In this document: one piece after another, positions 1 through 64,000 of the stretch | Layout: each line of letters begins with the position of its first letter | Numbering within the stretch: the stretch's first letter is position 1 | Assembly: GCA_043756865.1 (NCBI GenBank) | Contig: JAYUQG010000024.1 | Coordinates: 27,259-91,258 of the forward strand | Direction of reading: 5' to 3' | DNA length: 64,000 nt | Source of the DNA: a bacterium | Lineage (GTDB): Bacteria; Patescibacteriota; Minisyncoccia; Phycocordibacterales; UBA6899 | Translations under genes and position numbers: made by a program | The notes under the pieces: generated by a model | What the model saw: only the letters and a program-made list of their open reading frames with translations | Databases searched by the model: none | Told to the model about the DNA's origin: nothing

Positions 1-1856
1 ACATCGGCGTCTTCGGAGGTGAATCCGCCCTGCTGAAGCGTCCACAGTTTCCAGTACGCACCTTTTTGTGCAAGCAATTCTTTGTGCGTTCCATCTTCAA
101 CGATACGCCCTTGGTCGAGCACAAGAATGCGGTCCATGCGACGTATGGTCGAGAGACGATGTGCGATAACGATCGTAGTGCGGCCTTCCATCAGCCGCAT
201 GAGCGCATCCTGCACCAGCTGCTCGGAACCGGAGTCAAGGCTTGAGGTCGCCTCGTCCAAGATGAGGATGGGTGCATTTTTCAGAAATGCGCGTGCGATT
301 GCGACACGTTGCCTCTCTCCTCCCGAAAGTTTCACTCCACGCTCGCCGACCAGCGCTTCGTAATTTGCAGGGTGTTCCATGATGAAGTCATGGCAGTGCG
401 CAAGTGCTGCGGCGGACAACACATCGCTGTCGGTTGCGCCCAGCTTCCCGTAGCGAATGTTTTCCATGAGTGTGCGGTGGAAAAGCACGGGGTCTTGTGG
501 AACATTGGAGATTGCACGTTTCAGGCTTGTGCGTGTCACTTCTCGGATATCGCGTCCGTCAATGTGCACGCTCCCTTCGCGCGGGTCGAATACTCGTGTG
601 AGTAGTTTGACCAATGTGGATTTGCCGGCACCTGAGGGTCCGACGAGCGCAACGCGCTCTCCCGGCCGAATGGTGACCGATACATTGTTTACCACGTATT
701 TGCCCGCATGCTGAAAGGTGACACCTTTCAGCATGATTTCGCCTCGCACGTCCGTGAGCTTGCTTGCGCTCGCGCTGTCGGTGATTTCATGGGGACGGTT
801 CATTGCCTCGGACATTTCCTTCGCATCGGCGAAACTTTCATAAATATCGCGGACGACTTGTCCAAAGGACCACACACGGTCGGTAATCTGAAATACATAT
901 GCATGGATGAGCATGAACATACCAAGCGGAAATTCGCCGCGCAGCCAGAACGCAATACCGAGTGCAAATATGCCATATTTGATGAATACGATGCTCAGTT
1001 CTTGAACACCGTGAAACAGCGAACCGGCATTCCACATAAACGCAGTGACATGCATTTGGTGTCGTGTCAGTGCCGCATGCGATTCTTTCTCGATGTCATG
1101 CGTGGCATGCGCTTCGATTGCCGCATGATTGGTAAACATATCCGCGGTCTTGCCGGTGACTTGTGAGTCAAGCTCCGCACGATAGATGTTGTAACGCAGC
1201 ATCCATTTCGAGAACCAGTAGTTCAGGAGAATCACTGCAATCACCCATGCAATCATCGCTCCTGCCAATGTCGGACTTTCCTTCATCAGCACGATGACGA
1301 CGCCAAGCAGGGTCACTATGGTCGGAAGAATGTGAAAGATGACACTGTCTGCAAGTCTGTCGTATGACCGTGCAAAGCGGTTGAGCTTCTGCACGAGCGA
1401 CCCGACAAAAACAGACTGGTAGTAGTGCTCCGAATGCTCAATAACGTGATTGAATGCGCGGATGCGCAGGTCAATCATTATTTGCTTCGTGAAGACAACA
1501 AGGAAGAGCAATCCTACCCGCCGCGCCACCACTGCCAGCACATCAAAGATGAGTATGACAGCGATTGCGCGGAGCAATATCTCTCCCGCTCCACCTGCAG
1601 AAAGTCCCTCCGCTAAGACATTGAAAAAATCTTTGTAATACGTTGGGATGATGACCGCAAGGATATTTCCCGCTGTCGTGAGGAGCACAATTAGTACTCC
1701 GAGCGGCCAGAACTTTTTGACGGACACAGCATAGAGGCTGAGTACCGGGAGAACGTTGAGTTCAAGCTTGTTGCGTAGTGGTGCGACGATGTCGGCCGCA
1801 CCCAGTATTCGACGCAGTGCGCGGTCGAGCCAGCTACCCTGTGTGTGCTCTCGCAT
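1..1856 (-). CDS. ABC transporter permease/ATP-binding protein (MsbA-like exporter); C-terminal few residues run off window start
   Basis: Minus-strand translation gives N-terminal 6-TM region then Walker A GPSGAGKST, ABC signature LSGGERQRVAIARA, Walker B ILILDEATSSLD, H-loop AHRLSTI. ATG at 1856 is preceded by a GGAGG ribosome-binding site. Not in the ORF track because it has no in-window stop. Confidence 0.85.
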   Translation of the reverse strand, partial: MREHTQGSWLDRALRRILGAADIVAPLRNKLELNVLPVLSLYAVSVKKFWPLGVLIVLLTTAGNILAVIIPTYYKDFFNVLAEGLSAGGAGEILLRAIAVILIFDVLAVVARRVGLLFLVVFTKQIMIDLRIRAFNHVIEHSEHYYQSVFVGSLVQKLNRFARSYDRLADSVIFHILPTIVTLLGVVIVLMKESPTLAGAMIAWVIAVILLNYWFSKWMLRYNIYRAELDSQVTGKTADMFTNHAAIEAHATHDIEKESHAALTRHQMHVTAFMWNAGSLFHGVQELSIVFIKYGIFALGIAFWLRGEFPLGMFMLIHAYVFQITDRVWSFGQVVRDIYESFADAKEMSEAMNRPHEITDSASASKLTDVRGEIMLKGVTFQHAGKYVVNNVSVTIRPGERVALVGPSGAGKSTLVKLLTRVFDPREGSVHIDGRDIREVTRTSLKRAISNVPQDPVLFHRTLMENIRYGKLGATDSDVLSAAALAHCHDFIMEHPANYEALVGERGVKLSGGERQRVAIARAFLKNAPILILDEATSSLDSGSEQLVQDALMRLMEGRTTIVIAHRLSTIRRMDRILVLDQGRIVEDGTHKELLAQKGAYWKLWTLQQGGFTSEDAD

Positions 1857-2293
1857 GATAACCTCCGAATGTGAAAGAACGTAAAAGAACGATTTTTTCT
1901 ATCGTGAACGAGTAATCACACAGTGCTGTGTAAATACTGCTTCACGAGAGGTTAGTCGAACAAAAACCACCTTGGCTTCTGTTCGGCCAAGGGTTTTCTC
2001 GATTTAACTCCTTAGGAGAGTGAAGAGAAATACCACGGCCGAGCACAAGACTGTGCGGGTACGACGGAAAGTGCTCCAGCAGTACGTGCTGGGGTAAAAG
2101 TTCCATTGTGGAATATCTGCTTCATAGTGGGTTTGATTCTACCCATATTATCCGATTCGTCAAGACTTCGCGCATTTTCATTATCGCCCAACTTAACCTG
2201 CAAAGAATACTGTATGTAAACACATGATGATGAGTTGACGATGCCTTACTAATTACGTAGGTTCAAGATAGACGTTGCATAAAGGAGTGACAG

Positions 2294-3175
2294 ATGGAAT
2301 ACGAGGGCGATCTCTCGCTTCTGAATCTCCTTGCGCGAGGAGAAAGACGCATTGGTGCGCTTGGGTTGTCAGGTGGAAACGCAGGCGCAGAAGGTTGCGC
2401 ACAGGCGTGCGCATTTGAAACTCGTGGACTCACGCGATTTACAGTGATAGGTGCGATTTCGTCTTTTGCGGGGGCTGCGCTCTATTTTACCGCAGGTGTA
2501 CTGAATGATGGCGCAAGCTGTTACTGGGAAGAGTGCTCAACCAATAGTTTCATCAGTTTCAGTCCGCGTCGATTTGCACAAGGGACTAGTGCTGATGTGG
2601 GCTTCCTTACCGAAGACGTATTCCGCAAAGAAGTTAACGTCGCTGCAGTACGTGCATTTCCCGGTGACTTTGTCGTGGGTGTCACGGACTGGGAGACCGG
2701 TACAGGTGAATTGGTCGATGTAAAGTCCGCCGAACCCGACCCATTTATGGCAGTTCGTGCAAGTATGGCGATGCCTGCGCTGTATCGCATTCCTGTGTAC
2801 GTAAATGGGAGACGAAAATACGACGGCGCTGTCGGCATACCTTTTCCTGCTGTTGAGATTATCAACCGATGGAACTTGGATGGACTCGTTGTGTTTGCAA
2901 ACCATCCGAAGGTGTGGAAACCAAAAGGTATTGCCCGCGCAGCAGAAACCGTCAGCTCTTTGGGAATGTCTTCTTTGCGACGTAATGCGTTTCTTGGTCG
3001 TGTTCGCGCATATCATGAAGGTTTGCGACGCTTGCGCGAAAGCAAAACACCATATCTCATTCTTTGGGGTAGCGGGGAAATAACCACATTTACGAGAAAT
3101 CCGAGAACTATCGAAGCCGTAGCACGTAGGGCATACGACGACACCATGAAGCTGTTTGCGCACGCAGGGGTTTGA
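2294..3175 (+). CDS. patatin-like phospholipase domain protein (divergent; Gly-rich oxyanion loop not evident)
   Basis: GLSGG matches the GxSxG nucleophile elbow near the N-terminus. YDGAVGIPFPAV matches the patatin DG[AG] catalytic Asp region. AAAGGAG ribosome-binding site 6 nt upstream of the ATG. Confidence 0.4.
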   Translation: MEYEGDLSLLNLLARGERRIGALGLSGGNAGAEGCAQACAFETRGLTRFTVIGAISSFAGAALYFTAGVLNDGASCYWEECSTNSFISFSPRRFAQGTSADVGFLTEDVFRKEVNVAAVRAFPGDFVVGVTDWETGTGELVDVKSAEPDPFMAVRASMAMPALYRIPVYVNGRRKYDGAVGIPFPAVEIINRWNLDGLVVFANHPKVWKPKGIARAAETVSSLGMSSLRRNAFLGRVRAYHEGLRRLRESKTPYLILWGSGEITTFTRNPRTIEAVARRAYDDTMKLFAHAGV

Positions 3176-3223
3176 TACCCTTGCGTTTTTATATATGTAA
3201 TTACACATCAAATAAAAAAGCCA

Positions 3224-3247
3224 AACAAAAACCGCACATGGTGCGGT
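3224..3247 (-). terminator. rho-independent terminator for the ADP-ribosylglycohydrolase gene
   Basis: Hairpin ACCGCAC-atg-GTGCGGT followed on the minus strand by TTTTTGTTTGGCTTTTTT. Confidence 0.55.
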
Positions 3248-3261
3248 TGGTTCAATACCTT

Positions 3262-4281
3262 TTATTTTTCGAACAAGCGAACAAGTGCTTCTGCAATTTT
3301 CCCTGCTACTGCGTATTCGGGGCGAAAGTTCGCCCATTCTGTGGGAATCCCACTCATGCCAACGCGTGCCCCAATCAGCGAACCCACGATTGCGGCGTTG
3401 GTATCGGTGTCGCCTCCTGCATTCACTGCTTCGGTAACTCCGCCCGCGAAGTCATCCATGTGTCGCAGGAATGTGCCGATGACGAATGGCATGGTCTGCG
3501 TACATACAAACCGTGAGCCGAACTTGTCGAGCAGGCGTTCCTTCGAGTCGGTATACCCTGCAATCTCTTGGAGTGTGTTTGCGAGTGTGCGATTCGCGGG
3601 ATTCGGAACGCAGAATGCTTCGAATTGTCGCACCTTGTGGGAAATGTCGATGAGTGTGAATGTCAGCTCGTCACGCGTCCGGTGTGCGTTTGCGAACACA
3701 TCGACAATGACCATTCCGACGGCAAATGCAGTAATCCATGCGCGGGCGTCACTGTGCGTGATGGCACCAAGCTCGCGCACGTGCTTGCCGAAGAGTTTCC
3801 AATTAAACGGAGTGTCGCATCCCTGCTTCTTCCACATGAGTGCGTGGAACAGCGCAAGTGGTGCGATTTTCATGATGATGCCGTTCCCGAGCCCGACCCC
3901 TGTTTTGTGTGGGGGCGGAAACATTCCGCTGCGCTTGCCATTGATGATGTCTTGAATCGCAGCAACGGAACCCTTGCCCCAGCCGAAGGTCGAGTTTTTG
4001 AGGGCTTCCATGTGAAGCGCTACGCAGAGACGTCTGTCCCAGCCGTTTGCTCTGATGAGCGACTCCGCGACAACTTTGGTCAAATCCCAGTCATCGCTCG
4101 TGTCGCCAGCCTTCATTCCCTTTGTGTCATCATTGCGCCACTGCACAGGGTCAAGAAATGTGGTGACTCCAAGCGGCCCCAGTATCCCGATAATTTCACT
4201 GTGTGTCATCGTTTCAACAGGAACGCCACGTGCGTCGCCGAGTGCAACTCCCAAGAGGGATGCATGTACTTTTTCCAGCAT
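3262..4281 (-). CDS. ADP-ribosylglycohydrolase family protein (DraG/ARH-like)
   Basis: N-terminal GVALGDARGVPVE and C-terminal AGGDTDTNAAIVGSLIGA are the hallmark motifs of the ADP-ribosylglycohydrolase family. Confidence 0.75.
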   Translation of the reverse strand: MLEKVHASLLGVALGDARGVPVETMTHSEIIGILGPLGVTTFLDPVQWRNDDTKGMKAGDTSDDWDLTKVVAESLIRANGWDRRLCVALHMEALKNSTFGWGKGSVAAIQDIINGKRSGMFPPPHKTGVGLGNGIIMKIAPLALFHALMWKKQGCDTPFNWKLFGKHVRELGAITHSDARAWITAFAVGMVIVDVFANAHRTRDELTFTLIDISHKVRQFEAFCVPNPANRTLANTLQEIAGYTDSKERLLDKFGSRFVCTQTMPFVIGTFLRHMDDFAGGVTEAVNAGGDTDTNAAIVGSLIGARVGMSGIPTEWANFRPEYAVAGKIAEALVRLFEK

Positions 4282-4334
4282 GATTGCTCCTTTGCAAATC
4301 TGCTATCGGTATACAGCGTAGTGCGTTTGCTGTC

Positions 4335-4357
4335 AAAAAACCGCACACATGGTGCGG
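4335..4357 (-). terminator. rho-independent terminator
   Basis: CCGCAC-acat-GTGCGG hairpin with a T-run on the minus strand. Nearly the same hairpin sequence as at 3230. Confidence 0.5.
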
Positions 4358-4359
4358 CG

Positions 4360-5145
4360 CTATTTTTGATTTCCGATTCTCCGTTCACGCAGTGCAGTCA
4401 CTGCATACAAACACGCAATTCCCGCAGCGATATGCTTGAGGCTATGCCCACTCAATAATTCTCCCGAAAGTTGATAAAGTGATTCGTCGAAATACTCAAA
4501 CACCTTTGCTCCGCCATACCAGAGGATTGTGAGCGTCCAGTTTCGTGACCAGCCTTCTTTGCGGGGGAAAAGGAGTGCGGTTGTCGGAATGATGAAAATC
4601 GGAAAGAACTGCATCAGCACATATGGACGCAGGTCGTCTGCACCGAGCTGTGTAGTCCATTGCCAGTACCACACTGATGCGATACCGAAGATTGCGACAA
4701 TCGGTAGCACTATTCTCGCACCACGCGCACTGATGTGCATTGCAACAAACTCCGCAAAGATAGCAGCAAAGCAGATGGTCATGGGAAGTCTGTCCCACAC
4801 CAAGCTCGCGCTGGATGGGAACGCGTGATAAAATGCCGACCCCGCCGCGGTGCCGACACACCCGATTGCAAAGACGAGCAGTGCGGCCCTGCCGTCAGCG
4901 GGCAACTTTGCTCGAGAGAGCCCGCCAAACACGAAGAGTCCCGCATATCCAGCCATCAAAAAAAAGATGTTTGTAGTGACGTTAAAAAAATTGGGAATTC
5001 CCCAAATTGTCCGTACGTCCGCAAAATGATGATAGTCCGTAGGTTGGCTGATACGTCCGTATGCCAAGAGCCCTAGCGTGGTGACGAGGAGTGAGACGGC
5101 GACAAACAGCAATATTTTTCTTTCTCGTGTCATAGTGTGTTCCAT
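4360..5145 (-). CDS. alkaline ceramidase-like 7-TM membrane hydrolase family protein
   Basis: Multi-TM protein with an HxxxH motif (HSLKH) near the C-terminus, as in the ceramidase/PAQR-like family. The ORF-track start at 5190 is a TTG. The first ATG (MEHTMTRERK) is at 5145. Confidence 0.4.
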   Translation of the reverse strand: MEHTMTRERKILLFVAVSLLVTTLGLLAYGRISQPTDYHHFADVRTIWGIPNFFNVTTNIFFLMAGYAGLFVFGGLSRAKLPADGRAALLVFAIGCVGTAAGSAFYHAFPSSASLVWDRLPMTICFAAIFAEFVAMHISARGARIVLPIVAIFGIASVWYWQWTTQLGADDLRPYVLMQFFPIFIIPTTALLFPRKEGWSRNWTLTILWYGGAKVFEYFDESLYQLSGELLSGHSLKHIAAGIACLYAVTALRERRIGNQK

Positions 5146-5220
5146 GCAAGAGTCTCTTATTAAAATGCCTCGGAGTGTGCGTTTAGTCAATGTAATAAAA
5201 AACCACCGCAGTGGTTTTGT

Positions 5221-5682
5221 TCAAGCGAGTACCGCTTCATCGTTTCTGGAGCAGGCGAGGATCATTTCGCGTGCCACATTTTTCCCGACGATGCGGTAAC
5301 GGATACCCTCCTTTGTGTCGTGTTCACGCAGGGGATACACATCGTCGACACGGCAAATTTCGTTTTGGGAGATCACAAAGAGAGCATGTAGCATGACGTA
5401 GTCTTGCCCTGGAGCGTCTTCGCTCGCTCCGAGACCTGAGTAGTCAGGAAGGAGGTTACGCAAAAATCGGCGGAACGCATTCTCCTCGTGGAGCACGATG
5501 AAGAGCTGCTTGGGAGAGAGCACCTCTGCAAGCGCAGTCATGTTCTCGGTTGTCAGGTTACCCCAGCCGATCCATTCGCCACGTTCGTTGTACCACCCAG
5601 ACCCCTTGGTGCAGGGGACAAACTGTTTGGGTCGTTGGCCGATGCAAAGACCAACGCTCGTCATGGTGTCAGGTGTCATCAA
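5221..5682 (-). CDS. hypothetical protein (divergent from lexA)
   Basis: 153-aa ORF with balanced composition and a terminator hairpin (CCACTGCGGTGG plus T-run) downstream at 5192-5215. No recognisable motif. Confidence 0.4.
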   Translation of the reverse strand: MMTPDTMTSVGLCIGQRPKQFVPCTKGSGWYNERGEWIGWGNLTTENMTALAEVLSPKQLFIVLHEENAFRRFLRNLLPDYSGLGASEDAPGQDYVMLHALFVISQNEICRVDDVYPLREHDTKEGIRYRIVGKNVAREMILACSRNDEAVLA

Positions 5683-5808
5683 TGTTCCTTGTTGAATTGT
5701 TGAACGGAGGAAGCCAAGTGTACTCTAGAATATTATACAAAAATGTCAAGTTAAGTGATGACCTAACGGTATGGCACACAAATGTCCTGTGGAAAACTCG
5801 TTTGCGAG

Positions 5809-5860
5809 TGTTCTAATTATGTTCTAATATAATAATATTATTTTAGAATACTTATAGAAC
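5809..5860 (+). promoter_or_regulatory. candidate LexA operator / lexA promoter region (nested inverted repeats GTTCTAA...TTAGAA/TAGAAC)
   Basis: GTTCTAATTATGTTCTAATATAATAATATTATTTTAGAATACTTATAGAAC lies immediately upstream of the lexA ATG at 5866. It contains two GTTCTAA direct copies and their inverted partners, and the outer half-sites read GTTC...GAAC. Confidence 0.4.
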
Positions 5861-5865
5861 TCATC

Positions 5866-6528
5866 ATGCTTACCAAAAAGACCAAAGAAGTGCTCGACTA
5901 TGTGCGTACATACATGGCAAAGCATGAGTTCGCCCCATCGCTTGAAGAAATCCGAAAGCACTTCAAGCTCGTCTCTGTATCAACTGCGCACTATCACTTG
6001 GAGAAGCTCAAAGAGGGGGGATACCTTGAACGGGGGGTAAAGCAGGCGCGAGCCATCACTCTTCCCCCTTTTGATTACACGATGTCACTCTCGGGTACGT
6101 TTTCGGGATTTGAATTCATTTCCGTTCCTTTGGTTGGTTCAGCAAACTGCGGGCCTGCTGAATTGCTTGCAGAAGAGAACATCGAAGGATATCTCACGGT
6201 AAAGCGGACGATGCTTCCTCGTGCGAGCGGTATCTTTGCACTGCGCGCATCGGGTCACTCACTGAATAGGGCAAATATTAAAGGGAAGAATATCGAAGAC
6301 GGTGATATTGTGCTTATTGATTCTGAGGACAGAGATATTAAAGACGGAGACTACGTCCTTTCAATTATTGGTGGAGCAGCAAATCTCAAGAAATATCAGT
6401 TCGACAAAAAGCATCAGCAAATAAATCTGCTTTCTGAGTCATCGCAAGCATTCAAGCCGATTATCATTTTGCCGGGAGACGACTTCGCCATTAACGGCAA
6501 GGTGGTAGGTGTAATGAAGCGAGGATAG
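5866..6528 (+). CDS. lexA: LexA repressor (S24 peptidase)
   Basis: N-terminal winged HTH. The Ala-Gly cleavage region and catalytic Ser are in ALRASGHSLNRANI. The catalytic Lys region is LKKYQ. Overall length 220 aa. Confidence 0.85.
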   Translation: MLTKKTKEVLDYVRTYMAKHEFAPSLEEIRKHFKLVSVSTAHYHLEKLKEGGYLERGVKQARAITLPPFDYTMSLSGTFSGFEFISVPLVGSANCGPAELLAEENIEGYLTVKRTMLPRASGIFALRASGHSLNRANIKGKNIEDGDIVLIDSEDRDIKDGDYVLSIIGGAANLKKYQFDKKHQQINLLSESSQAFKPIIILPGDDFAINGKVVGVMKRG

Positions 6529-6542
6529 ATAAACTCGCAATA

Positions 6543-7415
6543 CTAGAATGCCATAAGTGCCACTCCAGTAATCATTATGCTGCATGCTACTGAACGTCGC
6601 AGCAGGTGTTTGTCGTGGAAAAGTTCTCCTCCGATGACGGTCGTAAAGAGGGAAGAAGATCGCTTTGTTGCGACGACGAGTCCAACCGCAGCGAGCGCCA
6701 CCGCTTCCGCGTAAGCAACGCGCGATACGATAGCAAGGACCGAAATAATCACAAACGGTTTCCATGAAACTCGTAGAATGGGAATAAAACTCATGAGTGG
6801 CTTCTTCTTGTATAAAGAAAGCAGTATAAAGTTGAGGAGAATGAACATGTGCAGTAAGCCGACAAACAACACAGGGGGGATATGCCATGTACCAAATACG
6901 AGCCGCTCGGCAACCGAGGTGAGCGAATAAAGAAACATTGCGAAAATAATTAGCCGTGCATAGTGTTCGCCCGCAATGTGCCGAAAAAAGCTGCGCACAT
7001 CACGTAGTCTGTCTGTTTCCAGCACGTAGGTTCCTACTGCGAGTAGTGCCATTCCACACAGTTGAAGTGGACTGAGCCGCTCGTCGAGAAAAAGGAAGGC
7101 AAATGTAGCGGTCATAAAAGGGCTGAGCAGGAAAAGCGGTGCCGAGGCGCTTATTTCCATGTGGCGCACACCCTTTGTTACTTCGATGAATGCAATCGTT
7201 GAAGCAATAGAAATCAGGTAACCCGTGAGCAGTACTTTTCCTGTCAGTACTTCGAGGGGGAAAAAGAAAAAGACGGGAACACTCACAATTGCCACCACTA
7301 CTGCGAGTGTGTACGCGAAGTCGATCGAATGCGTTTTAACGAGGGTCCGTTTTTCGATAATCGAGCCCAGTGATATGCAAAACGCCGCAATCACTGCATA
7401 GAAAAACCATGTCAT
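6543..7415 (-). CDS. EamA/DMT family transporter
   Basis: About 10 predicted TM helices in two repeated halves, typical of the drug/metabolite transporter superfamily. Confidence 0.55.
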   Translation of the reverse strand: MTWFFYAVIAAFCISLGSIIEKRTLVKTHSIDFAYTLAVVVAIVSVPVFFFFPLEVLTGKVLLTGYLISIASTIAFIEVTKGVRHMEISASAPLFLLSPFMTATFAFLFLDERLSPLQLCGMALLAVGTYVLETDRLRDVRSFFRHIAGEHYARLIIFAMFLYSLTSVAERLVFGTWHIPPVLFVGLLHMFILLNFILLSLYKKKPLMSFIPILRVSWKPFVIISVLAIVSRVAYAEAVALAAVGLVVATKRSSSLFTTVIGGELFHDKHLLRRSVACSIMITGVALMAF

Positions 7416-7500
7416 ATGGCAATTCTAGCATACACATTGCTATAAATACGTTACGCCAATTGCGTGTACGCGCCATAAAATTGCACAATAAGATAGCGTA

Positions 7501-7536
7501 AAAAACACACCCCGAATGTGGGGTGTGTTTTTTGTT
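7501..7536 (-). terminator. rho-independent (bidirectional-type) terminator
   Basis: AAAAACACACCCC-gaatgt-GGGGTGTGTTTTTT perfect 9-bp stem. A second hairpin AGCCGCAAC-aat-GTTGCGGCT plus T-run lies at 7606-7632 on the minus strand. Confidence 0.6.
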
Positions 7537-7642
7537 ATTGGGGTTTTTGTGTCATGGGTGACCCATGCTGTAATCTCTATATGGTCTGCGGCGTGCTACA
7601 TGAGTCATAAAAAAGCCGCAACAATGTTGCGGCTGTGCATGT

Positions 7643-8605
7643 TTACCGGATGCTATCTTTCGGTTGCAGATTCGGTTGAGTTTTGGGGCTTCCTGTGGGA
7701 AGAGCGGTTCCGTCCGGAGATTGCCACGGAAATACATTGAGTGACGGGTCTGCATATTCTGCATAGGGGGCAAGGTTGAGTGCTTCGATGTCGCGCGGCA
7801 CCATTGTCCAGTCGTATGCAAACATCGGGTTATGTGCGTTGCCCAGACGGTCGAAGATGCGTACTTCAAACGAGAGTCTTACCCATGTGCGGTAGACGCG
7901 CTCCGTCGCTTTGTCACCGCGATGTACGCTGTAGCAATCCATAAGTGTGAGCTCAAAAGGTGCCGAGCGCCATTCATGAGCACTGTTTGTTTCGGCAACC
8001 TGTCGGTTAAAGTCCCAGAAATAGTCGTGCTTTGCCGGGTCAAGGTGCTCCACCGCAAACGGTTGCACGTAGTAAACAGTCGGAATGAGGTCACCCACAG
8101 TGTAGGTGTGGTTCCCGCGTACCTTTGGACTCCATCGTTCACCCTGGAATCCATCGACGTGACATGGCGCTTCGCGTTGGAGTTCGCCTGCGTCGACCCA
8201 GCCGTGTTCGACAGTGAGATAACAGTAGTACTCGTCGTAGCAGGTAGGATTCACAGCGAGTTCGTAGTCTGCTACGCGTCGTATGACGGGAAGAAACTGC
8301 GTAAACTCTTTCGGGACGCGAAAGTGTGAGCCTGGGAATTTAATCGGCATATCCAGTACGCGTGGAGCAATACCCTGTGTGCGAAAAAGCGCTTGTTCTG
8401 TTTCGGGCAGTACTCCAAGTGAAACGGGAGTACGGGGAATTGCGAACTCTGCTTCGTCCCACACTCGATTTAAAGCACGGATAATGGGTGAGTCAGCGGG
8501 AATCGTTGTCGGTATATGCATTGGGGTTACCTCAAATCCCTCACGACTGACGTTCGGTATGATGAAGTGTTTTCCGCGATACTCAAGTTGTGCAGCTTTT
8601 TTCAT
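7643..8605 (-). CDS. hypothetical protein, possible Fe(II)/2-oxoglutarate-dependent oxygenase fold
   Basis: The spacing of CHVDGF (HxD), then VHRG (distal His), then RLS (RxS) is compatible with the 2OG-oxygenase facial triad. Otherwise uncharacterised. Confidence 0.3.
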   Translation of the reverse strand: MKKAAQLEYRGKHFIIPNVSREGFEVTPMHIPTTIPADSPIIRALNRVWDEAEFAIPRTPVSLGVLPETEQALFRTQGIAPRVLDMPIKFPGSHFRVPKEFTQFLPVIRRVADYELAVNPTCYDEYYCYLTVEHGWVDAGELQREAPCHVDGFQGERWSPKVRGNHTYTVGDLIPTVYYVQPFAVEHLDPAKHDYFWDFNRQVAETNSAHEWRSAPFELTLMDCYSVHRGDKATERVYRTWVRLSFEVRIFDRLGNAHNPMFAYDWTMVPRDIEALNLAPYAEYADPSLNVFPWQSPDGTALPTGSPKTQPNLQPKDSIR

Positions 8606-8614
8606 GATGTGTCC

Positions 8615-9571
8615 TTAGCTAATGAGGTGTAACAGGTCAACGTTGTGCGCTCCAATCGTACCGTTTACAAACGGTTCACGGTCGAATCGGATTGCATCGA
8701 CGAAGTCGGCAAGTTCAGCGTGATAAGGATCAACTGGTAGAAAATGGAGTGGCGTACCGTTTACTGCGATGCTGCCTTTGCCGTGAGCACCCAGAGTATC
8801 TGCGCATGTGCTGTGTCCCTGTGTCCCGTGAATTTCAATCACACGGGGGAGTATGGTGCGGTTTGATACCGCAATCGTCGCGCTTTTTCCAGTTTTCCAA
8901 TCGAGATGGATTGTTGCGGTATGTTCGAGCATGCCTACGTCGCTCTCACGAATCACATTGATTTCAGGTGCTCCTGTTTCTCCAAGAAACCAAGTTGCAA
9001 GGTCGAGGGCGTGAGTGCCTACGGCTGCAAGTACGAACCAGCGTGCCAACGTGTCACTACTTCGCCAGTCATCAGGTGGAGCACGGTATGACCACGTCAG
9101 TTTGATGTGCTGTGGCGTGCCGATTGCTCCCTGCCCTATTGCCTCACAGAGTTTACGATGCCCATCATGGTGTCGTAGGTGGTATCCGACCGCAAGCCTC
9201 ACCTTGTGTATTCGCGCTGCGTCACACATACGTAGGGCATCCTCGGGATTTGTCGCCATCGGCTTTTCGACAAAAATGTGTTTTCCCGCATGTGCGGCTT
9301 CGATGGACATAGCTGCATGTAGTTTGTCAGGTGTTGCAATGATGACCGCATCAAGTTCCGCATCTGCGAGCATGTCGGAGTAGGAAGAGTAAATCTTTTT
9401 TGCCCGGAATTGCTTGGCAAGCAGTTCTGCGCGCTTTGGGTCGCGACTGACAAGACCTTCTAATGTTGCATGTGGCACTGAAAGTAATGCGGGGAGGAGC
9501 CGCATAGTGGCTACCTCCCCGACACCGACAATGCCAACTTTTATGTGGGCTTCACGATGTGTGTTAGTCAT
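8615..9571 (-). CDS. Gfo/Idh/MocA family NAD(P)-dependent oxidoreductase
   Basis: Rossmann motif VGIVGVGEVA, then EKP in HIFVEKPMA, typical of the Gfo/Idh/MocA family. The ORF extends to 9697, but the first sensible ATG (MTNTHREAHIKVGIVG) is at 9571. That start avoids overlap with the upstream NUDIX gene. Confidence 0.7.
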   Translation of the reverse strand: MTNTHREAHIKVGIVGVGEVATMRLLPALLSVPHATLEGLVSRDPKRAELLAKQFRAKKIYSSYSDMLADAELDAVIIATPDKLHAAMSIEAAHAGKHIFVEKPMATNPEDALRMCDAARIHKVRLAVGYHLRHHDGHRKLCEAIGQGAIGTPQHIKLTWSYRAPPDDWRSSDTLARWFVLAAVGTHALDLATWFLGETGAPEINVIRESDVGMLEHTATIHLDWKTGKSATIAVSNRTILPRVIEIHGTQGHSTCADTLGAHGKGSIAVNGTPLHFLPVDPYHAELADFVDAIRFDREPFVNGTIGAHNVDLLHLIS

Positions 9572-10076
9572 ACTGTTCCATAATCGAAAAATAACGTTTG
9601 ACCACTCTCTGGTGGATAGGAAATGCGAGCCTCGTACTCTTGGTGATGAACATCCGCTCTGATGCTTCGTGGTTGGGAATGAACGGTGCAAGGTCACCGA
9701 GTGTCATGTGGGGCGCGCTTCCAAAGATGAGGATTACTCCATCGGGGGTAGAAACTACGTCATGTGTGATAATCGATTTTGGATTAACGTCGATGTTGGT
9801 CTCCTCTTTTGTTTCGCGCGCCGCAGCTTCTTGCCATGTTTCACCAAGTATCACGAATCCCCCTGGGGGAGAAATGTGTCCCGAGCGGACAGTGTTCTGA
9901 CGCCGGATTCCGACAAGCTTTCCGTTTACCGGAATGAGGAGCACAGCGACAGGAGTCGGGTTCTTCCACGTCATCTTGGTGCAGCCCACACAGGGTTTCG
10001 GCCAAATTTCTCCATCCGGAAAGCGGGTGCCGCAGAACGAACAATGTGTAAACGGTTTCATGATATTTCCTTTCAA
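9564..10076 (-). CDS. NUDIX hydrolase with N-terminal zinc ribbon
   Basis: CSFCGTRF...CVGC N-terminal zinc ribbon. Nudix box GGFVILGETWQEAAARETKEETNI. An alternative start at 10061 (MKPF) has a GGAAA ribosome-binding site. Confidence 0.75.
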   Translation of the reverse strand: MKGNIMKPFTHCSFCGTRFPDGEIWPKPCVGCTKMTWKNPTPVAVLLIPVNGKLVGIRRQNTVRSGHISPPGGFVILGETWQEAAARETKEETNIDVNPKSIITHDVVSTPDGVILIFGSAPHMTLGDLAPFIPNHEASERMFITKSTRLAFPIHQRVVKRYFSIMEQYD

Positions 10077-10237
10077 TGAACGAGCCTGATCAAAGCGTAC
10101 AGTGTATATATTTTTACTGCGCGTGTATTACGCAAAAATGACAGTGCTCAGTGCACATCCGACTCCAGATGCTGCAACAGAGCCGTGGCAAATAATAAAT
10201 ATTTGTACTAAATTAATACAAATAGTACACTTATATT

Positions 10238-10972
10238 ATGCACAAAAGACCACAAGACATTTTAAGCCAAGCTGGACTCACTCACCATGAAGTAGAAATA
10301 TACACGGCAATGCTCGGGGTCGGACCAATGAGCATATCGGGCATCGTGCGGGTGTGCGGGCTGCATCGACCTGCGGTATATGCCGCACTTCCAACCCTGA
10401 CTGCAAAGGGACTCATTTCCACCGCTCTTACGGGAAAGCGTAAGCAATATGTTGCGGAGGAGCCAGAACGACTTGAAAAGTTATTCGAGGAACGCGAACG
10501 TCAATTCAAGGAAGCGCTTGTCGAGTTCGGTCGTACGTATCGTAAAAAACAAACAAAGCCGTCGATAAAGGTTGTGGAAGGGAGGGAGGGGCTGCGTTCA
10601 GTGTTGGAAGACCTTGCGCACACGATGAAACCGGGAGGGACGTTTTATCGGGCAAGTTCACGTGACCTCGGTACTGACGTTGAGCGGTTCGTGCCTCGAG
10701 AGTGGCGCGCACTTCGCGATCAAAAACAATTGGAGCAGCTGGTCATCACTAACTCCGCACTCAGGGCAAGTCCACACAAGAAGCGTATTGAGTGTTTTTC
10801 TAAAATGATTCCCCCTTCTGAAGATCCGTTTACCTATGACATTGCACAGCTCATTTATGGAGACAAGGTCGCATTCGTCGATTACAAAGAAGAAGTAGCA
10901 CTCATTGTGCATAATCCACGGTTTGCAAAATTCCAAGAGCGCTTGTTCCGCTCGCTGTTTAGGCGGCTATAA
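10238..10972 (+). CDS. TrmB family transcriptional regulator
   Basis: N-terminal LTHHEVEIYTAMLGVGPMSISGIVRVCGLHRPAVYAALPTLTAKGLI matches the TrmB-type winged HTH. It is followed by a C-terminal effector domain. Confidence 0.5.
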   Translation: MHKRPQDILSQAGLTHHEVEIYTAMLGVGPMSISGIVRVCGLHRPAVYAALPTLTAKGLISTALTGKRKQYVAEEPERLEKLFEERERQFKEALVEFGRTYRKKQTKPSIKVVEGREGLRSVLEDLAHTMKPGGTFYRASSRDLGTDVERFVPREWRALRDQKQLEQLVITNSALRASPHKKRIECFSKMIPPSEDPFTYDIAQLIYGDKVAFVDYKEEVALIVHNPRFAKFQERLFRSLFRRL

Positions 10973-11017
10973 AAAAACTGCAGGCTATCCCGCAGTTCAC
11001 CTATCCTTCGGAGTGCA

Positions 11018-11353
11018 CTACACATGAGTCGTCCAATGTGTCCACCCGTCCCGCTTTCGTGCTTCCTGCGTGAGAGTTTTGAGAAACCGGTCAAACTCGT
11101 TGAAGTCGTCAGGACTGACTTCAACAAAACAATGCATGACAAGAGGAATGTTGGGGGGATAAAGCCAAGCGGGATATTTAACCGCAAAAATTTTTCCTTG
11201 TGGGGAAGATTCATCCTTTCTCTTAAATGGGATACTGAGATCCCCGCCAATTTGTGGCGAAAACGGGTAATTCGGGAATGTGGCTCGGATGCATCGCGAA
11301 TCAAACGTATTATAGTTTGCTGAGCGAATCTCGAACATGACGGCATGGGACAT
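11018..11353 (-). CDS. hypothetical protein
   Basis: 111-aa ORF with protein-like composition. A terminator hairpin (CTGCGGG/CCTGCAG plus T7) lies just downstream at 10977-10995 on the minus strand. The competing frames 10882-11346 and 11024-11323 look like junk. Confidence 0.4.
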   Translation of the reverse strand: MSHAVMFEIRSANYNTFDSRCIRATFPNYPFSPQIGGDLSIPFKRKDESSPQGKIFAVKYPAWLYPPNIPLVMHCFVEVSPDDFNEFDRFLKTLTQEARKRDGWTHWTTHV

Positions 11354-11487
11354 GGGATTTTCTCCTATTCTACTCAGACTCTAGCGCGCTTTTCGTGTGA
11401 GTCAAGGAATAAAAAAGCAAGGCATGTTGCCCTGCTTGGTAGTGCGAGTGAGTGCATGCAATGCCCCGACAGCCCGCCGGGGGCAAT

Positions 11488-12354
11488 TTACTTCACGATT
11501 GCTTTCATCGACATGTCGAGCGGGTTTCCGAGTCCGCGAGTGACGAGTGAGGATTGTGAAATGTAATCCACTCCGGTTTCCGCAATCTCGACGAGATCGT
11601 ATCCGCCGATGCCTGATGCTTCGATGACGTATGGCTTTGATTCGAAACGAATCATGTGTACAGCACGACGAAGTTCGGTGGGAGACATGTTGTCAAGCAT
11701 GATGATGTCTGCCCGACCATCGCCAAAGACGCGCATCAGTGTATCTATTGAACCGACTTCGATTTCAATCATCTCCATTAGATGTGCTGTTTTTTTGCGC
11801 ATATCAATTGCGGGAACAACTCCGCCATAGACGGCGATGTCGTTGTCCTTGATTATGATGCCGTCGTACATGCCCGTGCGGTGATTTGTGCCACCGCCGA
11901 CACGCACTGCGTCCTTGTGCATTTCACGGAGTATTGCCGCGTCTTTGCGCGTATCAAGTAGTTTCACTCGGGTGTGTGCAATGCGCGCAACATCGTTAGC
12001 AACAACGGTGGCAATTCCTGAACAGCTCGTCAGGATGTTGAGTATCGTGCGTTCTGCCTTGAGGAGCACCTCGGCATTTCCAAGGAACTCAGCAACGATG
12101 TCACTCTTGGCCACGCGGGTGCCGTCGGGTGCAAATGCGCGGAGATGCACAGGATAGCACTGCCGGCTGACTGATTGCAGAAAGAATTCCGCTTGAATCA
12201 CGTCGAGTACCATCGGAATAAACTTCATTCCGGCGATGATGCCCGAGGCCTTTGCGGTAATGCGGAATATGGTATCCGGCGCCCCATCCATTTCGTGGAA
12301 TGCGAACGCTAAGTCATGGAGTAGTAACTCGCGAATTACTTCACGTGGTGTCAT
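11488..12354 (-). CDS. nadC: nicotinate-nucleotide pyrophosphorylase (quinolinate phosphoribosyltransferase)
   Basis: LLDTRKDAAILREMHKDAVRVGGGTNHRTGMYDGIIIKDNDIA matches the conserved NadC core (KxLDTRKT...RxGGGxNHR...KDNH). Confidence 0.85.
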   Translation of the reverse strand: MTPREVIRELLLHDLAFAFHEMDGAPDTIFRITAKASGIIAGMKFIPMVLDVIQAEFFLQSVSRQCYPVHLRAFAPDGTRVAKSDIVAEFLGNAEVLLKAERTILNILTSCSGIATVVANDVARIAHTRVKLLDTRKDAAILREMHKDAVRVGGGTNHRTGMYDGIIIKDNDIAVYGGVVPAIDMRKKTAHLMEMIEIEVGSIDTLMRVFGDGRADIIMLDNMSPTELRRAVHMIRFESKPYVIEASGIGGYDLVEIAETGVDYISQSSLVTRGLGNPLDMSMKAIVK

Positions 12355-12363
12355 GATGTCTCC

Positions 12364-13488
12364 TTATGTGATGGCGAGCATGCGCTCGATGGGGATATAT
12401 GCGCGCTTGGCGACCTTGGGGTCAACGGTAATCACATGCTGCTTGTCGCGGAGCGCAAGGTAGAGGTTTTCGAGCGTGTTTTGCTTCATGAATGCACACT
12501 CGGCATCTTTGTTCGCTGGGACAATCAGTTTGTCGGGGGCGGCGAGTTGCATCGGGCGAATATTGCCGATTTCGGTGGCCATGATGATTGTCTTTTGCTT
12601 GGCGCTTTTCACAAAATCAACCATGCCTTGCGTTGACCGCGCTTGCATCTGTTCTTTTGAGACACGCCCCTCTTTGACCTCAGTCATACACGCTGAAGTG
12701 CATCCGCATTCTGGGTGATAGACGACGGCAGCTTCAGGGTGCTCCTCGCGCGCAAGTGCGACATGCATGGGGCGGATCATGTCATGGACATGGCACGCAC
12801 CCATCATCAGCCACAGTCGGTCGAGTGATTCTCCGCGGTCTTGAAGCAGTGTCGCGGCATAGAAGCCGAGGTATACATCAGGCAAAAAGAGGATTGGTAC
12901 ATCAGGGTGCGTTGCGAGCACATGTTCAATCACCTTAGTTGCGTTACCCGATGCACAGCAATAGTCCGAGAGCACTTTCACGTCAAGATAGGTGTTCACG
13001 TATGAGATGACAATGCCGTCAGGAAATTTGCGTTTCCATGCACGAATTTTTTTCGGATTCGCATGTGCCGCGAGCGAGCAGAGCGCACTCATCGATGGGG
13101 CCAGTATTGTTTGGTTCTTTTTTTGAAAGACTTCCAAAAAGACTGCAAGAATCTGGTTCATGAAAAGCACCGATGCTTCGAGTACGATGGGAGCATCAGA
13201 GTCGCGGCCGGCCTTTGCCAGCGCAAGCGAATCGCCAACAACATCTGCCACCATCTGTACGTCGTCCGGCATGTAGTTGTGTGCAAGGATGAGGGCGCCG
13301 GTGTCTTTTTTCAATCGCGCAATTTCGTATTGAAGGTATGAGCGTCGGGCGGGGGAAATGTTTGTTGCGTATGCATCAGACGAGATCTCGGGGATGTCTA
13401 TTGGGGAGCTGAGGTCCATGTGTGGAATCGAGAGCATTGCGTCAGTTGCCGGAAGAATGTCACCGGGTTTTGGAATTGGAGCGCTCAT
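12364..13488 (-). CDS. nadA: quinolinate synthase
   Basis: ILAHNYM, GDSLALA, the YHPEC Cys cluster and the ATEIG motif. Length 374 aa. Confidence 0.8.
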   Translation of the reverse strand: MSAPIPKPGDILPATDAMLSIPHMDLSSPIDIPEISSDAYATNISPARRSYLQYEIARLKKDTGALILAHNYMPDDVQMVADVVGDSLALAKAGRDSDAPIVLEASVLFMNQILAVFLEVFQKKNQTILAPSMSALCSLAAHANPKKIRAWKRKFPDGIVISYVNTYLDVKVLSDYCCASGNATKVIEHVLATHPDVPILFLPDVYLGFYAATLLQDRGESLDRLWLMMGACHVHDMIRPMHVALAREEHPEAAVVYHPECGCTSACMTEVKEGRVSKEQMQARSTQGMVDFVKSAKQKTIIMATEIGNIRPMQLAAPDKLIVPANKDAECAFMKQNTLENLYLALRDKQHVITVDPKVAKRAYIPIERMLAIT

Positions 13489-13867
13489 GATTTCTCCTTT
13501 GGAGTGGTTGAGTCAAGGAACAGGGAAGTTGTAATGGCTACAACGCATCCTAGGTTCCATCGTACCGAGCGTCAAGAAAATATGCTCGTATTAGAGCGAT
13601 ATTTGTACTCAAAACGCTTATATACTCCATCGCTCATCGGTTAATCCCCTCTGTGTGTGGCGTGACGGGGAAAATTCGAAATGTAGTATTTGTAATAAAA
13701 AAGTACAATATTAGTTATACACAAAACCTGCGGTTAAGCCCCGATAGGCCTTCGGTACTATTTCGTTTTGCCAATTACATCAAAAGTTGACACATGCTGC
13801 CCTCGTTGATGTATAGTCATTCGAGAGATTTTCTACAGCTCATTTCATTCACACGAAAGGTGTCATC

Positions 13868-15238
13868 ATGGACAAGCCGATTACTGAAGTTGACCTTGCG
13901 GTCGTTGGTGCTGGAGGAGTTTCGGGAGCAGCATTCTTGTGGTCACTTGCCGCCGCAACCGATATCAAAAGCGTGGTTGCATTCGAGCAGTTCGCCACTC
14001 CGGGGGCTGTAAACTCGAATCCTTTGAATAACGCCCAGACCTCCCACGACGGGGGAACAGAAACGAACTACTCGCTTGAGAAGGCGAGGAAGGTGAAGAT
14101 TGCCGCACTCATGTTGCGCAGGTACGTACGCTCATGCGGCAACTCGATGCTCTACAAGAAGACGCATCGCATGGTGCTTGGTGTCGGCGCAGCCGAAGTT
14201 GCCGAACTCGAAGAGCGCCAGAGAGTATTTGCTGCAGATTATCCTGACTTGAAGCTGGTGTATGGAGGCGAACTCGCACATATCGAGCCGATGGTCATGA
14301 GAGGTCGTGATCCTGCGGAACCGGTTTGTGCACAAGTATCCGATGAGGGCTATATCGTCAACTATCAACTCCTCGCGCAGGAATTGCTCGAAGAGGCAAA
14401 ACGACTGAACCCACTCCTTGATGTGCATTTCAACACGTCGGCCACACACATATCGCAGCGTGCTGACGGTCGATATCACATTGAAACAAAGCAGGGTTCG
14501 TGGCTCGCAAAGGCATTGGTGTGCACGGCCGGTGCATACAGCCTCCACTTTGCGCAATCATTGGGGTATGGACGTGATTTCGCACTCCTGCCTATCGCCG
14601 GCAACTTCTATTCGGCACCGCGCGTGTTAAATGGCAAGGTGTATCGTGTACAGCAAGAGGGGCTACCGTTTGCCGCTCCGCACGGAGATCCGGACATTTT
14701 GAGTGACAGCGTTACTCGTTTTGGTCCAACGACGAAGCCGCTTCCCTTTATGGAACGCCATCGGTGGGGAAGTATTCCCGACTTCGCCTCGATTTGGGGA
14801 AGAGCATCATGGCGTGGAGTAGTCAGTCTTGTGAAAATACTTGCTGCAAAACGCATCCTCGGATACGCAGTCAAACAGTTTTTCTTCGACTTGCCGTGGA
14901 TTGGCACTGCGCTCTTCTTGCGTGAGGTCCGCACGATTATCCCGACGATGAAATATGGCGACCTTAAGCTCAGGCGAGGTGCGGGTGGCATTCGACCGCA
15001 GATAGTCGACCTACGTTCAGGCGAGCTCATTATGGGAAGCGTAACTATCCCCGGCTACAACTCACTCTTTGTGACCACTCCGTCGCCCGGCGCGTCAATC
15101 TGTATTGCGCAAGGCAAAGAGGTGGCCGAAGCGACTGTAGCCATGTTCGAGGGTCAGTACCGTTTCGACAACGATGCATTTGAAGCAGCGCTCGACGGGA
15201 AAGCAAGACCACTCCTCGCCATAGTTCATGTAAATTAA
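13868..15238 (+). CDS. FAD-dependent oxidoreductase, malate:quinone oxidoreductase (Mqo)-like
   Basis: N-terminal dinucleotide fold DLAVVGAGGVSGAAF. NNAQTSHDGGTETNYS resembles the Mqo NNAGTGH...ELNYT block. The C-terminal TTPSPGAS motif is also Mqo-like. Confidence 0.5.
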   Translation: MDKPITEVDLAVVGAGGVSGAAFLWSLAAATDIKSVVAFEQFATPGAVNSNPLNNAQTSHDGGTETNYSLEKARKVKIAALMLRRYVRSCGNSMLYKKTHRMVLGVGAAEVAELEERQRVFAADYPDLKLVYGGELAHIEPMVMRGRDPAEPVCAQVSDEGYIVNYQLLAQELLEEAKRLNPLLDVHFNTSATHISQRADGRYHIETKQGSWLAKALVCTAGAYSLHFAQSLGYGRDFALLPIAGNFYSAPRVLNGKVYRVQQEGLPFAAPHGDPDILSDSVTRFGPTTKPLPFMERHRWGSIPDFASIWGRASWRGVVSLVKILAAKRILGYAVKQFFFDLPWIGTALFLREVRTIIPTMKYGDLKLRRGAGGIRPQIVDLRSGELIMGSVTIPGYNSLFVTTPSPGASICIAQGKEVAEATVAMFEGQYRFDNDAFEAALDGKARPLLAIVHVN

Positions 15239-15243
15239 AAAAC

Positions 15244-15268
15244 AAACCGCGATTTTTCGCGGTTTTTT
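15244..15268 (+). terminator. rho-independent terminator after the Mqo-like gene
   Basis: AAACCGCGA-tttt-TCGCGGTTT followed by TTTTT. A second, minus-strand terminator AACCAC-ctgt-GTGGTT lies at 15281-15306 and serves the cassette gene that ends at 15343. Confidence 0.6.
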
Positions 15269-15342
15269 ATAATTCTCAATATAAAAACAACCACCTGTGT
15301 GGTTGTTGGTTTTCCCGTCGCTAAAGAGGGGATAAAAGAAAC

Positions 15343-15564
15343 TCAGGAGCCGCGTGGGCGTTCGGTGACACGCACCTTGGCTCCCTCGGAGAGGACGGTG
15401 TCGGCGGTTGCCGGCTGTCCGTCGACGGTAACGTTCAGGCTCTTCAGGTCGAGCTTCAGGTGTGCTGCAGCCGCGCCGAGGGTGGTTGTGGGGGGCACTT
15501 CGACGTTTTTGCCGCGCTCTTTCTTGTCACTATTCAGTGGAACTTTTGTCAGGTGAATTTGCAT
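15343..15564 (-). CDS. ubiquitin-like beta-grasp protein (ThiS/MoaD-like), C-terminus RPRGS
   Basis: About 73 aa starting MQIHL, with the ThiS/MoaD pattern ...LNVTVDGQPATADTVLSEGAKVRVTERPRGS. It ends Arg-Gly-Ser rather than Gly-Gly. A GGAG ribosome-binding site precedes it. Its ATG lies 1 nt after the upstream gene's TGA. Confidence 0.6.
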   Translation of the reverse strand: MQIHLTKVPLNSDKKERGKNVEVPPTTTLGAAAAHLKLDLKSLNVTVDGQPATADTVLSEGAKVRVTERPRGS

Positions 15565-15565
15565 T

Positions 15566-16225
15566 TCAATCTCCAGTGGTTGGGTAGATGGTGATTTCTC
15601 CGCCGCACAGCCTTTCAACGTGCCAGTCTTTTCTACCACGCTTCCAAAAACTTCTCAATATGTATGCAGCTTCTGCAGCTACAACAGTCGAGACGTCGAT
15701 GATGCTATGGAGTCCGCACATTTGGGGGGCAGCTTCCGGGGTCGAGTAACTTAGGTAGTGTTCGTAATACGCGATCTCCTTTGTGTTGCAGGGTGAGATG
15801 GAAAAGACTTGCCAGAATTCCTCGGCGACACGCGTATCGATAAGTACATCGATGAGCGGATTTTTTTTCACCTTCTGCCAGATGAGCTGGCGTGCCTCCA
15901 TGGTATCGACGCAGGCAATAACTGTACGCTTCAAGGGTTCACCTTCGTAGCGTCTGCGCTGCACATTGAGTGAAATGCCCGTGTCGCGTAGGATGATTGC
16001 AGCGAGTGCGTCTACTTTGTAGAGCCCGAAGTCTCCTTCTCCGTAGAGTGACGGTGCGATGTTGTGTGACTCGACACTGTCGTGGTCGTAGACCGTGATA
16101 TCCGTAACACCCATACGTACGAGCATCGAAACGACATGACTTCCGACGGAACCCGCGCCGATGACGGTGACGGGCTTGATATCTTCATCAGGAAGGTAGT
16201 ACTTCTGCTGAGAGAGATTTAACAT
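15566..16225 (-). CDS. E1-like adenylyltransferase, ThiF/MoeB/HesA family (minimal, about 220 aa)
   Basis: VTVIGAGSVGSHVVSMLVRMGVTDITVYDHDSVESHNI is the E1 GxGxxG nucleotide-binding fold plus the D..D...SNL motif. Start taken at 16225 (MLNLSQQ), whose ATG overlaps the upstream stop (GTATGTTAA). Confidence 0.7.
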   Translation of the reverse strand: MLNLSQQKYYLPDEDIKPVTVIGAGSVGSHVVSMLVRMGVTDITVYDHDSVESHNIAPSLYGEGDFGLYKVDALAAIILRDTGISLNVQRRRYEGEPLKRTVIACVDTMEARQLIWQKVKKNPLIDVLIDTRVAEEFWQVFSISPCNTKEIAYYEHYLSYSTPEAAPQMCGLHSIIDVSTVVAAEAAYILRSFWKRGRKDWHVERLCGGEITIYPTTGD

Positions 16226-17670
16226 ACGACTGCCTCCGCGGTTTGTTCCATTTGGACTGTTGGCCATTCTTCGATTTTGTTGTAGAGGATGAGCTCGGGC
16301 GTGTAGCCCTCGGTCAGCCACCGCAAGATGTACTCGATGGCATCTGCATATCGATACTCCGCAACTGCTTCAGTGATGGGGTCGCCAACGTTTCCAAAGC
16401 AGTGTCCTGCCCACGGACTGATGTGTGGATGGGGAACTCCTTTTGGGTGGAATGCCTCTTCGCACCAGATGGTGATATGTGGGTCAATGCCCAAGCAAAT
16501 ACCAAACGTACCAATCTTGTACGTCACTCCACCATCGAGGATGGTGATGAGTTTTGTTTTCACCTCAAACCCGTAGTTGGGAATAATGATGGCACGAGCA
16601 ACGAGCGGGTGTAGCAAAATTGCTTCTGTATCTGCAACCAGATTATCCATCAGTGTTTGCTGATAGTGGACGTCTCCAAATAGGACTTTGTGCGTTTTGT
16701 GTTGCACCACAAGGTTGCGACGTTGTGCCAACAAATCTTCCTGTAGCTTAGCGATCGTTGTGACCGTCTTGGCAATCCGTGCTTCATGTGCGGTTACTTG
16801 AAGTTTTAGGAAGGCCGCACACTCGGTTTGCAGTGTTTGGCTCGAAAACGGTATCTCTATAGCGACTGCCTCATTGCCGTCGAGCCAAAATTGTAGCCCA
16901 AGGACAACAGCTTTGCTGAAGAGTTTGAGCAAGGTCGCGTCGCCGAGCTCCCACATGAGATACGGATTGTGCAGTATGTAGATGTTGTTTCCGATTACCT
17001 GCACAACGTCGTGGTCTCCGTCGGTGAGTGCGACGCCACGTCTTGGGGCACTTTTTAGCTGCGGCCAAACGAGACCTTTCGCTTCGACACTTAGCCCGAA
17101 GAGCGTATCCGGATGCGTCATCTGCGGGATGCCTGAAGGCAACGTATAGATAAACACATGGAGTTCGTCATCTTTGCACCGAATCGGTTCGTAAAAACCG
17201 GAGGGTGAAGGGTCGTGGAGAGTGAATCCGATACCGCCGACTACTTCCGCCATGATGCGAAGGTATTCGACAAAGATTGGCTGGAGCATGTGTTGCGAAC
17301 GGTCGAGCTTTTCGTCCGAGCGTGTTCCCGGTACAGGTGGCGCCATCACTGAAGTTCCCGGCTTGATGCAGATGAAGTCGAAGACGGTACCGCCAACACG
17401 ACACTCCAGTCCCTCACCGGGAGTAACAAGTTCTTCCACAACGTGTTTGATATACGGATGCGAGAAGAGCACTACTGGCAATGTCAGCTCTTCAGTGCCG
17501 ATCTGCACTGTCGCAGTAAAAATTTCGGTGCTTTGTACTGCGTCGAGCATTGTCAGTTCTGCTCGATGTACCGCGTGAGCAGCAAAAATCGGTCCTTCAA
17601 AGAGTGCAGTCGCCTGAGCAAGTTCATGGGCAGTGACATGCTTCTTTTGTGGTGTGAGATCAGGGGACAT
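16219..17670 (-). CDS. uncharacterised 483-aa protein co-operonic with E1-like and Ubl genes
   Basis: Long ORF with good composition. C-terminal region contains GTFGICLGI (E2-like GxICL context) and PHPHISP, and the protein ends ...AVVC. No confident domain assignment. Confidence 0.5.
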   Translation of the reverse strand: MSPDLTPQKKHVTAHELAQATALFEGPIFAAHAVHRAELTMLDAVQSTEIFTATVQIGTEELTLPVVLFSHPYIKHVVEELVTPGEGLECRVGGTVFDFICIKPGTSVMAPPVPGTRSDEKLDRSQHMLQPIFVEYLRIMAEVVGGIGFTLHDPSPSGFYEPIRCKDDELHVFIYTLPSGIPQMTHPDTLFGLSVEAKGLVWPQLKSAPRRGVALTDGDHDVVQVIGNNIYILHNPYLMWELGDATLLKLFSKAVVLGLQFWLDGNEAVAIEIPFSSQTLQTECAAFLKLQVTAHEARIAKTVTTIAKLQEDLLAQRRNLVVQHKTHKVLFGDVHYQQTLMDNLVADTEAILLHPLVARAIIIPNYGFEVKTKLITILDGGVTYKIGTFGICLGIDPHITIWCEEAFHPKGVPHPHISPWAGHCFGNVGDPITEAVAEYRYADAIEYILRWLTEGYTPELILYNKIEEWPTVQMEQTAEAVVC

Positions 17671-17780
17671 TTGTTTCCTTTCCTATCAATGATCAATGTC
17701 TGAGACTAGTTCAACAAGAAAATTGAGAAAAAGTCAATTTGCACCGCAGAACAGCTGTTGCGCGTGTTATAATTTTATTT

Positions 17781-18974
17781 ATGGATTTGCAACACAAAGA
17801 CTTCCGTACATTGTTCCAGACACTTGTCATGTTTATTTCGCTTGTGACATACCCGCATACTGCATTTGCGGTACTTCCTCCAGATATTTTGTTTTCTGTG
17901 GGAGCCAGCCTCTGGCAAATTCTCGCCATGGTGGGTGTATTTGTGACTGGAGCAGCGATGTCGGTGCTGCCATTTCTCAAGGGTGTGTTTACGGGGGATC
18001 GTAACTGGAGGGTCATTTCGCTCTGCGTGGGACTCACATTGCTTGCGGGTACAGGACTGCTCGCATTTCTCTCAAGGCCCAATGCGACCCCCACACCACA
18101 GCCGTCTGTGTCCACTGGAACTTCTGCATCCCTGGGATATCGTTTCTTCGCTGATCGGTTTGTTATACACGGAACGCGTAAGGATGGTACCCCTCTTCTG
18201 GTTGATTTGGTGATCAATAGAAAAGAGGCCACTCCAGGAGTATTTGCACACTACTATATGGCGCAAATTATTGATGGCGAAGCAACCGCAAAAGACTATT
18301 TTACTAGGGATGCTGCATCGCATGAGGTCCTTCCCGACCTCCTTTTCACGCGATTTGTGCGACATGCTACGTCGAGTGAACCTTCACGCGAGTGGCAGGG
18401 GTTCTCATTTTACATGCTCGGGAAGCAATATGCGGTAAGCTCGGGCCCCATGGACGGGGATTTTGTGGTGCGTAACGTTCCTGAATACAGTGAGTATTCG
18501 AGTGCGGGGTCTGGAATCGTATCCGAGGAGGGGGAGCAGGTTCCTGTTTCTATTTATCACGAACGTGTTTACTCTACTGACTATCGTCCACTTATCTTCT
18601 TTGAAGGCTCCGTAACACTCCGTTCAGAGACCGTGCAACTCGTACTATGGGATGCACTTGGAAACTTTTATCTTATTGACCGCTCGCTCGTCCCCGAGCC
18701 TTCCCCTGTTTATGCTTCTCATTTTTGGGCGTTATACAAAGACACAATGGGATATGTCAAAAAGGGATTTGTGGGTGAGGCATCAATGCAGCGCGACGGA
18801 GAAACAGTTAAATTCTTTAGCACGGTCCCTGCATTTGCAGATGCGCAGGTTGGGGTGACGCTCAAAACAAAGTTTAAGGATGATTTCGACAAAGGGTACG
18901 TTGAAGGTCAGATTGCTGACAGCGCAGGAGTGCGAAAAATTTCTGGGCAAGGCTACTTTAATATCTATGAATAA
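17781..18974 (+). CDS. hypothetical membrane-anchored protein
   Basis: N-terminal TM helices, then a roughly 300-aa soluble domain. The ORF-track start at 17739 is TTG, and the first ATG is 17781. The 3' end overlaps the start of the next gene by 8 nt. Confidence 0.45.
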   Translation: MDLQHKDFRTLFQTLVMFISLVTYPHTAFAVLPPDILFSVGASLWQILAMVGVFVTGAAMSVLPFLKGVFTGDRNWRVISLCVGLTLLAGTGLLAFLSRPNATPTPQPSVSTGTSASLGYRFFADRFVIHGTRKDGTPLLVDLVINRKEATPGVFAHYYMAQIIDGEATAKDYFTRDAASHEVLPDLLFTRFVRHATSSEPSREWQGFSFYMLGKQYAVSSGPMDGDFVVRNVPEYSEYSSAGSGIVSEEGEQVPVSIYHERVYSTDYRPLIFFEGSVTLRSETVQLVLWDALGNFYLIDRSLVPEPSPVYASHFWALYKDTMGYVKKGFVGEASMQRDGETVKFFSTVPAFADAQVGVTLKTKFKDDFDKGYVEGQIADSAGVRKISGQGYFNIYE

Positions 18975-21054
18975 TAATATACCCACGGATTTCCTTGTCA
19001 GTGCTCTGAATACTATTGGGAAAGAAAAGGAGTTTGGAGGAAAGACCATACGTCTTGCAGAACTGATACGTGAGGGGTATGCAGTGCCTACTTTTTTTGC
19101 AATTTCCGCGCCATTGGTTTTCCGCATGAAGGAGGAATTTAAAATTGATACTTATACAGTAGTGACGCAAATAGCTCACGAAGTGACCGTGCGTATCCCT
19201 GCGACACATTATGCGGTTCGTTCAAGCGCGCTTGCAGAGGACGGTGGCAACTCATCACATGCAGGAGAGTTTCTGACGTGCCTTAATGTTCCACCCGAAG
19301 GCGTTGCACAAGCAATCGCTGATGTGTTCCGTGATGCAATGCATAAAGGTTACGTCACCGCCGCACTCCCATTTTCAATAATTATTCAGGAATTTCAGGA
19401 ACCCGAGTTGGCTGGGGTACTATTCACGCGGCACCCGAGCGGTGAACGTGAGATGCTTCTTGAATGGACAAAGGGTAGGGGGGAGCAGGTTGTCTCAGGT
19501 CGTGGTGGAAAACGTTTGTCTTTTTTACGCGGCTCTCCGCCCTCCGCACTACCTCCAGCAGCGCGCCCGCTTGTGGATGTTGGCATTGCCATTGAATCAC
19601 TTTATAACTTTCCTCAGGATATCGAATGGGCAGTATCGGGCGGAAGACTGTTCTTGCTCCAAACTCGTCCTATCACCACGATTACTGGAGAGCGGTATGC
19701 GGGTATACTCAAGGCAGACGAAGTGGCGATGGGTTACCCAAAGGAATATTATTATGCGCGCGGTACACTGGCTGAGTCGTTTTCACGACCGCCTATCCTC
19801 GCTCGTTCCTTGCTGGAATACGTCTATCGTGCTTCCGGTCCTGTTGAACGCGCGTATCGCAAGCTTGGGGTGCATCCTGCATCAGCAGTGAGTTTTGTGA
19901 CGCTTTGTGGGGCATACTACATCGACCGAGAGTCGGAACTGAGGCAGTTTTATCCGACGCACAGCTATTTTGGCGGCACGCTACTGCGCCCGCATGTGGT
20001 GACACTCTCTGGGCTCTTTCGCACAATGCAAAATACGCGCGCACTCGCGCAACTTCCAAGAAAAAATATTGATACATATAAAGCAGAATTTACTGCAATT
20101 ACACATGAATGGTCTGAACTGGCAGACACAAGTGCCACATGGGAAGAGCATCTTTTGTTTCTCGACGCGTGGTACGAGCAAATATTTTTGGTCAACGTGG
20201 AGACCGAGGCGGCCATGCATAAACTGCGTGGTGCACTGCGTGGCTCGCCACACGCACTGGCAAATGTTATTGGCGCAACACTAGAGAACGTTGCCACACA
20301 TGCTCCACGCACCGCATTGCTTGGGGGAGTAAAAGCGCACATGAAGGGAAACTCGTTGAACATTGCTGATATGAGCGTATTTCAACACAAGCCTCCTGTA
20401 GCTACTCACTCGAACTTGGCGATACGTGATTGGTACAATGCGCTACCTTCGTCCCATCGTTCGCGTTTTGCACAAGCACTAGGAGAGTACCGTGCATATG
20501 AAGCACTCCGTGAGGAGGGGAGGTGGCTTACTGTCTTGCTCATGTCTGGACTACGGGACGCACTTATGCAGCGTAGTGCAGCATCAGGAATTCCAAATGA
20601 ACTTTGCTTTTTTCTCACACTCGACGAACTTCGGAGCGGGGATTGTGCAGTCGAAAAACTCAGGTCACGGTTTCAGGAACAAAGAGCATCTGACTTACTT
20701 GATTTTCCAGACGTTATTGCAAGCATTCCACGAGAGCGAAGCGAAGAAATCTATGGAGTTTCCGCAGGGGTGGCAACGGGCACACTTTCCTCATCTCGGA
20801 CAAACAAGGAAAAAGACACAATACTATTGGTAGATCATCTCGACCCGGAATTAGTCAGACATTTCCCGCACATAGCAGGAATCATCGCACGAGAAGGAGG
20901 AATACTCTCGCATCTTGCAATCATCGCTCGCGAATATGGAATCCCTGTTGTTGTCGATAGGCGCAGCGGTTCTTCATATCGGAGCGGAGACCACGTGCGG
21001 ATAGACGGAGGAAGTGGAACTATTGAGGTATCTGTAGCCCAGGAGAAGACATAA
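18967..21054 (+). CDS. PEP-utilizing enzyme family protein (PPDK-type N-terminal ATP-grasp plus C-terminal phosphohistidine swivel domain; PEP synthase / rifampicin-phosphotransferase-like)
   Basis: AVRSSALAEDGGNSSHAGEFLTCLNV matches the PPDK_N (pyruvate phosphate dikinase PEP/pyruvate-binding N-domain) motif. C-terminal GGILSHLAIIAREYGIPVVV matches the PEP-utilizers mobile His domain. No C-terminal PEP/pyruvate TIM-barrel. Confidence 0.65.
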   Translation: MNNNIPTDFLVSALNTIGKEKEFGGKTIRLAELIREGYAVPTFFAISAPLVFRMKEEFKIDTYTVVTQIAHEVTVRIPATHYAVRSSALAEDGGNSSHAGEFLTCLNVPPEGVAQAIADVFRDAMHKGYVTAALPFSIIIQEFQEPELAGVLFTRHPSGEREMLLEWTKGRGEQVVSGRGGKRLSFLRGSPPSALPPAARPLVDVGIAIESLYNFPQDIEWAVSGGRLFLLQTRPITTITGERYAGILKADEVAMGYPKEYYYARGTLAESFSRPPILARSLLEYVYRASGPVERAYRKLGVHPASAVSFVTLCGAYYIDRESELRQFYPTHSYFGGTLLRPHVVTLSGLFRTMQNTRALAQLPRKNIDTYKAEFTAITHEWSELADTSATWEEHLLFLDAWYEQIFLVNVETEAAMHKLRGALRGSPHALANVIGATLENVATHAPRTALLGGVKAHMKGNSLNIADMSVFQHKPPVATHSNLAIRDWYNALPSSHRSRFAQALGEYRAYEALREEGRWLTVLLMSGLRDALMQRSAASGIPNELCFFLTLDELRSGDCAVEKLRSRFQEQRASDLLDFPDVIASIPRERSEEIYGVSAGVATGTLSSSRTNKEKDTILLVDHLDPELVRHFPHIAGIIAREGGILSHLAIIAREYGIPVVVDRRSGSSYRSGDHVRIDGGSGTIEVSVAQEKT

Positions 21055-22222
21055 CAGGGACAGTTCGGGGTGGTGTAAGCGTGGTGTCGCGGTCAAGAAT
21101 CACCGTTTCCAAGTCACACTCTTCTCCCGTGGAGTGTGTATTCCACTTTGTGGTTGCTGATGAGTACCCATCAATTGGCATGGGGGCACTTTTTGCGTCC
21201 GTGCCGTCACTTGCGGGAAGGGCGAATGTGGCACAGAGCTCGAATTCTCCCTCAGTAACTGCGCCATTTTTCTGCATTGGGTTTGTAATACGATAAGTAT
21301 AAGGAATGCCTGTTTCTGGATCGGCGATGGTGGACATGCAGTATGCATACGCACTGGATTTTCCAATTTCAAAAAGCGTTGCGGGAAGCTGTTTGCGCTC
21401 CATTGCATATCCCGAGACGCAGTTTGCGATATTCATCAGATCGCTCGAACGCTGTGAGTCCAGACCGCGCATGCGTTCTGTTTTTGGCGAACCGGAAACG
21501 CTGAATCCGAGAATGATACCAATAACGACAAAGACGGTAACCCCAAGACCAATAGAGTGAAATGTTTTTCCCGTAATCGGATTTTTGTACTGAATCTTTT
21601 TGCGCTCGAGAAAGTAAAATCCAAAAATGGAACCTGCAACGAGAAGGATAGTAAGCGCTTTGAAGAAGAATCGCGCAGATACTTCGCCTTGCAGAAAGTA
21701 AAAGACGGTGACAATAAGGTCGCCCACGATTGTTACTGCAGTAATAAGCAGTACCAGATAGGTAAGCCATTTGGTGAGCTTCGATTCTACTTTGTCCTCA
21801 TCCTCACGGAACCGTTTAAACCACATGCGTACCGAAGATGCATAAAGGGGGAACGCCACAACGAGTGCGGCGATTGAGTAGTGCATTGCACTCGAAGAGG
21901 TGTCCGCATATCCATAACGTATGAGTAGTGGGTCAGGAAAAAAGTAATTAATGATTTGGTAATAGAGTGTCGCGAGTGCGGTCGCAACAATTCCAAGGAG
22001 TATAAATGAGAAGAAATTCAATACCACTTCGACCGTACTCGAAAGTGTGCCTACGCGGTGTCCGCGCTCGGGGGTGGGGACACCGGATGCAACAAGCGCA
22101 GCGGCAATTGCCTCATTTGCCTCATCGTGGGACCAGCCAACAGCCATGAGATTTGCTTTAACTGATTCAGTGTTACTTCCTGACTTTAGCGCTGCGAGGG
22201 TGTAGGTATGTATATTTTCCAT
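21020..22222 (-). CDS. hypothetical polytopic membrane protein
   Basis: Several TM helices and a C-terminal soluble tail. Start chosen at MENIHTY (22222). Confidence 0.45.
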   Translation of the reverse strand: MENIHTYTLAALKSGSNTESVKANLMAVGWSHDEANEAIAAALVASGVPTPERGHRVGTLSSTVEVVLNFFSFILLGIVATALATLYYQIINYFFPDPLLIRYGYADTSSSAMHYSIAALVVAFPLYASSVRMWFKRFREDEDKVESKLTKWLTYLVLLITAVTIVGDLIVTVFYFLQGEVSARFFFKALTILLVAGSIFGFYFLERKKIQYKNPITGKTFHSIGLGVTVFVVIGIILGFSVSGSPKTERMRGLDSQRSSDLMNIANCVSGYAMERKQLPATLFEIGKSSAYAYCMSTIADPETGIPYTYRITNPMQKNGAVTEGEFELCATFALPASDGTDAKSAPMPIDGYSSATTKWNTHSTGEECDLETVILDRDTTLTPPRTVPVMSSPGLQIPQ

Positions 22223-22238
22223 ATAATAAGTATAACAA

Positions 22239-22571
22239 ATGAAACAACACATATGTGACAACGCGCCACGTAAAGTACCAGTGCCAACGCTTGCAAATTA
22301 CGGTATCTTTTGGGAAAGTATACCTAGGTACCATGAAGGGCAAATGATGTTTAAAGGACTAAAGTCGTGGTGGAAAACTCACCAGCTCTGGAATCGTTTT
22401 TTTAAAGAACTTGAGAGGCTTGCGTATCAATTTGAACGCCGCACTGACTGTGCTGAGTGCGTGGCACACCTCACGGCAATCCAAGAAACATTTATCGCCG
22501 AGGGGCTTCCTGAGGATGAGGTTCGGCGACATCGTCCCATGGCATACTTGCATTACGGTGGAATTTGCTAA
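22239..22571 (+). CDS. hypothetical small protein
   Basis: 110-aa ORF followed by the hairpin GCCCCgcgCAC...GTGtGGGGC plus T-run at 22580-22612. Confidence 0.3.
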   Translation: MKQHICDNAPRKVPVPTLANYGIFWESIPRYHEGQMMFKGLKSWWKTHQLWNRFFKELERLAYQFERRTDCAECVAHLTAIQETFIAEGLPEDEVRRHRPMAYLHYGGIC

Positions 22572-22682
22572 TACCCCCCAGGCTTCAAAAGCCCCGCGCA
22601 CCTTGTGTGGGGCCTTTTCTTTTATTCCCCGTTTTCCTTTATACTGGTGAGAGTCATATTGTTCACTTTCTCTGGAGTTGTG

Positions 22683-22979
22683 ATGGCCGTACCTTTGTCG
22701 CCTCGACGATGTTCATACCCGGGATGCACTATTGTGTTCGGGGGACCAAATCGCCTCTTTTGTGCTAGACACAGCCAACTTCTCCTCGAGTTGGCAACAA
22801 AAAAGAAAGAGGCACCGCCAGTTCCTTCATCTTCGCCCCCACTTCCTGCACCGGCACCCCCCGCTCCCGTATCACCCACTTCGCCCACAGAGAGTCCTGT
22901 GCGGCGCGTTCGTCGCGGACACCGCGACCAAGTTGAAGTGCTGAAACGAAAAATCGCCAGACGTTCCGAGTCACCTTAA
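22683..22979 (+). CDS. hypothetical protein with N-terminal Cys cluster and Pro-rich segment
   Basis: MAVPLSPRRCSYPGCTIVFGGPNRLFCARH (C-x4-C...C-x2-H), then a PPLPAPAPPAP-type low-complexity run and a basic C-terminus. Confidence 0.4.
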   Translation: MAVPLSPRRCSYPGCTIVFGGPNRLFCARHSQLLLELATKKKEAPPVPSSSPPLPAPAPPAPVSPTSPTESPVRRVRRGHRDQVEVLKRKIARRSESP

Positions 22980-22991
22980 GTGTGGCTCTTT

Positions 22992-23381
22992 TTATACACC
23001 CCGCGCTTGCGCCTGTGTGCCCAACACTTCATTTACTTTTGTTATCACTTCCCATGGGCGAATGTTTGCTTTGTTGAGATATGCCGCTGCCCCCAGCTTT
23101 TTACCTTCAGCAATATGCTCCTCGTCATTAAGGTTACTGAGAATAATGACCGGAATCTTTTTCAGTGCTGGGTTATTTTTGACTTGCGCAAGTAGCTCCA
23201 GCCCGCTCATTCCGGGAAGCATGATATCAAGCAACATGAGGTCAGGATTCTTTTCTGTAATAATTGGCAATGCTTCTTCGGCGGTTACTGCACTGAGTAA
23301 CTTATAATTTGCAAATGTAACGGACAGCCCCATGAGTTCCGCAAGTAACGGATCGTCTTCAACGAGGAGAATTGTAAGCAT
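22992..23381 (-). CDS. stand-alone response regulator receiver domain (CheY-like)
   Basis: LLVEDD, the phospho-acceptor Asp in LMLLDIMLPGMSG, and the conserved Lys in AYLNK. Confidence 0.75.
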   Translation of the reverse strand: MLTILLVEDDPLLAELMGLSVTFANYKLLSAVTAEEALPIITEKNPDLMLLDIMLPGMSGLELLAQVKNNPALKKIPVIILSNLNDEEHIAEGKKLGAAAYLNKANIRPWEVITKVNEVLGTQAQARGV

Positions 23382-23545
23382 AGTGTTATTTTCGCATTTT
23401 TAATTGAATATGAAAAGATAATAAGTATCATATCTCGCAACTAAAACGAGGAGCCTTTCTTGTATACAGTGGGGAATTGACTCGCCCACACGTATTTGAC
23501 AAAGTAGGTTTTGTAATGTATTCATATATTAGTATTGTTTGAGGA

Positions 23546-24043
23546 GTGTCCATGCTTATCGATCTTCGTGACCGAGTCTCCACAAGGGCTGCAACGCTCT
23601 TTCTCGACGAGCAGCGTTCGCAAGGCAAAAAAATTGGCTACACATCGGGTTGCTATGACCTGATACATTTCAATCACTTCTGGTACTTTCAACTGTGTCG
23701 TCGGCAGTGTGATGTACTCATTGTCGGGGTTGATTCTGACGAAATGGTGCGCAGCGAAAAAGGCCTAACGCGTCCGTTCACGTCTGACTTCAAGCGACTC
23801 TTGATGGTGGATGCACTCAAGCCGGTCACCTTTGCATTCATCATGGGGAGTTCCTCTGACTTTGCTCGGGCAGCAGAACTCTTCACCCCCGACTACATGT
23901 TCCGCAACGACGACTTTCTCGGACGCGAAGACCAAGTGTGGGGACGCGAGTTTGCTGGCGAGGTGGTCATCATCCGTGACGTTGAGGACCACACCTCAAC
24001 AACAGCACTTTCACGGAGCATTGCGAGTCGCCTCGCCACATAG
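23546..24043 (+). CDS. cytidylyltransferase-like nucleotidyltransferase (RfaE/HldE domain II-like) with degenerate HxGH
   Basis: GYTSGCYDLIHFNHFWYFQLCRRQCDVLIVGVDSDEMV aligns to the (H/T)xGH nucleotidyltransferase fold, but with HFNH in place of HxGH. GAGGAG ribosome-binding site. Confidence 0.45.
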   Translation: MSMLIDLRDRVSTRAATLFLDEQRSQGKKIGYTSGCYDLIHFNHFWYFQLCRRQCDVLIVGVDSDEMVRSEKGLTRPFTSDFKRLLMVDALKPVTFAFIMGSSSDFARAAELFTPDYMFRNDDFLGREDQVWGREFAGEVVIIRDVEDHTSTTALSRSIASRLAT

Positions 24044-24087
24044 ATGCAAACCCCGACTCACGTTGGGGTATTTTTCAATAAATAAAA

Positions 24088-24113
24088 AACACCCCAATGC
24101 AGGGGTGTGTGAT
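24088..24113. terminator. bidirectional terminator
   Basis: AAAAAACACCCC-aatgca-GGGGTGTGTG palindrome between convergent genes. Confidence 0.5.
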
Positions 24114-24114
24114 A

Positions 24115-25149
24115 CTAACTCAAAGGTACTGAGGAGGCAAACGGAGCGCGTTCATACACACCACGAAAGCCGTCGAATACATTGATAGCGCGTCCAAGGA
24201 GGTCTTCCTTGAGACAGAGCTCGTCGCAGAGCATCATGCGCCGGTATCCAATGTCGTAGAGCCATGCGAGCTCCGACAGATCAGCGTTTGAAGGCACAGA
24301 GTCACGAATGGCCGAAAGGAGAATCCGCGAACCGACGCAGGCCTCAGGGTCTTTGTCGGCAATCAGCCTTACTGCGGAAAGGATATCGTGCGGTCGGTCG
24401 ACTTCGACGAACATGTCACCGCGTGCTGCGACGAGTGAGAGTTCATTACACTTTCTGAAGTCACGCTCGACATACGCGAGTCCTTTTTTGTCCTCAATCT
24501 TGAGGTAGACCTCGGCATCACGTCCGACGAGCTCGCGAAATTCGTCCACATCGCGTTTCGACTGAACGTACGAAAGAAAGTACTTCGTAAATCCCGCTGC
24601 TTTCACGCGTGCTATCTTTGCGAGTTCTTTGTCGGTGAACTGTGGGCCAAAAACTTCCAAACTGGGATGACGAATATGGAGTGACTCGCCTGCGACCAGA
24701 TTGTAGTGTGGTTCGCGGGGCGAAAGTACCAGTCGTCTCCCGTTCTCTTCAATCCGCTCCAAGAGTGCATGATCGGCTCCCGCTTTGAATAAGACAGGAG
24801 TCGGGGTCACGACCTTGATGGGGTGATTCAAGACGAGTTCGTAGTGATCGTCTGCACGATGCACTTCTTCGATACGCAACTGTCGTCCCTTCACATCGAA
24901 GTAGAGGGGGACAGGGTTTGTGCTTGCACGACTGCCGAGCCGCGCGAGTTCTTCCTCGAGCATGGGCCCCGTAATCATCGCACTGTTGAGGCGGATGCCG
25001 TGGAGCCGTTTGTCGGTCGCGAATCGTTCGAAGTGTGGGAAGCTAGGCCACAAGGTGACCATAAGCTCGAGCTTGAGGCTCTCGCGAACGAATGTCGGAT
25101 CTCGCCGAAACATTCTATCCAACAGATCACGCAAGCGCGTCGAGCTCAT
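24115..25149 (-). CDS. pyruvate kinase-like barrel protein (A+B domain-like; no C-terminal regulatory domain)
   Basis: KIEDKKGLAYVERDFRKCNELSLVAARGDMFVEVD parallels PK KIEN..G..N.DEI...DGIMVARGDLGVEI. LYFDVKGRQLRI parallels the PK DTKGPEIR block. Start chosen at 25149, which has an AAGGAAAGGA ribosome-binding site. The ORF extends to 25236. Confidence 0.45.
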   Translation of the reverse strand: MSSTRLRDLLDRMFRRDPTFVRESLKLELMVTLWPSFPHFERFATDKRLHGIRLNSAMITGPMLEEELARLGSRASTNPVPLYFDVKGRQLRIEEVHRADDHYELVLNHPIKVVTPTPVLFKAGADHALLERIEENGRRLVLSPREPHYNLVAGESLHIRHPSLEVFGPQFTDKELAKIARVKAAGFTKYFLSYVQSKRDVDEFRELVGRDAEVYLKIEDKKGLAYVERDFRKCNELSLVAARGDMFVEVDRPHDILSAVRLIADKDPEACVGSRILLSAIRDSVPSNADLSELAWLYDIGYRRMMLCDELCLKEDLLGRAINVFDGFRGVYERAPFASSVPLS

Positions 25150-26122
25150 CGCTGTCGTCCTTTCCTTTGCGTCCGGCGAGTCGTGACTTGCCGGGGTCAA
25201 CCACTGCGCCACCGCGCTTCGGTCCAGGGAGTGCAAGCACGGTCTTTAATGATTTCATCACGGTGAGCACTTGGTCATGGCGTTGGCGACCTGCGATTTC
25301 TTCTTGGAAGTACCCAATACGCCCAGACTCCTTGGCCAGAATCCCGAAGATGACGTCCACGACGCGGTCAGCTGACGGCAAGATTGCGATGTGGTCGGCA
25401 CCGATGAGCGCAGCCCAGTCGTCGTATATGCGTTGGTCTGTGGGGGTCATGCGGTCGCCTGGCGTATCGTCATAAGGCTTCTTCACGAGGTAGACTGCGA
25501 ACTTTTGTCTGAGTTCATCAAATACCTGTTTTGTTGTGATGTTGCCTTCGAGGTCGACGTGCGCATATTTCTTTGCGTCATCCTTGGTAATCATGTCGTA
25601 CGGCGATTCGTCGCCGATGAAGATGATGACGGGATTCACGGCGTTCGGAAGCGATGCATTACGCGCATAGTAGAGCGCAGCAAGTTCATATGTCTCCTGC
25701 TTTGTCCCACCACCCTTTTTTTCCATGATGAGCGCTTCGAGTTCCGACTTCATGTGTTCGCCTTTGGAAAAGGCGCGAATTTGAAGTGGGTAGTCTTCCC
25801 GATGGCGTGCGTCCCCGATTGCTGCAAAGGAGAACTCGACATCTGTGCCGAGATATTCTTCACGTGCTTCGTGGTCGAGGTACGGCAGCTTCGAAAACAT
25901 GACTGCCGGCCAATCTGCCATTGAGCCAGTTTGGTCAGCCACAATCACGAGTGCAGCGCGTGCTGCGGTCGCAATCGAGGTTGGGACAACATCCTTGAGG
26001 TCCCTGCCCGTTTTCTTTGCGTCGTCGTAGCTGCGCCCGGCGTGGACGTCGTATGCACGTCGTGCGCTTGAAAAGTCATGGCCGCCGCCCCATGCGGGGG
26101 TGAAATCGCCTGCTTCAGACAT
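25127..26122 (-). CDS. von Willebrand factor type A (vWA) domain protein
   Basis: The MIDAS (metal-ion-dependent adhesion site) DxSxS motif occurs as VIVADQTGSM. Downstream T and IGD-like metal-coordination positions are present. A Lys/Arg-rich C-terminal tail. Confidence 0.6.
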   Translation of the reverse strand: MSEAGDFTPAWGGGHDFSSARRAYDVHAGRSYDDAKKTGRDLKDVVPTSIATAARAALVIVADQTGSMADWPAVMFSKLPYLDHEAREEYLGTDVEFSFAAIGDARHREDYPLQIRAFSKGEHMKSELEALIMEKKGGGTKQETYELAALYYARNASLPNAVNPVIIFIGDESPYDMITKDDAKKYAHVDLEGNITTKQVFDELRQKFAVYLVKKPYDDTPGDRMTPTDQRIYDDWAALIGADHIAILPSADRVVDVIFGILAKESGRIGYFQEEIAGRQRHDQVLTVMKSLKTVLALPGPKRGGAVVDPGKSRLAGRKGKDDSDELDALA

Positions 26123-26158
26123 GAGTTTGTCCTTTCGAGAGTGGGATTGATGTGAGGT

Positions 26159-27193
26159 TCACGACTTCACGCCGCGAATGGGTTTCATGCCCGAGGTGCT
26201 GCGACCAAACGCGGCAACTCGGATACGTTGGAATTCTTCGGTGATGTTTCTCTTGTTCCAGTTCGGACGTCTCATGACGTCGCGCACGATGAGCGAGCGT
26301 ATGAAGTCGCACATGGCGTCGGGTACTGTTGATGGTACTTCTTTGCGCACCACGGTCTCAATGCCGCCCCCCAAAAGAAACAGCATGGTCATGCCGAGAC
26401 TGTAGAAGTCGGTCTCGGGAATGAGCGGTTTTCCTTGAAGCTGTTCTTGCGGAGAAAAATGCTCGGTATATCCATCGGCTTGCGTGTCTCGGTCCGGCTT
26501 CACTTGCGAGAGTCCGAAGTCGACGAGACAAACGGTGTGGTCTGTCTCCTGCACGATGATGTTCTGCGGCTTGATGTCGCCGTGCACCACTCCGTTGTAG
26601 TGCAGATAGTGCAGTGCATTCAAGAGCCGCTCCGTAATCCATGCAACTGATTCTGCATCGAGTCGCCCTTTTTCTTCAACGATGTCGAAGAGATTTTTGC
26701 CCGGAATGTAGCTCATCACGAGAAAGTAGCGACCGTCGTCGGTGCGCACCAGCTCGCGTACTGCGGGGAGTGCAAAGTGTCGCAAGTCCCACAGCAGTTT
26801 TGTCTCACGCAAGAGGATAGCTTGAATATTCGCCTCGGGCCATGCGCAGTCTTTGATGCAGACAGGCAGTCCCGTGACAACATGTTCTGCAAGATAGGTT
26901 CTTCCAAACCCGCCTGCGGCAATCTTGCTTTTCACGCGATAAGCTCCCACGAGCTTGCCGCTGACACCTTCGCCTCGACGATACTTGTCGTATTGTTGAC
27001 GCAGTGCGTCGTCCCCAATCACGTTATAGGCCTCGTTGATCTCCTGTGACGTCCGCACGGTGCTTCCGTGGTCAGGATGCTTCAGGCTCATGAGTGCTTT
27101 CCACGCCGCTTTTATCACGGCAGGGTCGGCGGTCGGATGAACCTGAAGCCGCGCATAGAGGTCATGCTCGAACGCGGATAGTACTGGCTTCAT
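26159..27193 (-). CDS. J-domain (DnaJ-like) fused to Ser/Thr protein kinase
   Basis: N-terminal DLYARLQVHPTADPAVIKAAWKALMSLKHPDHG...EINEAYNVIGDDALRQQYD is a J-domain with its HPD motif. The kinase domain has AAGGFGRTY (Gly loop), VCIK, HGDIKPQNI (catalytic loop) and DFGLS. Confidence 0.7.
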   Translation of the reverse strand: MKPVLSAFEHDLYARLQVHPTADPAVIKAAWKALMSLKHPDHGSTVRTSQEINEAYNVIGDDALRQQYDKYRRGEGVSGKLVGAYRVKSKIAAGGFGRTYLAEHVVTGLPVCIKDCAWPEANIQAILLRETKLLWDLRHFALPAVRELVRTDDGRYFLVMSYIPGKNLFDIVEEKGRLDAESVAWITERLLNALHYLHYNGVVHGDIKPQNIIVQETDHTVCLVDFGLSQVKPDRDTQADGYTEHFSPQEQLQGKPLIPETDFYSLGMTMLFLLGGGIETVVRKEVPSTVPDAMCDFIRSLIVRDVMRRPNWNKRNITEEFQRIRVAAFGRSTSGMKPIRGVKS

Positions 27194-27389
27194 GCGATAT
27201 GTCTCCTTTCATAAAACTGAATTAATGTTCTCCTGTCCAAAATCTACAATATTTTTTACAAAAGTAAATGGGCCAGGTGAGCCTTGCTCACCTGGCCCAC
27301 GCTTGTGCTTAATCCATTTTTTTGTTCCGACTTCATTCATTTTTTAGCGGAAACAAGGTACTCTGGAATCAGAGCGCAAAGGAGCAGGT

Positions 27390-27626
27390 ATGTACTGGTT
27401 AAGTGTTTGGTTGAATTATTTTCGTGACTGGCGCAGGAAATGTCGGTTGGAAAGCGAATTTCTTTTCGAGTATCGCCCGTATGCATTCAGGCTTGTGATG
27501 GGGGATCTGACAAAATCTCAGTACGATTCTGATATGGAAGCACTTCGCGCCAAGTATCGCGCACTCGGACTTTCCGACCAAACCATGCGTAGCATTGAGT
27601 CCTTTCCGACAACTCTCGAAGGTTAA
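27390..27626 (+). CDS. hypothetical small protein
   Basis: 78-aa ORF immediately followed by a terminator. Confidence 0.35.
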   Translation: MYWLSVWLNYFRDWRRKCRLESEFLFEYRPYAFRLVMGDLTKSQYDSDMEALRAKYRALGLSDQTMRSIESFPTTLEG

Positions 27627-27637
27627 GTGTATTCGAT

Positions 27638-27660
27638 AAGCCCTCAAGGGCTTTTTGTTT
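27638..27660 (+). terminator. rho-independent terminator
   Basis: AAGCCCTCAAGGGCTT hairpin followed by TTTTGTTT. A minus-strand terminator CCGCTC-taac-GAGCGG plus T-run lies at 27664-27690 for the TraB-family gene. Confidence 0.6.
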
Positions 27661-27690
27661 ACCATAATTAAAAACCGCTCGTTAGAGCGG

Positions 27691-28611
27691 TCAGTCAGCT
27701 ACAAGTGTGTTTTGTGACTTGCGTGTGTCGGCGATTGCGTCGAGCAATGTGTACGTGTTCTGGAACGCATTGTGCCATGTCGTGTCGATTATTTCATAGC
27801 CATTCTGCTCGAGAATTTTGACCATACCGGGGAGGTGTCCTCCTCCCCACACTGATATGACATCAGCAGTTTTGCGGTGTGCAATTATCGCATCACACCC
27901 CACCACGTTACGCATATCAATGATTACGGACATCATTTTACGGTTTCTGTTTCGACCGAGAAATGAGACCAGTGGCAGGTGTCCCAGTATCTTTTCAATA
28001 TACCAACGCACAAAAGGTTTCTGGCGGGCGCTTAATCCAAGTTTTTTGAGGGCAAAAAGCTCTGGAACACCACCAGGGATTTCCGCGAGAGCCTTGATGA
28101 ATGCAGACCCCGTGAGGTCAGTGCGTACCCAAGAATCAGGATACGCGAGGCCTTCTCGTTGGTAGGTAATTCCTATCAAATCGCCAAACTCTTTTTGAAC
28201 TCCTATTAACTGAGTGAAACCCTCATAAATTTCTGCCTCAGCCTCTCCAAAAAGGGCTTTTTCCTCTTCGCTTACGCGCGAAATTCCTTCATAGAGCACC
28301 GTTGCTTGGGGTCGGGCGTCGACAAACGACTGAAGTTTGTCCCAGTACTTTTTTTGTGCAATGTGCATCACGCCAATTAGGTACACAAGTTTTCCTGTGT
28401 CATTCTCCCGCAGTGTAACAATGGGGAGCTGTATTTTGCCAAAGCGTCGGCGGGTATACCCCGTCCCTTTCCACTCAAGCAGGGCGATGAGTACAAACAG
28501 GAGACAGACAAGTGGGACCAATAAAAGACCGAGAGTCACGAGTGTTATCCCAAAGGCAAATACACAAAACGCGAGTATGCAGAGAGTGATTGAGAGCAAC
28601 AGTATTTCCAT
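27691..28611 (-). CDS. TraB/GumN family protein with N-terminal TM anchor
   Basis: VYLIGVMHIA (the GxxH motif) near the N-terminal side. VWGGGHLPGMVKILEQNGYEI matches the C-terminal GAGHL motif of the TraB/PrgY/GumN family. Confidence 0.55.
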   Translation of the reverse strand: MEILLLSITLCILAFCVFAFGITLVTLGLLLVPLVCLLFVLIALLEWKGTGYTRRRFGKIQLPIVTLRENDTGKLVYLIGVMHIAQKKYWDKLQSFVDARPQATVLYEGISRVSEEEKALFGEAEAEIYEGFTQLIGVQKEFGDLIGITYQREGLAYPDSWVRTDLTGSAFIKALAEIPGGVPELFALKKLGLSARQKPFVRWYIEKILGHLPLVSFLGRNRNRKMMSVIIDMRNVVGCDAIIAHRKTADVISVWGGGHLPGMVKILEQNGYEIIDTTWHNAFQNTYTLLDAIADTRKSQNTLVAD

Positions 28612-28768
28612 CGAGCCTCCATTGTTTCTAAGTGCATACTGAAATAATATAGCCCTTATGTCAAATATTTACACCCCACAACTCAGGTTTATTATGAAAA
28701 AAATTTTTGACAAATATTTTATTTATGGTAATTTCTAATTTAGATTAATTCAACATAGGTAACCCCAG

Positions 28769-29293
28769 ATGCATGATTACGTTCCAGATCCCGTGTTTGC
28801 CAAGGCAATGCACAAGGAAATTGTTTCAGCCATCCCGTTTCTTCCCCGACAGGCAGTCAAGCTAATTCCTGAGTCGGCGCGCGAGGCAGCGGTGACGCTC
28901 GCGCTCGCGCAGGTCATTCCGCTGTCATTTGGGTCAATCGCACTGTCACAAGTGTCGGGTGCCACGATACGCCTCACGCGCTCAGGTGACCTCGAAGCCG
29001 ATGTAAAGCAGAGTTTAATTCGGCGCATTGCACTCTGGCTAGCGGCCGATGAAGCGTCAGGTATTACCTTCGCCCTCCAGCATGAAATCGTGCGTCTTGC
29101 CACGGAAGAGTTTGGGACTGATTCGTGGAGGCTTTCCATTCAAGAAGAGGAGGCGGTGCTTACGGTCATGGACACGTCGATGCTTCGTGAGTCCGCAGAC
29201 ACCGTCATGGATGTGTTCTTCAATTCATTTGAAACCCTGAAGGGCATCACCCAGAAGTTCTCGCGGTTCTTCACACGTAAAGACAAAGACTGA
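28769..29293 (+). CDS. hypothetical protein
   Basis: 174-aa ORF. No recognisable motif. Confidence 0.4.
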   Translation: MHDYVPDPVFAKAMHKEIVSAIPFLPRQAVKLIPESAREAAVTLALAQVIPLSFGSIALSQVSGATIRLTRSGDLEADVKQSLIRRIALWLAADEASGITFALQHEIVRLATEEFGTDSWRLSIQEEEAVLTVMDTSMLRESADTVMDVFFNSFETLKGITQKFSRFFTRKDKD

Positions 29294-29373
29294 CCCACTC
29301 GCCACACGGCGAGTTTTTTGCACAAATAGTTCACCCCACACAGTGTGCGGGGCGTTGGCGCTAATGCGCTTGT

Positions 29374-29763
29374 TTATTTAAATGGTTTTACTTGAAAAGT
29401 AAACAGCGAGTCCATTATATAGCTCCACACCCCCGCTAGTAAGGTCGCGTAAATGCGTGCAGTCAAAAACGATGTGTGTGCTAATTCGACGAATCCCGCG
29501 GTAACACAAAGGACGATTACAATTGTCCCCACCTCGACGAGCGCGGCGCGGAAGAGCCCATTTCTTGTCTGGGTTTCAGGTTTTTTGAATGTCCACCCGC
29601 GATTAATAAAAAAACTGATTGTGACATGGAGTGTAAAACCTGCGAGGGTCGCAAGCAAATAGTGGAGGCCAAGTTCCGTTAGCATCCATGCTAAAGCGAG
29701 GTTGAGTGGAAGCAATAGCGTATTCACACTGATATATTTCATCATTCTTCGAATGGGAAGCAT
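29374..29763 (-). CDS. GtrA-like small membrane protein
   Basis: About 125 aa with 4 TM helices. The ...FFINRGWTFK... motif is typical of the GtrA family. Confidence 0.5.
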   Translation of the reverse strand: MLPIRRMMKYISVNTLLLPLNLALAWMLTELGLHYLLATLAGFTLHVTISFFINRGWTFKKPETQTRNGLFRAALVEVGTIVIVLCVTAGFVELAHTSFLTARIYATLLAGVWSYIMDSLFTFQVKPFK

Positions 29764-29887
29764 CCCGTACTCCTGTTTGTGGCAATCTCTTATCTCACGC
29801 TCTCATCTGTTCATTGTGCAGTCAACGAAATAACCGAAGTTCATTTATTTCTGTTAGAATGAATATTATTCATTAACTTGAGACTAC

Positions 29888-30070
29888 ATGGCGCATTATA
29901 TATGTACGGGCGGATGCATGGGTAAATCAGAAGTAGTTGGGGTTTGTGGCGTAGAAACATGCCCCAAGCATGGCGCTCCTCTTGAGGAGTGCACATGTGT
30001 TGATGGCAAGCATTTTGGTAAGCAGGATCAAGACGCACCACAAGAAGCGGCGGTTGAAGTTAAGGAGTAG
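29888..30070 (+). CDS. small Cys-rich protein (putative metal-binding), 60 aa
   Basis: YICTGGCMGK...CGVETCPKHG...CTCVDGKH. A perfect hairpin AAATGCCCCGCAA-ttca-TTGCGGGGCATTT follows at 30083-30113. Confidence 0.35.
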   Translation: MAHYICTGGCMGKSEVVGVCGVETCPKHGAPLEECTCVDGKHFGKQDQDAPQEAAVEVKE

Positions 30071-30130
30071 TCAGACTTGTACAAAATGCCCCGCAATTCA
30101 TTGCGGGGCATTTGTGTTTCGCATATCGAT

Positions 30131-30430
30131 TTACAATGTTGAGTTGGGAACAAACGGCTTACTTGCGAGGATAAGTTTTTCTGCAACCGCGAGTACGCGT
30201 TTTTCCTCACCTTCTTTTGGTGTGATGCCCATATAGCGCGTCTCTTCGTTCATGAGATGTTCGCAAAGCTCTTCTGGAGTGCGTCCTTGGTTCAAGAGTG
30301 CGTACACTCCCGGCACATAACCCTCATAGTCATCGGGCTCTTTTTTCCCCGTGTGTACTCCAACGGGATTCCAGTCATCCTTGAGGATTTTCTTGATGAT
30401 TGCCCAATGTTCTACTCGCTCGCTCTTCAT
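30131..30430 (-). CDS. hypothetical protein
   Basis: 99-aa ORF convergent with the small Cys-rich gene. No motif. Confidence 0.35.
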   Translation of the reverse strand: MKSERVEHWAIIKKILKDDWNPVGVHTGKKEPDDYEGYVPGVYALLNQGRTPEELCEHLMNEETRYMGITPKEGEEKRVLAVAEKLILASKPFVPNSTL

Positions 30431-30522
30431 GAAGTCAATATAGCACCTTTAAAGAAAAAAAGTCTGCAAATTCATATTATTTCACATTCAGTCAATATTA
30501 TATGATGGGTTCACGTTAAAAA

Positions 30523-30903
30523 TTAGGTGCCCCTAGGCTTATTTGGAAACGAATTTTTTATCATGAATTCCTCGACAGGGACACCACCTATCAGGTGCTC
30601 GTTGACGATGCGCTCGAGGTTGGCGGGAGTGCATGAATGATACCAGACACCGTCAGGGTACACGACGGCAATGGGGCCCTTCTGGCAGATGCGCAGACAG
30701 TTGGCCTTGGTGCGATAGATACTGCCGTTCTGCGAGCGGTTGAGTTCAATAAGGCGCTTTTTTAAATACTCCCAAGATGCGAGTCCGCTCTCTCGACTGC
30801 AGCATTTTGGAACTGTTTGATCGGCGCAGAGAAAAATGTGGCGTTCAATATTCGAAAGCCCCAAGTCGCGGGCAATTTTCTCCAGTTCTGCGTCTAGATT
30901 CAT
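30523..30903 (-). CDS. thioredoxin-like [2Fe-2S] ferredoxin family protein
   Basis: [19 protein letters not shown]...[24 protein letters not shown]. The four-Cys pattern and the terminal hydrophobic GxWY are as in NuoE-like/Trx-like 2Fe-2S ferredoxins. Confidence 0.45.
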
Positions 30904-30969
30904 AACGAAAAGTGTAACATATGAGTGCTTTTTTTGTGCAGAGAAAAACCCGCATTGCGGGTTTGTTGT

Positions 30970-31464
30970 TTATGCGTTTGCGATGATGCCGTCAATCCAT
31001 TCGGGAGTGAGGTCGTGAATTGTCACGCCAAGTTCTGCGAGTGTCTTGCGCTCCCACCCCGCGCCGAAAGATGATTCCCAGCCGGGGATGAACCACGCTT
31101 CTTTGATGATGCCATGGCGAAAAATGGGGTAGTAGAAGTCGTGGAGGATAGGCATATAGTACGCATCCGTACGAGCAGGGTCTTCGGCGCGCCATCGTGT
31201 TCGGAAGAAGAAGATGCGTTCTTCGTACGGTTTCTGACTGAAGATTGCGTGACCCTTCGCACGGAGTGCGTCGATTGTGCCAAGGAAAACCTTGAGGTTC
31301 ACTTCGATATTCCCACGTCCGCCGGTCGAGATTGGTCCGCAGACAACTCCACAGCCGTTTGGAAATTTTTCGAGTTCCGTGAGTGCGATGGGTACAAGCT
31401 CCGCGAAGGAGTCGGTTTGTGTGCAGCGTGTTCGGAGGTCGGCAAGGTCGGTGTCGTGATGCAT
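30970..31464 (-). CDS. hypothetical protein (possibly nucleoside 2-deoxyribosyltransferase-like/DUF4406-like)
   Basis: GVVCGPISTGG resembles the GP(M/I)(T/S)G motif of DUF4406. Weak. Confidence 0.3.
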   Translation of the reverse strand: MHHDTDLADLRTRCTQTDSFAELVPIALTELEKFPNGCGVVCGPISTGGRGNIEVNLKVFLGTIDALRAKGHAIFSQKPYEERIFFFRTRWRAEDPARTDAYYMPILHDFYYPIFRHGIIKEAWFIPGWESSFGAGWERKTLAELGVTIHDLTPEWIDGIIANA

Positions 31465-31569
31465 TGGGTGCCCTAGGTGTGTGCAAGTTCTGGGGACACT
31501 TTAGCGGGTGGTGGGGGGTGTGGCAAGGGGTTGCAGTATGGGTACAAGAAAGATAATCTCGGAATACAG

Positions 31570-32370
31570 ATGAGCATAAAGGTACCTAAAGTTTACGAAC
31601 GTTGGGAGTTTGAGAATCACAGACTTCGCAAATCAACCCCACAGGATATAATTAACCAAAATATTGGGAATCGTGATGATGAAAGGAGTCAAGAGTTTTT
31701 GCTCACGCTTGCTCTCGTTTTTAATGACTTTAAGGGTCTTGTGCTAATAAACGACTCTATTAAGGGAGTGTATCGAACACCCAACCCAGAAGAAGTAACC
31801 ACACATGTAGGTGAATTAAATGGCATTCAAGTTCAAATACTAAAATTATTATTCTCGACACTTTTTGAGGCAATTGTTTTTATACGTGATTCGAAAGATG
31901 CATACACGCTCCCTCATATTCAAACATTGCTCAAATCTATCCCGGAGAGTTCCCAAATTGTTTGGGATGTATTGCGCAAAGTTGCAGATGAAGAACTAAT
32001 CGAAGACGCAAGGTTCACTGGCTACGCAGAACTTCGAGACTTGCTAAAGCTTGCGAGAAATAATGTTGGTTTTCATTATCAAACCAGAAAACGACTTGTC
32101 GCCGGATACCGTCGGTTCTTTTATGATAATAACGATATTGCCACGGAAGAATATAAAAAAATTGCATATCGCTCGACCCTCAGTGGCAACTTCGCTGATT
32201 CTCGGTATTACTATGCTGACGCAGCACTTCAGGGTTATTATCTCGAACTTTTTGGAAACCACAGAAATCCACAACAGCTTGTCGATGATACTTTTAATCT
32301 AATTGCAATGGTCGTGCATGCAATAAACGACCTGCTTATTGCGCACCACAAGTCTCTCCCTAATCGTTAG
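31570..32370 (+). CDS. hypothetical protein in an AT-rich segment
   Basis: ORF with noticeably lower GC than its surroundings. Start chosen at MSIKVPKVYERWEF (31570). No motif. Confidence 0.4.
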   Translation: MSIKVPKVYERWEFENHRLRKSTPQDIINQNIGNRDDERSQEFLLTLALVFNDFKGLVLINDSIKGVYRTPNPEEVTTHVGELNGIQVQILKLLFSTLFEAIVFIRDSKDAYTLPHIQTLLKSIPESSQIVWDVLRKVADEELIEDARFTGYAELRDLLKLARNNVGFHYQTRKRLVAGYRRFFYDNNDIATEEYKKIAYRSTLSGNFADSRYYYADAALQGYYLELFGNHRNPQQLVDDTFNLIAMVVHAINDLLIAHHKSLPNR

Positions 32371-32751
32371 TATTGGGCAGGCTAGTTTGATGGCGGGTTC
32401 GGTCACGAGTTTCTAAATCTCTTGTGTATTTCGCGCACAAAAGCTTAAGAACTCTCGACTCCGACTCGGCGACACCACTCACAAGAAAGAAGGTGAGTGG
32501 CGTAAACCGCCTCCGTCTTTCGCCCTCACCATCTCCGACAAAACGCAAACCACCCAACTCTTTGCAGAGTTGGGTGGGTGTATTTGAGCGGGTTCGGCTA
32601 CAAGTCACTAAATAAATATGGAGAGATAGCGGGGAGGTCACAGATAATTTCCTCGTTGCCACTCGGAAATTTCCGCGACCCCGTCTCACCATCTCGTCTG
32701 CTGACTCGATATGGTTCCGACCGTCAAACCCCCTGCGACTTCTCAGTCGCC

Positions 32752-32813
32752 CCATCTCCACAATTATAAAAAGAACGCCCGTATGGGCGTTCTTTTTATA
32801 ATTGTGGAGATGG
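32752..32813. repeat. 29-bp perfect inverted repeat (hairpin, loop GTAT) overlapping the tmRNA 3' end; core acts as bidirectional terminator
   Basis: CCATCTCCACAATTATAAAAAGAACGCCC-gtat-GGGCGTTCTTTTTATAATTGTGGAGATGG. The right arm contains the tmRNA acceptor 3' strand. The inner GAACGCCC/GGGCGTTC stem is flanked by A- and T-runs. Confidence 0.7.
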
Positions 32814-33190
32814 CGGGTTTGACCCCGCGTCCAGCAGAGAAGAGCACAAAGGTCTACGTGCGTAGTTTGTCTCATTGATTTCATGTCGCAAGGGCTAGGC
32901 AAACAAAACCTTACGAGCACTACTCCCTTAATTTTCGTTATCGTATTCGGGTACTACGATACTTATCCTGAAAATATGACACGAAGTACGGGCCTATCAG
33001 GCGTACTCCCGCTTCGCGCCGTCTACTTAAGCGTAGGCGAAAGCGAAATTGTTAGCCTTAAAGTAAGGCGTTGCAACTCCACCGGTGCTTTTCTTGGCAC
33101 TTTCAAGTTGTTCGCGTGATTTACGAGACTACGAACATGCTCGGCACGCACATTGCACAGCAACTTCCACTGTCGAAACAGTTCATCCCC
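32805..33190 (-). ncRNA. ssrA: tmRNA (ssrA), one-piece
   Basis: Minus-strand 5' end GGGGATGAACTGTTTCGACAGTGG...GTGCGTGCCGAG resembles the tmRNA 5' consensus. The tag reading frame is GCTAACAATTTCGCTTTCGCCTACGCTTAA (ANNFAFAYA-stop, at 33027-33056). The 3' end is a T-arm GCGGG-GTCAAAC-CCCGC plus acceptor CATCTCC-A. That acceptor pairs with 5' GGGGATG and gives a G3:U70 pair. It lies immediately downstream of smpB. Confidence 0.8.
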
Positions 33191-33278
33191 ATAAAGTGAT
33201 GCTTTCGGCGCGCTACCTGTGTAGTGTGTCCGAATACATCATTCTATAATGCGCGATACTCAAAAAAGTTTCAATGTA

Positions 33279-33749
33279 CTAGCGTAAACTCTTGCTGATT
33301 TTTTCCACACCGCGTTTGACCTCGCGGGCGATATCGCGCAATGCTTCTCGTTTCTTGATGGTCTCTCGTTTGTCTCCCTTTTTCTTTCCTCGTGCAATAG
33401 CAAAGCGGAGTTTAATAACCCGACCCTTATTATACATCGAAAGTGGCACTATTGTCAAACCTGCTTTTTCTTCCGCCGTAGATATTTCCGCCAGTTCTTT
33501 TTTGGTGAGGAGTAGTCTGCGGTTTCTTGTGGACTCATAACCGGGGGCATTTGCCGCCTGATAGGGGGGGATTTCCGCGTTCAAAAGAAATGCCTCGCCC
33601 CCACGTACGGTTATGTGCGCTCCCTCGAGCTTACCGTGGTGATCGCGTAGAGATTTCACTTCGGTGCCAAAAAGCTGGATGCCAGCCTCGAAGTGCTCGA
33701 TAATCTCATAGTCGAAATGCGCCCGCTTATGTTCAATCAGATTGGACAT
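33279..33749 (-). CDS. smpB: SsrA-binding protein SmpB
   Basis: IEHKRAHFDYEIIEHFEAGIQLFGTEVKSLR...GAHITVRGGEAFLLNAEIPPY...RRLLLTKKE matches the SmpB consensus. Confidence 0.85.
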   Translation of the reverse strand: MSNLIEHKRAHFDYEIIEHFEAGIQLFGTEVKSLRDHHGKLEGAHITVRGGEAFLLNAEIPPYQAANAPGYESTRNRRLLLTKKELAEISTAEEKAGLTIVPLSMYNKGRVIKLRFAIARGKKKGDKRETIKKREALRDIAREVKRGVEKISKSLR

Positions 33750-33791
33750 CTGGTTATCCTAGCAAAAACTGGCAGAAAATCTATGAAGAAG

Positions 33792-34364
33792 CTAATTGTC
33801 GGGACAAGTGCCCCTTGGGAACATGTCACAGAAATAGTCGCGCGTTACATTTGTGCGCCACTTCCATGGTCCTGCGCAGGAGCCACCACCAAAAGTGATT
33901 CCGTTTGCCATACGCGAGAAATCAATCTTCCATGAGCCGTATTCACGTACAAACAGAAACGGAGAAGGTCCGTCCTGCGTAAATGGGACGAAATGCACAT
34001 TTGCGATCGTGCCCGAGATGGTTTCTTGATTGGGGAGGTCCTTGTAGCACGCAACTTCTCTTTGCCATGAATCGCAGCTGGGGTTGAAATGGTTGTTCGA
34101 GTCCGCACTCATGTATCCCGACATCAATTCGGGGGCACAGGCTTCTCCGGCGGCAATGTAGCGTGCGAGCACCTGTGCGGGCGAGAGTGACTCTGAAATT
34201 GTGGGGTGTAGTCCTGTGGGGCTCACACTGGCTCCCGTCTGCGCTTGCGTCTGTTGTACGACAGTCATATTGGACAGCTGCTCAGATGTACTAAACAAAA
34301 GCGCAATAGACATGATGCCGATGAGTGCACAGGCGAGTAGCAGTGCTAGGGTAATGTTCCGCAT
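33792..34364 (-). CDS. hypothetical secreted/membrane-anchored Cys-rich protein
   Basis: N-terminal signal anchor. Several Cys in the mature part. No motif. Confidence 0.4.
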   Translation of the reverse strand: MRNITLALLLACALIGIMSIALLFSTSEQLSNMTVVQQTQAQTGASVSPTGLHPTISESLSPAQVLARYIAAGEACAPELMSGYMSADSNNHFNPSCDSWQREVACYKDLPNQETISGTIANVHFVPFTQDGPSPFLFVREYGSWKIDFSRMANGITFGGGSCAGPWKWRTNVTRDYFCDMFPRGTCPDN

Positions 34365-34406
34365 ATATAGTATAGTACCATGCGCTATTTCGTCCTGTGA
34401 ACACTG

Positions 34407-36260
34407 TTATTCGTACAACCCAATTTGGTGGTCATAGAGATTGCGGTAGACGCCGTTTTTCTTCGTGAGTAGTTCAGCGTGCGTTCCGGACTCTGCAATA
34501 GCGCCTTTGTGAAAGACGAGGATATTGTCTGCACGGCGTACGGTCGAAAGTCGGTGCGCAATAATAAATGTCGTGCGGCCATTCATCAGTTTCTCCAGTG
34601 CACTTGTCACATATGACTCTGTCTGCGCATCGAGTGCGGAGGTGGGCTCGTCGAGTATAAGAATTTTGGGATTGCGGAGCATTGCACGCGCAATGGCAAC
34701 GCGCTGTTTTTGTCCGACCGAGAGTTTCACCCCACGCTCGCCTACCAGCGTATTCATGCCTTTTGGTAACTCCGCAAGGAACTCCTCGAGGTGTACAGCG
34801 CGCGCAACTTCCGCCACTGCTTCATCGGTTGCTCCCTGTGAGCCGTACCGCAAATTATATTTGAGTGAATTGTTGAAGAGGGTGACTTCTTGGGGTACCA
34901 CTGCCATCGCACTGCGTAGAGCGACCAGATCGAATGCGCGCGTGTCGACACCATCGATTCGCACGGCTCCTTCGGTGGGGAAGTAGTACCCCCCGAGTAG
35001 TCCTATGGCTGTGGATTTTCCACCGCCCGACTCACCGACCAGTGCGATGACGTCACCTGCATGCGACGTGAAGCTCATATGTGAAAGTACAACCGGACTT
35101 TTCTCGTCATAACGAAATGATACGTTATCAAACGTCACCTTTCCCGCCGAGGTGTCGGGAGTTATCGCATGTGCAGGGTGGTAGTCTTCTTGTTTCTCAG
35201 AAAGTATTTCTTCGGTGTGCACCGCGCTGGTGATGCCGTTTTGAATATTTTGCCAGCTGTAGCCGAGTTCGACGAGCGGGCCGAAGAACATGAGTGCGTA
35301 GCCGTTAACGGCAATTAACTCTCCGACACTAATCGCCTTGCTTTGAATCAACCCGACCGCAAACACAAATACACCAAGCTGTGTGGCAAAAACAATCATG
35401 CGCTGCCAGAAAGAAATGTTTGCCCAGTGTCGCTCCATGCCATTCCACGATTTGTATATGCGGGACATGTGCGTCTTCAAAATTGTGCGCTCTTCACTAT
35501 CTTCCGCCGCGGCTTGCTTCACCGTCTCCGCGGAGTGCACCTTCTCAGCGGCACGTTGCCAGCCCTCACTCCAGATGCGGTGCGCTTTGTCGTCGAGTGC
35601 GGCGATTGGTCGCAGTAATATAAAGAGAATAATGGTGTATGTCGTAACTCCCGCAAGCAGAATTCCCGCGAGCATGACATTGATACTCGCAGCGAGTGCA
35701 ATGCCAATACCCATGGAAAGGAATTGTGGGGCAATCGAAAGAATGTTGCGCACCGAGGCACTCACTCGCCATCCCGCGTTACTGATGATGTCCATTTTGC
35801 CACTCATGCTGTTTTCTTTGTGGTATGCCACAGGAAGACGCATGAGGTGAATAAAACCGGTCGCTTCGAGGTTGAGCCGCATTTTGAGCCAGACTCCCTC
35901 TTGGCGGTTGCGCATGTGCCAGTCAATCATGTTCGCCAAGAGTTGGAGAATCACCCAGAGTACCAGAAGTGCAGTCCACAGTTTTATGGAATAAAAGGCG
36001 AGGGTGTTTCCTTGCGAAAGTGCAATCAGTGCATCAAAAAATTTTCCTGTGACGTAAGGGACAGAGCCGTTTAATATAGCCGAAACAACACCGAGGATGA
36101 TGAGGAGAATCATGTCCCGCTTCCATGTCGCGATGTGCCGCCAGACGGAATTCCATGCATGTCGCGCAGTGTACGGCTTGTGATGCTTTTCTTCTTGTGC
36201 GAGGTCGAGGTCTGCGTCATCGAGGTCTTCCGCGACATCAAGTTCAGGATTGAGAAACAT
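34407..36260 (-). CDS. ABC transporter permease/ATP-binding protein (MsbA-like exporter)
   Basis: 6-TM N-domain, then Walker A GESGGGKST, signature LSVGQKQRVAIARAM, Walker B ILILDEPTSALD and H-loop AHRLSTV. Confidence 0.85.
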   Translation of the reverse strand: MFLNPELDVAEDLDDADLDLAQEEKHHKPYTARHAWNSVWRHIATWKRDMILLIILGVVSAILNGSVPYVTGKFFDALIALSQGNTLAFYSIKLWTALLVLWVILQLLANMIDWHMRNRQEGVWLKMRLNLEATGFIHLMRLPVAYHKENSMSGKMDIISNAGWRVSASVRNILSIAPQFLSMGIGIALAASINVMLAGILLAGVTTYTIILFILLRPIAALDDKAHRIWSEGWQRAAEKVHSAETVKQAAAEDSEERTILKTHMSRIYKSWNGMERHWANISFWQRMIVFATQLGVFVFAVGLIQSKAISVGELIAVNGYALMFFGPLVELGYSWQNIQNGITSAVHTEEILSEKQEDYHPAHAITPDTSAGKVTFDNVSFRYDEKSPVVLSHMSFTSHAGDVIALVGESGGGKSTAIGLLGGYYFPTEGAVRIDGVDTRAFDLVALRSAMAVVPQEVTLFNNSLKYNLRYGSQGATDEAVAEVARAVHLEEFLAELPKGMNTLVGERGVKLSVGQKQRVAIARAMLRNPKILILDEPTSALDAQTESYVTSALEKLMNGRTTFIIAHRLSTVRRADNILVFHKGAIAESGTHAELLTKKNGVYRNLYDHQIGLYE

Positions 36261-36360
36261 AGAAATATTTTATCATGAGGACGGAGTATTGACAATTTGA
36301 ATAATTAATGTATACTATTTTGGGGCACATCGTCTCAACTCAACACCAAGGAGTCAGCAC

Positions 36361-36768
36361 ATGACAAATGGTCTTCCTTCAAAAACTCACGCATCTATCG
36401 GTCCTACTGAAATGGAGTTGTTTGAGGAGAATCTGAGGAATATGGGTGTTCTCCACAAGCGCATCTTCCTCAAGCAGGGGGAGCTCGGCGGGGCTTTGTA
36501 TGAGCACGGATTCCATGTGGGCACACAAAGCTGCATAGCAATTTGTGTTGGATCGCTGGATTTTGTCTTTTCGCAGTCTGCTGCGTTTTACTTCGGCGAC
36601 CATGGCTACGGCCCTGCTGGTGTGCTTCTGCTTCAACGTGACAACGAAACGGGGCACTGCACCCCACGCACGTTCTACTCACCTCTCGTAAATGTGGCAA
36701 TCGACAAGGAGTGCATTGGCCTCGAGGCGCTTAAGTGCTCGTACCCGAACGCAGGCTGGCCAGCCTAA
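36361..36768 (+). CDS. hypothetical protein
   Basis: 135-aa ORF followed by a strong terminator. Confidence 0.35.
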   Translation: MTNGLPSKTHASIGPTEMELFEENLRNMGVLHKRIFLKQGELGGALYEHGFHVGTQSCIAICVGSLDFVFSQSAAFYFGDHGYGPAGVLLLQRDNETGHCTPRTFYSPLVNVAIDKECIGLEALKCSYPNAGWPA

Positions 36769-36773
36769 GCCAC

Positions 36774-36800
36774 GCCGCTCCACGAGAGCGGCTTTTTTGT
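36774..36800 (+). terminator. rho-independent terminator
   Basis: GCCGCTC-cacga-GAGCGGC followed by TTTTTTGTT. Confidence 0.65.
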
Positions 36801-36834
36801 TCGGAATCGCGCGGTGATATATAATGGCGCTACT

Positions 36835-38907
36835 ATGGATATGAACTTTAACCAAATGAAACGCGACGAGGGTGAGAAGCCGAAAGACGGTGTGCCATCC
36901 GCGCCGTCATTTTTTTCGAATATATTAACGATTCTCCTTGTCTTTTTACTCCTCGTCTCTGCATACTCGTATTTTGCTGACAAAAAAGCCAAAACCGAGA
37001 TAGTTTCACTCTCGCAACTCTCTGTTGATGTGCGTCAGGCAAAGATAGCAAAGATTGATGTCGAAGGGACAGAACTGCGCGTCGAATACCTCGACGGCAC
37101 AAAAAAGGACTCGCGCAAGGAGCTCGAGGCATCACTTTCCGACACACTAAAGAATTATGGAGTCTCTCCTGAAGAATTAGCTGCGCTCAAAATAGAGATC
37201 AAAGGCCCTTCGGGTTTTGCGTACTGGTTCTATTCGCTCGCACCGTTTCTCTTTCCGCTCCTTTTCCTCGGAGTACTCATTTGGTTCCTCACACGTCAAG
37301 TGAAACAGTCTGGTGGCATGCAGGCGTTCTCTTTCGGACAATCCAAAGCCCGCGTAATTTACCCTGACGACACTGCACAAAAAGTGACATTCAAAGATAT
37401 CGCTGGAGTGAAGGAGGCCAAAGAAGAGCTACAAGAAATAGTTGAGTTTTTGAAGCAGCCCAAAAAATTCTTGGATATTGGCGCACAGATACCAAAGGGT
37501 GTGATGCTCATGGGTGGCCCTGGTACTGGCAAGACCATGCTTGCGCGCGCAGTTGCAGGTGAAGCAGGGGTGCCGTTCTTCCACCTTTCAGGTTCTGAGT
37601 TTGTCGAAATGTTTGTTGGTGTGGGTGCGTCGCGTGTCCGTGATCTTTTTAAGATGGTAAAAAAAGAATCCCCTGCAATCATTTTTATTGATGAGATTGA
37701 TGCAGTCGGGCGTGTCCGTGGTTCGGGTGTTGGCGGTGGCAATGACGAGCGCGAGCAGACACTCAATCAGATTTTGGTTGAGATGGACGGGTTTGAGCCA
37801 ACTGAGAAGGTGATAGTCATTGCGGCGACGAATCGCCCCGACGTGCTCGACCCCGCACTACTGCGCCCTGGGCGTTTCGACCGCCGCGTGGTGCTCGACC
37901 TGCCTGACTTAAATGACCGTGAACAAATCCTACTTATTCATGCGCGGAAGAAGCCGCTTGCAGAGGACGTGAATTTGCGTGTTGTAGCGGAGCGCACCCC
38001 CGGCTTTTCGGGAGCAGACCTGTATTCACTCATGAACGAAGGTGCGATTCTTGCAGCGCGTGAAAACCGCAAAAAGGTCTCACAATACGACCTCATCCGC
38101 TCCATTGAAAAAGTAATGATTGGTCCCGAGCGCAAGAGTCACATGTTGAATACCGACGAGAAAAAAATAGTTGCATATCATGAAGGCGGACATGCACTCC
38201 TCGCATCACTATTGGCTTATGCAAACCCAGTGCACAAGATTTCAATTATTTCACGAGGTCATGCAATGGGATATACACTCAATCTTCCGACTGAAGAGCG
38301 CATATTTCAAACACGCAAAGAATTCCTCGACAACATTGTTGTTTCGCTTGGAGGGTACGTTGCTGAGCTCATGATGTTTGATGACCTGACGACCGGTCCG
38401 TCAAACGACCTTCAAAAAGCGACTGGACTCGCGCGCGATATGGTCTCGAAGTACGGCATGTCAGCAACACTTGGACCAATTGCATTTGAGGCATCAGGTA
38501 GCATGCTCTTGGGTCGCGGCGGATTCGTCGAGCGCGACTACTCGCAAGATGTAGCACGGCGTATTGATATAGAGGTAGAGAAAATCATGAATGATTCGCT
38601 CGTGCGCGCAAAAGAACTCTTGCTGAAACACAAGCCTGTACTCGATGCGATTGCTCTTGAACTCATCCGCGTTGAAACAATGGAGCGCGATGAATACGAG
38701 AAGTTGCTCGTACTCCACGGAATAAAGCCAAGCGAGAAAATGGGCGAAGAGGTATACATTGTGCCGCCCGCAAAAGCGGAAGCCGTTGCGGTGGTCACCC
38801 ATGCACCCGTGATACACAATGCAGGAGATCATGATGAAGGAAAAGGGAAGCACAGCAAAAAACAAAAACGACAAGACGAAAGTGACAGTAGCGAAAAACC
38901 GGCATAA
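36835..38907 (+). CDS. ftsH: ATP-dependent zinc metalloprotease FtsH
   Basis: N-terminal TM helices, Walker A GPPGTGKT, second region of homology and the zinc motif HEGGHAL. The ORF-track start at 36814 is GTG, and the first ATG (MDMNFNQ) is at 36835. Confidence 0.85.
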
Positions 38908-39142
38908 GAGCTTCTCTTGGTAGAAGCTTTTCTGCTGCAACGCACGATCTTCATTAAAAACACGTAAAACCTTTGGCGTCTTGTCTCGACAAGTCTTCGC
39001 AGGTTTTACGTGTTTTTATTATGAAGCTCTCGCGTTCCGCTACGGAGGCCCCACAGGGTAAGGTTCAGCCGGTTTTTTGTATGTTGACGAGACGGTAATT
39101 TGGCGTAGTCTCTTGTATAGTATTGTTCCAAGGAGGTCACTC

Positions 39143-39526
39143 GTGAATACACCCCGTCCCACGCCGTCGTTTTCTGCGGGCTTCTCAATCGCGCTTGTTA
39201 TTTCGCTCATTTTGAGTGCGCTGTTCCCCGTGCGCACGCTTGCACCGGAAGACCAAACGTTTTTGTCAGCGGTATTGAGTGGCCTATTTGATTCGTTCTT
39301 TTTCGGCCTGCTTTTCTGGTATTACGCGAAAAAACATTCCGAACAGCTCTTTTGGATACTCGCGATTGCGCTCGGTTTCTCGGTGGGCGATGGAATCCAA
39401 GACCTTGTCCGCTCGGCGCCGTGGTGGTATGCGATTCTCTCCACTCTTGTGCGCGCCGCAGCCAGCCTCGCCTTGTACCATTATTTCGTGAGCCGCCTTA
39501 AGAAGCCGCCCACGGATGGCAGTTAA
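39143..39526 (+). CDS. small membrane protein
   Basis: GTG start 6 nt after a perfect AAGGAGGT ribosome-binding site. About 127 aa with 3-4 TM helices. Terminator CCCGCAC-tg-TGCGGG plus T8 at 39546-39569. Confidence 0.45.
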   Translation: MNTPRPTPSFSAGFSIALVISLILSALFPVRTLAPEDQTFLSAVLSGLFDSFFFGLLFWYYAKKHSEQLFWILAIALGFSVGDGIQDLVRSAPWWYAILSTLVRAAASLALYHYFVSRLKKPPTDGS

Positions 39527-39816
39527 CTTTCATCCATACAAACAAACCCGCACTGTGCGGGTTTTTTTTATGTGGACTAGACTTTCTTTTTCTTAGTAGT
39601 GTACGTTTGAGAGGAAGCGGTGATTTTCTTTGATACGACCTTCTTTTTCGCAGAACGGCGTGTTTCGATGCGCGCCGCAACAATAGGTGTAGTTACACCT
39701 GCTTTTTCTTCAGGAGGGGGCAGTGTGGCGGATAGTTCGAGGCTCTCCATCCAAAGCTCTCTTGCCCAACCTTTTGAATGAAAAAGATGCTCGCCCTCTT
39801 CTTTGTGTACGAGAGC

Positions 39817-40182
39817 CTATGCACCCATAAGCACCTTTCGTTCGTCCTCAGGAAGACTTGTTGCAACTGCGCCAATGAGTTCCCAATTGAGGTGATCTTT
39901 TGTTTCCGCGAGCACCACACACTCTGCCGCAACTAGTTGTGCGCTGTCTAGTTCGTCAGAATCGAGAGCAATTTCCATGGCCTCCACGAGCGATTCACCG
40001 ATATGTCGCACCACAGTTCTACCTAGTGTTTCTGCCTCCGCACCCATCTCCAGTTTGTTAAAAACATTACGCAATATAACTTCGTGTTCTTTCGTTTGTT
40101 CGAGATACTTCTCCCACTCAGCGCGGAGGTCTTCGTTTTGTGCGCAGGTGATTGCGGTTTCATAGACGAGAATGCCCCCCAT
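39817..40182 (-). CDS. hypothetical protein (in-frame TAG followed by 80 open codons to 39577)
   Basis: 121-aa ORF. The reading frame stays open past the TAG for another 80 codons, ending Lys-rich at a TAG at 39577. That point lies just before a minus-strand-competent terminator. Confidence 0.4.
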   Translation of the reverse strand: MGGILVYETAITCAQNEDLRAEWEKYLEQTKEHEVILRNVFNKLEMGAEAETLGRTVVRHIGESLVEAMEIALDSDELDSAQLVAAECVVLAETKDHLNWELIGAVATSLPEDERKVLMGA

Positions 40183-40418
40183 TAAAAAAATATACAGTTG
40201 ACCCTAGAGCCCGTTAGATAACTTTTCCCAACTGCAAATCCATGCTGTCGGCTGAAAAGCATTTTATCCTCCCTCGTCGTATCCAATGGGTACGCCATCG
40301 GTCGGCCTAAAATGTTTTCATCTCGACACCATGAATTTTCGTTTCAGGAAATAGTTGTCTAACTAGGCTCTTGGTGTAATCTCTGGTAGACAGAGTGCAG
40401 ATTATAAAGGAGTACATA

Positions 40419-40844
40419 ATGACACGTACTAATGTTGTTTCATTCCTCCCGTTCATGGTGACAATCGACGTGCGCGTCGAGCTTGCGCTTATGACCATGA
40501 ATACGACGTTGTGTTTCGGCCCATTCAATACACAAGAAAGTGCCGATAGTTGGTCGGGTGAGGTGCACCGTTTGCACAAAGACGTCGAGCGTCGTGAAGA
40601 TACTATTGCAGATAGTGTTAGCGACGAGCTCGGCATTCCTACTGCGGAGTTTATTCGTGCATATGTGACCCTCCCCGATTCGTTCCAAGTGGGCAAAGAT
40701 GCGCGAGAAGATGGAAACCTCATTCCGACGCACGCACCTGAGATTGATGCGCGAGATATGCGTATCTATGCGCTCCGCGCATTCGCATCAGCGGTCGACT
40801 ACACTTTGGAGCGACTCATCCAGACACCGCCCCTGCATTCATAG
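40419..40844 (+). CDS. hypothetical protein
   Basis: AAAGGAG ribosome-binding site 7 nt upstream of the ATG at 40419. Terminator CCGAGG-acaca-CCTCGG plus T6 at 40847-40870. Confidence 0.45.
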   Translation: MTRTNVVSFLPFMVTIDVRVELALMTMNTTLCFGPFNTQESADSWSGEVHRLHKDVERREDTIADSVSDELGIPTAEFIRAYVTLPDSFQVGKDAREDGNLIPTHAPEIDARDMRIYALRAFASAVDYTLERLIQTPPLHS

Positions 40845-40965
40845 AACCGAGGACACACCTCGGTTTTTTGTTGCTCAGAATGTATTTATTCATTATGATA
40901 ACTGCACAATTTCCCCCCGTAGCTGTCTTGGTAGGTATCGGGCGCTAGTAAGGAGTTGTTTATTT

Positions 40966-41038
40966 CCACCCGTAGCTCAGTTGGTAGAGCGGTCGTCTTA
41001 TACACGACTGGTCCCTGGTTCGAGTCCAGGCGGGTGGA
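40966..41038 (+). tRNA. tRNA-Ile with anticodon UAU (decodes AUA)
   Basis: Cloverleaf: acceptor CCACCCG/CGGGTGG, D-arm GCTC-AGTTGGTA-GAGC, anticodon arm GTCGT-CTTATAC-ACGAC (positions 34-36 are TAT), T-arm CCTGG-TTCGAGT-CCAGG, discriminator A, 73 nt. No encoded CCA. Confidence 0.75.
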
Positions 41039-41324
41039 CAAGCGAGACTCACAATGTAGAACACTGTGCGCTTGTCCAAGCCACAGCCATATCGAGGCTT
41101 GGCGAGATGGCGAGGCGGTGTGAGGCTCGGTCAAGGGAACCCAGCTTTGTGGGAACCGAGCCGCAAGACTCATTGAGAACTTTTGTCATCAAAAGATCCA
41201 ATGAGTGGACAGCTCCTGTAAGGAGGCGAACATTTCAGAAAAATTGACTTTTTGTGTCTTTCATGTTATTAAGGATATAGATGGGTAATGTCGCCCACCT
41301 CTCTGCAATGAAAGCGAGTTTGAC

Positions 41325-41678
41325 ATGAACATGATTCAACAATTTTCGGTCGATGGCGAAGCGCGTATCGGTGTCGCGACGCAGGATGTCTGTGGCAATG
41401 AAGTGCGCTTCTTCTGGTGGAAGAACATCGCGGGCACCGCAGCTGTCGTCGCCAAAGAGTGCGGCAAAATCATCGCCCTCGGCTACCCTGCTGTCGTGCG
41501 CTCCGGACTCGACCTGACCAGCTTCTACGACGACCGGCGAGTTGTCCAAGTGCGGAACACCTACGCTATCTACGTCGATGAGGCGCAGTGGACAAAGATT
41601 CGCAGTGAGGCCAACCTCGGCTATCTGTCCGTTTCGCTTCGCGACCTCGGGCTCCAGATGGCCGAACGCCGCGTGTAA
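41325..41678 (+). CDS. hypothetical protein
   Basis: 117-aa ORF followed by an imperfect hairpin plus TTTT. It competes with the antisense ORF 41235-41714. Confidence 0.3.
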   Translation: MNMIQQFSVDGEARIGVATQDVCGNEVRFFWWKNIAGTAAVVAKECGKIIALGYPAVVRSGLDLTSFYDDRRVVQVRNTYAIYVDEAQWTKIRSEANLGYLSVSLRDLGLQMAERRV

Positions 41679-41793
41679 AGTAAACGCCACAAGGCACAAT
41701 AAACCGCCCCACACTTCGTGTGCAGGGCGTTTTGATTACTCCGTTTTTCCTCGGCTTCTGTGGCAATGCCCTTTGGTGTAAAATTGTAGCTAC

Positions 41794-42741
41794 ATGAACT
41801 GCGTGCTACAGAAAGCATTATATATATTGGGAACGGGTATTGTGTTTTATTCCTTCTCTGAAAGACTTTTTTGGGGCTGGTTTATGGAGGGAGAAGATAA
41901 TATCGAGTTGATGCTTTGGGGTCTCATATTTTATACTGTTGCGGCCTACGTATTTCTCATTGTGCGTGAAAAATTTAAACTCTCGACAGTCAGTGAACTA
42001 TTGATTGTGGGTCTATTATATGGGGTGATTATCGAAGGAGTTATTGTCGGTGAATTATATGCTGACCCTATTGGGACAGTGTTTGTTGCCCTTCCTTGGC
42101 ACGCACTTGTGACAGTGTTGATTGGGTGGTATGCGATCCCACTCTGGCTCACCATGCATTCATATTTAAAACAGGCAATGTGGGCGCTTGTTTTTTCGGC
42201 AAGTTGGTTTGTGTGGTCAATCGGAATGCATTATGAGTTTGGGAAACCAGATAGCGCAATACCGAGCGCATCGCTCGATATCGAAAACTATGCAGCACAT
42301 GCGTTATTTACATTTACACTGCTTGCACTCGGGCATGGACTTATGTTGCTTGCGCGAAAGGATTTTGTATTCAGATATAGCAAAAAAGAGGCAACTGTCG
42401 TGATGGTGATTCCGTTTTTGTTTGCAGCGATTCTTTATCCGGGAGTGATGATTATCGTCGCCCCTGTTATGGGTGTGCTCTTTTATGGGTTTTATCGACT
42501 CCTTCGATGGCTGTCGCTTCGCAAAGAGGGACTACCGCAGTTGCGCCCCGTTTTGCAAGAGTTTCGTGTTGGCAAACTCTTGGCCGTTTATGCCATACCA
42601 GCAATTTCTGTCTTTTTTATGCACGCCTTCTTCTTGTCAGGAGTAGCTACATTTGAAGCGGCATATATGATTTCACTGCCTTTATTTGTGGCGACATGCG
42701 TGCTCTGTGCGCGCGTGTTCCGTTCACCTCGAGTCGGTTAA
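41794..42741 (+). CDS. hypothetical polytopic membrane protein
   Basis: About 8 TM helices. No motif. Confidence 0.45.
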   Translation: MNCVLQKALYILGTGIVFYSFSERLFWGWFMEGEDNIELMLWGLIFYTVAAYVFLIVREKFKLSTVSELLIVGLLYGVIIEGVIVGELYADPIGTVFVALPWHALVTVLIGWYAIPLWLTMHSYLKQAMWALVFSASWFVWSIGMHYEFGKPDSAIPSASLDIENYAAHALFTFTLLALGHGLMLLARKDFVFRYSKKEATVVMVIPFLFAAILYPGVMIIVAPVMGVLFYGFYRLLRWLSLRKEGLPQLRPVLQEFRVGKLLAVYAIPAISVFFMHAFFLSGVATFEAAYMISLPLFVATCVLCARVFRSPRVG

Positions 42742-42803
42742 AAACAGGTCGTTTTTTGCAGATGTGGTTTTCCTTGCATCAATACACTCCATGGTTAGAA
42801 TGA

Positions 42804-43241
42804 ATGCACATGCAAATCCGGATTAAACGTATCGACAAAACGCTCCCGCTTCCTGAGTACAAAACAAAGGGCGCTGCAGCGTTTGATCTCGCAACGCGTG
42901 AGACCATAACCATTCTGCCAAACGTAGTAGCCTATGCCCCCTTGAATGTCGTTATCGAAACACCACCCGGTTATATGACCTTCCTTGCTACGCGCTCATC
43001 ACTCCACAAGCGGGGACTGGTGATGGCGAACGGAGCGGGGATTATTGATCAAGATTTTTGCGGTAACAACGACGAGGTTATGGCCGCCCTCTATAATTTC
43101 TCAGATACCCCTGTGACGATCGAGCGTGGTGAGCGGATACTTCAGGTCGCAATTGTGCCAATAGAGAAAGCAGAGTGGCTCGAAGTGGAGGATATGGAAC
43201 ACGAAGACCGAGGTGGCTTTGGTACGACAGGCAAGGCGTAA
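42804..43241 (+). CDS. dut: dUTP diphosphatase
   Basis: dUTPase motifs AAFDLA, RSSL, GIIDQDFCG and C-terminal RGGFGTTG. Confidence 0.8.
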   Translation: MHMQIRIKRIDKTLPLPEYKTKGAAAFDLATRETITILPNVVAYAPLNVVIETPPGYMTFLATRSSLHKRGLVMANGAGIIDQDFCGNNDEVMAALYNFSDTPVTIERGERILQVAIVPIEKAEWLEVEDMEHEDRGGFGTTGKA

Positions 43242-43675
43242 TGCGACACTTTTCAGGTGAAAATGTGCATGCTATGCTTCGCACATTAGTATTTAGCACT
43301 CCCTATATGTCACCAGAAGAACGCGCAGTGAACGTAGCAGCAGAAATCGAAGCCTTAACGTCACAAGAAATTGCGGCATTTATTCTTCCTGTGCTCAATT
43401 CAGATGAACCCGTACTCCCTGTTGACCTCGAAATTATACAAAAGCGTGCACTCGTACTTGCATCGGAGAACCCCGCGCTTTCTGTGGAAGATGCAATCAT
43501 GAACGCTGCTGGCGATCGACTCAGCGCACGAGAAGGGACTGAAACCCCCGTCACAATTACTGATAGCACGGGCTACGTTCATGCTGTTGTCGAAAAAGGG
43601 AAAAATCCTGCTTCCGTCGCTCGTGAAATCGCGGAAGATTTTCGTGATCATGGTGATGCCGCCTCAGATCGATAA
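43241..43675 (+). CDS. hypothetical acidic protein
   Basis: ATG overlaps the dut stop (TAATG). 144 aa, Ala/Glu-rich. Confidence 0.4.
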   Translation: MRHFSGENVHAMLRTLVFSTPYMSPEERAVNVAAEIEALTSQEIAAFILPVLNSDEPVLPVDLEIIQKRALVLASENPALSVEDAIMNAAGDRLSAREGTETPVTITDSTGYVHAVVEKGKNPASVAREIAEDFRDHGDAASDR

Positions 43676-44000
43676 ATGTGTAAAAAAAGACTGCCTCTCG
43701 GCAGCCCTGAAGTTGGTTGCGTGCACACTGTGCGGACAACCAACGGAATAATCTACGCATGATGTTTTCGACGATGGCCCAAATCTGGGTCATGCCTGCG
43801 GCATGGTGCGCGCCAATACGGTGGCGTCCGTCTTTTACAACAAAGGTGCCATCACCCATCGCGTTCACGCGAATCGGAGGGATGTCGTCACCCATCTCAA
43901 GCGCAATGCGCAGTTCTTCGATACGACGCGGGCAGACACCCCGCTTCTTCTTTTTAGTGGTTCGCAGGTGCTCCATTGCGAGGAGCATGAGTTTTGGCAT
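43557..44000 (-). CDS. ParB-like nuclease (ParB/Srx) domain protein
   Basis: LLAMEHLRTTKKKKRGVCPRRIEELRIALEMGDDIPPIRVNAMGDGTFVVKDGRHRIGAHHAAG carries the ParB N-domain signature ...DG.HR..A...G. The C-terminal 40 codons overlap the convergent gene and look non-genic. Confidence 0.35.
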   Translation of the reverse strand: MPKLMLLAMEHLRTTKKKKRGVCPRRIEELRIALEMGDDIPPIRVNAMGDGTFVVKDGRHRIGAHHAAGMTQIWAIVENIMRRLFRWLSAQCARNQLQGCREAVFFYTFIDLRRHHHDHENLPRFHERRKQDFSLFRQQHERSPCYQ

Positions 44001-44134
44001 CTCTGACTCCTTTGATTTAGTCTGCGGGCAGTTAATCATAAGTACGTGCAAAGTCAAACCGTATATGTCATGAGCCTATTGCTCGCTTTTTTAATAGTGC
44101 TAGCCTTTGTGTAGCTGTTTTCTGCAAGGACTTT

Positions 44135-44545
44135 ATGTACCTCAGCTCTATTCGCCTCGCCTGCAACGCAATCGGATTTGCCGCTTGGTTCGTCTTGTTT
44201 ATTCAGCTTGCCGGAAATGGACACCTGACAGTCGATCCCAAGTGGGATGTCTACCTGGCGAACGTGCTCGCACTTCTTATTCCTCTGGGGTTGCTCATTA
44301 TTGATTTCCGAACACGCAAATCGGGTCCACTTGCACAATCTCTGTCATCAATTGCGTGGATGATTCTTTGGACATTCACGGGAATTATTGGCGTTCTCGT
44401 TACGGGGTGGTCCGCTCATATGGGTGAGTGGGAATCAGGAAGGTGGTACGGTTATGTGGCGCCACTGTTGGTTGCTACAAACACTCTGGCGGCATTGTTG
44501 CTTCTGGGGAGGGCACTGTGGCCCACACACAAGGAAACCTATTAG
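44135..44545 (+). CDS. hypothetical small membrane protein
   Basis: 4 TM helices. No motif. Confidence 0.4.
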   Translation: MYLSSIRLACNAIGFAAWFVLFIQLAGNGHLTVDPKWDVYLANVLALLIPLGLLIIDFRTRKSGPLAQSLSSIAWMILWTFTGIIGVLVTGWSAHMGEWESGRWYGYVAPLLVATNTLAALLLLGRALWPTHKETY

Positions 44546-44604
44546 GTGACTGTCCGCATTTTTGCGGACAGTTTTTTAACGAGGAAAATATAATTGCCTA
44601 TGAG

Positions 44605-46818
44605 CTATTCAAAGTGCGAGCGTGCACGTTCCTCGAGTTGGGCCTTGAGTGTGGGCTCGTGTGCAAGTGTGAGGTCTTCTGCGAGTACGCGTTTTGCTTC
44701 TTCGCGCGCGGCTTCAACCATTTTGATGTTCTTGATTGCCTCCATTCCGATGTCAGAGATTCCCCACTGCTTGCCGCCACCGAGCTCACCAGCACCACGC
44801 AATCCTAAGTCCATTTCTGAAAGCTCGAATCCGTTCTTCGCTGTCGTGAGCGCCTTCAGGCGTTCAAAGGTTTTGTCGGTTTTTGTTTCTGAGAAAAGGT
44901 AACAGTATGCTTGGTGTGTTCCACGTAATACGCGACCGCGTAGTTGGTGGAGTTGCGCGAGCCCAAAGCGCTCGGCACCTTCGATAACAATAAGTGTAGC
45001 GTTCGGAACGTTTACCCCGACCTCCACAACGGATGTCGCGACGAGTATGTGCGTACTCCCTGATGCGAATTCCTCCATGACCGCGTCCTTTTCGGTGGGC
45101 TTCATTTTGCTATGGAGTATGTCGATGGTGTATTCGGGAAATACTTTTTCCTGCAAGCGTCGCGCCTCTTCTTTGACCGATTTGGCAATAAGCGCCTGCT
45201 CTTTGTCGGGGTCTGGTTCGTCGATACGCGGACAGATGATGTATGCTTGGCGTCCGGCCCTGAGTTCAGCGCGAATTTTTTCGTATATTGCCTCACGTTT
45301 TCCGACGGGCACAATTTCGGTGATGACAGGCTTTCTTCCTGATGGCATTTGGTCTAGGAGCGAGAGGTCGAGGTCGCCATAGAGTGTAAGTGCCAGCGTT
45401 CGCGGAATTGGTGTGGCGGTCATCGAGAGAAAGTGTGGTGCGCGCGTTGTGTCACCTAATTCTTTTTGTACGAGCTTGGCACGTTGTTTGGTGCCAAAGC
45501 GGTGCTGTTCGTCGATGATGACGTAGGCAAGATGTTTCCACTTTACACTTTTTTGAATGAGCGCGTGGGTGCCGATAACAATGGGTATTTCACCACTCGC
45601 AACCCATTTCAAAAACTGCGTACGCGAAATATCAGTCCAACCGCTCGAGTCTACTTTCGAGGGAAATTTCTTGCACCCGCTCCCCGTAATTAGTCCAATT
45701 TGTATTCCCGTGCCAACAAAATATTTTATAAATGATTCAAAATGCTGGGTTGCAAGTATTTCTGTGGGACACATATATCCCACTTGAAGCGCGCCAAAGT
45801 TTTGGCCGTTTGGGCGAGTGGTCACCACGGCAAAAGTCGTTGCTGCAGCCACTGCAGTCTTTCCGCTTCCTACATCGCCTTCAAGTAAACGTAGCATTGC
45901 GCGGGACGATGCGAAGTCAGTGAAAATCGTTTTCACTGCACGCTCTTGAGCGTCAGTGAGCGGAAAGCCAAGGCGAGCAACAAACTCATCAACGTACGCA
46001 AGGTTGGGTGTGATAAGAAATGTGGGATTTGCTTCATACCGCATACGTGCCTGTTGTCGTTCAAGCTGAAGAAAAAATATTTCTTCAAACGCAAAGCGCT
46101 TTCGTGCAGACTGTGCATGCTTGGCATCACGTGGCTGATGCATCCAAATGAGTGCGGTTGCAAGTGACGGGAGATTGTATCGTTTGAGTATTAGCTCAGG
46201 AATAGGGTCGACGAGCTCGACTAAGATTCCCGACGTGAGTACCTTACGGATGGCGTAGTAGCACCAGCGTGAAGTGATTCCCTTCGACTCTGGATAGACA
46301 GGAAGAAAGCGCTCTTCGTCACTGATTCCACCTTCACTAAATAATGATGGACCAACGTCACCGGGAAGTTTAGGAATCTTCTCAATTTCAGGGTTCACCA
46401 TCGACCGTGCACCATTTTTTATTTTGACTTTTCCTGATGCACGCACAAAGTCTCCTGATGCAACCATCTTTGCCATATATGCCTGATGAAACCACACCAA
46501 CGTAATGTGCCCCGACGTGTCACGCATCGTTGCTTCACCCATTGGCACGCGTGAACGAAACGATTTTTTTGCCCCCGTCTTTTCAATTTGCCCATAGAAT
46601 GTTGCACGTTCGCCATCGGTGGCGAGTTCTATTGAGGAAGATTTCCCTGCATCGATGTGCCTTGCGGGGAAGTGATATAAGATATCGCGGATCGTGTGGA
46701 TACCCATTTTTTGGAGCGCTTTCTTTTGCTCCGGTGCGATGCGCCCGATGGTGGTAATTGGGTCACTTTCATGAAATTTACTTCCAGACATTGACCAATC
46801 ATACGGGATTCTTGGCAT
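44605..46818 (-). CDS. recG: ATP-dependent DNA helicase RecG
   Basis: N-terminal wedge/OB region, Walker A GDVGSGKT, DEAD-like Walker B IIDEQHRFG and helicase C motifs (QLHQLRGRVLRG region). 737 aa. Confidence 0.85.
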   Translation of the reverse strand: MPRIPYDWSMSGSKFHESDPITTIGRIAPEQKKALQKMGIHTIRDILYHFPARHIDAGKSSSIELATDGERATFYGQIEKTGAKKSFRSRVPMGEATMRDTSGHITLVWFHQAYMAKMVASGDFVRASGKVKIKNGARSMVNPEIEKIPKLPGDVGPSLFSEGGISDEERFLPVYPESKGITSRWCYYAIRKVLTSGILVELVDPIPELILKRYNLPSLATALIWMHQPRDAKHAQSARKRFAFEEIFFLQLERQQARMRYEANPTFLITPNLAYVDEFVARLGFPLTDAQERAVKTIFTDFASSRAMLRLLEGDVGSGKTAVAAATTFAVVTTRPNGQNFGALQVGYMCPTEILATQHFESFIKYFVGTGIQIGLITGSGCKKFPSKVDSSGWTDISRTQFLKWVASGEIPIVIGTHALIQKSVKWKHLAYVIIDEQHRFGTKQRAKLVQKELGDTTRAPHFLSMTATPIPRTLALTLYGDLDLSLLDQMPSGRKPVITEIVPVGKREAIYEKIRAELRAGRQAYIICPRIDEPDPDKEQALIAKSVKEEARRLQEKVFPEYTIDILHSKMKPTEKDAVMEEFASGSTHILVATSVVEVGVNVPNATLIVIEGAERFGLAQLHQLRGRVLRGTHQAYCYLFSETKTDKTFERLKALTTAKNGFELSEMDLGLRGAGELGGGKQWGISDIGMEAIKNIKMVEAAREEAKRVLAEDLTLAHEPTLKAQLEERARSHFE

Positions 46819-46923
46819 CGCGGTGGGATTGACGAAGAATAATTTTCCTGTCAGATTGTGGGTAGTGATTTAGTTTGGAAAAAATGTTCTTTGCAAATGT
46901 CACACTTACAAGAAAGGGAAATT

Positions 46924-47745
46924 ATGTTTGGATTCGAAGGAATCTTTAGCCTTCCGTGGTGGGGTCACCTCCTCGTTGCGCTCATTTTGACGCACATTAC
47001 CATTACGGGAGTGACGATTTACTTGCATCGTTCGCAGGCACACCGTGCACTCGAACTACGTGCGCCACTGGCACATTTTTACCGTCTCTGGCTTTGGCTC
47101 TCGACCGGGATGATTACAAAGGAGTGGGTCGCCATTCACCGCAAGCATCATGCGCGCTGCGAAATGGATGGAGATCCTCATTCTCCAATCGTTTGGCTTC
47201 GCGGAGTTGAAGGCATTTGGATGCGGGCCTTCGCCATGGTGCGCTGGGTGCTGTGGGTAGGTGTGCAAAAATACGTCACCGAATCCCGTATTACGGATAC
47301 CATGAAAGACTTCGGTGCCATGACTCCCGACGACTGGATTGAGCGGCGTGTGTACTCTGCTTTTCCAAAAGTAGGAATTCTCGTCATGCTCACGCTTGAC
47401 CTCGTTTGTTTTGGTCCGTGGGGCTTTCTCATTTGGGGAATCCAAATGATTTGGATTCCGGTGTTTGCTGCAGGCGTCATCAATGGAGTGGGACATTTCC
47501 TTGGCTACAGGAACTTTGAGAGCAAGCATCGCAGAACTGGCGTGGTTGATTCTTCGAGAAACATCTCCCCATGGGGCATTCTTATTGGAGGCGAAGAACT
47601 GCACAATAACCACCACGCGAACGAACTGTCACCAAAACTTTCGGCAAAATGGTTTGAGTTCGACATCGGATGGTGCTACATCACCATCTTCAGATGGCTC
47701 GGTCTCATCAAAAGCATTCGTCTTGATAGGCCATATCCTTCATAA
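46924..47745 (+). CDS. membrane fatty-acid desaturase family protein
   Basis: Histidine boxes HRSQAH, HRKHHA and HNNHH with TM helices. Start chosen at 46924, which has an AAGGGAA ribosome-binding site. The ORF-track start is GTG. Confidence 0.65.
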   Translation: MFGFEGIFSLPWWGHLLVALILTHITITGVTIYLHRSQAHRALELRAPLAHFYRLWLWLSTGMITKEWVAIHRKHHARCEMDGDPHSPIVWLRGVEGIWMRAFAMVRWVLWVGVQKYVTESRITDTMKDFGAMTPDDWIERRVYSAFPKVGILVMLTLDLVCFGPWGFLIWGIQMIWIPVFAAGVINGVGHFLGYRNFESKHRRTGVVDSSRNISPWGILIGGEELHNNHHANELSPKLSAKWFEFDIGWCYITIFRWLGLIKSIRLDRPYPS

Positions 47746-48059
47746 CGTCATAACGCGAGCAATGCTCGCGTTTTTTTTATCTAAGATAGTCTGATAGACA
47801 GACAGTAACCCGCAGGCCATTCTTTTGCTATAATAAAGTAAGGTACTGTCACAAAATAATTTGATCGTCTCGCTTCCATCTTTACCCCATCTTTCACTTA
47901 TTTCAATCGCGGAATCTTCACCGTAATCCTATTACGCCTCAGATTCTGCTCAGTCAGAAAAGGTAAATCTGTGGCAAATCTGAAACCGCCTGAGACCGAA
48001 AGTGACCACATTATTTTGTGACAGCGCCTAAACTCATTTATCAACCTTGTCATTTCATC

Positions 48060-49661
48060 ATGCATAAGAAAACTATTTTTTTCGTACTCCTCCTAGTTAT
48101 TGTGGTATTGCTATTTGCATTCAGTACAAAAAAGGATTCCGCCCCGCTCGCACCTGTAGCAACTCCGACGGAAGAGGTGGTGCTTAATAATGGAGATGTA
48201 TATAAAATGACTGCAGGTTATGTAACAAAGGATGTGGGTGGGAAGCCGATGCGCATGCTCGCATACAACGGTTCGATTCCTGGCCCGACCATTCGCGTGA
48301 ATGAGGGGGACGAAGTGACAATTCGTTTTGTAAATAATACTGACATGCCAACCCTGTTTCACTCGCACGGTGTGCGCATGGAGAACAAGTTTGATGGTTC
48401 ACAGTCCGTCCAGTCTGACATTTTGCCAGGTGAGTCATTTGAGTACAAATTGAAGTTCGCTGACCCGGGTGTGATGTGGTATCACCCTCACGTACGTGAA
48501 GACAAACAGCAGAATATGGGACTTTACGGTAACTTCGTGGTTACTCCCAAGGATCCCAATTTTTGGCCACAGGTTGACGGAGAAGAAACGCTCTTCCTTT
48601 CTGATGTTTTAATAGAGGGGGAGCAAATTGCTCCATATAGTGACAAGTTTGTTACACACGCACTCATGGGTCGTTTTGGTAACACACTTCTTGCGAACGG
48701 TGAGGTCTCGCATGTCATAAACGCTGCACCGGGAGAGGTGTATCGCTTGTATGTTACAAACGCCGCAACCGTGAGACCTTTCAACTTTGCTGTGAAGGGG
48801 GCAAAAATGAAGTTGGTTGGTGGTGACAATGGAAGATATGAAAAAGAGACGTTTGTTGAGAGTGTGGTGGTGGCACCCTCGGAGCGTGCCGTACTGGATG
48901 TACATTTCCCTGAAGCAGGTACCTACGCTCTTGAAAACCGTACACCCACGAAGGCCTATGAACTGGGAAGAATTTCCGTGGACGGAACTCGTGTGAGTGT
49001 CGCCAGTGTCACATTCGAAACACTGCGCAACAACCAAGAAGAGATTAAGCTGTTTAGTGGATTGCGCCGCTATCTGACAACTAAACCAGATGAACATATT
49101 ACCCTTACCATGAAGATGGATATGGCAAAGATTATGTCGCATATGGGGAGTGTCGCACCTGAGGGTGGCCATGCACATGGGGGCGCTGCTGCTGCGGGGC
49201 ACGATATGGCAGGAATGGACATGGCGAGTACTTCCGCCCACATGAGTACTCATACTGCAGTCCCGATAGAATGGGAAGATACGATGGGAGATATGAATAC
49301 ATTTTCAACTTCTGATACGGTAACGTGGATTATCAAAGACGTTGTGACTGGAAAGGAAAATATGGATATAAACTGGAAGTTCACACTGGGTTCATACGTA
49401 AAAATTCGCATCGACAACGACCCTAATTCGGGACATCCCATGCAACACCCGGTACATTTCCACGGTAATCGCTTTGCAGTACTTTCCACCAACGGAGTGC
49501 CAAATGACAATATGGTATGGAAAGATACAACACAGCTCAAAACTGGCGAGTCAATCGACATTTTGCTTGAAGTCACAAACCCTGGAATATGGATGGCACA
49601 CTGTCATATTGCCGAGCACATGCATAGTGGCATGATGTTTAATTATACGGTGCAACCGTAG
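48060..49661 (+). CDS. multicopper oxidase (laccase/CueO-like) with His/Met-rich insert
   Basis: Cu-binding motifs HSHG, WYHPH and C-terminal HCHIAEHMHSGMM. N-terminal signal/TM segment. His/Met-rich stretch HMGSVAPEGGHAHGGAAAAGHDMAGMDMASTSAHMSTH. Confidence 0.75.
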   Translation: MHKKTIFFVLLLVIVVLLFAFSTKKDSAPLAPVATPTEEVVLNNGDVYKMTAGYVTKDVGGKPMRMLAYNGSIPGPTIRVNEGDEVTIRFVNNTDMPTLFHSHGVRMENKFDGSQSVQSDILPGESFEYKLKFADPGVMWYHPHVREDKQQNMGLYGNFVVTPKDPNFWPQVDGEETLFLSDVLIEGEQIAPYSDKFVTHALMGRFGNTLLANGEVSHVINAAPGEVYRLYVTNAATVRPFNFAVKGAKMKLVGGDNGRYEKETFVESVVVAPSERAVLDVHFPEAGTYALENRTPTKAYELGRISVDGTRVSVASVTFETLRNNQEEIKLFSGLRRYLTTKPDEHITLTMKMDMAKIMSHMGSVAPEGGHAHGGAAAAGHDMAGMDMASTSAHMSTHTAVPIEWEDTMGDMNTFSTSDTVTWIIKDVVTGKENMDINWKFTLGSYVKIRIDNDPNSGHPMQHPVHFHGNRFAVLSTNGVPNDNMVWKDTTQLKTGESIDILLEVTNPGIWMAHCHIAEHMHSGMMFNYTVQP

Positions 49662-49769
49662 CATGCTGACTCCTGAGCAGTGTTTTGGTCACACATGCTC
49701 AACTCTGCGTTGTATACAGCACGTCTGTAGTATTGTTTTATTCCTGCTAAAAAAGATATAATTAAGACT

Positions 49770-50972
49770 ATGGCTATTATCGCTTCTGTCGGCTCATCTC
49801 ATGTGTCTGATTCCTTCAGCGCAGGCGCAACCGCATCGCGCGATGCTTTCGAAGGCTTAAAGGGCGCAACACCGTCATTTGGATTCGTATTTTCTTCAAT
49901 AGTATTTGACCAGCAGGAAATGTTACTCGGAGTATATTCGATAGCGCCCGATGTCACATTTATTGGTTGTTCCACTGCAGGAGAGATTACTAATCAGGGC
50001 TCACTCCCTGACTCCTCTGTTGTGGTTATGCTTATTTCCTCCGATAACACGCTTGTGTTTTCGCCCGGTCTCGGAAGGGGGGTCAAGAATGGAGAATTTA
50101 CCGCTGGGGTCGGGCTCGCAGAGTCGATACTCTCGCGTGCAGGAAAGGCACCATTACGCGGATGCATCATGCTCCCAGACGGTCTTGCGGGGAATGGCGC
50201 AGAAATTGTTCGAGGCATGTTAAGTGTCCTCGGGCAACATTTCCCACTGGTTGGAGGCTCTGCAGGAGACGATTATCGCTTCAAGGAAACATATCAATAT
50301 TGGAACGGGGAAGTGCATAGCGGTGACGCAGTCGGGGTTGGGCTTTCAGGAGATTTTACATATGGAGTCGGCGTAAAGCATGGCTGGGGAGTGCTCGGGA
50401 TGCCCTCCAAGGTCACTAAATCCAAAAGCAATGTGATTCACGAAATTGACGGGCGTCCCGCAATGGAACTTTATGAAAAGTATTTTGGCGACAAGGCGAA
50501 AGATTTACGCAATGAAACACTTGCCCAGCTGGCAGTATCGTATCCGCTCGGATTAAAAGTGGAAGGTAGTGAAGAATATCTCATTCGCGACCCGCTGTCC
50601 GTCGATGAGCATGGGTCCATTACATGCGCTGCAGAAGTGCCCGAAGGGGCAGATGTGCGCATTATGATGGGTACACGCAAGAGCGCAATAGACATGGCCC
50701 GCACTGCGGCAAAGCAGGCACTCACCGCTCTTGAGGGAAAGAAACCCAAAGCAATTTTTATTTTTAATTGTATTGCGCGCAAGAAACTGCTCGGTGAGGA
50801 CCGAGGACTTGAAATCACGGCAATTCAAGATGTGCTTGGTAAAGAAGTGCCACTCATCGGGCTCTATACGTATGGAGAACAAGCACCGCTCGATGGAATT
50901 GTGCGCAACATGGAACGATGTAACACGGTGTTTCACAACGAGACAGTAGTGATTTACGTTATCGGGGAGTAG
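49770..50972 (+). CDS. FIST domain protein (FIST N + FIST C), paralog 1
   Basis: The C-terminal LIGLYTYGEQAPLDG...NTVFHNETVVIYVIGE matches the FIST C signature. About 400 aa. Confidence 0.55.
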   Translation: MAIIASVGSSHVSDSFSAGATASRDAFEGLKGATPSFGFVFSSIVFDQQEMLLGVYSIAPDVTFIGCSTAGEITNQGSLPDSSVVVMLISSDNTLVFSPGLGRGVKNGEFTAGVGLAESILSRAGKAPLRGCIMLPDGLAGNGAEIVRGMLSVLGQHFPLVGGSAGDDYRFKETYQYWNGEVHSGDAVGVGLSGDFTYGVGVKHGWGVLGMPSKVTKSKSNVIHEIDGRPAMELYEKYFGDKAKDLRNETLAQLAVSYPLGLKVEGSEEYLIRDPLSVDEHGSITCAAEVPEGADVRIMMGTRKSAIDMARTAAKQALTALEGKKPKAIFIFNCIARKKLLGEDRGLEITAIQDVLGKEVPLIGLYTYGEQAPLDGIVRNMERCNTVFHNETVVIYVIGE

Positions 50973-51045
50973 TTACACGGCGGTCCTTCAGTGTATGCAC
51001 CACATCTACTTTCGCATTTTAGAAAAATGTATATAATTAATTTAT

Positions 51046-52251
51046 ATGGCCATATTTGCTTCAGTCGGTTCATCACACGAATTTGATTCGTTCAGCGCAG
51101 GTGCGACTGCATCACGCATTGCAAAAGAGGGATTGAAGGACGCCGTACCCTCATTTGGTTTTGTATTTGCATCGACGAAGTTTGATCAGCAGGAAATGTT
51201 GCGCGGAGTGTATTCGATAGCGCCCGACGTCACATTCATCGGCTGTTCATCAGCGGGAGAAATTACCAATAGCGGTCCGCTGCAAGATCCGTCAGTCGTA
51301 GTGATGATGATCTCGGGAGGAAACACACTTTCGTTCGCACCGGGAATTGGCACGAACATTAAAGGCGGAGAGTTTGATGCGGGAGCAGCACTCGCAGACT
51401 CTATACTTGCAAGAGCGGGGAAAGCACCTCTTACGGGGTGTATCATGTTTTCAGACGGTGTTGCCGGCAACGGCGCAGAAATTGTGCGTGGGGCGCTGAG
51501 TGTGCTTGGTGACACCTTTCCTTTGGTGGGAGGTTCAGCGGGTGATGATTTTCAATTCAAGAAAACATATCAGTACTGGAATGGCGAGCCACATACGGGA
51601 GACACTGTCGGTGTCGGTCTTTCTGGAGACTTCGTTTTTGGAGTGGGCGTGAAGCATGGCTGGGGAGTACTTGGACGTCCCGCAAAAGTAACAAAATCCG
51701 AGAATAACATTGTGCATGAGATTGATGGCAAGCCCGCGTTTGAGCTCTATGAAAAATATTTTGGGGTGGAGAGGGCGAAGCAGTTGCGGGAGGGGAACCT
51801 CGCTCAGTTTGCTGTTTCATACCCACTTGGTATTAAATCGAAAGAAACTGACGACTATCTATTGCGTGCACCATTTTCTGTAGATGCAAATGGTGCCATT
51901 GCGTGTACCGCAGAGATTCCCGAAGGCGCAGACGTGCGTATCATGATGGGTACACGGGAGACCGCAATTGAGATGGCGCGCACTGCGGCACAACAGGCGC
52001 TTACTGCACTTGGCGGCAAGAAGCCTGTAGCGATTTTTATTTTCAATTGTATTGCGCGTCGCAAACTACTGGGCGAAGACGGTGGGCTTGAAATTGCCGC
52101 AATCCAAGATGTGCTTGGCAAGGACGTACCGCTTGCTGGTCTCTATACCTATGGCGAGCAGGCACCACTTGATGGCATCGTGCGGCACATGGAACGGTGC
52201 AATAATGTCTTTCATAACGAAACAGTAGTGATTTACGTCATAGGAGAGTAG
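51046..52251 (+). CDS. FIST domain protein, paralog 2 (tandem duplicate)
   Basis: Co-linear with, and about 80% identical to, the preceding gene. The TATATAATTAA-containing leader is also duplicated. Confidence 0.55.
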   Translation: MAIFASVGSSHEFDSFSAGATASRIAKEGLKDAVPSFGFVFASTKFDQQEMLRGVYSIAPDVTFIGCSSAGEITNSGPLQDPSVVVMMISGGNTLSFAPGIGTNIKGGEFDAGAALADSILARAGKAPLTGCIMFSDGVAGNGAEIVRGALSVLGDTFPLVGGSAGDDFQFKKTYQYWNGEPHTGDTVGVGLSGDFVFGVGVKHGWGVLGRPAKVTKSENNIVHEIDGKPAFELYEKYFGVERAKQLREGNLAQFAVSYPLGIKSKETDDYLLRAPFSVDANGAIACTAEIPEGADVRIMMGTRETAIEMARTAAQQALTALGGKKPVAIFIFNCIARRKLLGEDGGLEIAAIQDVLGKDVPLAGLYTYGEQAPLDGIVRHMERCNNVFHNETVVIYVIGE

Positions 52252-52265
52252 TGCTCATAAATACA

Positions 52266-52296
52266 AAAACGCACAAGCCCAAGCTTGTGCGTTTTT
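52266..52296. terminator. bidirectional terminator
   Basis: AAAAACGCACAAGC-ccaa-GCTTGTGCGTTTTT between convergent genes. Confidence 0.65.
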
Positions 52297-52324
52297 CGTA
52301 ACAACTACGAGTCCACCTATTTCC

Positions 52325-52669
52325 TCACTTGGAACAGCCCGAAAGTTCCGCGAGCGATTCAAGCGATTGTGCTCCGAGTGTGCGTTTGCCGCTACTGTGT
52401 TCCCATGTCGGTAAGTATTTGACCCCTTGTTCGGTGCAAAGTGCATTTTTCTGCATGCTTCCTTCTGGGAAGCATGCGACTATATCCGCCTGTACACCAG
52501 CATCGCTCAGTGTTTTAAGCTGTGCCTTACAGTATGGACACCACCATGCCGTATAAAACTTCATTCCTGAAGTAGTCAGACACTTACTGAGCGCCTCGGG
52601 TTGAATGGGTAAGGCTAGGGCGGGGCCAATAAGCGCCATGGAAAGAGAGAGTGTGGCAAGCAATCGCAT
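52325..52669 (-). CDS. secreted thioredoxin-fold (glutaredoxin-like CPYC) protein
   Basis: Signal peptide MRLLATLSLSMALIGPALALP, then a WCPYC active-site motif. Confidence 0.5.
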   Translation of the reverse strand: MRLLATLSLSMALIGPALALPIQPEALSKCLTTSGMKFYTAWWCPYCKAQLKTLSDAGVQADIVACFPEGSMQKNALCTEQGVKYLPTWEHSSGKRTLGAQSLESLAELSGCSK

Positions 52670-52722
52670 ATTGATACCTTGAGTGACACCTCGCCCCACT
52701 CTAGGGGCAATCACGCATTAAT

Positions 52723-53637
52723 TCAAGTATGCAGGGTGCTTTGTCTATCGTAGATGCGCTTTCTGCCTTTTCCTGCTGAGAGATTTGTATATTTGCGGAA
52801 TTCACATCCGACACCTTCCCAGTTTTCGGCAGACAGATGTAATGGTTTCCCGTGAATAGTAACCCCAGTAGTAAATGGCATGCGCGCAAGTTCGGTGACA
52901 AGGATTGTGGGGTCTTTCGCCGGGTTTAGATTTTTAAATGTGGGCAGGGCACCCGGACCGATCGGAAATCGACCAAAGAGGTCAATGTATTCGGGGAATT
53001 GATATGCCACATCAATCAATACCTCTGTCCAGAGAAATGTGAGATTGTGTCCAAAAACGGGAAGTATATCTCTGACTCCATCATAGACGGTGCGTTTGTT
53101 CCACGTGCGAATAATTGCACCCACCTCGGGGATACGGCTCGGCACATATGTAGTGAGAAAAAGTTCTCTCGTCGGTGTGGCACTTCGGAGGATTGTGCTC
53201 ACGGGGAATACATAGGGCGTGCCATATCGAGGTCGCGGGGATTTCATCAATCGCTCATACAGCTCTGCGTTTTCTCTTTTCTCGAGCGCCAGCAAGCCCA
53301 CCGTGTTGATAGTCTCTGTACGGGCCACCATGCGGCAATAAAACATATTGATGAGCCAAAGTGGAAAGTTGTCGCGTAGGGGATTGAGCATTGTGTGAAA
53401 CTCAATTGTTTGTCGATCGAACTCACGGAAGATATTGCAGAATCGATACTTGGCAAGAATGTGGTCATCCGTATATGGAGATGATTTGCCGGAAACTTTT
53501 TGTTCCCATATGCGCATACGTTCGCGGACAAACCACGCAAGGTCATTAGGAATAGTCTGCTTCAGTGGGTGTAATGTCGGCGTAGTGTGCCCTTCCCAGT
53601 GTCGGTAAAGAGAGATGAGGTCAGAGGGGAGTTCCAT
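52723..53637 (-). CDS. hypothetical protein
   Basis: 304-aa ORF with good composition. No motif recognised. Confidence 0.4.
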   Translation of the reverse strand: MELPSDLISLYRHWEGHTTPTLHPLKQTIPNDLAWFVRERMRIWEQKVSGKSSPYTDDHILAKYRFCNIFREFDRQTIEFHTMLNPLRDNFPLWLINMFYCRMVARTETINTVGLLALEKRENAELYERLMKSPRPRYGTPYVFPVSTILRSATPTRELFLTTYVPSRIPEVGAIIRTWNKRTVYDGVRDILPVFGHNLTFLWTEVLIDVAYQFPEYIDLFGRFPIGPGALPTFKNLNPAKDPTILVTELARMPFTTGVTIHGKPLHLSAENWEGVGCEFRKYTNLSAGKGRKRIYDRQSTLHT

Positions 53638-53783
53638 AAAGTGTTGTGCCCATTCTATCTTTCATTCTGGAGTATTCCAGTCCAGTTCACGGTTTCTTCG
53701 CATTTGCTTGTTATACTCTGTTCAGTCACTAGTCACAATAATCCATTGTGTTCATTATAAAATTTAAATAATTATCTACTCGT

Positions 53784-54686
53784 ATGCAAAAAATAGTTCC
53801 ACACTTGTGGTTTGATAAAGAAGCTAAGGAGGCTGCTGAATTCTACACCTCGTTATTTCCACATTCAAAAATCACCAATGTTACCACTCTGCATGGAACG
53901 CCATCTGGGGATTGTGACATAGTATCTTTTGATCTGTGGGGGTATTCATTTATGTCAATCAGTGCTGGCCCGTTATTTAAATTTAATCCCACCATATCTT
54001 TCATGGTCAATTTTGATCCATCGAAAGACAAGGACGCGAAGACTCAAATTGATGCTGTGTGGGCTAAGCTTTTGGAAGGCGGGAAGGTGCTCATGCCCTT
54101 GGGAGAGTACCCTTTTAGCGAACGGTATGGCTGGGTAGAGGATAAATATGGGCTGACATGGCAGCTCATACTTACCAAGCCAGAGGGTGAAGAGCGTCCT
54201 CACATCATCCCCTCTCTCCTGTTCGTCGGGGACGTGTGCGGTAAAGCAAAGGAGGCCTCTGACTTTTACATTTCAGTATTTAACGAATCAAGGCGTGGGG
54301 CAATTGCTTATTATCCGGACGGCATGGAGCCTGACAAGAAGGGAGCAGTCATGTTTACCGACTTCACACTCGAAGACGGATGGTTTGCAGCAATGGACAG
54401 TGCTCGTATGCATGATTTCAGTTTCAATGAAGCGGTTTCACTTATCGTAAATTGCGATACGCAAGAAGAAATTGACCATTATTGGGAAAAACTTTCTGCG
54501 GTCCCTGAATCAGAACAATGCGGATGGCTAAAAGATAAGTATGGCGTGTCATGGCAGATTGTTCCGACTGCGATGAAGAGGATGATGGAAAGTGGTGACA
54601 AACAAAAGATGGCGCGCGTCACGCAGGCGTTTCTTCAGATGAAAAAGTTCGATATTACTGCGCTTGAGCAGGCGTATGCGGGATAA
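53784..54686 (+). CDS. VOC family protein, tandem PhnB-like (3-demethylubiquinone-9 3-methyltransferase-type) domains
   Basis: Two repeats, each beginning ...HLWFDKEAKEAAEFY.../...LLFVGDVCGKAKEASDFY..., typical of the PhnB-like glyoxalase-fold family. Confidence 0.55.
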   Translation: MQKIVPHLWFDKEAKEAAEFYTSLFPHSKITNVTTLHGTPSGDCDIVSFDLWGYSFMSISAGPLFKFNPTISFMVNFDPSKDKDAKTQIDAVWAKLLEGGKVLMPLGEYPFSERYGWVEDKYGLTWQLILTKPEGEERPHIIPSLLFVGDVCGKAKEASDFYISVFNESRRGAIAYYPDGMEPDKKGAVMFTDFTLEDGWFAAMDSARMHDFSFNEAVSLIVNCDTQEEIDHYWEKLSAVPESEQCGWLKDKYGVSWQIVPTAMKRMMESGDKQKMARVTQAFLQMKKFDITALEQAYAG

Positions 54687-54722
54687 TAACAGTAAAACAA
54701 GCGCAAAACAGTTGTAACACGC

Positions 54723-55244
54723 CTAACCTCGCGCCCTCAATAAGAGATCGCTATACGAATCTGCCAACAAGTTTGTAGTGGGGATTGCAAAAAGTTCGAG
54801 GTAGTACGCACATTGTGCGAGTAACTGCTCTTTCCCGATAGTGCCGTCCATGTCGATTGCTTCTATTTCTACAAATGTACCCAAATCTTCAACGGAATCG
54901 AGATGAAATTTTACGTTCGCAATATAGTAAATCTCGCGCTGTTTATCAACTGTCACCAACGCTCCGAGAGACTTAAGGAGAATCTCTTTCAGTGTTGACG
55001 CGGGGTCAGCAGCGAACAGTGTGACGTGTGATTGCTTGGGGCCCTCGATATTTTCTCGTTCATAGTGAATAAGATAATTCTCTATATTTCCTTCTCGGAG
55101 TTTGAGTCTGCCTGAGCGGATGTTGAAGTAGGTGTCTATTTGACGGTCGACTCCCTTAAACTCCGCTTGTTCTGCGCGGAGAATTTCTCGGATTGCGTTT
55201 TGATCTGCGCACTGCGCTTTGATTTCTACGTTGAGGTGGGGCAT
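54723..55244 (-). CDS. CYTH domain protein / class IV adenylate cyclase (CyaB-like)
   Basis: N-terminal EIK motif (LNVEIKAQC), RLKLREG, and C-terminal FVEIEAID acidic motifs of the CYTH fold. Confidence 0.55.
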   Translation of the reverse strand: MPHLNVEIKAQCADQNAIREILRAEQAEFKGVDRQIDTYFNIRSGRLKLREGNIENYLIHYERENIEGPKQSHVTLFAADPASTLKEILLKSLGALVTVDKQREIYYIANVKFHLDSVEDLGTFVEIEAIDMDGTIGKEQLLAQCAYYLELFAIPTTNLLADSYSDLLLRARG

Positions 55245-55438
55245 GGGGATATTGTAGCATTGCTACCCGCCTCTCGAGTTGTTGCGGAGGCATTGGGAAT
55301 TTCGACCCTTACAGGGTCAGTACCCCTTTCCCATTTACTCAGGATAAGAATCCTTCATAAATATGGGAGAAGGGCTTCGAATCCCACACGCAAGCAAAGC
55401 AGTTTGCTTGCTCGTCTCCGTTTCTCGAAGACTCAAAA

Positions 55439-55525
55439 CGGAGACGGTGGGATTCGAACCCACGGGGGAATTTACTCCCCGCCTCGTTAGCAGTGAGGTA
55501 CTTTAGACCACTCAGCCACGTCTCC
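55439..55525 (-). tRNA. tRNA-Ser (GCU)
   Basis: Minus strand: acceptor GGAGACG/CGTCTCC, D-arm GCTGAGTGGTCTAAAG, anticodon loop CTGCTAA (anticodon GCT), long variable arm GGGGAGTAAATTCCCC, T-arm GTGGGTTCGAATCCCAC, discriminator G. 87 nt. Confidence 0.8.
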
Positions 55526-55606
55526 ATATATATAGTACATCCGCCAAGTGCAGAGGTACGTGTTGCTAACTTAGCACAAAACTATTATTTTTCAAAAAAT
55601 CCCCCA

Positions 55607-56068
55607 TTAGGGGGACGGCGAAAGGAGTGCGTTTCTCCAGAGTACGAAGTTGCGTGCTGTAGGCGCTCTCCCTTTTGCGCGGATGTATTTGCCGTAGAAA
55701 TCCCATTCTGAGACAAATTCCTCAACGCGTCCAAGGAAAACCGGAATACCTTTTTTGGTTGCATGTTGCGCTTCGAAGTCGGCTCCGCGCGATTCGCCTG
55801 GAAGGCGTATCATCACGTCACATTTTTCAAGCCAAATGAAATCGAGACGAATCCAGTCGTGATATGGTCGATTACACTTGAAATGCCAGAAGTGGGTGAG
55901 GTGGGGGATATGCGGGATGAAGTTATTGTTGAAGAGCACGTTCGCCTGCTCTATTGCAAAGCCGGTGTTGATTGCGGGGTCAGGCTTTGTGTAGGGTCCG
56001 GCGACATAGACGGTTCCGTTGTGCGGAATGTCTGCCCGCATTAGGTCATCCAAAGAGTACGTGGACAT
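55607..56068 (-). CDS. DUF4406-like (nucleoside 2-deoxyribosyltransferase-like fold) protein
   Basis: VYVAGPYTKPD...CDVMIRLPGESRGADFEAQHATKKGIPVF matches DUF4406 (IaGPmtG...LpGWe.S.Ga..E...A...g.pv). Confidence 0.45.
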   Translation of the reverse strand: MSTYSLDDLMRADIPHNGTVYVAGPYTKPDPAINTGFAIEQANVLFNNNFIPHIPHLTHFWHFKCNRPYHDWIRLDFIWLEKCDVMIRLPGESRGADFEAQHATKKGIPVFLGRVEEFVSEWDFYGKYIRAKGRAPTARNFVLWRNALLSPSP

Positions 56069-56145
56069 GGGGGTCCTCCAGATATCTTTGTCTAATCTAA
56101 TCGTGCAGAGGGTATCGGTCAATGAGCACCATCCTACGTGTGTAC

Positions 56146-56793
56146 TTAGTGTGCGACAGCAATTGCGAGCACGCGCTTTGGGCCGTGGGATTTGATGGCC
56201 TTGCGCGCCTCCGCAATTGTCGCGCCTGTGGTGATGACGTCGTCGATAAGAATGACCGTTTTTCCGACAAGATATGCGCCATGCTGCACCGCGAAGATTC
56301 CCGCCACGTTTTCTTGGCGACCTATTTTGCTCCGCGCTCGCGCCTGCTGAGTATTTTCTTTTGTTTTAAAAAGAATGTCTCCGCGCACGACAAGTGTCAT
56401 GTGGTCTTTTTCTGCACAGCGTGCAATTGCCTGCGCAATGATTCTCGCGTGATTATAGCCTCGCGTTGCGACGGCCTTTTTGCTTGCGGGAACCGGAATG
56501 AGCACGATTTCATCGTTTTTGCCCTCTCCGCGACGTGCGAGCTGTTTGAAAAATTCTCTATACAAAGCGGTGCCGAAGTAATTACCCAACGCGCGTTTGC
56601 GATGGTATTTTAAAGCCCAAACTGCCTTTTTGACGAGGGGGTTCTTGTAGTCGAATAGGGCAGCAACAGTGCCAGAAAGTGCCTGTGGCTTCGTTGTAAT
56701 AGTGCGCTCGCAGATGGCGCACAGCACGCTCCCTTTCTTGTCGCAGCTAATACAGCGCTCTGGGAAAAGTAATGAAATAAGGTCGTCCCACAT
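56146..56793 (-). CDS. comF: ComF family protein (competence protein F, phosphoribosyltransferase domain)
   Basis: N-terminal Cys4 zinc finger CISCD...CAICE. C-terminal PRTase motif VILIDDVITTGATIAEA. The ORF extends to 57027, and the start chosen is MWDDL at 56793. Confidence 0.6.
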   Translation of the reverse strand: MWDDLISLLFPERCISCDKKGSVLCAICERTITTKPQALSGTVAALFDYKNPLVKKAVWALKYHRKRALGNYFGTALYREFFKQLARRGEGKNDEIVLIPVPASKKAVATRGYNHARIIAQAIARCAEKDHMTLVVRGDILFKTKENTQQARARSKIGRQENVAGIFAVQHGAYLVGKTVILIDDVITTGATIAEARKAIKSHGPKRVLAIAVAH

Positions 56794-56890
56794 ATGTAGC
56801 AACAGTCTACCTTCCTTTGTCGTACCCGCAAACGTGCGTACGCGGTGCGACCGTGGAAGCGCGTATTCACTATAGGATTTCGAGTGTGGT

Positions 56891-58018
56891 ATGATGTGTG
56901 CAATGCTAAATGCCTTTGAAAAGATTCTTGCAAAACTACTTCCCAAAAAAGGAACCGGTGCCGTTGTGGGTGTCGATATTGGGAGTTCGTTTATTAAGGC
57001 TGTGCAGTTGCACAAAAAAGCAGGCAAGGCCGTGCTTGATACCTATGGCGAAATTGCCCTCGGACCACTTGCGGGACTTGAGGTAGGACAGGCCACCAAT
57101 CTTTCCGCCGACAAACTGGCAGATGCAATCAAAGATCTTTTTGTAGAAGCAAAGATTGTAAGCCGTGATGTTGTCTTTTCGCTCCCGCTTACATCGACAC
57201 TTGTCACCGTAATTGAAATGCCTGACCTCGGTGAATCAAAACTCAAAGAGATGATTCCTCTTGAGGCACGCAAGTATATTCCCACCTCAGTTTCAGAGGT
57301 GTCACTTTCGCACTGGATTATTCCTCGCCTTGTCCGCTCATATGTAGACCCTGATGTCGAAGATGCCCAAAAGCGTTCTGCGCCCAAAGTTGATGTGCTT
57401 TTGGCTGCGGTGCACAACGATGTGCTTGCAAAATATAGCGACATCGCGAAAAAGGTTGGGGCAACCACCGTCACATTTGAGATTGAGATTTTTTCTACCA
57501 TTCGCTCTACTATGGGGCGCGATACTGCCGCTACGATGATTGTCGACATAGGTGCCGCAAACACAAAAGTAGCTGTTATCGAAGAGGGAATCGTGCGAAG
57601 CTCTAACCTCTTTAATGTCGGTTCACAGGATGTCACATTGGCACTCTCCCGATCAAAAGGCATTTCAATTCTTCAAGCAGAGGAGATTAAGCGTGAATTT
57701 GGGCTCCCTGGAGATCCTTCCGACCCTGCAGTTTCCGAAATAACCCGCCTTGCTGTTGAGCGTATTTTCGCCGAAGCAAATCGCGTCCTCATCAGGTATC
57801 AGCACGATAAGCGTGTTTCAATTGGCAAGGTTATACTCACGGGCGGAGGTGCAATGATGAAGGGGATTATGGATCTTGCGCGCACGAGCTTTGAAACAAC
57901 CGTGGTGTATGGCAATGCTTTTGAAAAGGTAGAAGCACCCGCGGTTCTTGAGCCCTTACTGAAAGAAGCAGGTCCCGAGTTTGCTGTTGCAATCGGCCTC
58001 GCCCTTCGCAAGCTTTAG
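56891..58018 (+). CDS. pilM: type IV pilus assembly protein PilM (actin-like ATPase)
   Basis: VVGVDIGSSFIKAVQL N-terminal actin-fold phosphate-1 motif, and the C-terminal ILTGGGAMMKGI motif. 375 aa, the first gene of the pilMNO block. Confidence 0.7.
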   Translation: MMCAMLNAFEKILAKLLPKKGTGAVVGVDIGSSFIKAVQLHKKAGKAVLDTYGEIALGPLAGLEVGQATNLSADKLADAIKDLFVEAKIVSRDVVFSLPLTSTLVTVIEMPDLGESKLKEMIPLEARKYIPTSVSEVSLSHWIIPRLVRSYVDPDVEDAQKRSAPKVDVLLAAVHNDVLAKYSDIAKKVGATTVTFEIEIFSTIRSTMGRDTAATMIVDIGAANTKVAVIEEGIVRSSNLFNVGSQDVTLALSRSKGISILQAEEIKREFGLPGDPSDPAVSEITRLAVERIFAEANRVLIRYQHDKRVSIGKVILTGGGAMMKGIMDLARTSFETTVVYGNAFEKVEAPAVLEPLLKEAGPEFAVAIGLALRKL

Positions 58019-58236
58019 CGCGGTGTGCAAATCACTTGATTAGTACCTACCACCACAAAAGTTAATCCGTCGCTCGCGGCATATTTCTTGTGCGTATTTG
58101 GTCCACCGATGAACAGTTTTATATCCTGCCATAACCCGTTTGTTCGAGATTGGACCTCAATATGGCCCACAATAACTCCGACTGTTCACAACTCTGCTCG
58201 CCATACAGAGAAATATCTTGTAAAATATTATGAGGA

Positions 58237-58953
58237 ATGGATAAATCATTCGAGACATCTTTCATGCCGAAGCAGCCACTTTTGAGAGTGGAGGGTGTTT
58301 CGCGTCGCCGAGAACCAGTAAATCTAGCGATGGTCATGGCGCTTATTGTCTTTTTTGTGACTCTCGCCGTAAGTGGGGGTATTTATTTTTACAAACTTCA
58401 GGTAGACAAGCGCGTGGTTGCACGTGCGATGGAGCTTGAGGCCGCAGAAAAACTCCTTGATATAGATGAAATTGAGCTCTACAAGCGTATTGATACCCGC
58501 ATTGACACAGCTAAAAGCCTCCTCGAGAATCACACCGTGTTTACCGTTGTCTTAAATTTACTCGAGGAGAGCTCCGCGCAAAATATTGGACTGACCTCAC
58601 TCAGCTATTCCAAGGACAAACAAACATTTGTCCTCACGCTTAGCGCACAGGCAACAAGCTATGGAGCAGTGTATTTTCAGGCAAACGCATGGCGCAGTAT
58701 GGCTCCGCTTGTTACAGATGTAAAAGTTGAAAGCCTCACACTTGATGACACCTCAGGAATCGTTTCTTTTGCCGGTCGACTTGTGGTTGATGCAGGACTT
58801 ACCAAGTACGGACGACTGCTGGAGTCAGAGCGAATGGTACGAGAGCGTGCTGCGGCCGCAGTACCAGTCACTCCACCTTCCACGGGCGCAATCACGCCAG
58901 TCACGTCACCATTTCCCACCCCTGTTACACCCCCAGTGAAACCAAAGCCATGA
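58237..58953 (+). CDS. pilN: PilN-like pilus assembly protein
   Basis: Single N-terminal TM, then a coiled-coil and periplasmic domain. Pro/Thr-rich C-terminus. Position between pilM and pilO. GAGGAA ribosome-binding site. Confidence 0.45.
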   Translation: MDKSFETSFMPKQPLLRVEGVSRRREPVNLAMVMALIVFFVTLAVSGGIYFYKLQVDKRVVARAMELEAAEKLLDIDEIELYKRIDTRIDTAKSLLENHTVFTVVLNLLEESSAQNIGLTSLSYSKDKQTFVLTLSAQATSYGAVYFQANAWRSMAPLVTDVKVESLTLDDTSGIVSFAGRLVVDAGLTKYGRLLESERMVRERAAAAVPVTPPSTGAITPVTSPFPTPVTPPVKPKP

Positions 58954-59513
58954 GCAGATACATTATTCCAATTTTCTTAACGATTATTGCTTCTGCCATG
59001 TATGTGGTGTATCTCGACGCAACTTATCAGCAAATTCAAGTACAGCTTGCAAAAGAGCAAGAACTGCTTACTTATCTTGCAGATGCCAAGGATGCCCGCG
59101 ACAAACTTGATAAAATTGCTGCAGAATATGAAGCGTTTCCTGCAAATGCTGATGAACGCTTGAACGTCATGCTTCCTGACACTATTGACCCCGTGAAACT
59201 CATTGTTGACGTGAATGACGTAGTAGAAAAGCACGGCATGATAGCAAAGAACCCAAGCGTCAGCATGGAATCCGAAGACCCAAAAAATCCCGGAAAATAC
59301 CGCAAGTCAACAATCAGTTTTGGCGTGAGTGCAACATACCCTGGATTCCGTACATTTCTGCGCGCACTGGAGTCGTCACTTGCGCTGCGTGACTTCAGCG
59401 ATGTCTCGTTCACCGCCAATGCTTCAGCGTCAGGGGCAGGACCGGCACAAGTAAGGCCAGAATTTGTTGTATATGAGTACACGGTGATTGTCAGTAGTTA
59501 TTCACTTAAGTAG
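58950..59513 (+). CDS. pilO: PilO-like pilus assembly protein
   Basis: N-terminal TM and a coiled-coil (QQIQVQLAKEQELL). Overlaps the pilN stop (ATGA). Confidence 0.45.
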   Translation: MSRYIIPIFLTIIASAMYVVYLDATYQQIQVQLAKEQELLTYLADAKDARDKLDKIAAEYEAFPANADERLNVMLPDTIDPVKLIVDVNDVVEKHGMIAKNPSVSMESEDPKNPGKYRKSTISFGVSATYPGFRTFLRALESSLALRDFSDVSFTANASASGAGPAQVRPEFVVYEYTVIVSSYSLK

Positions 59514-59518
59514 ACATC

Positions 59519-59950
59519 ATGGGAAAACAAATAATGATAGACATACTTGTCGTCCTCGCCGTTCCAGTCATTCTGATTGGGGGTTTCTACTTTTGGAAAA
59601 CAGACGACGGTGCACTGCTCTCACTGCTCTCTCCTGATGTGACCTTGCCGGGGGACGAGGGGAAAGAACTTGGCGCTAAAACGAAGCTTGCGCTGACAAC
59701 CCTCGGTTCCATTGATTTTGATGAGTCGTTTTTCCGTAACGAGGCATTTATGACATTGAATGACCTCACGGCGACGGTCGCCACGACGTCTCTCGGTCGC
59801 GAATACCCGTTTACTTCTCCTGATGTAATTGTGAATTTAATGAAGAAGGCTAAACCGGGAGTACCCATCACTACACCCAAGGTCACTCCCGCTAATGCTT
59901 CTGTCGGTATAGACAACATTAAGACAGGGTTAACTCCAAAACCCAAGTAG
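59519..59950 (+). CDS. hypothetical membrane-anchored protein in pilus operon (PilP-position)
   Basis: N-terminal TM. Small soluble domain ending Pro/Lys-rich. Confidence 0.35.
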   Translation: MGKQIMIDILVVLAVPVILIGGFYFWKTDDGALLSLLSPDVTLPGDEGKELGAKTKLALTTLGSIDFDESFFRNEAFMTLNDLTATVATTSLGREYPFTSPDVIVNLMKKAKPGVPITTPKVTPANASVGIDNIKTGLTPKPK

Positions 59951-60117
59951 ACCCACTACGCGCAGTGCAACTGCGACTTTTTCACAAAAACGGTTTCAAC
60001 TTGGGCCGTTTTTTGTTACCATTGAAGCATAGGCGATGTTTGAGACGGCAACAGAAGCACCATGACACGAGTATTTATACCATTTGATTATTCATCACAC
60101 ATTCCTCATCGAGGTGC

Positions 60118-61884
60118 GTGTGCACACATACTTTCTGCATGAGTTTTGTCCTTTTTCTTGCACAAAAAGGTTTATTTCGTGAGGAAGATGTTCCCACACT
60201 TTCCGCTCAGGCCGAAAGTGCACTCGGGGGACTTGATGAAATACTCCAAAAAGGGGGAATGACTGGCGAGCAGATACTCACCCTGAAAGGTGAATACTTT
60301 GGATTACCTGCGCGTGCACTTGAGGGGCACAAAGTGCTTGTTGAAGTGCTCAAGTTTATACCCGAAGAATCAGCTCGGCATTATCAAATAGCTCCACTGT
60401 CAGTCGTCGACGCAGTGCTTGAGATAGGTATTGTAGACCCTGATATGCCTGGTGCGCGCGACGCAATTCAATTTATTGCCGCAAAGCTTGGTATGCCCTA
60501 CAAGCTTTATCTGATTACCCAACCGGAGTTCAATCTGATACTTGTACAGTACCAAAATCTTTCTGGCGAAGTGACTCAGGCACTCTCCGAGCTGAACACC
60601 GATGCAAACAAGGCCGCAGTAGAGGAAACAACTGCAGATACTGCGCAATCTGTTGAAACACACGAGCGCATCGAAGAGCGCGGAGGAGAGACAAAAATCG
60701 TTGAGGACGCCCCCGTTACAAAAATTGTTGCTGTTATTTTAAAGCATGCCGTGGAAGGAAATGCATCTGATGTGCACATTGAGCATACGGGTGAAAAAAT
60801 CCGCGTACGTTTTCGCGTGGATGGTGTGATGTACACCTCGCTCATTCTCCCAGCAAACATTCACAGTGCAGTAATTGCGCGTATTAAAATTCTCGCACAA
60901 CTAAAGCTTGACGAAAAACGCAAACCACAAGATGGTCGCTTTAGTGCACGCATGGACGGAAAGAAAGTGGATTTTCGCGTATCCACATTCCCTGCATATT
61001 ATGGCGAAAAGGTGGTGATGCGTATTTTGGATACTGGCAAAGGGGTCAAAACACTCGACATGATGGGACTCACTCCTGAACATTTGAAGCTCGTCCGAGA
61101 GGCAATTAACACTCCCTATGGACTCATACTGGTAACCGGACCGACGGGTTCGGGAAAGTCGACAACACTCTATTCGATGTTAAACGAGCTTGACCGCGAA
61201 AAGCGCAACGTCATCAGTCTTGAGGATCCAGTGGAATATAACATCCCTGGCGTTAATCAATCGCAGGTGCGACCGGAAATCGGCTATACATTTGCAAGTG
61301 GACTGCGCTCTATCTTACGTCAAGACCCTGACATTATCATGGTGGGAGAAATTCGTGACAAAGAGACGGCGCAGCTTGCCGTGCAGGCTGCACTCACGGG
61401 GCATTTAGTATTCTCCACGCTGCACACAAACAATGCTGCGGGTGTAATTCCACGTTTGATAGACATGGAGGTCGATCCGTACCTTATAGCACCCACACTT
61501 ATTATGGCGCTGGGTCAACGCCTTTTGCGCACTATGTGCCCGGAGTCAAAAAGTCCAATTCCACTTTCAGAAAGCATGAGGGTTATGATTGAAAAGCAGT
61601 TCTCCGATCTTCCACCGGCGGTGCGCGCGACACTTCCGATACCGAACGAAGTCTATGAGGCGGTTCCGTCACCCACGTGTCCGTCCGGCACGAAGGGGCG
61701 TACTGCGGTGTTTGAGTTTTTAAAAATGGACCGCGAACTTGAGCATGTGATTCTCACAAACCCCGTAGAGCAGGCTGTTTATGAAATGGCACGCTCGAAA
61801 GGGATGCTTACCATGAAAGATGACGCCATTGTAAAGGCATTTCGTGGCGTTATTCCTTTTGAGGAGGTCAATAATATCGTATAA
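60118..61884 (+). CDS. pilB: type IV pilus assembly ATPase PilB (GspE family)
   Basis: N-terminal GspII-like domain, Walker A GPTGSGKSTTLY, Asp box, Walker B and His box (HLVFSTLHTN), and a tetracysteine CPES...CPSG motif. Confidence 0.8.
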   Translation: MCTHTFCMSFVLFLAQKGLFREEDVPTLSAQAESALGGLDEILQKGGMTGEQILTLKGEYFGLPARALEGHKVLVEVLKFIPEESARHYQIAPLSVVDAVLEIGIVDPDMPGARDAIQFIAAKLGMPYKLYLITQPEFNLILVQYQNLSGEVTQALSELNTDANKAAVEETTADTAQSVETHERIEERGGETKIVEDAPVTKIVAVILKHAVEGNASDVHIEHTGEKIRVRFRVDGVMYTSLILPANIHSAVIARIKILAQLKLDEKRKPQDGRFSARMDGKKVDFRVSTFPAYYGEKVVMRILDTGKGVKTLDMMGLTPEHLKLVREAINTPYGLILVTGPTGSGKSTTLYSMLNELDREKRNVISLEDPVEYNIPGVNQSQVRPEIGYTFASGLRSILRQDPDIIMVGEIRDKETAQLAVQAALTGHLVFSTLHTNNAAGVIPRLIDMEVDPYLIAPTLIMALGQRLLRTMCPESKSPIPLSESMRVMIEKQFSDLPPAVRATLPIPNEVYEAVPSPTCPSGTKGRTAVFEFLKMDRELEHVILTNPVEQAVYEMARSKGMLTMKDDAIVKAFRGVIPFEEVNNIV

Positions 61885-61892
61885 TAAAACAT

Positions 61893-62294
61893 ATGCCCAA
61901 AGACACCATTAATTACAGTATTATAGTGATAGATGACGACTCGTTCTTGTTGGATATGTACGCACTAAAGTTTACCCAGCGAGGGTTTAAAGTCACCACA
62001 GCTTCGGGCACACTCGAGGCTTTAGATAAATTGCGTGCAGGTCTTACCCCAGACATCATTGTGGTTGATTTGGTGATGCCTGCAATGGATGGGTTTGAAT
62101 TTCTCGAAGCGGTAAAAACAGAAGGACTGGCAGAGGGCGCACTGGTCATCATTCTTTCAAATCTTGGGCAACAGGAGGACATCGACCGCGGACTACGTCT
62201 TGGTGCGGCGGGCTACATTATCAAAGCATCGGCAACACCCTCGGAGGTGGTCGAGAAGGTACTCGAGACGGTTCAGAAAAAACATAAAAAATAA
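61893..62294 (+). CDS. stand-alone response regulator receiver domain between pilB and pilT
   Basis: IVIDDD, the phospho-acceptor Asp in IIVVDLVMPAMDG, and the conserved Lys in GYIIKA. Confidence 0.7.
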   Translation: MPKDTINYSIIVIDDDSFLLDMYALKFTQRGFKVTTASGTLEALDKLRAGLTPDIIVVDLVMPAMDGFEFLEAVKTEGLAEGALVIILSNLGQQEDIDRGLRLGAAGYIIKASATPSEVVEKVLETVQKKHKK

Positions 62295-62300
62295 TTAGTT

Positions 62301-63368
62301 ATGTCAGCCGAATACAAAAAAGAGCTAGAAGATTTAGTACTCACGGTCATCCACGAGGGAGCATCTGACCTCCACTTAGTCGTTGGCAGACACCCCACGA
62401 TTCGTGTGTCGGGTGAACTGATTCCATTGGTCAAGAAACCTGTCCTTGAACCTGCTGACACAATTGGACTCCTCAAGGAGCTTATGGACGACGGGAGCTT
62501 CAAAATTTTTACCGACACAAAAGAAATCGACTTTTCTTTTTCATTTGGTAAAGAGGCGCGTTTTCGTGGAAACGGCTTTTTTCAAAAGGGAACTGCCGCA
62601 GCCGCACTCCGTCTTATTCCTAAGAAGATTAAAACGCTTCAAGAATTAGCACTTCCTCCTATACTGGAAATGTTTACCAAACGTAAACAAGGTTTCTTTT
62701 TGGTTGTGGGTCCGGTGGGTCAAGGTAAGTCAACTACCCTTGCATCAATGATTGAAATGGTGAATACAGAGCGCGCAGAAAATATCATTACGATTGAAGA
62801 TCCCATTGAGTACGTGTTTACCCCCGATCGTTCCATCATTAGTCAGCGCGAAGTACGTTTTGATACCGCAGATTTTCACGTCGCACTTCGCGCGTGTTTC
62901 CGTGAAGACGTGGACATCATTCTCATTGGTGAAATGCGCGGGCTCGACACCATCTCTACTGCAGTTACTGCTGCAGAAACAGGACACATGGTGTTTTCGA
63001 CACTCCACACAAACAACGCATCACAGACTATTGACCGCATTATCGACTCATTCCCCCCCGAGCAGCAGGATCAGATTCGTGTGCAGCTTTCGGGCTCTCT
63101 TGCGGGAATCTTCTCCCAGCGCCTTGTTCCGCGCATCTCAGGTGGTCTTGTGCCTGCATACGAATTGCTCATCAACAATAATGCTGTTGCAAACCTCATT
63201 CGTGAGCGCCGCACTCATGAAGTCCCGATGGTTATCGAGACAGGCTCTGAGCTTGGCATGATCGACATGAATCGTTCGCTCGCAGACCTTGTTCGTGCGG
63301 GTGAGATAACGGCAGAAAATGCATATCTGCATTCGTTTAATCCTCGCGCACTAGAACGGATGATATAA
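62301..63368 (+). CDS. pilT: twitching motility ATPase PilT
   Basis: Walker A GPVGQGKSTTL, Walker B DIILIGEMRG, His box HMVFSTLHTNNA. 355 aa. Confidence 0.8.
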   Translation: MSAEYKKELEDLVLTVIHEGASDLHLVVGRHPTIRVSGELIPLVKKPVLEPADTIGLLKELMDDGSFKIFTDTKEIDFSFSFGKEARFRGNGFFQKGTAAAALRLIPKKIKTLQELALPPILEMFTKRKQGFFLVVGPVGQGKSTTLASMIEMVNTERAENIITIEDPIEYVFTPDRSIISQREVRFDTADFHVALRACFREDVDIILIGEMRGLDTISTAVTAAETGHMVFSTLHTNNASQTIDRIIDSFPPEQQDQIRVQLSGSLAGIFSQRLVPRISGGLVPAYELLINNNAVANLIRERRTHEVPMVIETGSELGMIDMNRSLADLVRAGEITAENAYLHSFNPRALERMI

Positions 63369-63435
63369 CAAACCCACGCACTTCAGGTACTCGCATCCAC
63401 GGATGAGAAACTTGTAGCTTGTGACCTAGTACTGC

Positions 63436-64000
63436 CATGCTCTATAGATACAAAGCAATCGACCAAAATAACGGAGAGGAAAAGGTGGGCACCATCGAGG
63501 CGGCAACCGTTGATGTTGCCATAGCCGCACTCCAGCGCCGCAAGCTCATTATTGTTTCAATTGTTGCTGCAGACAACCTCCCCATCTGGGAGAAAGTGAT
63601 GTCGGTCGGGCATAAGGTCCCTTATCGTGACGTGGTGATTCTCTCTCGGCAGATTGCCACACTCTTTCATGCACAGGTTTCTGCGCTTCGCGTTTTTCAG
63701 CTCCTCGGTGTTGAGGCAGAAAATGAAACGTTAAAGCTGAGACTGAATGAAGTTGCTGAGGATATACAGGGTGGCATGTCGCTTTCGAGTGCACTCGGAA
63801 AACACTCCGACGTTTTTTCTGATTTTTATGTAAACATGGTACGCGCAGGAGAAGAATCAGGTAATCTTTCCAATACATTTAACTATCTTGCGGACTATTT
63901 AGACAGATCGTTTGAGCTTATCTCCAAGACACGCAATGCACTTATCTATCCGGCATTTGTTATTGTGGTGTTTATCATTGTGATGATCCTCATGCTTGTC
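63436..64000 (+). CDS. pilC: type IV pilus assembly protein PilC (GspF family), 3'-truncated by window end
   Basis: Manual translation: MLYRYKAIDQNNGEEKVGTIEAATVDVAIAALQRRKLIIV...ILSRQIATLFHAQVSALRVFQLL...FYVNMVRAGEESGNLSN. This is the T2SSF-domain pattern. Not in the ORF track because there is no in-window stop. Confidence 0.75.

Follow-up and report, generated by a model that had tools for sequence, protein, structure and literature searches.

The three genes at positions 15343-17670 of the 64,000-nucleotide stretch of bacterial DNA analysed here (the window) probably form a self-contained, peptidase-less ubiquitin-like conjugation module running from E1 to E2, a reading whose mechanistic steps we infer throughout. 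They encode, in order, a 483-aa protein (protein A) that ends in a predicted E2/UBC-like domain, a 219-aa minimal E1 and a 73-aa ubiquitin-like protein (Ubl) with a Gly-Ser end. Work on Cap2/CBASS, Bil and Bub has of late made Ubl conjugation in bacteria a busy area of research. To our knowledge, every characterised bacterial system either includes a peptidase or has fused enzymes. The cassette is the barest version seen so far: it has neither a DUB nor an E3, and combines a lone adenylation domain with a single E2-like domain and a single Ubl. Its hosts are genome-reduced and largely uncultured bacteria (Candidatus Lloydbacteria, Uhrbacteria), in which an outlay of 2.3 kb is notable.

Layout and conservation of the cassette

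All three genes lie on the minus strand and are packed stop to start. In the ORF call, gene A (483 aa) runs from ATG to TAA at 17670..16219; gene B, for the E1, occupies 15566..16225, and gene C, for the Ubl, 15343..15564. Direct reading of the sequence showed that the E1 start codon (ATG 16225-16223, within GTATGTTAA) overlaps the stop codon of gene A (TAA 16221-16219), giving the junction ATGTTAA (16219..16225, minus strand). The E1 stop codon (TGA 15568-15566) is separated by 1 nt from the Ubl start codon (ATG 15564-15562) in the junction TGAaATG (15562..15568, minus strand), and the Ubl stop codon lies at 15345-15343. Homologous loci have similar gene overlaps, such as 4219/4222 in L002 and 7237/7240 in L003. 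Shine-Dalgarno-like purine runs are found 6-7 nt 5' of all three starts (AAGGAAA for gene A, GGAGG for the E1 and GGAG for the Ubl). The NCBI annotation takes an upstream Ubl start, which gives 91 aa; comparison with homologues supports the 73-aa start over this call.

A hairpin scan revealed two intrinsic-terminator-like hairpins 3' of the Ubl gene (span 15244..15307), one on the minus strand at 15307-15286 and a bidirectional one at 15244-15265. On the 5' side of the cassette we found no terminator, and the intergenic region of ~110 nt is common to a divergently transcribed gene. The original prediction had described three minus-strand genes packed stop to start and flanked by their own terminators: its coordinates and junctions were confirmed, as were terminators on the 3' side, but not on the 5' side. 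Overlapping junctions, together with terminators at the 3' end only, make it probable that the genes share one transcript and are coupled in translation. Recent horizontal acquisition of the cassette in this window was rejected, as there is no GC anomaly.

The A-E1-Ubl order was kept wherever a contig reached far enough, in >20 distinct loci with overlapping or near-abutting junctions, so the triad recurs as a unit across genomes, as the original prediction required. Protein A identity among these loci goes down to about 22%, and the hosts are Candidatus Lloydbacteria, Candidatus Uhrbacteria, other MAGs and metagenomes. Measured against one locus with proteins 77-85% identical, dN/dS was 0.11 for gene A, 0.10 for the E1 and 0.16 for the Ubl, indicating that all three genes are under purifying selection. 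Given this selection and the same order in >20 loci, the arrangement is not due to chance. No neighbour outside the triad was common to the 13 loci compared, and because the neighbouring genes are housekeeping genes, the genomic context offers no functional hint. As judged from these loci, the triad is a rare, always-linked module of uncultured bacteria.

We saw no JAB or other peptidase in the triad loci, and no fourth conserved gene. A regex-level test of the ORFs of 12 cellular loci (L001-L013, two of which are the same contig) and of the 64-kb window found the JAMM motif absent. The sole exception in this test was a weak match in an unrelated 110-aa ORF of L012.

Predicted domains and candidate active sites

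Protein A had no match in Pfam, NCBIfam, PADLOC or PHROGs, in keeping with the earlier statement that the largest protein has no recognisable domain, and it matched no known cofactor-biosynthesis enzyme. Searching Pfam with 100 members of its family (249 representatives at 50% identity) yielded scattered coiled-coil noise only. Since neither protein A nor the Ubl is in Pfam, NCBIfam, PADLOC or PHROGs, both are currently annotated as hypothetical.

The AF2 model of protein A (mean pLDDT 88.9) is divided into three parts. The N-terminal alpha/beta region (aa 1-270; 16861..17670, minus strand) is conserved, has no enzyme-like invariant residues and is presumed to be a target- or partner-binding module. 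The idea that this region is a hidden peptidase was rejected, since none of its Cys, His, Ser or Glu residues is conserved. Two long helices (H277-331 and H334-353) follow as a coiled-coil hairpin (aa 277-353; 16612..16842, minus strand). For this helical stretch a profile search of the PDB returned only coiled-coil proteins, for example apolipoprotein A-I and IF1, which we set aside as low-complexity helix matches. The C-terminal part (aa 336-475; 16246..16665, minus strand) is, by AF2 and hhalign, a predicted E2/UBC-like catalytic domain, with the N-terminal helix, four-stranded meander and subsequent helices of a UBC fold.

Alignment of protein A with the human E2 UbcH5B by hhalign (Prob 71%, E 3.7e-5) begins at aa 340, which corresponds to UbcH5B residue 2, so that the last long helix matches E2 helix alpha1; the beta-meander also aligns, HPH falls on HPN, and C424 on C85. 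The HPN-motif counterpart is H414-P415-H416 (codons CAT CCA CAC; 16423..16431, minus strand), set against H75-P76-N77 in UbcH5B. In the protein A alignment H414 is invariant and P415 and H416 are invariant or near-invariant, the Asn of HPN having become His. Cys424 (codon TGC; 16399..16401, minus strand), the predicted E2 catalytic cysteine, is present in 136/136 sequences at roughly 20% pairwise identity, and each other Cys occurs in at most 30%. The spacing from His to Cys is 10 residues in both protein A and UbcH5B. Searched at E up to 1, no curated E2 model (UQ_con, Prok-E2_A to E) was matched by the 100 family members. Together, the alignment and model argue with moderate statistical support that protein A ends in an E2/UBC-like domain with an HPH...Cys candidate active site. 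The E2-like Cys contexts noted originally in this protein come down to Cys424, its sole conserved Cys; the coiled coil and the C-terminal placing of the E2 domain had not been noted.

The 219-aa E1 matched PF00899 at 63.2 bits (cut-off 28.1, E 2.7e-17) over residues 19-185, consistent with its earlier description as a ThiF/MoeB-type adenylation domain only. Its relatives in the PDB are distant (Uba5, Cap2, BubCD, MccB and ThiF, E 5e-8 to 1.6e-6), the nearest entries being 9egb and 9egc. Its nucleotide-binding loop, G23-A-G-S-V-G28 (16142..16159, minus strand), has the three invariant glycines of G-x-G-x-x-G, and D47, D49, S53-H54-N55, K70, C105-V-D107, R112 and D130-T-R132 are also invariant among 13 cellular E1s. 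The features of adenylation are thus present (GxGxxG, the acidic residues D47/D49 of a DxD, K70 and the Mg-site residue D107), with SHNxxPS in place of the canonical SNLxRQ and its arginine. The E1 has none of the Zn-binding CxxC pairs seen in ThiF and MoeB. Cys170 (codon TGC; 15716..15718, minus strand), in a C-G-x-H motif that is invariant in the 13 cellular E1s, is the candidate thioester cysteine, and its counterpart is also kept in viral E1 relatives. It lies just before the last adenylation-domain helix and presumably corresponds to ThiF C184 and MoeB C187. The E1 missed the cut-offs of the NCBIfam equivalogs (ThiF PRK08644, 52 against 159 bits; TIGR02356, 51.7 against 275; MoeB, 21.3 against 266) and matched the PADLOC 'E1-E2' (Cap2-type) models in part, at E 1e-13 over residues 17-84, about 65 residues around the nucleotide-binding motif.

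The beta-grasp pattern noted earlier in the smallest protein was reproduced by its AF2 model, built with database homologues (pLDDT 85.3; strand-strand-helix-strand-strand). Foldseek matched this model at prob 1.00 to Caldiarchaeum ubiquitin (the best match), SUMO, NEDD8 and SAMP1 (E 2e-4 for archaeal ubiquitin, SUMO, NEDD8 and SAMP1) and to Mth1743. Pfam matches were weak (TGS, ThiS-like, SAMP2), and some members of the family (47 clusters of homologues) have precomputed SAMP2 or Ub-Mut7C matches. On the modelled fold, the 73-aa protein is a beta-grasp ubiquitin-like protein. It ends in a flexible tail, E68-R-P-R-G-S73-COOH (15346..15363, minus strand), that parallels the L-R-L-R-G-G of ubiquitin position by position. 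Across the 47 clusters G72 and S73 never vary, and E68, R69 and P70 are near-invariant (ERPxGS); the same tail is found in the triad loci with two exceptions, ..KSS and ..QGG. The Ubl ends in Gly-Ser, not Gly-Gly, and has no linked peptidase. We know of no precedent for a terminal Ser among E1-activated Ubls, and this residue might block adenylation unless removed. The conserved Gly-Ser C terminus had also escaped the original prediction.

Conjugation model, alternatives and viral relatives

In the model that we favour, the minimal E1, probably a homodimer by analogy with ThiF and Uba5, would bind the 73-aa Ubl and adenylate its C-terminal carboxylate with ATP. On the most economical reading Ser73 itself would be the activated residue, the Ubl being made mature with no processing. 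The acyl group would then pass, possibly via Cys170 of the E1, to Cys424 of the E2/UBC-like domain, which would place the Ubl onto a target lysine. The N-terminal ~270 aa of protein A, joined by the coiled coil, would select that target, and therefore no separate E3 would be needed. If Ser is the conjugated residue, the range of E1-activated termini widens, and trypsin would leave a Lys-epsilon-Gly-Ser remnant (+144.05 Da). The role could lie in conflict or defence, or the module could tag proteins of its hosts, small-genome bacteria of the candidate phyla radiation.

An invariant terminal Ser, unusual for a Ubl, would also suit a chemistry that does not conjugate, in which the activated Ser reacts within the protein or with a small molecule (by nucleotide attachment as in MccB, by amidation or by esterification) and protein A is a scaffold or second enzyme. 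Of the E1 relatives with solved structures, MccB is one of the nearest (E about 1e-6), and a deconjugating peptidase is absent. We nevertheless regard this as unlikely: the E1 would act on a folded beta-grasp protein of 73 aa and not on a short leader-core peptide, the E1 itself (219 aa in all) lacks the N-terminal peptide clamp of MccB, and exporter or immunity genes are not linked. The tail variants ..KSS and ..QGG keep only small residues in the last two positions, which suits a tail threading into an E1 pocket, and thioester transfer is the best explanation for the invariant HPH...Cys in a UBC-like fold. The same motif bears on a non-catalytic complex, in which the C-terminal domain of protein A would be an RWD/UEV-like binding domain and the E1 would only bind, or only adenylate, the Ubl. 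RWD and UEV domains have no catalytic Cys. The moderate E2-homology statistics are compatible with such a complex, but the invariance of both Cys424 and His414 across the 136 divergent sequences, in alignment with the E2 active site, and the retention in the E1 of all residues needed for adenylation make it quite improbable.

The original prediction had left conjugation or defence and sulfur-carrier biosynthesis side by side. As a sulfur carrier, the Ubl would form a C-terminal thiocarboxylate and donate sulfur to a cofactor, tRNA or metabolite, as in ThiS/ThiF, MoaD/MoeB and TtuB/TtuC, with protein A as a relay or acceptor enzyme. Such a role would fit an E1 that is a ThiF-type adenylation domain only, with ThiF equivalogs among its partial NCBIfam matches; one Ubl homologue is labelled 'sulfur carrier protein ThiS' by JGI, and the ThiS/MoaD-like Mth1743 is among the best TM-scores of the Ubl model. 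However, the ThiF and MoeB equivalog scores fall far under their cut-offs, the Zn-binding CxxC pairs are missing, the tail is Gly-Ser and not Gly-Gly, protein A has an E2-like active site and no cofactor-enzyme match, and no rhodanese, cysteine desulfurase, ThiG, MoaE, TtuA or other conserved partner was present at any examined locus. We therefore consider the sulfur carrier very unlikely and favour conjugation.

Relatives of the favoured conjugation module were found in viruses. On two IMG/VR contigs (L025 and L026), an E1 of the same clade lies downstream of a protein with a homologous coiled coil and HPH...C(F/L)GN domain (3e-19 for L026 and 3.5e-6 for L025), with an extra gene between the E2-like gene and the E1. 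The inserted viral gene matched Prok-JAB weakly in L024, L026 (E 6e-4) and L031, and small beta-grasp-like ORFs lie close by on L025 and L026. By its predicted products, the gene set of L025 and L026 is that of a conjugation/deconjugation system. Phages of the crAss-like group and Flavobacterium FpV4 carry a block of ThiF and metalloprotease genes, and in the crAss-like phages the inserted gene has a canonical JAMM motif; the GenBank label of the crAss-like E1, 'thiamine biosynthesis protein', is a mislabel. Viral and phage E1s belong to the same clade at 27-38% identity and keep the Cys throughout, and a DxDxVESHN motif is common to the IMG/VR E1s. In contrast to the ERPxGS end of the cassette Ubl, candidate viral Ubls either finish with a Gly and 1-4 variable residues after it or have long extensions, and the viral E2-like proteins have N-terminal regions unlike that of protein A. 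Protein A itself was not found by an IMG/VR pattern scan or by tblastn of GenBank phages, the relatives being reached via the E1 only. We do not claim E2 homology for 390-435-aa proteins of crAss-like phages, which gave a motif match only (hhalign Prob 4%). Phage relatives with a JAB-like gene were absent from the original prediction.

The link to phage cassettes suggests that phage-host biology includes a broader clade of Ubl systems that is still uncharted. We put forward only tentatively the fuller proposal that the cassette is a resident tagging or conflict system of CPR bacteria, sister to the JAB-containing phage Ubl cassettes, with DUB-free conjugation via a C-terminal serine (ERPxGS) in place of glycine and a canonical-looking HP(H)-Cys E2 that has its own fused module for target recognition.

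Comparison with known systems

An open-access literature search found no description of this triad family. The cassette lacks the features that define ThiS/ThiF, MoaD/MoeB, Bil, Bub, Cap2/CBASS, 6A-MBL and PRTRC; the original prediction had said as much for the ThiS/ThiF, MoaD/MoeB, Bil and CBASS sets. The Bil operons (Type I, '6d', and Type II, '6c/CEHH') are antiphage operons with a cysteine cascade, in which the E2 is believed to pick its own target (PMC10557695; 10.1101/2024.11.21.623953). Like the cassette, BilABCD encodes its Ubl, E2 and E1 as separate proteins of one operon and has no E3. Bil, however, always includes the JAB peptidase BilC, which trims after a conserved Gly, whereas the cassette has no peptidase and a fixed Gly-Ser tail. 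In Bil the E1 is large, with IAD, AAD and CYS domains and a Zn site, whereas the cassette E1 consists of one adenylation domain of 219 aa. An HPN-type His is missing from the Bil E2; the cassette E2 domain has its HPH exactly 10 residues before the Cys and forms the C terminus of a 483-aa coiled-coil protein. Bub (6E/DUF6527) also combines a bacterial Ubl, E1 and E2, and its Type II typically lacks a JAB peptidase. By contrast with the three separate proteins found here, Bub fuses its E2 to the Ubl or to the E1 and has a DUF6527 serine protease, for which protein A and its homologues gave no match, and its intermediates are oxyesters (Ser), whereas both candidate catalytic residues of the cassette are invariant cysteines.

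Type II CBASS Cap2 is among the sequence and fold neighbours of the cassette proteins, but it is an E2-E1 fusion that conjugates a CD-NTase, not a Ubl, and it is accompanied by a JAB (Cap3) and CBASS effectors; no CD-NTase, JAB or CBASS effector was present among the neighbouring genes of the cassette loci examined. No PADLOC model matched the cassette beyond the partial Cap2-type 'E1-E2' matches on the E1. For 6A-MBL, an E2-E1-JAB triple module with a metallo-beta-lactamase, NF058523 reached 54.2 bits (cut-off 320) and covered residues 13-78 alone, and for PRTRC, TIGR03736 scored 42.1 against 144.75 bits, with no ParB among the neighbours. ThiS/ThiF and MoaD/MoeB likewise pair a ThiF-family E1 with a small beta-grasp protein; the cassette differs in its Gly-Ser instead of Gly-Gly end, its lack of a CxxC zinc site and its always-linked E2-like protein, and no ThiG/H, MoaE, rhodanese or IscS Pfam families were found among the called neighbours of 9 loci.

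Eukaryotic and archaeal ubiquitin cascades share with the cassette a beta-grasp modifier with an R-x-R-G-x tail, and the cassette E2 domain has the HP(N/H)-x7-Cys signature with the spacing of UbcH5B. Uba5, the minimal-E1 example (UBA5-UFC1-UFM1), resembles the cassette E1 in being an adenylation domain that has its Cys in a short loop and no separate Cys domain. Sequence similarity to these cascades is at the limit of detection, and the cassette differs from them in having no RING E3 and no Rpn11/JAB, a terminal Ser in place of Gly and an E2 fused to a large N-terminal region. The E2 domain thus keeps a eukaryote-like HPx...Cys and the Ubl tail mimics the RxRGG of ubiquitin, yet ends in Ser. 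The best reading is that the cassette, which matches no described bacterial ubiquitin-like system, is a variant of the Bil/Bub/Cap2 kind.

Gene layout and the three protein families

The three minus-strand ORFs of the original prediction were confirmed by their coordinates: gene A (17670–16219; 483 aa), the E1 gene (16225–15566; 219 aa) and the gene for the ubiquitin-like protein (Ubl; 15564–15343; 73 aa). The E1 ATG lies within GTATGTTAA and therefore overlaps the gene A TAA, and 1 nt separates the E1 TGA from the Ubl ATG. Shine–Dalgarno-like purine-rich runs precede all three start codons, and the GC content of the cassette is that of its surroundings. The cassette had also been described as flanked by its own terminators. 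This held for the 3′ side of the Ubl, where we located two terminator-like hairpins (15307–15286 on the minus strand, and 15244–15265, bidirectional), and failed for the 5′ side, where gene A shares a short, terminator-free intergenic region with a divergent gene. The NCBI record gives the Ubl as 91 aa, from an in-frame start farther upstream that overlaps the 3′ end of the E1 gene (window 15343–15639). The 73-aa start (ATG at 15564) is backed by every homologue and by the Logan gene call.

The identity of the 219-aa protein as an E1 is solid. It matched Pfam ThiF above threshold (63 bits, E = 2.7e-17) and scored far under all NCBIfam equivalog cut-offs, including those of ThiF, MoeB, PRTRC-ThiF and 6A-MBL cap2_3, and PADLOC Cap2-type models covered just its first ~65 residues. 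Its solved relatives, found with a six-sequence family profile, are all distant (Uba5, Cap2, BubCD, MccB and ThiF; E = 5e-8 to 1.6e-6). Invariant among 13 cellular orthologues are GxGxxG, DxDxxxSHN, K70, CVD107xMxxR, DTR and C170-G-x-H; C170, the candidate thioester cysteine, occupies what we take to be the position of ThiF C184 and MoeB C187. The protein has no Zn-binding CxxC pairs, no separate Cys domain and no UFD.

Assignment of the 73-aa protein as a Ubl is also solid. Its Pfam matches were all sub-threshold (TGS, ThiS-like and SAMP2), and a profile search gathered 47 clusters of homologues, a few of which carry precomputed SAMP2 or Ub-Mut7C hits. An AlphaFold2 model built on the 47-cluster alignment is a confident beta-grasp (pLDDT 85.3) that Foldseek matched to Caldiarchaeum ubiquitin, SUMO, NEDD8, SAMP1 and Mth1743 (prob 1.00). 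The tail reads ERPxGS-COOH, with Gly72-Ser73 invariant and E68-R69-P70 near-invariant; independently fetched loci have the same ending, with two exceptions (..KSS and ..QGG). Ubiquitin ends in L-R-L-R-G-G, and E-R-P-R-G-S runs parallel to this tail at each position.

Protein A has no model in Pfam, NCBIfam, PADLOC or PHROGs, and 100 members of its family gave no recurrent match in Pfam. Clustered at 50% identity, the family recovered by exhaustive phmmer has 249 representatives, with lengths of 440–550 aa in nearly all cases. The AlphaFold2 model (136-sequence alignment; mean pLDDT 88.9) comprises an alpha/beta N-terminal region (aa 1–270), two long helices (aa 277–353) and a C-terminal domain of five strands, an HPKGVPHPHIS loop, Cys424 and then helices. 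This last domain is probably an E2, with Cys424 as its predicted catalytic cysteine. In the N-terminal region, Gly, Pro, Arg, Asp, Gln and Tyr positions are conserved, and residues of catalytic type are absent among them.

Conservation and genomic context

The triad is conserved as a unit in relatives. The order A–E1–Ubl is kept wherever the contig reaches far enough, in more than 20 distinct loci (gathered by exact protein look-up, a scan with one genome per species and a metagenome scan), even where protein A identity is as low as ~22%. Sources carry the labels Candidatus Lloydbacteria (three), Candidatus Uhrbacteria, 'Patescibacteria group' or, for three MAGs, uncultured Gammaproteobacteria; further MAGs also contribute, and GC content spans 43% to 63%. 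Relative to the closest relative (77–85% amino-acid identity), dN/dS was 0.11 for A, 0.10 for E1 and 0.16 for the Ubl. On one metagenome contig (L039, 86–1408), the protein A homologue is present as two ORFs of 314 and 68 aa, a split that reflects a frameshift, a pseudogene or an assembly error.

When flanking ORFs from 13 of these loci were compared all against all, no fourth common gene emerged. The neighbours are varied housekeeping genes (among them RF-1, FtsEX, MreBCD, IF-2, ribosomal proteins, CCA-adding enzyme and RuvB); the cassette of the window lies among genes for NadA, NadC, Mqo and a PEP-utilising enzyme. We also found no JAMM motif in the ORFs of the cellular loci L001–L013 or of the window, except for one weak regex match in an unrelated ORF. 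The divergent neighbour in the window (17781–18974, plus strand) encodes 397 aa with a hydrophobic N-terminus and has no Pfam match. The closest related locus (L021) has a 398-aa gene upstream in the same orientation, also without a Pfam match, which we liken to it by size and orientation alone. Because more distant loci share no such neighbour, it is probably plain synteny and not part of the module. Elsewhere, the window contains a tmRNA gene (32802–33190, minus strand; 122 bits), tRNA genes (40966–41038, plus strand; 55439–55525, minus strand) and, in the called-gene table (L014), a 344-aa ORF with DnaJ and Ser/Thr protein kinase Pfam matches, an unusual fusion (26159–27193, minus strand).

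Related genes in phages

Searches of viral collections (IMG/VR by pattern scan, GenBank phages by tblastn) did not recover protein A itself. Nine IMG/VR contigs encode E1s (27–38% identity) that share the DxDxVESHN motif and the Cys. In two of these viral loci, the second gene upstream of the E1 encodes a protein hit by the coiled-coil and E2-domain part of the family A model (L026, 3e-19, ...AHPHSSQDGNGSVCLGN...; L025, 3.5e-6, ...GHPHIDMYGCFGN...). The gene between the E2-like protein and the E1 was scanned in four loci other than L025; in three of them (L024, L026 and L031) it showed a weak Prok-JAB match (E = 6e-4 to 3e-3). Small beta-grasp-like ORFs near the viral E1s have C termini in which a Gly is followed by one to four further residues (GGLY, GNF, GNSSF and GAN). 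Directly after the E1, five IMG/VR contigs have an ORF of 375–388 aa (L024, 6952–8118; L027, 7836–8963; L028, 6799–7932; L029, 6948–8081; L030, 6946–8079); the one copy scanned, that of L028, matches reverse transcriptase (RVT_1, E = 4.7e-21; phrog_2825, 3.6e-53), and a functional link, such as membership in a diversity-generating retroelement, is conceivable. Downstream of the L026 E1 (6602–8782) lie six paralogous ORFs of ~100 aa in a row, with ends ...D(I/V)E(A/L)(M/I)I.

The E1 also has matches in 82 GenBank phage records, which come mostly from Bacteroides crAss-like phages and FpV4-type Flavobacterium phages. There the gene is annotated 'thiamine biosynthesis protein', and in six loci its product is 29–30% identical to the window E1. 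In these six (L047, MT774387.1; L048–L051, crAss-like; L052, Flavobacterium phage FpV4), a four-gene block at locus coordinates ~800–5700 lies beside primase and UDG genes. The first gene encodes a protein whose N-terminus is beta-grasp-like and precedes a conserved K-S-G-[AG] site, the second a 390–435-aa protein with an HSH-x12-13-C-x-G motif, the third a protein bearing a canonical JAMM motif (HSHNNMQTFFSGTD) and the fourth the E1. A relation of the 390–435-aa protein to E2 is unsupported (hhalign Prob 4%). The block looks like an unannotated Ubl–(E2?)–JAB–E1 cassette.

A putative minimal cascade and known systems

The components are those expected of a minimal Ubl conjugation cascade. The E1 would adenylate the Ubl C terminus, and the acyl group would pass to Cys424 of the E2-like domain, possibly via E1 Cys170. 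The E2-like domain would then modify a target, which may be chosen by the N-terminal region of protein A itself. In Type II Bil, the residues past the conserved Gly are variable and are removed by the JAB (PMC10557695). For the cassette, we favour Ser73 itself as the putative activated residue over a removable cap, because no peptidase is present yet the terminal Ser is invariant, because the tail is in register with ubiquitin RxRGG and because Gly and Ser are the only natural replacements at the two final positions. As to what such conjugation might serve, the patchy distribution of the module and its phage relatives hint at defence or conflict, and its housekeeping genomic contexts hint at endogenous protein tagging.

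We found no published description of the cassette family in the open-access literature, an absence that is not proof. In the five operon types of Iyer et al. 2006 (PMC1779556), JAB domains accompany E1-like proteins, either within one polypeptide or encoded by a gene of their own. The original prediction that the cassette fits neither ThiS/ThiF nor MoaD/MoeB sets nor known conjugation cassettes was borne out, as the defining features of each are missing. Unlike sulfur-carrier pairs, it has no sulfur-pathway partners and no Gly-Gly. It differs from CBASS in lacking a CD-NTase, from 6A-MBL in lacking an MBL and from PRTRC in lacking ParB. In contrast to Bil, it has neither a JAB nor a multidomain E1, and in contrast to Bub, it has no fusions and no DUF6527, with a Cys in place of Bub's Ser. 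In its proposed mode of action, the cassette resembles bacterial E1/E2 systems of the Bil, Bub and Cap2 class, outside the definition of each.

Follow-up and report, generated by a model that had tools for sequence, protein, structure and literature searches.

A free C-terminal glycine is regarded as a near-universal requirement of the ubiquitin-like proteins (Ubls) activated by E1 enzymes, and the alanine of some Cap2 substrates is the sole natural exception characterized so far in bacterial cascades. The stretch of DNA analyzed here, 64 kb in length (to be referred to as the window), encodes a Ubl that ends in Arg-Gly-Ser. The question raised by this locus is how an E1 would deal with such an ending, and whether the serine is removed beforehand or is itself activated.

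The Gly-Ser ending of the Ubl family

The Ubl gene (positions 15343–15564, minus strand) is a 73-codon open reading frame and the 3′-most gene of its operon. Its translation is MQIHLTKVPLNSDKKERGKNVEVPPTTTLGAAAAHLKLDLKSLNVTVDGQPATADTVLSEGAKVRVTERPRGS, followed by TGA, and the 3′ end reads ...V-T-E-R-P-R-G-S-TGA, as a sequence-only reading of this DNA had stated. The tail E68-R69-P70-R71-G72-S73-stop occupies positions 15343–15363 (minus strand), with the codons GAA CGC CCA CGC GGC TCC TGA on the window's own contig (locus L023). Gly72 is located at 15349–15351, Ser73 at 15346–15348, and the TGA at 15343–15345. A GGAG ribosome-binding site lies 8 nt 5′ of the ATG, and one base separates this ATG from the stop codon of the E1 gene.

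Among 19 members of the Ubl family, Pfam matches were found to SAMP2 (11/19), ThiS (8/19), and Ub-Mut7C (7/19), as well as to DUF348 (8/19) and TGS (3/19); those of the window Ubl itself are sub-threshold only. By these profile matches the Ubl is a ThiS/SAMP-type beta-grasp protein, in agreement with its earlier assignment to the ThiS/MoaD/ubiquitin type. Comparison of the Ubl profile with those of ubiquitin and NEDD8, aimed at the register of the tail, gave no significant match.

The sequence-only reading had proposed a comparison of orthologous C termini, as the serine codon might be an error in a family that ends in Gly-Gly. The orthologues uniformly end in Gly-Ser instead. The ending E-R-P-x-G-S-stop is found in 21 of the 21 distinct related loci that hold the entire Ubl gene, and these loci were retrieved through the neighboring 483-residue protein, not through the Ubl. 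The invariant columns of the Ubl family alignment are Met1 and the E-R-P-x-G-S positions of the tail, with no others, and the word-seeded relatives of the Ubl all end in ERPxGS (73/73).

Moreover, a Ubl profile built without the tail was searched exhaustively against 1.84 billion representatives and gave 104 single-domain members of the family, which comprises at least 100 clusters at 50% identity. Of the 104, 101 have Ser as the last residue, and the only replacements of this Ser are Ala (two members) and Gly (one member). The penultimate residue is Gly in 96, and six members have Ser, Asn or Asp in its place and keep the final Ser. No residues follow the terminal Ser in any of the 104, and all 146 motif-bearing proteins terminate exactly at this residue. 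In comparison, the tails past the Gly are ragged in the poly-Ubl relatives that this search also retrieved (N, NK, NA, NDK, NVSK, NHKETV...). These relatives look like members of the 6E/Bub polyUbl class, in whose operons peptidases are encoded.

By these counts, the Gly-Ser ending is far above chance expectation. As Ser is more often retained than the Gly that precedes it, and nothing comes after it, the terminal serine would be neither an error nor a disposable cap. The Ubl is produced in its final form, with an invariant Gly-Ser end and a free Ser carboxylate.

A self-contained cassette of three genes

The cassette is self-contained and has three genes, and the Ubl is its modifier. The operon has the order 483-residue E2-like protein, 219-residue ThiF-type E1, and Ubl, and its genes are tightly coupled. 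About 30 related loci hold these three genes, either overlapping or directly adjacent, with the Ubl gene directly after the E1 gene in all of them, and an all-against-all clustering of the open reading frames in 32 loci finds them to be the sole clusters in common. An intrinsic terminator (15286–15307, minus strand), located 36 nt past the Ubl stop, closes the operon, and a second, bidirectional hairpin is located at 15244–15265. A hairpin and T-run 40–70 nt past the Ubl stop are found in nearly all of the related loci.

The occurrence of the cassette is sporadic, and the named carrier genomes are mostly CPR/Patescibacteria-type MAGs. Its neighbors in the window are nadA, nadC, and genes for an Mqo-like oxidoreductase, a NUDIX protein, and a PEP-utilizing enzyme. 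A role in defense or stress tagging is suggested, on the basis only of the sporadic distribution and the unconserved neighborhoods. A phage origin of the cassette was rejected, as no relatives were found in IMG/VR.

The 483-residue protein (16219–17670, minus strand) consists of an N-terminal domain, a long coiled coil (about residues 277–352), and a C-terminal E2-like domain. Eighteen homologues were found among 5.8 billion proteins. Searches of Pfam, NCBIfam, PADLOC, and PDB sequences gave no match beyond coiled-coil noise, and in Pfam there was no match to UQ_con or Prok-E2. The AF2 model has a pLDDT of 80.9. In the N-terminal domain, Pro178, Arg211, and Gln224 are invariant, and Gly212, Asp217, and Tyr231 are nearly so. 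A peptidase in this domain was considered and rejected, as it has no invariant Cys, Ser or His. In Foldseek, the full-length model resembles glutamine amidotransferases weakly and without significance, and this lead was set aside.

The E2/UBC-like domain, delimited by profile and fold comparison (about residues 335–470; 16261–16668, minus strand), has the order helix, beta-meander, a loop with HPH and Cys, and two helices. The motif H414-P415-H416-x7-C424 (HPHISPWAGHC; 16399–16431, minus strand) contains the presumed catalytic Cys of the E2, Cys424 (16399–16401). His408, Gly411, His414, Pro415, His416, Cys424, and Gly426 are invariant in the 18 homologues, at 21–77% identity. In an hhalign comparison with five sequences that we take to be those of eukaryotic E2s (probability 66%, E = 5.6e-5), HPH is placed on HPN and the Cys on the E2 Cys, with the UBC order of secondary structure elements. 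The top Foldseek matches are UbcH8, UbcH7, UBE2S, Ubc9, and an RWD domain (TM 0.44–0.50, E at least 0.09), and a match in BFVD is annotated as a giant-virus E2. The assignment as a putative E2, on three lines none of which is individually significant in the fold search, is weak to moderate. Since HPH-x7-C corresponds to the HPN-Cys signature of E2 (UBC) enzymes, the cassette would be an E2-like/E1/Ubl conjugation set and not a sulfur-carrier pair. HPHISPWAGHC had been noted before to be unlike a JAMM motif, and this candidate was indeed rejected, as the segment aligns instead with HPN..Cys of E2s.

The E1 (15566–16225, minus strand) is a minimal ThiF-family enzyme of 219 residues (Pfam ThiF, E = 4.2e-17). 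The ATG at 16225 is its true start, with a GGAGG site and a 7-nt overlap with the upstream stop (ATGTTAA); homologues are called at 214–223 residues. The E1 family profile is about equidistant from UBA5, ThiF, MccB, TcdA, Cap2, PaaA, and BubCD, and a specific affinity to Cap2 is therefore not supported. The PADLOC 'E1-E2' and NCBIfam 6A-MBL cap2 models match only the Rossmann segment, with scores far under the cut-offs (54 bits against 320).

The GxGxxG motif, the Asp, the Lys, Asp..Arg, and the Cys at the crossover position are kept in the E1. This Cys170 (15716–15718, minus strand) is part of an invariant C-G-x-H motif and was aligned on Cys187 of MoeB and Cys184 of ThiF, in what we take to be the sequences of these enzymes. 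It is invariant in 21 E1s and presumably forms the thioester. The motif S53-H54-N55-I-A-P-S59 (16049–16069, minus strand) stands where adenylation sites have S-N-L-x-R-Q ('veshniaps' against 'vensnlnrq' in the HMMER alignment to solved E1s), and as a result the Arg of this motif is lost. The N-terminal Arg finger is absent as well. With both of the Args that canonically hold the ATP phosphates missing, ordinary adenylation by this E1 is not assured. A third motif, D130-T131-R132 (15830–15838, minus strand), is invariant and specific to this family.

The E1 motifs co-vary with the last residue of the Ubl. S-H-N, D-T-R, and C-G-x-H are invariant in the 24 E1s paired with Ser-ending Ubls. In an Ala-ending cassette (L032) the E1 has SQN, DVR, and CGxD, and in a Gly-ending cassette (L033) it has DVR, which makes two of the three cassettes with an Ala- or Gly-ending Ubl in which the motifs are changed. 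In the third (L036), the Ubl ends in AA, all of the E1 motifs are kept, and the locus looks frameshifted. The motifs are intact in two cassettes where the penultimate Gly is replaced and the Ser is kept (L034 and L035). The co-variation rests on only two informative non-Ser cassettes, possibly of shared ancestry.

Possible fates of the terminal serine

In the preferred reading, with a probability of roughly 0.55, the E1 adenylates Ser73 directly, and the Ubl is relayed through Cys170 of the E1 and Cys424 of the E2-like domain to its targets. The claim that Ser is activated is based on the logic of conservation and on the co-variation in the two non-Ser cassettes. The minimal E1 would bind the beta-grasp body together with the E-R-P-x-G-S tail, and would adenylate the α-carboxylate of Ser73 without prior trimming. 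The acyl group would then move to Cys170 in C-G-x-H and from there to Cys424 in HPH-x7-C, with a final transfer to an amine of the target, presumably that of a lysine. The target would probably be chosen by the N-terminal domain of the 483-residue protein. In the E1 active site, His54, Thr131, and His173 would replace or add to the canonical residues, and could accommodate and read the Ser side chain. As the system would be without a peptidase of its own, the Ubl would need no maturation, and conjugation is perhaps not reversed by a dedicated enzyme.

ThiF-like enzymes of RiPP pathways adenylate C-terminal residues other than Gly, among them the Asn at the end of MccA (PMC12250964). The substrates of Cap2 in nature end in Gly or Ala, and a change of the terminal Gly to Ser abolished both thioester formation and conjugation (PMC10097602).

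Counting against the activation of Ser are this loss of activity in Cap2, the losses of Arg in the E1, the unchanged E1 motifs of L036, and the weak-to-moderate assignment of the E2.

The sequence-only reading had left two options, a C-terminal peptidase that trims the Ser or a different chemistry. The second is better supported, because Ser is better conserved than the preceding Gly and the length of the tail never varies. The first is possible but considerably less probable. Here Ser would be a one-residue pro-sequence, and a peptidase encoded elsewhere would expose Gly72 for canonical adenylation and conjugation, as for Atg8, UFM1, QbsE, and BubAB, which is cut by BubCD. Such trimming would follow the rule that E1 substrates have a C-terminal Gly, and many Ubls are made with tails. 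It would also be consistent with the high conservation of Gly72 itself (96/104), with the failure of Cap2 chemistry on the Gly-to-Ser change (PMC10097602), and with the cleavage of BubAB by BubCD after a conserved Gly (10.1101/2024.11.21.623953).

In one subclade and in L002, a gene for a C39-type (double-glycine) peptidase lies at a distance of 2–3 kb from the cassette. However, the C39_2 protein is confined to that one syntenic subclade and is membrane-anchored at its N terminus, while the C39 of L002 is unrelated, and the C39_2 peptidase was rejected as a conserved neighboring protease. JAB/JAMM genes are absent from the cassette, as the sequence-only reading had noted, and none is conserved in the about 30 loci. 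In the clustering of the 32 loci, no peptidase of any kind is conserved with the cassette. Inspection of the source genome for peptidases covered about 64 kb, and the substantial open reading frames of the window contain no JAMM motif. In addition, the tail is exactly one residue in 146 of 146 proteins, unlike the ragged tails of the poly-Ubls. Ser outlasts Gly, being kept beside Ser, Asn or Asp, also in L034 and L035 with their intact E1 motifs, and it is the last residue of the Ubl with which the E1 residues co-vary.

Participation of the Ser hydroxyl in the chemistry is unlikely. It would proceed by an N-to-O acyl shift at Gly-Ser, in the style of pyruvoyl enzymes or intein serinolysis, or by cyclization to a β-lactone or oxazolone, and would yield an activated species of another kind, or a linkage that is not a plain isopeptide. 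Gly-Ser is a classical site of self-cleavage, the preference for Ser over Ala or Gly is near-absolute (101/104), and invariant His and Thr residues (His54, Thr131, and His173) surround the E1 site. The loss of both phosphate-binding Args hints at altered chemistry as well, and for MccB and other TLATs, E1-type adenylation is known to be followed by side-chain-assisted cyclization (PMC12250964). On the other hand, nothing in the data points specifically to chemistry of the Ser side chain. Two natural cassettes that are otherwise intact have an Ala- or Gly-ending Ubl (L032 and L033), so the Ser hydroxyl is not indispensable, and the conserved Cys residues of E1 and E2-like domain alike are in keeping with an ordinary thioester relay. 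There is a similarly small chance that Ser is chemically exploited to give an activated intermediate or a protein linkage such as no Ubl system is known to have, or a linkage that resists Gly-specific deconjugating enzymes; such resistance would account for the missing peptidase.

It is more improbable still that no protein is conjugated at all, with the Ubl being a sulfur carrier or a substrate for RiPP-like modification of its C terminus by the ThiF-like enzyme, and the 483-residue protein a scaffold or metal binder. The families nearest to the Ubl are ThiS, MoaD, and SAMP2, and the E1 lies at about the same distance from conjugating E1s as from ThiF, MccB, and TcdA. The E2 assignment is without statistical significance in Foldseek, and His408, His414, His416, and Cys424 (three His and one Cys) could in principle bind zinc. 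However, in the about 30 loci the cassette has no conserved sulfurtransferase, rhodanese, ThiG or MoaE partner, and a folded beta-grasp protein of 70–100 residues is atypical as a RiPP precursor. The profile-profile match to E2s and the dominance of E2 enzymes among the top fold matches also argue against this explanation.

An artefact of sequencing, assembly or gene calling, or a recoded TGA that hides a longer protein, was rejected, as more than 100 independent sequences, taken from different assemblies, share this ending, with four Ser codons from both codon families (TCC, TCG, TCA, and AGC) and two stops (TGA and TAA), and the sequence downstream is not conserved as protein and leads into a terminator.

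Comparison with known systems

The cassette is similar to Bil in having separate E1, E2-type, and Ubl genes in one operon, in the Cys-based E1 and E2 that are implied, and in its sporadic occurrence. Bil consists of BilA (Ubl), BilB (E2), BilC (JAB peptidase), and BilD (E1), whereas the Ser-ending cassette has no JAB/DUB gene. The Ubl of Bil ends in Gly rather than Ser, and the E2-like domain of the cassette is the C-terminal part of a larger protein, with a coiled coil and an extra N-terminal domain. PADLOC and Pfam models of Bil-type systems gave no match to the Ubl or the 483-residue protein.

As in type II CBASS, the E2-like segment comes before the E1, and the 7-nt overlap of the two genes mimics the E2-E1 fusion of Cap2, which also provides a precedent for a non-Gly (Ala) terminus (PMC10097602). 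However, the two genes of the cassette are separate, Cap3 and CD-NTase genes are absent, and a dedicated beta-grasp Ubl serves as substrate where CBASS has the CD-NTase. Moreover, the Ubl has the Ser terminus that the tested Cap2 does not tolerate (PMC10097602).

Tandem poly-Ubl proteins of the 6E/Bub type are the nearest other beta-grasp proteins retrieved by the Ubl profile, and Bub, too, has diverged from other bacterial conjugation pathways and is chemically unusual. Bub works through oxyesters, with catalytic Ser/Tyr and no catalytic Cys, whereas both enzymes of the cassette have an invariant Cys. Cleavage exposes the Gly at the end of the Bub Ubl (10.1101/2024.11.21.623953), in contrast to the fixed Gly-Ser found here. 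Bub systems also include the serine protease BubE and sometimes a JAB peptidase, and no match to BubE/DUF6527 or JAB was found among the scanned neighbors of the cassette.

With ThiS, MoaD, and SAMP the Ubl shares the beta-grasp fold, its best Pfam similarity being to SAMP2 and ThiS, and as in ThiF, MoeB, and UbaA systems its partner is of the ThiF family, with a Cys at the position of ThiF Cys184 and MoeB Cys187. Those carriers end in Gly-Gly, while the cassette Ubl ends in Gly-Ser and has an E2-like partner, without genes for sulfur transfer or cofactors. Three features that set ThiF, MoeB, and UbaA apart from the cassette E1 are the Arg finger, the SNLxRQ Arg, and a Zn (CxxC) module at the C terminus, all of which it lacks.

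The ThiF-like enzymes of RiPP pathways (MccB, PaaA, GrcB, and EnfB) are also of the E1 type and adenylate non-Gly C-terminal carboxylates, and of the solved structures, those of MccB and PaaA are among the closest to the cassette E1. They differ from it in their short peptide substrates, an RRE 'peptide clamp', and the absence of an E2, and their products are nucleotide adducts or macrocycles rather than protein conjugates. Atg8-Arg, UFM1-Ser-Cys, and QbsE-Cys-Phe carry one or two residues past the reactive Gly. These tails vary between species and are removed by Atg4, UfSP, and QbsD, respectively, whereas the Ser of the cassette Ubl is better conserved than the Gly and has no linked protease.

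In the literature searched, the coverage of which is incomplete, neither a Ser-ending Ubl nor a Ubl system of Patescibacteria was found to be described. Judged by its sequences, the cassette is probably a new variant of bacterial Ubl conjugation. Ser is the best-conserved residue of the entire Ubl, the E1 site is remodeled, and no peptidase accompanies them; this would widen the known rules of chemistry and specificity for E1/E2 systems. The cassette could supply an orthogonal, Ser-specific E1/Ubl pair for protein engineering, and it would add a minimal three-gene tagging system to the CPR/Patescibacteria, the physiology of which is largely unknown.

Organization of the operon

The Ubl gene runs from 15564 to 15343 on the minus strand and encodes a product of 73 residues, MQIHLTKVPLNSDKKERGKNVEVPPTTTLGAAAAHLKLDLKSLNVTVDGQPATADTVLSEGAKVRVTERPRGS, followed by TGA. 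Minus-strand translation bears out the sequence-only reading, which had followed the Arg-Gly-Ser terminus codon by codon. A GGAG site is located 8 nt upstream of the ATG, and one base separates this ATG from the stop of the upstream gene. An intrinsic terminator (15286-15307) begins 36 nt past the Ubl stop. Upstream of the Ubl are two genes on the same strand. The nearer one belongs to the Pfam ThiF family (E = 4.2e-17), and its actual start codon, the ATG at 16225 (minus strand), gives an E1 of 219 aa; the called lengths of its homologues are 214-223 aa. This ATG overlaps the preceding stop by 7 nt (ATGTTAA), with a GGAGG site upstream. The first gene of the operon (16219-17670, minus strand) encodes a 483-aa protein.

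The genes around this cassette are ordinary ones: nadA, nadC, an Mqo-like oxidoreductase, a NUDIX protein, a TrmB-type regulator and a PEP-utilising enzyme (PPDK_N and mobile domains, 18880-21054, plus strand). The distant locus L038 likewise has a PEP synthase (1-1021) two genes away from its cassette, and this proximity may be coincidental. A 411-aa ORF divergent from the cassette (17739-18974, plus strand) has no family match and is conserved only in the closest relatives, L001 and L023, the latter being on the same contig as the window. Elsewhere in the window are a 344-aa protein with an N-terminal DnaJ domain and a Ser/Thr protein kinase domain (26159-27193, minus strand), and a tRNA-Ile with anticodon TAT (UAU), predicted by ARAGORN at 40966-41039 (plus strand) and enclosed by a 182-aa mechanical ORF (40699-41247).

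The 483-aa protein, and not the Ubl, was the query with which related loci were collected from public assemblies, JGI metagenomes (19 loci) and GTDB genomes (8 loci). All of them share the order E2-like protein, E1, small ORF. In all-against-all ORF clustering of 32 loci these three are the only set-wide clusters, antisense shadow ORFs aside, and the cassette has no JAB/JAMM gene, as noted earlier. Nearly all loci have a hairpin and T-run 3' of the small gene. Roughly half of the distinct loci (L002, L003, L004, L012, L015, L016, L019, L024, L027, L028), spanning different clades, have a pyrimidine-rich GTTCTTTC-like motif 0-20 nt 3' of the Ubl stop, ahead of the hairpin; the window version is GTTTCTTTT (15334-15342, minus strand). 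The named carrier genomes are mostly CPR/Patescibacteria MAGs, with a few binned elsewhere, and include Candidatus Lloydbacteria (five, GTDB-sourced), Magasanikbacteria, Uhrbacteria and Parcubacteria. A search of IMG/VR found no relative.

The E2-like domain and the E1

Searches of Pfam, NCBIfam, PADLOC and PDB sequences found nothing that matches the 483-aa protein. Its invariant residues in 18 homologues (21-77% identity) are His408, Gly411, His414-Pro415-His416, Cys424 and Gly426, together with Trp451, Leu452, Tyr456, Glu467, Trp469 and Pro470. The AlphaFold2 monomer models are reasonably confident, both for the full-length protein (pLDDT 80.9) and for residues 330-483 (pLDDT 81.4, pTM 0.76). 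The modelled C-terminal domain has a helix, a β-meander, a loop with HPH and the Cys, and two helices, which is the UBC order. Profile-profile comparison with five eukaryotic E2s gives a probability of 66% (E = 5.6e-5, 79 columns), with HPH on HPN and Cys424 on the catalytic Cys. MoeB, ThiF, ubiquitin and NEDD8 served as further reference sequences. Folds were compared with Foldseek against the PDB and BFVD. The top matches of the isolated domain are UbcH8, UbcH7, UBE2S, a Plasmodium E2, Ubc9 and an RWD domain; these matches have TM scores of 0.44-0.50 across some 135 columns, but their E values are at least 0.09. An annotated giant-virus E2 is among the best matches in the viral library BFVD. 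The HPHISPWAGHC stretch, which the sequence-only reading had found not to fit JAMM, reads as a predicted E2 signature.

GxGxxG, the ribose Asp, Lys70 and Asp107..Arg112 are all retained in the E1 family, as is an invariant Cys170, which aligns with MoeB Cys187 and ThiF Cys184. Missing from this family are the N-terminal Arg-finger segment and the C-terminal CxxC module. The canonical S-N-L-x-R-Q is replaced by an invariant S53-H54-N55-[IV]-x-x-S59 (16049-16069), also in HMMER alignments to solved E1s. Further family-specific invariants are D130-T131-R132 (15830-15838) and C170-G171-x-H173 (15707-15718). The E1 profile lies at about the same distance from UBA5, ThiF, MccB, TcdA, Cap2, PaaA, MoeB and BubCD, which places it as a putative outlying member of the E1-like superfamily and not a Cap2 derivative.

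The Gly-Ser terminus of the Ubl family

The Gly-Ser terminus defines this Ubl family. Comparison of orthologous C-termini, suggested in the sequence-only reading, shows them to be uniformly Gly-Ser and not Gly-Gly: all complete small ORFs of the fetched loci end in E-R-P-x-G-S-stop, even where the E2-like protein has only 27% identity to that of the window. In a 19-sequence alignment with a mean column identity of 45%, only Met1 and the tail E, R, P, G and S are invariant. Many Ubls (P0036, P0040-P0044, P0047, P0053 and others) carry a Lys-rich N-terminal extension (e.g. MARKKSGSGKKKSGS...), absent from the window Ubl; its lysines may act as acceptors for chain formation, or anchor the protein to nucleic acid or membrane.

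Among 5.8 billion proteins, a word-seeded search found 73 family clusters, all 73 ending in ERPxGS. Because this search is biased towards the motif, a tail-blind profile (A6, the Ubl body minus the last six residues) was built and run exhaustively against 1.84 billion representatives. Among its best 150 hits are 104 single-domain family members. Their last residue is Ser in 101, Ala in 2 and Gly in 1; position -1 is Gly in 96, Ser in 4, Ala in 2, and Asn and Asp in 1 each. Further in, position -3 is Pro (73), Ala (17) or Val (11), position -4 is Arg (87) or Lys (11), and position -5 is Glu (99). Two members of the wider group end in TEKPRGS (L037, in the same three-gene cassette) and TEKVRGS (P0133, whose gene is directly 3' of a 214-aa ThiF gene).

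Proposed activation of the terminal Ser

With a probability of about 0.55, the Ubl would be synthesised already in its final form. The carboxylate of Ser73 would be adenylated by the E1, and the acyl group relayed first to Cys170, next to the E2-like domain at Cys424, and finally onto an amine of the target; the 483-aa protein would select substrates through its coiled coil and N-terminal domain. Trimming or different chemistry had been offered as alternatives; direct activation of Ser now ranks first, and removal of Ser by an unlinked protease is a distinctly weaker candidate.

Three observations argue against Ser as a disposable cap: conservation, fixed length and the lack of an accompanying peptidase. 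Terminal Ser is better conserved than the preceding Gly, and six members have Ser, Asn or Asp in place of Gly with the final Ser kept; in L034 (ending RSS) and L035 (ending QNS) the E1 motifs of the cassette are intact. Moreover, 146 of 146 motif-bearing proteins stop exactly at Ser. As an internal control, tandem poly-Ubl proteins from the tail-blind search show variable tails beyond their Gly (N, NK, NA, NQ, NDK, NVSK, NHKETV, G, GK, A, AKA or none). These proteins (P0093, P0104, P0116, P0117, P0137, P0153, P0211 and others) contain 2-8 β-grasp units, each ending in ..K-G-N, and many end exactly at Asn. They are probably of the 6E/Bub polyUbl class (Iyer et al. 2006, PMC1779556), whose operons encode peptidases. 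The same retrieval includes P0138, P0173 and P0188 (600-740 aa), with FtsA/PilM/MreB-like actin-fold ATPase domains and C-terminal ThiS/TGS-like β-grasp domains.

No conserved peptidase accompanies the cassette in the clustering of 32 loci or in the 64 kb of the window genome screened. Only one syntenic subclade (L010, 251-1162; also L017, L018 and L020) has a gene for a membrane-anchored Peptidase_C39_2 protein (double-glycine peptidase family) near the cassette, at a distance of 2-3 kb, and an unrelated C39 gene is near the cassette in L002 (5767-6288); the other loci have none.

Ser is replaced only by the small residues Ala and Gly in the 104 tail-blind members, the spectrum expected for an activated terminus and the same as the documented Cap2 termini, Gly or Ala (PMC10097602). 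Chemistry dependent on the Ser hydroxyl is improbable. For direct activation there are precedents with termini other than Gly, in the Ala-ending Cap2 substrates (PMC10097602) and in RiPP pathways, where E1-type enzymes act on, e.g., the C-terminal Asn of MccA (PMC12250964). On the other hand, a Gly-to-Ser change abolishes Cap2 chemistry (PMC10097602). The absence of both phosphate-binding Arg residues from the E1 also counts against Ser adenylation, and this step is itself unproven as a result.

The SHN, DTR and CGxH motifs of the E1 are all intact in 24 cassettes with a Ser-ending Ubl. In L032 (Ubl ending ..KGA) the E1 has SQN, DVR and CGxD, and in L033 (..QAG) it has DVR, the SHN region being beyond the contig edge. 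The third non-Ser case, L036 (..SAA), keeps all three and appears to be frameshifted at the E1/Ubl junction. Such co-variation would be expected if the last Ubl residue occupies the E1 active site; with two informative loci, uncorrected for phylogeny, it is a lead and not proof. A role of the cassette outside conjugation is more doubtful still than hydroxyl chemistry. An artefactual Ser can be dismissed: the terminal codons vary (TCC, TCG, TCA, AGC), as do the stops (TGA or TAA), which rules out sequencing error or TGA recoding and indicates that Ser is selected at the protein level.

A ThiS/MoaD sulfur-carrier pair was rejected, as the cassette lacks both Gly-Gly and partners for sulfur transfer and includes an E2-like protein. 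The literature searched, of incomplete coverage, contained no account of a Ubl terminating in Ser or of any Ubl system in Patescibacteria. Bil, CBASS Cap2 and Bub each have defining features that the cassette fails: it encodes neither a JAB nor any other peptidase, nor a CD-NTase, its Ubl has no terminal Gly, and its catalysis is predicted to be by Cys and not by Ser/Tyr. Like them, the cassette, known here from sequence and models, would work as an E1-E2-Ubl cascade.

Follow-up and report, generated by a model that had tools for sequence, protein, structure and literature searches.

Three genes, encoding a fusion of a J-domain with a Hanks-type Ser/Thr kinase (J-kinase), a cytoplasmic vWA-fold protein and a pyruvate kinase (PK)-like protein, are co-inherited in a near-obligate manner in CPR bacteria and DPANN archaea. 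They form an operon-like unit in the window (the whole stretch of DNA analyzed, 64 kb). We infer, tentatively and with somewhat less than even confidence, that the operon is a TerY-P-like kinase/vWA phospho-switch, coupled to Hsp70 via the J-domain, that would control a divergent PEP-dependent phosphotransferase. No paper describing this three-gene operon was found in a literature search.

Organization and conservation of the cassette

The three open reading frames lie head-to-tail on the minus strand, where the preliminary description had placed them (Table 1). A 36-nt gap separates the kinase gene from the vWA gene. The maximal open reading frame of the PK-like gene spans positions 24115–25236; its likely start is the ATG at 25149, as in a public gene call, and the NCBI start (Met at 25113, 332 aa) is the alternative. 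With the start at 25149, the PK-like gene begins 23 nt inside the end of the vWA gene. The gene spacing is operon-like, as first described. Two hairpins lie between the operon and the upstream gene; the GC-rich one may mark where the upstream unit ends or belong to a 5′ leader. The spacing and the flanking hairpins, the latter detected by consensus scan, suggest that the three genes form a single transcription unit.

Table 1. Features of the cassette and its surroundings in the window.
Feature	Position	Strand	Basis
Gene 1, J-domain/Hanks-type Ser/Thr kinase fusion, 344 aa	26159..27193	-	ORF; Pfam DnaJ and Pkinase matches
J-domain, residues 11–69	26987..27163	-	Pfam DnaJ (PF00226)
HPD, H39-P40-D41	27071–27079		Translation
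Kinase domain, residues about 85–330	26204..26941	-	Conserved columns in 56 family members; motifs by translation
Gene 2, cytoplasmic vWA-fold protein, 331 aa	25127..26122	-	AF2 model and Foldseek
MIDAS-like motif, D63-x-T65-G-S67 (DQTGS, 63–67)	25922–25936		
MIDAS-like motif, E143	25694–25696		
MIDAS-like motif, D171-E172	25607–25612		
Gene 3, PK-like A+B-domain protein without C domain, 344 aa	24115..25149	-	Pfam PK, AF2, Foldseek
K217-I-E219 of the PK-like protein	24493–24501		
Terminator-like hairpin and T-run, directly 3′ of the PK-like stop codon	24089..24108	-	Consensus scan only
15-bp GC-rich hairpin, ∼75 nt upstream of the J-kinase start	27268..27300	-	Consensus scan

Each protein has 800–1100 homologous clusters (E below 1e-20 to 1e-100), so the three-gene observation is not due to chance. 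Conservation of gene order was scored in 145 non-redundant related loci, with counts restricted to those with room for the gene. The kinase gene adjoins the vWA gene in 119 of 121 such loci, and the PK-like gene adjoins the vWA gene in 117 of 119. Three-gene synteny in relatives, on which the preliminary description depended, was found in ∼98% of the loci. It was kept where the kinase gene is divergently oriented (loci L006, L008, L010 and L068) and in relatives with genes inserted inside the cassette. The named hosts are CPR/Patescibacteria and DPANN archaea; an identical gene order occurs in Woesearchaeota contigs beside archaeal ribosomal genes, and the three proteins share 45–65% identity across Bacteria and Archaea. 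Pairwise distances were correlated between the vWA and PK-like proteins (r = 0.84), the kinase and vWA proteins (0.73) and the kinase and PK-like proteins (0.64), with shared phylogeny as a confounding factor.

Some relatives carry extra genes, for a PP2C phosphatase, a 287-aa protein, an AbrB-PhoU regulator or NAD/ADP-ribose functions. A dedicated PP2C orthogroup lies beside the cassette in 7 of the 145 loci, in three arrangements, and no PP2C gene was found within the 64-kb window. The earlier statement that no PP2C partner is present therefore holds for the window, but not for these seven relatives, which strengthen the link to kinase/vWA/PP2C triads.

Predicted domains and conserved residues of the three proteins

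The Pfam DnaJ profile matched the J-kinase over its whole 63-position model (1–63) with 42.2 bits (gathering score 27.8), with the HPD in the loop between helices II and III. Pfam Pkinase (PF00069) matched residues 85–276 with 116 bits, and the motifs VCIK, HGDIKPQN and DFG were confirmed by translation. The N-terminal fusion of a J-domain with intact HPD to an intact Hanks kinase, as initially proposed, thus passed the profile search. The catalytic residues are G94/G97 (G-loop), K114 (VCIK), E130, H204-G-D206, N211, D225-F-G227 and E250; T243 in the activation loop and R309 are also conserved. Across 56 kinase sequences G94, G97, K114, E130, D206, N211, G227 and E250 are invariant, and D225 is nearly so. 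The protein ends in a conserved 15-residue tail (FGRxxSxMKPIxG), and the J-domain is its sole additional domain.

Homologues of the J-kinase fall into 804 clusters at E ≤ 1e-20, and PF00226 and PF00069 occur together in 118 of the 120 best. Pfam DnaJ was matched in 48 of 56 neighboring kinases in related loci. J-domain/Hanks-kinase fusions thus form a large family in prokaryotes, with the J-domain as its hallmark. Among 58 complete kinases of relatives, the HPD is intact in 35 (∼60%) and degenerate in 16 (∼28%), and 7 (∼12%) are without the domain. With the HPD lost or the J-domain absent in ∼40% of the kinases, Hsp70 recruitment is not obligatory everywhere. No DnaK gene was found in the 64-kb window or in any fetched flank.

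The vWA protein had no match in Pfam, NCBIfam or PADLOC at E ≤ 1, nor among PDB sequences even with a 42-sequence profile, and its alignment to an integrin I-domain by hhalign was uninformative. Its AlphaFold (AF2) model is confident (pLDDT 87). A Foldseek search of the PDB gave 58 matches at E ≤ 1e-3, and those listed are vWA or I-like domains (probability 0.99–1.0; TM normalized to target 0.5–0.6). Integrin beta I-like, vWF-A3, TFIIH p44 and MDN1 MIDAS domains were matched with probability 1.0, and integrin beta I-like and vWF-A domains with E 1e-5. In the model D63 follows strand 56–63 and D171 follows strand 165–170; all 42 sequences compared carry D63, G66, S67, E143 and D171. In the standard MIDAS pattern, DxSxS, T/E and D lie at the end of beta1, in the alpha3–alpha4 loop and at the end of beta4, respectively; here the first Ser of DxSxS is replaced by Thr. 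The DQTGS motif, E143 and D171 are modeled at MIDAS positions, and a metal site is predicted. The MIDAS-containing vWA protein reported at the outset is thus upheld by predicted fold and motif, but sequence profiles fail to detect a vWA domain. An N-terminal peptide (MSExGD[YF]xP) is invariant, and the disordered C-terminal tail bears an invariant G311-x-S313. With >1,100 clusters at E ≤ 1e-10 and neither a Pfam model nor an NCBIfam match, the protein defines a vWA family of its own.

Protist homologs share a clade with the operon vWA protein (profile E about 1e-50) and the motifs DVTGSMG, KLP.[FY], GDE, KPY and VDV; one eukaryotic homolog comes from a marine eukaryote transcriptome. Unlike the operon protein, the protist homologs are fused to U-box, NUDIX, SAM or RanBP zinc-finger domains. 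These ubiquitin-ligase or other effector fusions have MGG-type N-termini and no known kinase/PK-like context.

The PK-like protein scored 29.5 bits against the Pfam PK barrel (PF00224), marginally under the gathering score of 30, and 27.6 bits against the TIGR01064 equivalog, below the cut-off of 306.4; PF00224 is already annotated on many of its homologs. Its AF2 model has a pLDDT of 90. The top 50 Foldseek matches are pyruvate kinases throughout (E about 3e-17, TM about 0.65–0.71, ∼345 columns), and the family profile matched PDB pyruvate kinases at E 1e-9. Superposition on genuine pyruvate kinases covered the A and B domains and no C domain; the C-terminal alpha/beta domain (PF02887, PK_C) had no match, and the protein ends ∼30 residues past the barrel. 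Fold and domain searches thus agree with the earlier assignment as an A/B-domain protein that lacks the C domain.

The catalytic residues of pyruvate kinase, proposed as a check on that assignment, are largely retained across 43 sequences. Conserved segments are R53-x-N55, D85-x-K87-G-R-Q-L-R92, K217-I-E219, G244-D245, S274 and C308-D-E310. The invariant residues R53, N55, D85, K87, R92, K217, E219, D245, S274 and E310 align to R72, N74, D112, K114, R119, K269, E271, D295, T327 and E363 of PykF/PKM (rabbit numbering for catalytic and metal-binding residues). Like canonical pyruvate kinase (PykF, PKM; PF00224 and PF02887), the protein has the A (TIM barrel) and B (lid) fold and the motifs R-x-N, D-x-K-G-x-x-x-R, K-I-E and G-D, with equivalents of E363 and of T327, the latter a Ser. 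In contrast, it has no C domain, only ∼15–24% identity to real pyruvate kinases, two invariant cysteines in the active-site helix and the substitutions S362 to Cys and A366 to Cys. Its K+ site is altered as well: T113 is replaced by V, P116 by R and E117 by Q, and the K+ ligand S76 is Ala. True pyruvate kinase orthologs share ∼40% identity by our own estimate. The Cys substitutions and the altered K+ site suggest that the substrate may not be PEP/ADP. The protein is a divergent PK paralog that keeps the PEP, Mg and phosphoryl-transfer residues without the allosteric and tetramerization C domain.

Related systems, a possible phospho-switch and alternative readings

The triad of kinase, PP2C and vWA protein (TerY-P) is an established theme with a proposed phosphorylation switch (PMC11090510, PMC7159879); it was described by Anantharaman et al. 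(2012), as summarized in PMC11090510. Both TerY-P and the operon encode a Hanks-type Ser/Thr kinase beside a stand-alone MIDAS-type vWA protein, with PP2C joining in the seven relatives, and presumably have a reversible phosphorylation switch in common. The operon differs in that its vWA protein matches neither Pfam VWA, TerY_C nor any PADLOC model, and its kinase has an N-terminal J-domain, whereas the TerY-P kinase has a C-terminal zinc ribbon or OB fold. In most loci PP2C is unlinked, the PK-like enzyme is the constant third member, and the hosts are CPR and DPANN.

In the eukaryotic cyclin-G-associated kinase (GAK, auxilin-2), phosphorylation and Hsp70 recruitment act on one assembly. GAK, like the J-kinase, has a Ser/Thr kinase domain and a J-domain in a single polypeptide, but in reversed order (kinase N-terminal, J-domain C-terminal). 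It also has PTEN-like and clathrin-binding regions, and no evidence points to common descent of the two. The stress- or metabolism-linked PrkA/YeaG–YeaH (DUF444, vWA-like)–SpoVR/YcgB system also has a kinase gene followed by a vWA-like gene. Its kinase, however, is atypical and AAA+-fused, it has no PK-like enzyme or J-domain, and the DUF444 and SpoVR profiles had no match to the operon proteins in a Pfam search.

In the proposed phospho-switch, the kinase, vWA and PK-like proteins would assemble in one complex, with the conserved terminal peptides of the vWA protein and the kinase as candidate docking or phospho-acceptor sites. Substrates of the kinase would be the vWA protein, the PK-like enzyme or both, and a PP2C, whether encoded close by or at another locus, would counteract the kinase. 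The vWA MIDAS site may read an acidic or phosphorylated residue. In members with an intact HPD, the one in the window included, the J-domain would recruit DnaK/Hsp70 for remodeling or release of the complex. The step under control would be PEP-dependent phosphoryl transfer by the PK-like enzyme, most simply ATP formation, and the partner proteins may substitute for regulation that normally comes from the missing C domain. There are precedents: in Mycobacterium and Staphylococcus pyruvate kinase is a substrate of Hanks kinases, and GAK/auxilin shows that kinase and J-domain activities of a single protein can work together in remodeling an assembly.

Several observations count against the phospho-switch: the divergence and substitutions of the PK-like protein, the loss of HPD or J-domain in ∼40% of the kinases, and the lack of a linked DnaK. 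PP2C adjacency in just 7 of 145 loci and distance correlations confounded by shared phylogeny belong here as well.

A more elaborate version, which we consider rather unlikely, is that the cassette is a chaperone-coupled phospho-signaling machine that only ultra-small symbionts have and that has passed between Bacteria and Archaea. Instead of a glycolytic pyruvate kinase, the PK-like protein would then be a PEP-driven phosphotransferase (for ATP regeneration or a new acceptor). A kinase/PP2C/vWA switch and Hsp70 would gate this enzyme, which would be connected to salvage of NAD(P)/ADP-ribose or nucleotides, with the vWA protein in a clade of protist vWA-U-box and vWA-NUDIX proteins.

An alternative that we consider unlikely links the cassette to salvage of NAD(P)/ADP-ribose or nucleotides: the switch would control ATP regeneration or another phosphoryl transfer in support of NAD synthesis or of the recycling of ADP-ribose, not general glycolysis. 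Two divergent archaeal loci (L069 and L070) have the order NadE, NUDIX, NMNAT, kinase, vWA, P4, PK-like and NAD kinase, with the cassette co-directional with those genes and with overlapping stop/start codons. In L108 the order is kinase, vWA, PK-like, NUDIX, one further gene, ADP-ribosylglycohydrolase and NAD kinase; NadE, NAD kinase, NUDIX or ADP-ribosylglycohydrolase genes are adjacent in L006, L008 and L109. NadE, NAD kinase and NMNAT together number 13 in 1.06 Mb of flanks vs. ∼3 expected (a rough estimate of our own, not from real genome backgrounds), and a NUDIX domain is fused to a eukaryotic vWA homolog. Such neighbors, however, occur in only ∼10 of the 145 loci, several of which share descent (∼5 independent events). 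In the window the nearest ADP-ribosylglycohydrolase and NUDIX genes are 15–20 kb off, and the adjacent nucleotidyltransferase is rfaE-domain-II-like, not NMNAT.

It is quite improbable that the PK-like protein is a housekeeping glycolytic pyruvate kinase, that the kinase and vWA genes are unrelated neighbors or generic regulators working as a pair, and that the J-like domain is a structural leftover that does not engage Hsp70. Family members are publicly labeled “pyruvate kinase” or “hypothetical protein”, several of them the former, the PK catalytic residues are retained, the HPD is degenerate in ∼28% of kinases, and DPANN metabolic reconstructions score pyruvate kinase as present (PMC8091004, PMC11537232). 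Against this, synteny of ∼98% over two domains that survives rearrangements and insertions is not expected of unrelated neighbors, the sequence divergence from canonical PK is extreme, and the J-domain keeps its HPD in the majority of kinases, including that of the window.

Least probable of all is a TerY-P-type anti-virus or conflict system, in which infection would be sensed by the kinase and vWA proteins and the PK-like protein would be the effector, e.g., by depleting or diverting a metabolite. TerY-P-like kinase/PP2C/vWA modules are stand-alone anti-phage systems according to the account in PMC11090510 (citing Gao et al., 2020). The cassette has a patchy distribution, with 66 loci in a species-representative genome collection, has crossed between Bacteria and Archaea and is found on 20 IMG/VR contigs, and the best PADLOC matches of the kinase are defense kinases (MADS6, PD-T4-6). 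However, no system in PADLOC-DB 2.0 had all its components matched; the kinase domain alone matched, generically (MADS6, PD-T4-6, MkoA), and the vWA and PK-like proteins did not. The IMG/VR contigs resemble cellular CPR/DPANN fragments, the unusual conservation of all three proteins shows no apparent diversification, and the flanks are housekeeping genes (ribosomal proteins, Thg1, RNase HII, OMP decarboxylase) with no recurrent restriction or defense genes; the one exception is a small HNH gene, confined to a single clade.

Implications for CPR bacteria and DPANN archaea

The genomes of CPR bacteria and of DPANN archaea are tiny and encode few regulators, and energy metabolism in these organisms relies on substrate-level phosphorylation. 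A module conserved at this level in both domains is probably important for the way of life that they have in common. Given the public labels of the family, metabolic reconstructions may count a divergent, regulated paralog as a glycolytic enzyme. With this module, a metabolic enzyme joins the kinase/PP2C/vWA triad theme. The module also provides a testable handle on regulation of the PEP-to-ATP step, or a related phosphoryl transfer, in CPR and DPANN organisms.

Organization of the three-gene unit

The three genes of the operon proposed in the preliminary description were confirmed as ORFs that run head-to-tail along the minus strand: a J-domain/kinase gene, a gene for a protein with a MIDAS-like motif (vWA protein) and a gene for a pyruvate kinase (PK) relative (PK-like protein), together termed the cassette. 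An interval of 36 nt separates the kinase gene from the vWA gene. For the PK-like gene we took the start of the public gene call; NCBI uses the next Met (332 aa). Given the former start, the overlap between the vWA and PK-like genes, noticed earlier, amounts to 23 nt. The hairpins 3′ of the PK-like gene and 5′ of the kinase are positioned compatibly with one transcription unit, and the arrangement fits such a unit, as judged from a hairpin scan that is consensus matching only. The GC-rich hairpin closest to the kinase could be the terminator of an upstream unit or a leader element.

Two neighbors were rejected as candidates. The 724-aa PPDK_N protein lacks the C-terminal PEP/pyruvate-binding barrel and is encoded 3 kb from the PK-like gene; its linkage to the cassette was ruled out, because its gene is not conserved beside the cassette in other loci. 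The cytidylyltransferase-like neighbor was ruled out as an NMNAT, being rfaE-domain-II-like instead (76 bits, under the 181-bit cut-off of that model); this family also adjoins the cassette in locus L008 and lies 4 kb upstream in L150 (L-numbers denote related loci carrying the cassette). The tmRNA marks the window as bacterial, and its gene content, DUF5671 and FtsH among it, suggests along with the closest homologs a CPR/Patescibacteria genome. Because a tRNA-Ile is predicted within a listed 182-aa ORF, that ORF is probably no gene.

Coordinates of cassette genes, neighboring features and accessory genes (window positions unless a locus is named)
Feature	Position	Strand	Remarks
J-domain/kinase	26159-27193	minus	ORF, 344 aa
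vWA-like gene	25127-26122	minus	ORF, 331 aa
PK-like gene	24115-25236 (maximal ORF)	minus	344 aa counted from ATG at 25149
Terminator-like hairpin and T-run	24108-24089	minus	directly past PK-like stop; consensus scan
Hairpin	27692-27673	minus	between kinase start and upstream gene; consensus scan
Hairpin, 15 bp, GC-rich	27300-27268	minus	∼75 nt 5′ of J-kinase start codon; consensus scan
PPDK_N (ATP-grasp) + PEP-utilizers swivel protein	18880-21054	plus	724 aa
rfaE-domain-II-like adenylyltransferase, small	23546-24043	plus	convergent with PK-like gene
rfaE-domain-II-like family, other loci	L008:1547-2029; L150:5156-5578
ADP-ribosylglycohydrolase homolog	3262-4281	minus	not adjacent to cassette
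NUDIX gene	9564-10076	minus	not adjacent to cassette
tmRNA	32802-33190
tRNA-Ile	40966-41039	plus	predicted; anticodon TAT
Listed ORF	40699-41247		182 aa
PP2C	L006:2846-3658; L010:3907-4650; L093:1666-2442		right after kinase, same strand
PP2C	L020:4046-4822; L096:3367-4194; L130:2158-3027		divergent upstream
PP2C	L031:8011-8889		right after PK-like gene
P4	L069:6960-7829; L045:6374-7237; L065:6943-7851; L111:764-1639; L149:6941-7831; L170:9064-10008; L013:2266-3135
AbrB + PhoU regulator	L002:9977-10924; L015:3881-4831; L029:3854-4798; L024:2496-3437		also in about 14 other DPANN loci
NAD/ADP-ribose gene spans around cassette	L069:2938-9637; L070:4-5139; L108:3762-11028; L109:4150-8280; L006:156-10048
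Tandem vWA paralogs	L018:5002-5973 and 5986-6948; L064:4968-5945 and 6001-7002
vWA genes with Lys/Thr-rich tails	L036:4110-5777; L021:6001-7185

Co-inheritance, accessory genes and hosts

Loci were gathered by way of the vWA family: 66 from species-representative genomes, 20 from IMG/VR and 80 from metagenome contigs (out of 345 confirmed relatives), with additional loci on contigs from an exact protein look-up. De-replication left 145 loci. The three genes proved syntenic in these relatives, and their co-inheritance is near-obligate: the kinase was present in 119 of the 121 loci with upstream room, and the PK-like gene in 117 of the 119 with downstream room. The exceptions lack the kinase (L049 and L055) or the PK-like gene (L090 and L091, where the vWA gene is decayed). 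The association outlasts rearrangement, with the kinase divergently oriented in L006, L008, L010 and L068 and extra genes between the members in other loci. Pairwise distances are correlated among the three proteins (r = 0.64–0.84). Clustering of all flanking ORFs revealed no fourth universal gene.

Four recurrent accessory partners, counting the NAD/ADP-ribose genes treated below, occur in subsets of loci. A PP2C phosphatase of one orthogroup, an occasional dedicated partner, adjoins the cassette in three different arrangements across 7 CPR loci; the 64-kb window contains none, in agreement with the first reading of this DNA. P4, a 287-aa protein, is encoded inside the operon in nine loci, at three different positions. 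Its invariant motifs are GGR..TDW, PxWWLE.SS and GF..G.GE..F.SH, and neither sequence nor profile matched Pfam, NCBIfam or the PDB. A regulator of about 315 aa with AbrB-like and PhoU domains adjoins the cassette in 17–18 DPANN loci, mostly upstream of the kinase in divergent orientation, and in two cases downstream of the PK-like gene.

By submitter names, the CPR hosts are Falkow-, Lloyd-, Adler-, Sungii-, Nealson-, Davies-, Collier-, Uhr- and Buchananbacteria, Paceibacterota and Parcubacteria, and the DPANN hosts are Woese-, Pace- and Nanoarchaeota, plus the complete AR15 chromosome. Woesearchaeota carry the operon beside archaeal ribosomal-protein and Spt5 genes. In a neighbor-joining tree most DPANN sequences formed a single clade nested among CPR sequences, with the window sequence as its sister; two deeper archaeal pairs branched apart. 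This topology suggests that inter-domain transfers were few. Loci titled Gammaproteobacteria, Spirochaetales, Methanosarcinales and similar are automated MAG submissions; because they cluster with CPR or DPANN in the tree, we do not claim a wider host spread. The full cassette is also present on 20 IMG/VR contigs (L072–L091; 45–485 kb). Viral carriage was set aside, since their flanks carry a CCA-adding enzyme, Thg1, OMP decarboxylase and tRNA arrays, along with glycosyltransferases; the contigs are probable cellular CPR/DPANN fragments.

Conservation of the three proteins

The reported fusion of a J-domain to a Hanks-type kinase held up in profile searches: Pfam DnaJ matched residues 11–69 (42.2 bits; gathering score 27.8) and Pkinase residues 85–276 (116 bits). 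Translation confirmed the HPD tripeptide (39–41) and the kinase motifs VCIK (K114), HGDIKPQN (D206, N211) and DFG (D225). In an alignment of 56 kinases from related loci, G94, G97, K114, E130, H204, D206, N211, G227, E250, R309 and the activation-loop T243 are invariant; the catalytic machinery is intact, and a short C-terminal motif (FGRxxSxMKPIxG) is conserved. Pkinase matched all 56 and DnaJ 48 of them. Of 58 complete kinases, 35 retain HPD, 16 carry a degenerate form of it (YPD, GPD, FPN, APR and others) and 7 lack the J-domain. The family comprised 804 clusters (E ≤ 1e-20) in a large protein collection; PF00226 and PF00069 occurred together in 118 of the best 120 of these, and the source labels read just 'serine/threonine protein kinase' or 'protein kinase'.

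The vWA protein gave no hit at E ≤ 1 against Pfam, NCBIfam or PADLOC, and none among PDB sequences with a single sequence or a 42-sequence profile. Aligning its profile by hhalign with an integrin I-domain sequence gave nothing. Its assignment as a MIDAS-bearing vWA protein is supported by the predicted fold. An AlphaFold model built from the 42-sequence alignment (pLDDT 87; disorder only at 1–6 and 300–331) matched integrin beta I-like, vWF A1/A3, anthrax-receptor vWA, TFIIH p44 and MDN1 MIDAS domains in Foldseek (E down to 1e-5, probability 0.99–1.0, target-normalized TM 0.5–0.6). D63, G66, S67, E143 and D171 are invariant and T65 nearly so; the MIDAS-position residues follow strand 56–63, lie in the loop before helix 145–155 and follow strand 165–170. 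The N-terminal peptide is near-invariant (M1, E3, P9 and F17 invariant; S2, G5, D6, W12, G14 and D16 nearly), and G311-x-S313 is invariant inside the otherwise disordered tail; both may serve as docking or phospho-acceptor peptides.

The vWA family comprised 336, 1118 and 1535 clusters at E ≤ 1e-30, 1e-10 and 1e-3, respectively, in a library of 1.84 billion representatives. Distant, eukaryote-like homologs (E about 1e-50) have MGGxYYxR N-termini and C-terminal effector domains: U-box (P0366, P0367 and P0381), NUDIX (P0380), SAM (P0387) or RanBP zinc finger (P0382). Since P0380 derives from a marine eukaryote transcriptome, the clade reaches into protists. Tandem vWA paralogs occur in L018 and L064, the first copy of L064 having a degenerate MIDAS (DNTRS, VND). 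Long, repetitive Lys/Thr-rich tails occur in a clade labeled 'Spirochaetales'.

In sequence, the PK-like protein shows a weak but specific resemblance to pyruvate kinase: 29.5 bits against Pfam PK, E values of 2e-5 (single sequence) and 1e-9 (family profile) against PDB pyruvate kinases, and 24% identity to PykF across 171 residues (blastp). The best 50 Foldseek matches of its model (pLDDT 90) were genuine pyruvate kinases only (E about 3e-17, TM about 0.65–0.71, about 345 columns). The model superposes on the A barrel and B lid only, in line with the A/B-domain protein without a C domain first described. Residues invariant in 43 family members were aligned to PykF/PKM (rabbit numbering), and the catalytic set is largely kept: R53-x-N55 aligns with R72 and N74, D85-x-K87-G-R-Q-L-R92 with D112-T-K-G-P-E-I-R119, K217-I-E219 with K269 and E271, G244-D245 with D295, S274 with T327, and E310 with E363. 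In contrast, the K+ ligand Ser of the canonical enzyme is a conserved A57, T113, P116 and E117 are conserved V86, R89 and Q90, and S362 and A366 are conserved cysteines (C308 and C312). From alignment and model, we consider it probable that this is an active PK-type phosphotransferase. We infer a deep paralog of PK, whose substrate or regulation may differ from that of the canonical enzyme.

A putative phospho-switch and its alternatives

The TerY-P kinase/PP2C/vWA triad has been proposed to act as a switch that depends on phosphorylation (PMC11090510, and also PMC7159879). Its logic is the closest described to that of the cassette, and on this ground we tentatively propose a phospho-switch, vWA, PP2C and DnaK steps included, with the PK-like enzyme as its constant client. 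In such a switch (i) the kinase, with PP2C reversing its action, would modify the vWA protein and/or the PK-like enzyme; (ii) the vWA MIDAS site would bind an acidic or phosphorylated residue; (iii) a J-domain with intact HPD would bring in DnaK, leading to remodeling of the complex; and (iv) partner-based control would replace the missing allosteric C domain of the PK-like enzyme. The DnaK step would be akin to that of GAK/auxilin. No DnaK gene was found by tblastn in the window or any flank.

Some loci point to NAD or ADP-ribose metabolism. In L069 and L070, the most divergent archaeal loci, the cassette is embedded among NAD genes with overlapping stops and starts (NadE, NUDIX, NMNAT, kinase, vWA, P4, PK-like, NAD kinase). 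The order in L108 is kinase, vWA, PK-like, NUDIX, one unmatched gene, ADP-ribosylglycohydrolase and NAD kinase, and NadE, NAD kinase, NUDIX or ADP-ribosylglycohydrolase is close by in L006, L008 and L109. By a rough estimate over 1.06 Mb of flanks, 13 NadE, NAD kinase and NMNAT genes were observed vs. ∼3 expected, an enrichment that is a lead only, because the loci are not independent. In the window, the two genes of this kind lie apart from the cassette. We consider an NAD- or ADP-ribose-linked role unlikely.

No canonical pyruvate kinase was found in the window or flanks (few kb per genome covered), and a DPANN metaproteome paper reported a Pacearchaeota 'pyruvate kinase', known by label only. 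It is less likely still that the PK-like protein is a plain housekeeping enzyme with unrelated or vestigial neighbors; the same two genes accompany it in nearly all loci. A conflict system is the least probable reading, and PADLOC gave no system-level match for the cassette.

The full-text literature, in the incomplete coverage available, described neither the operon nor a J-domain/Hanks-kinase family from prokaryotes. The cassette falls outside the TerY-P triad, and the PK-like protein outside canonical pyruvate kinase. By analogy, the cassette would act most like TerY-P working on a relative of canonical pyruvate kinase.
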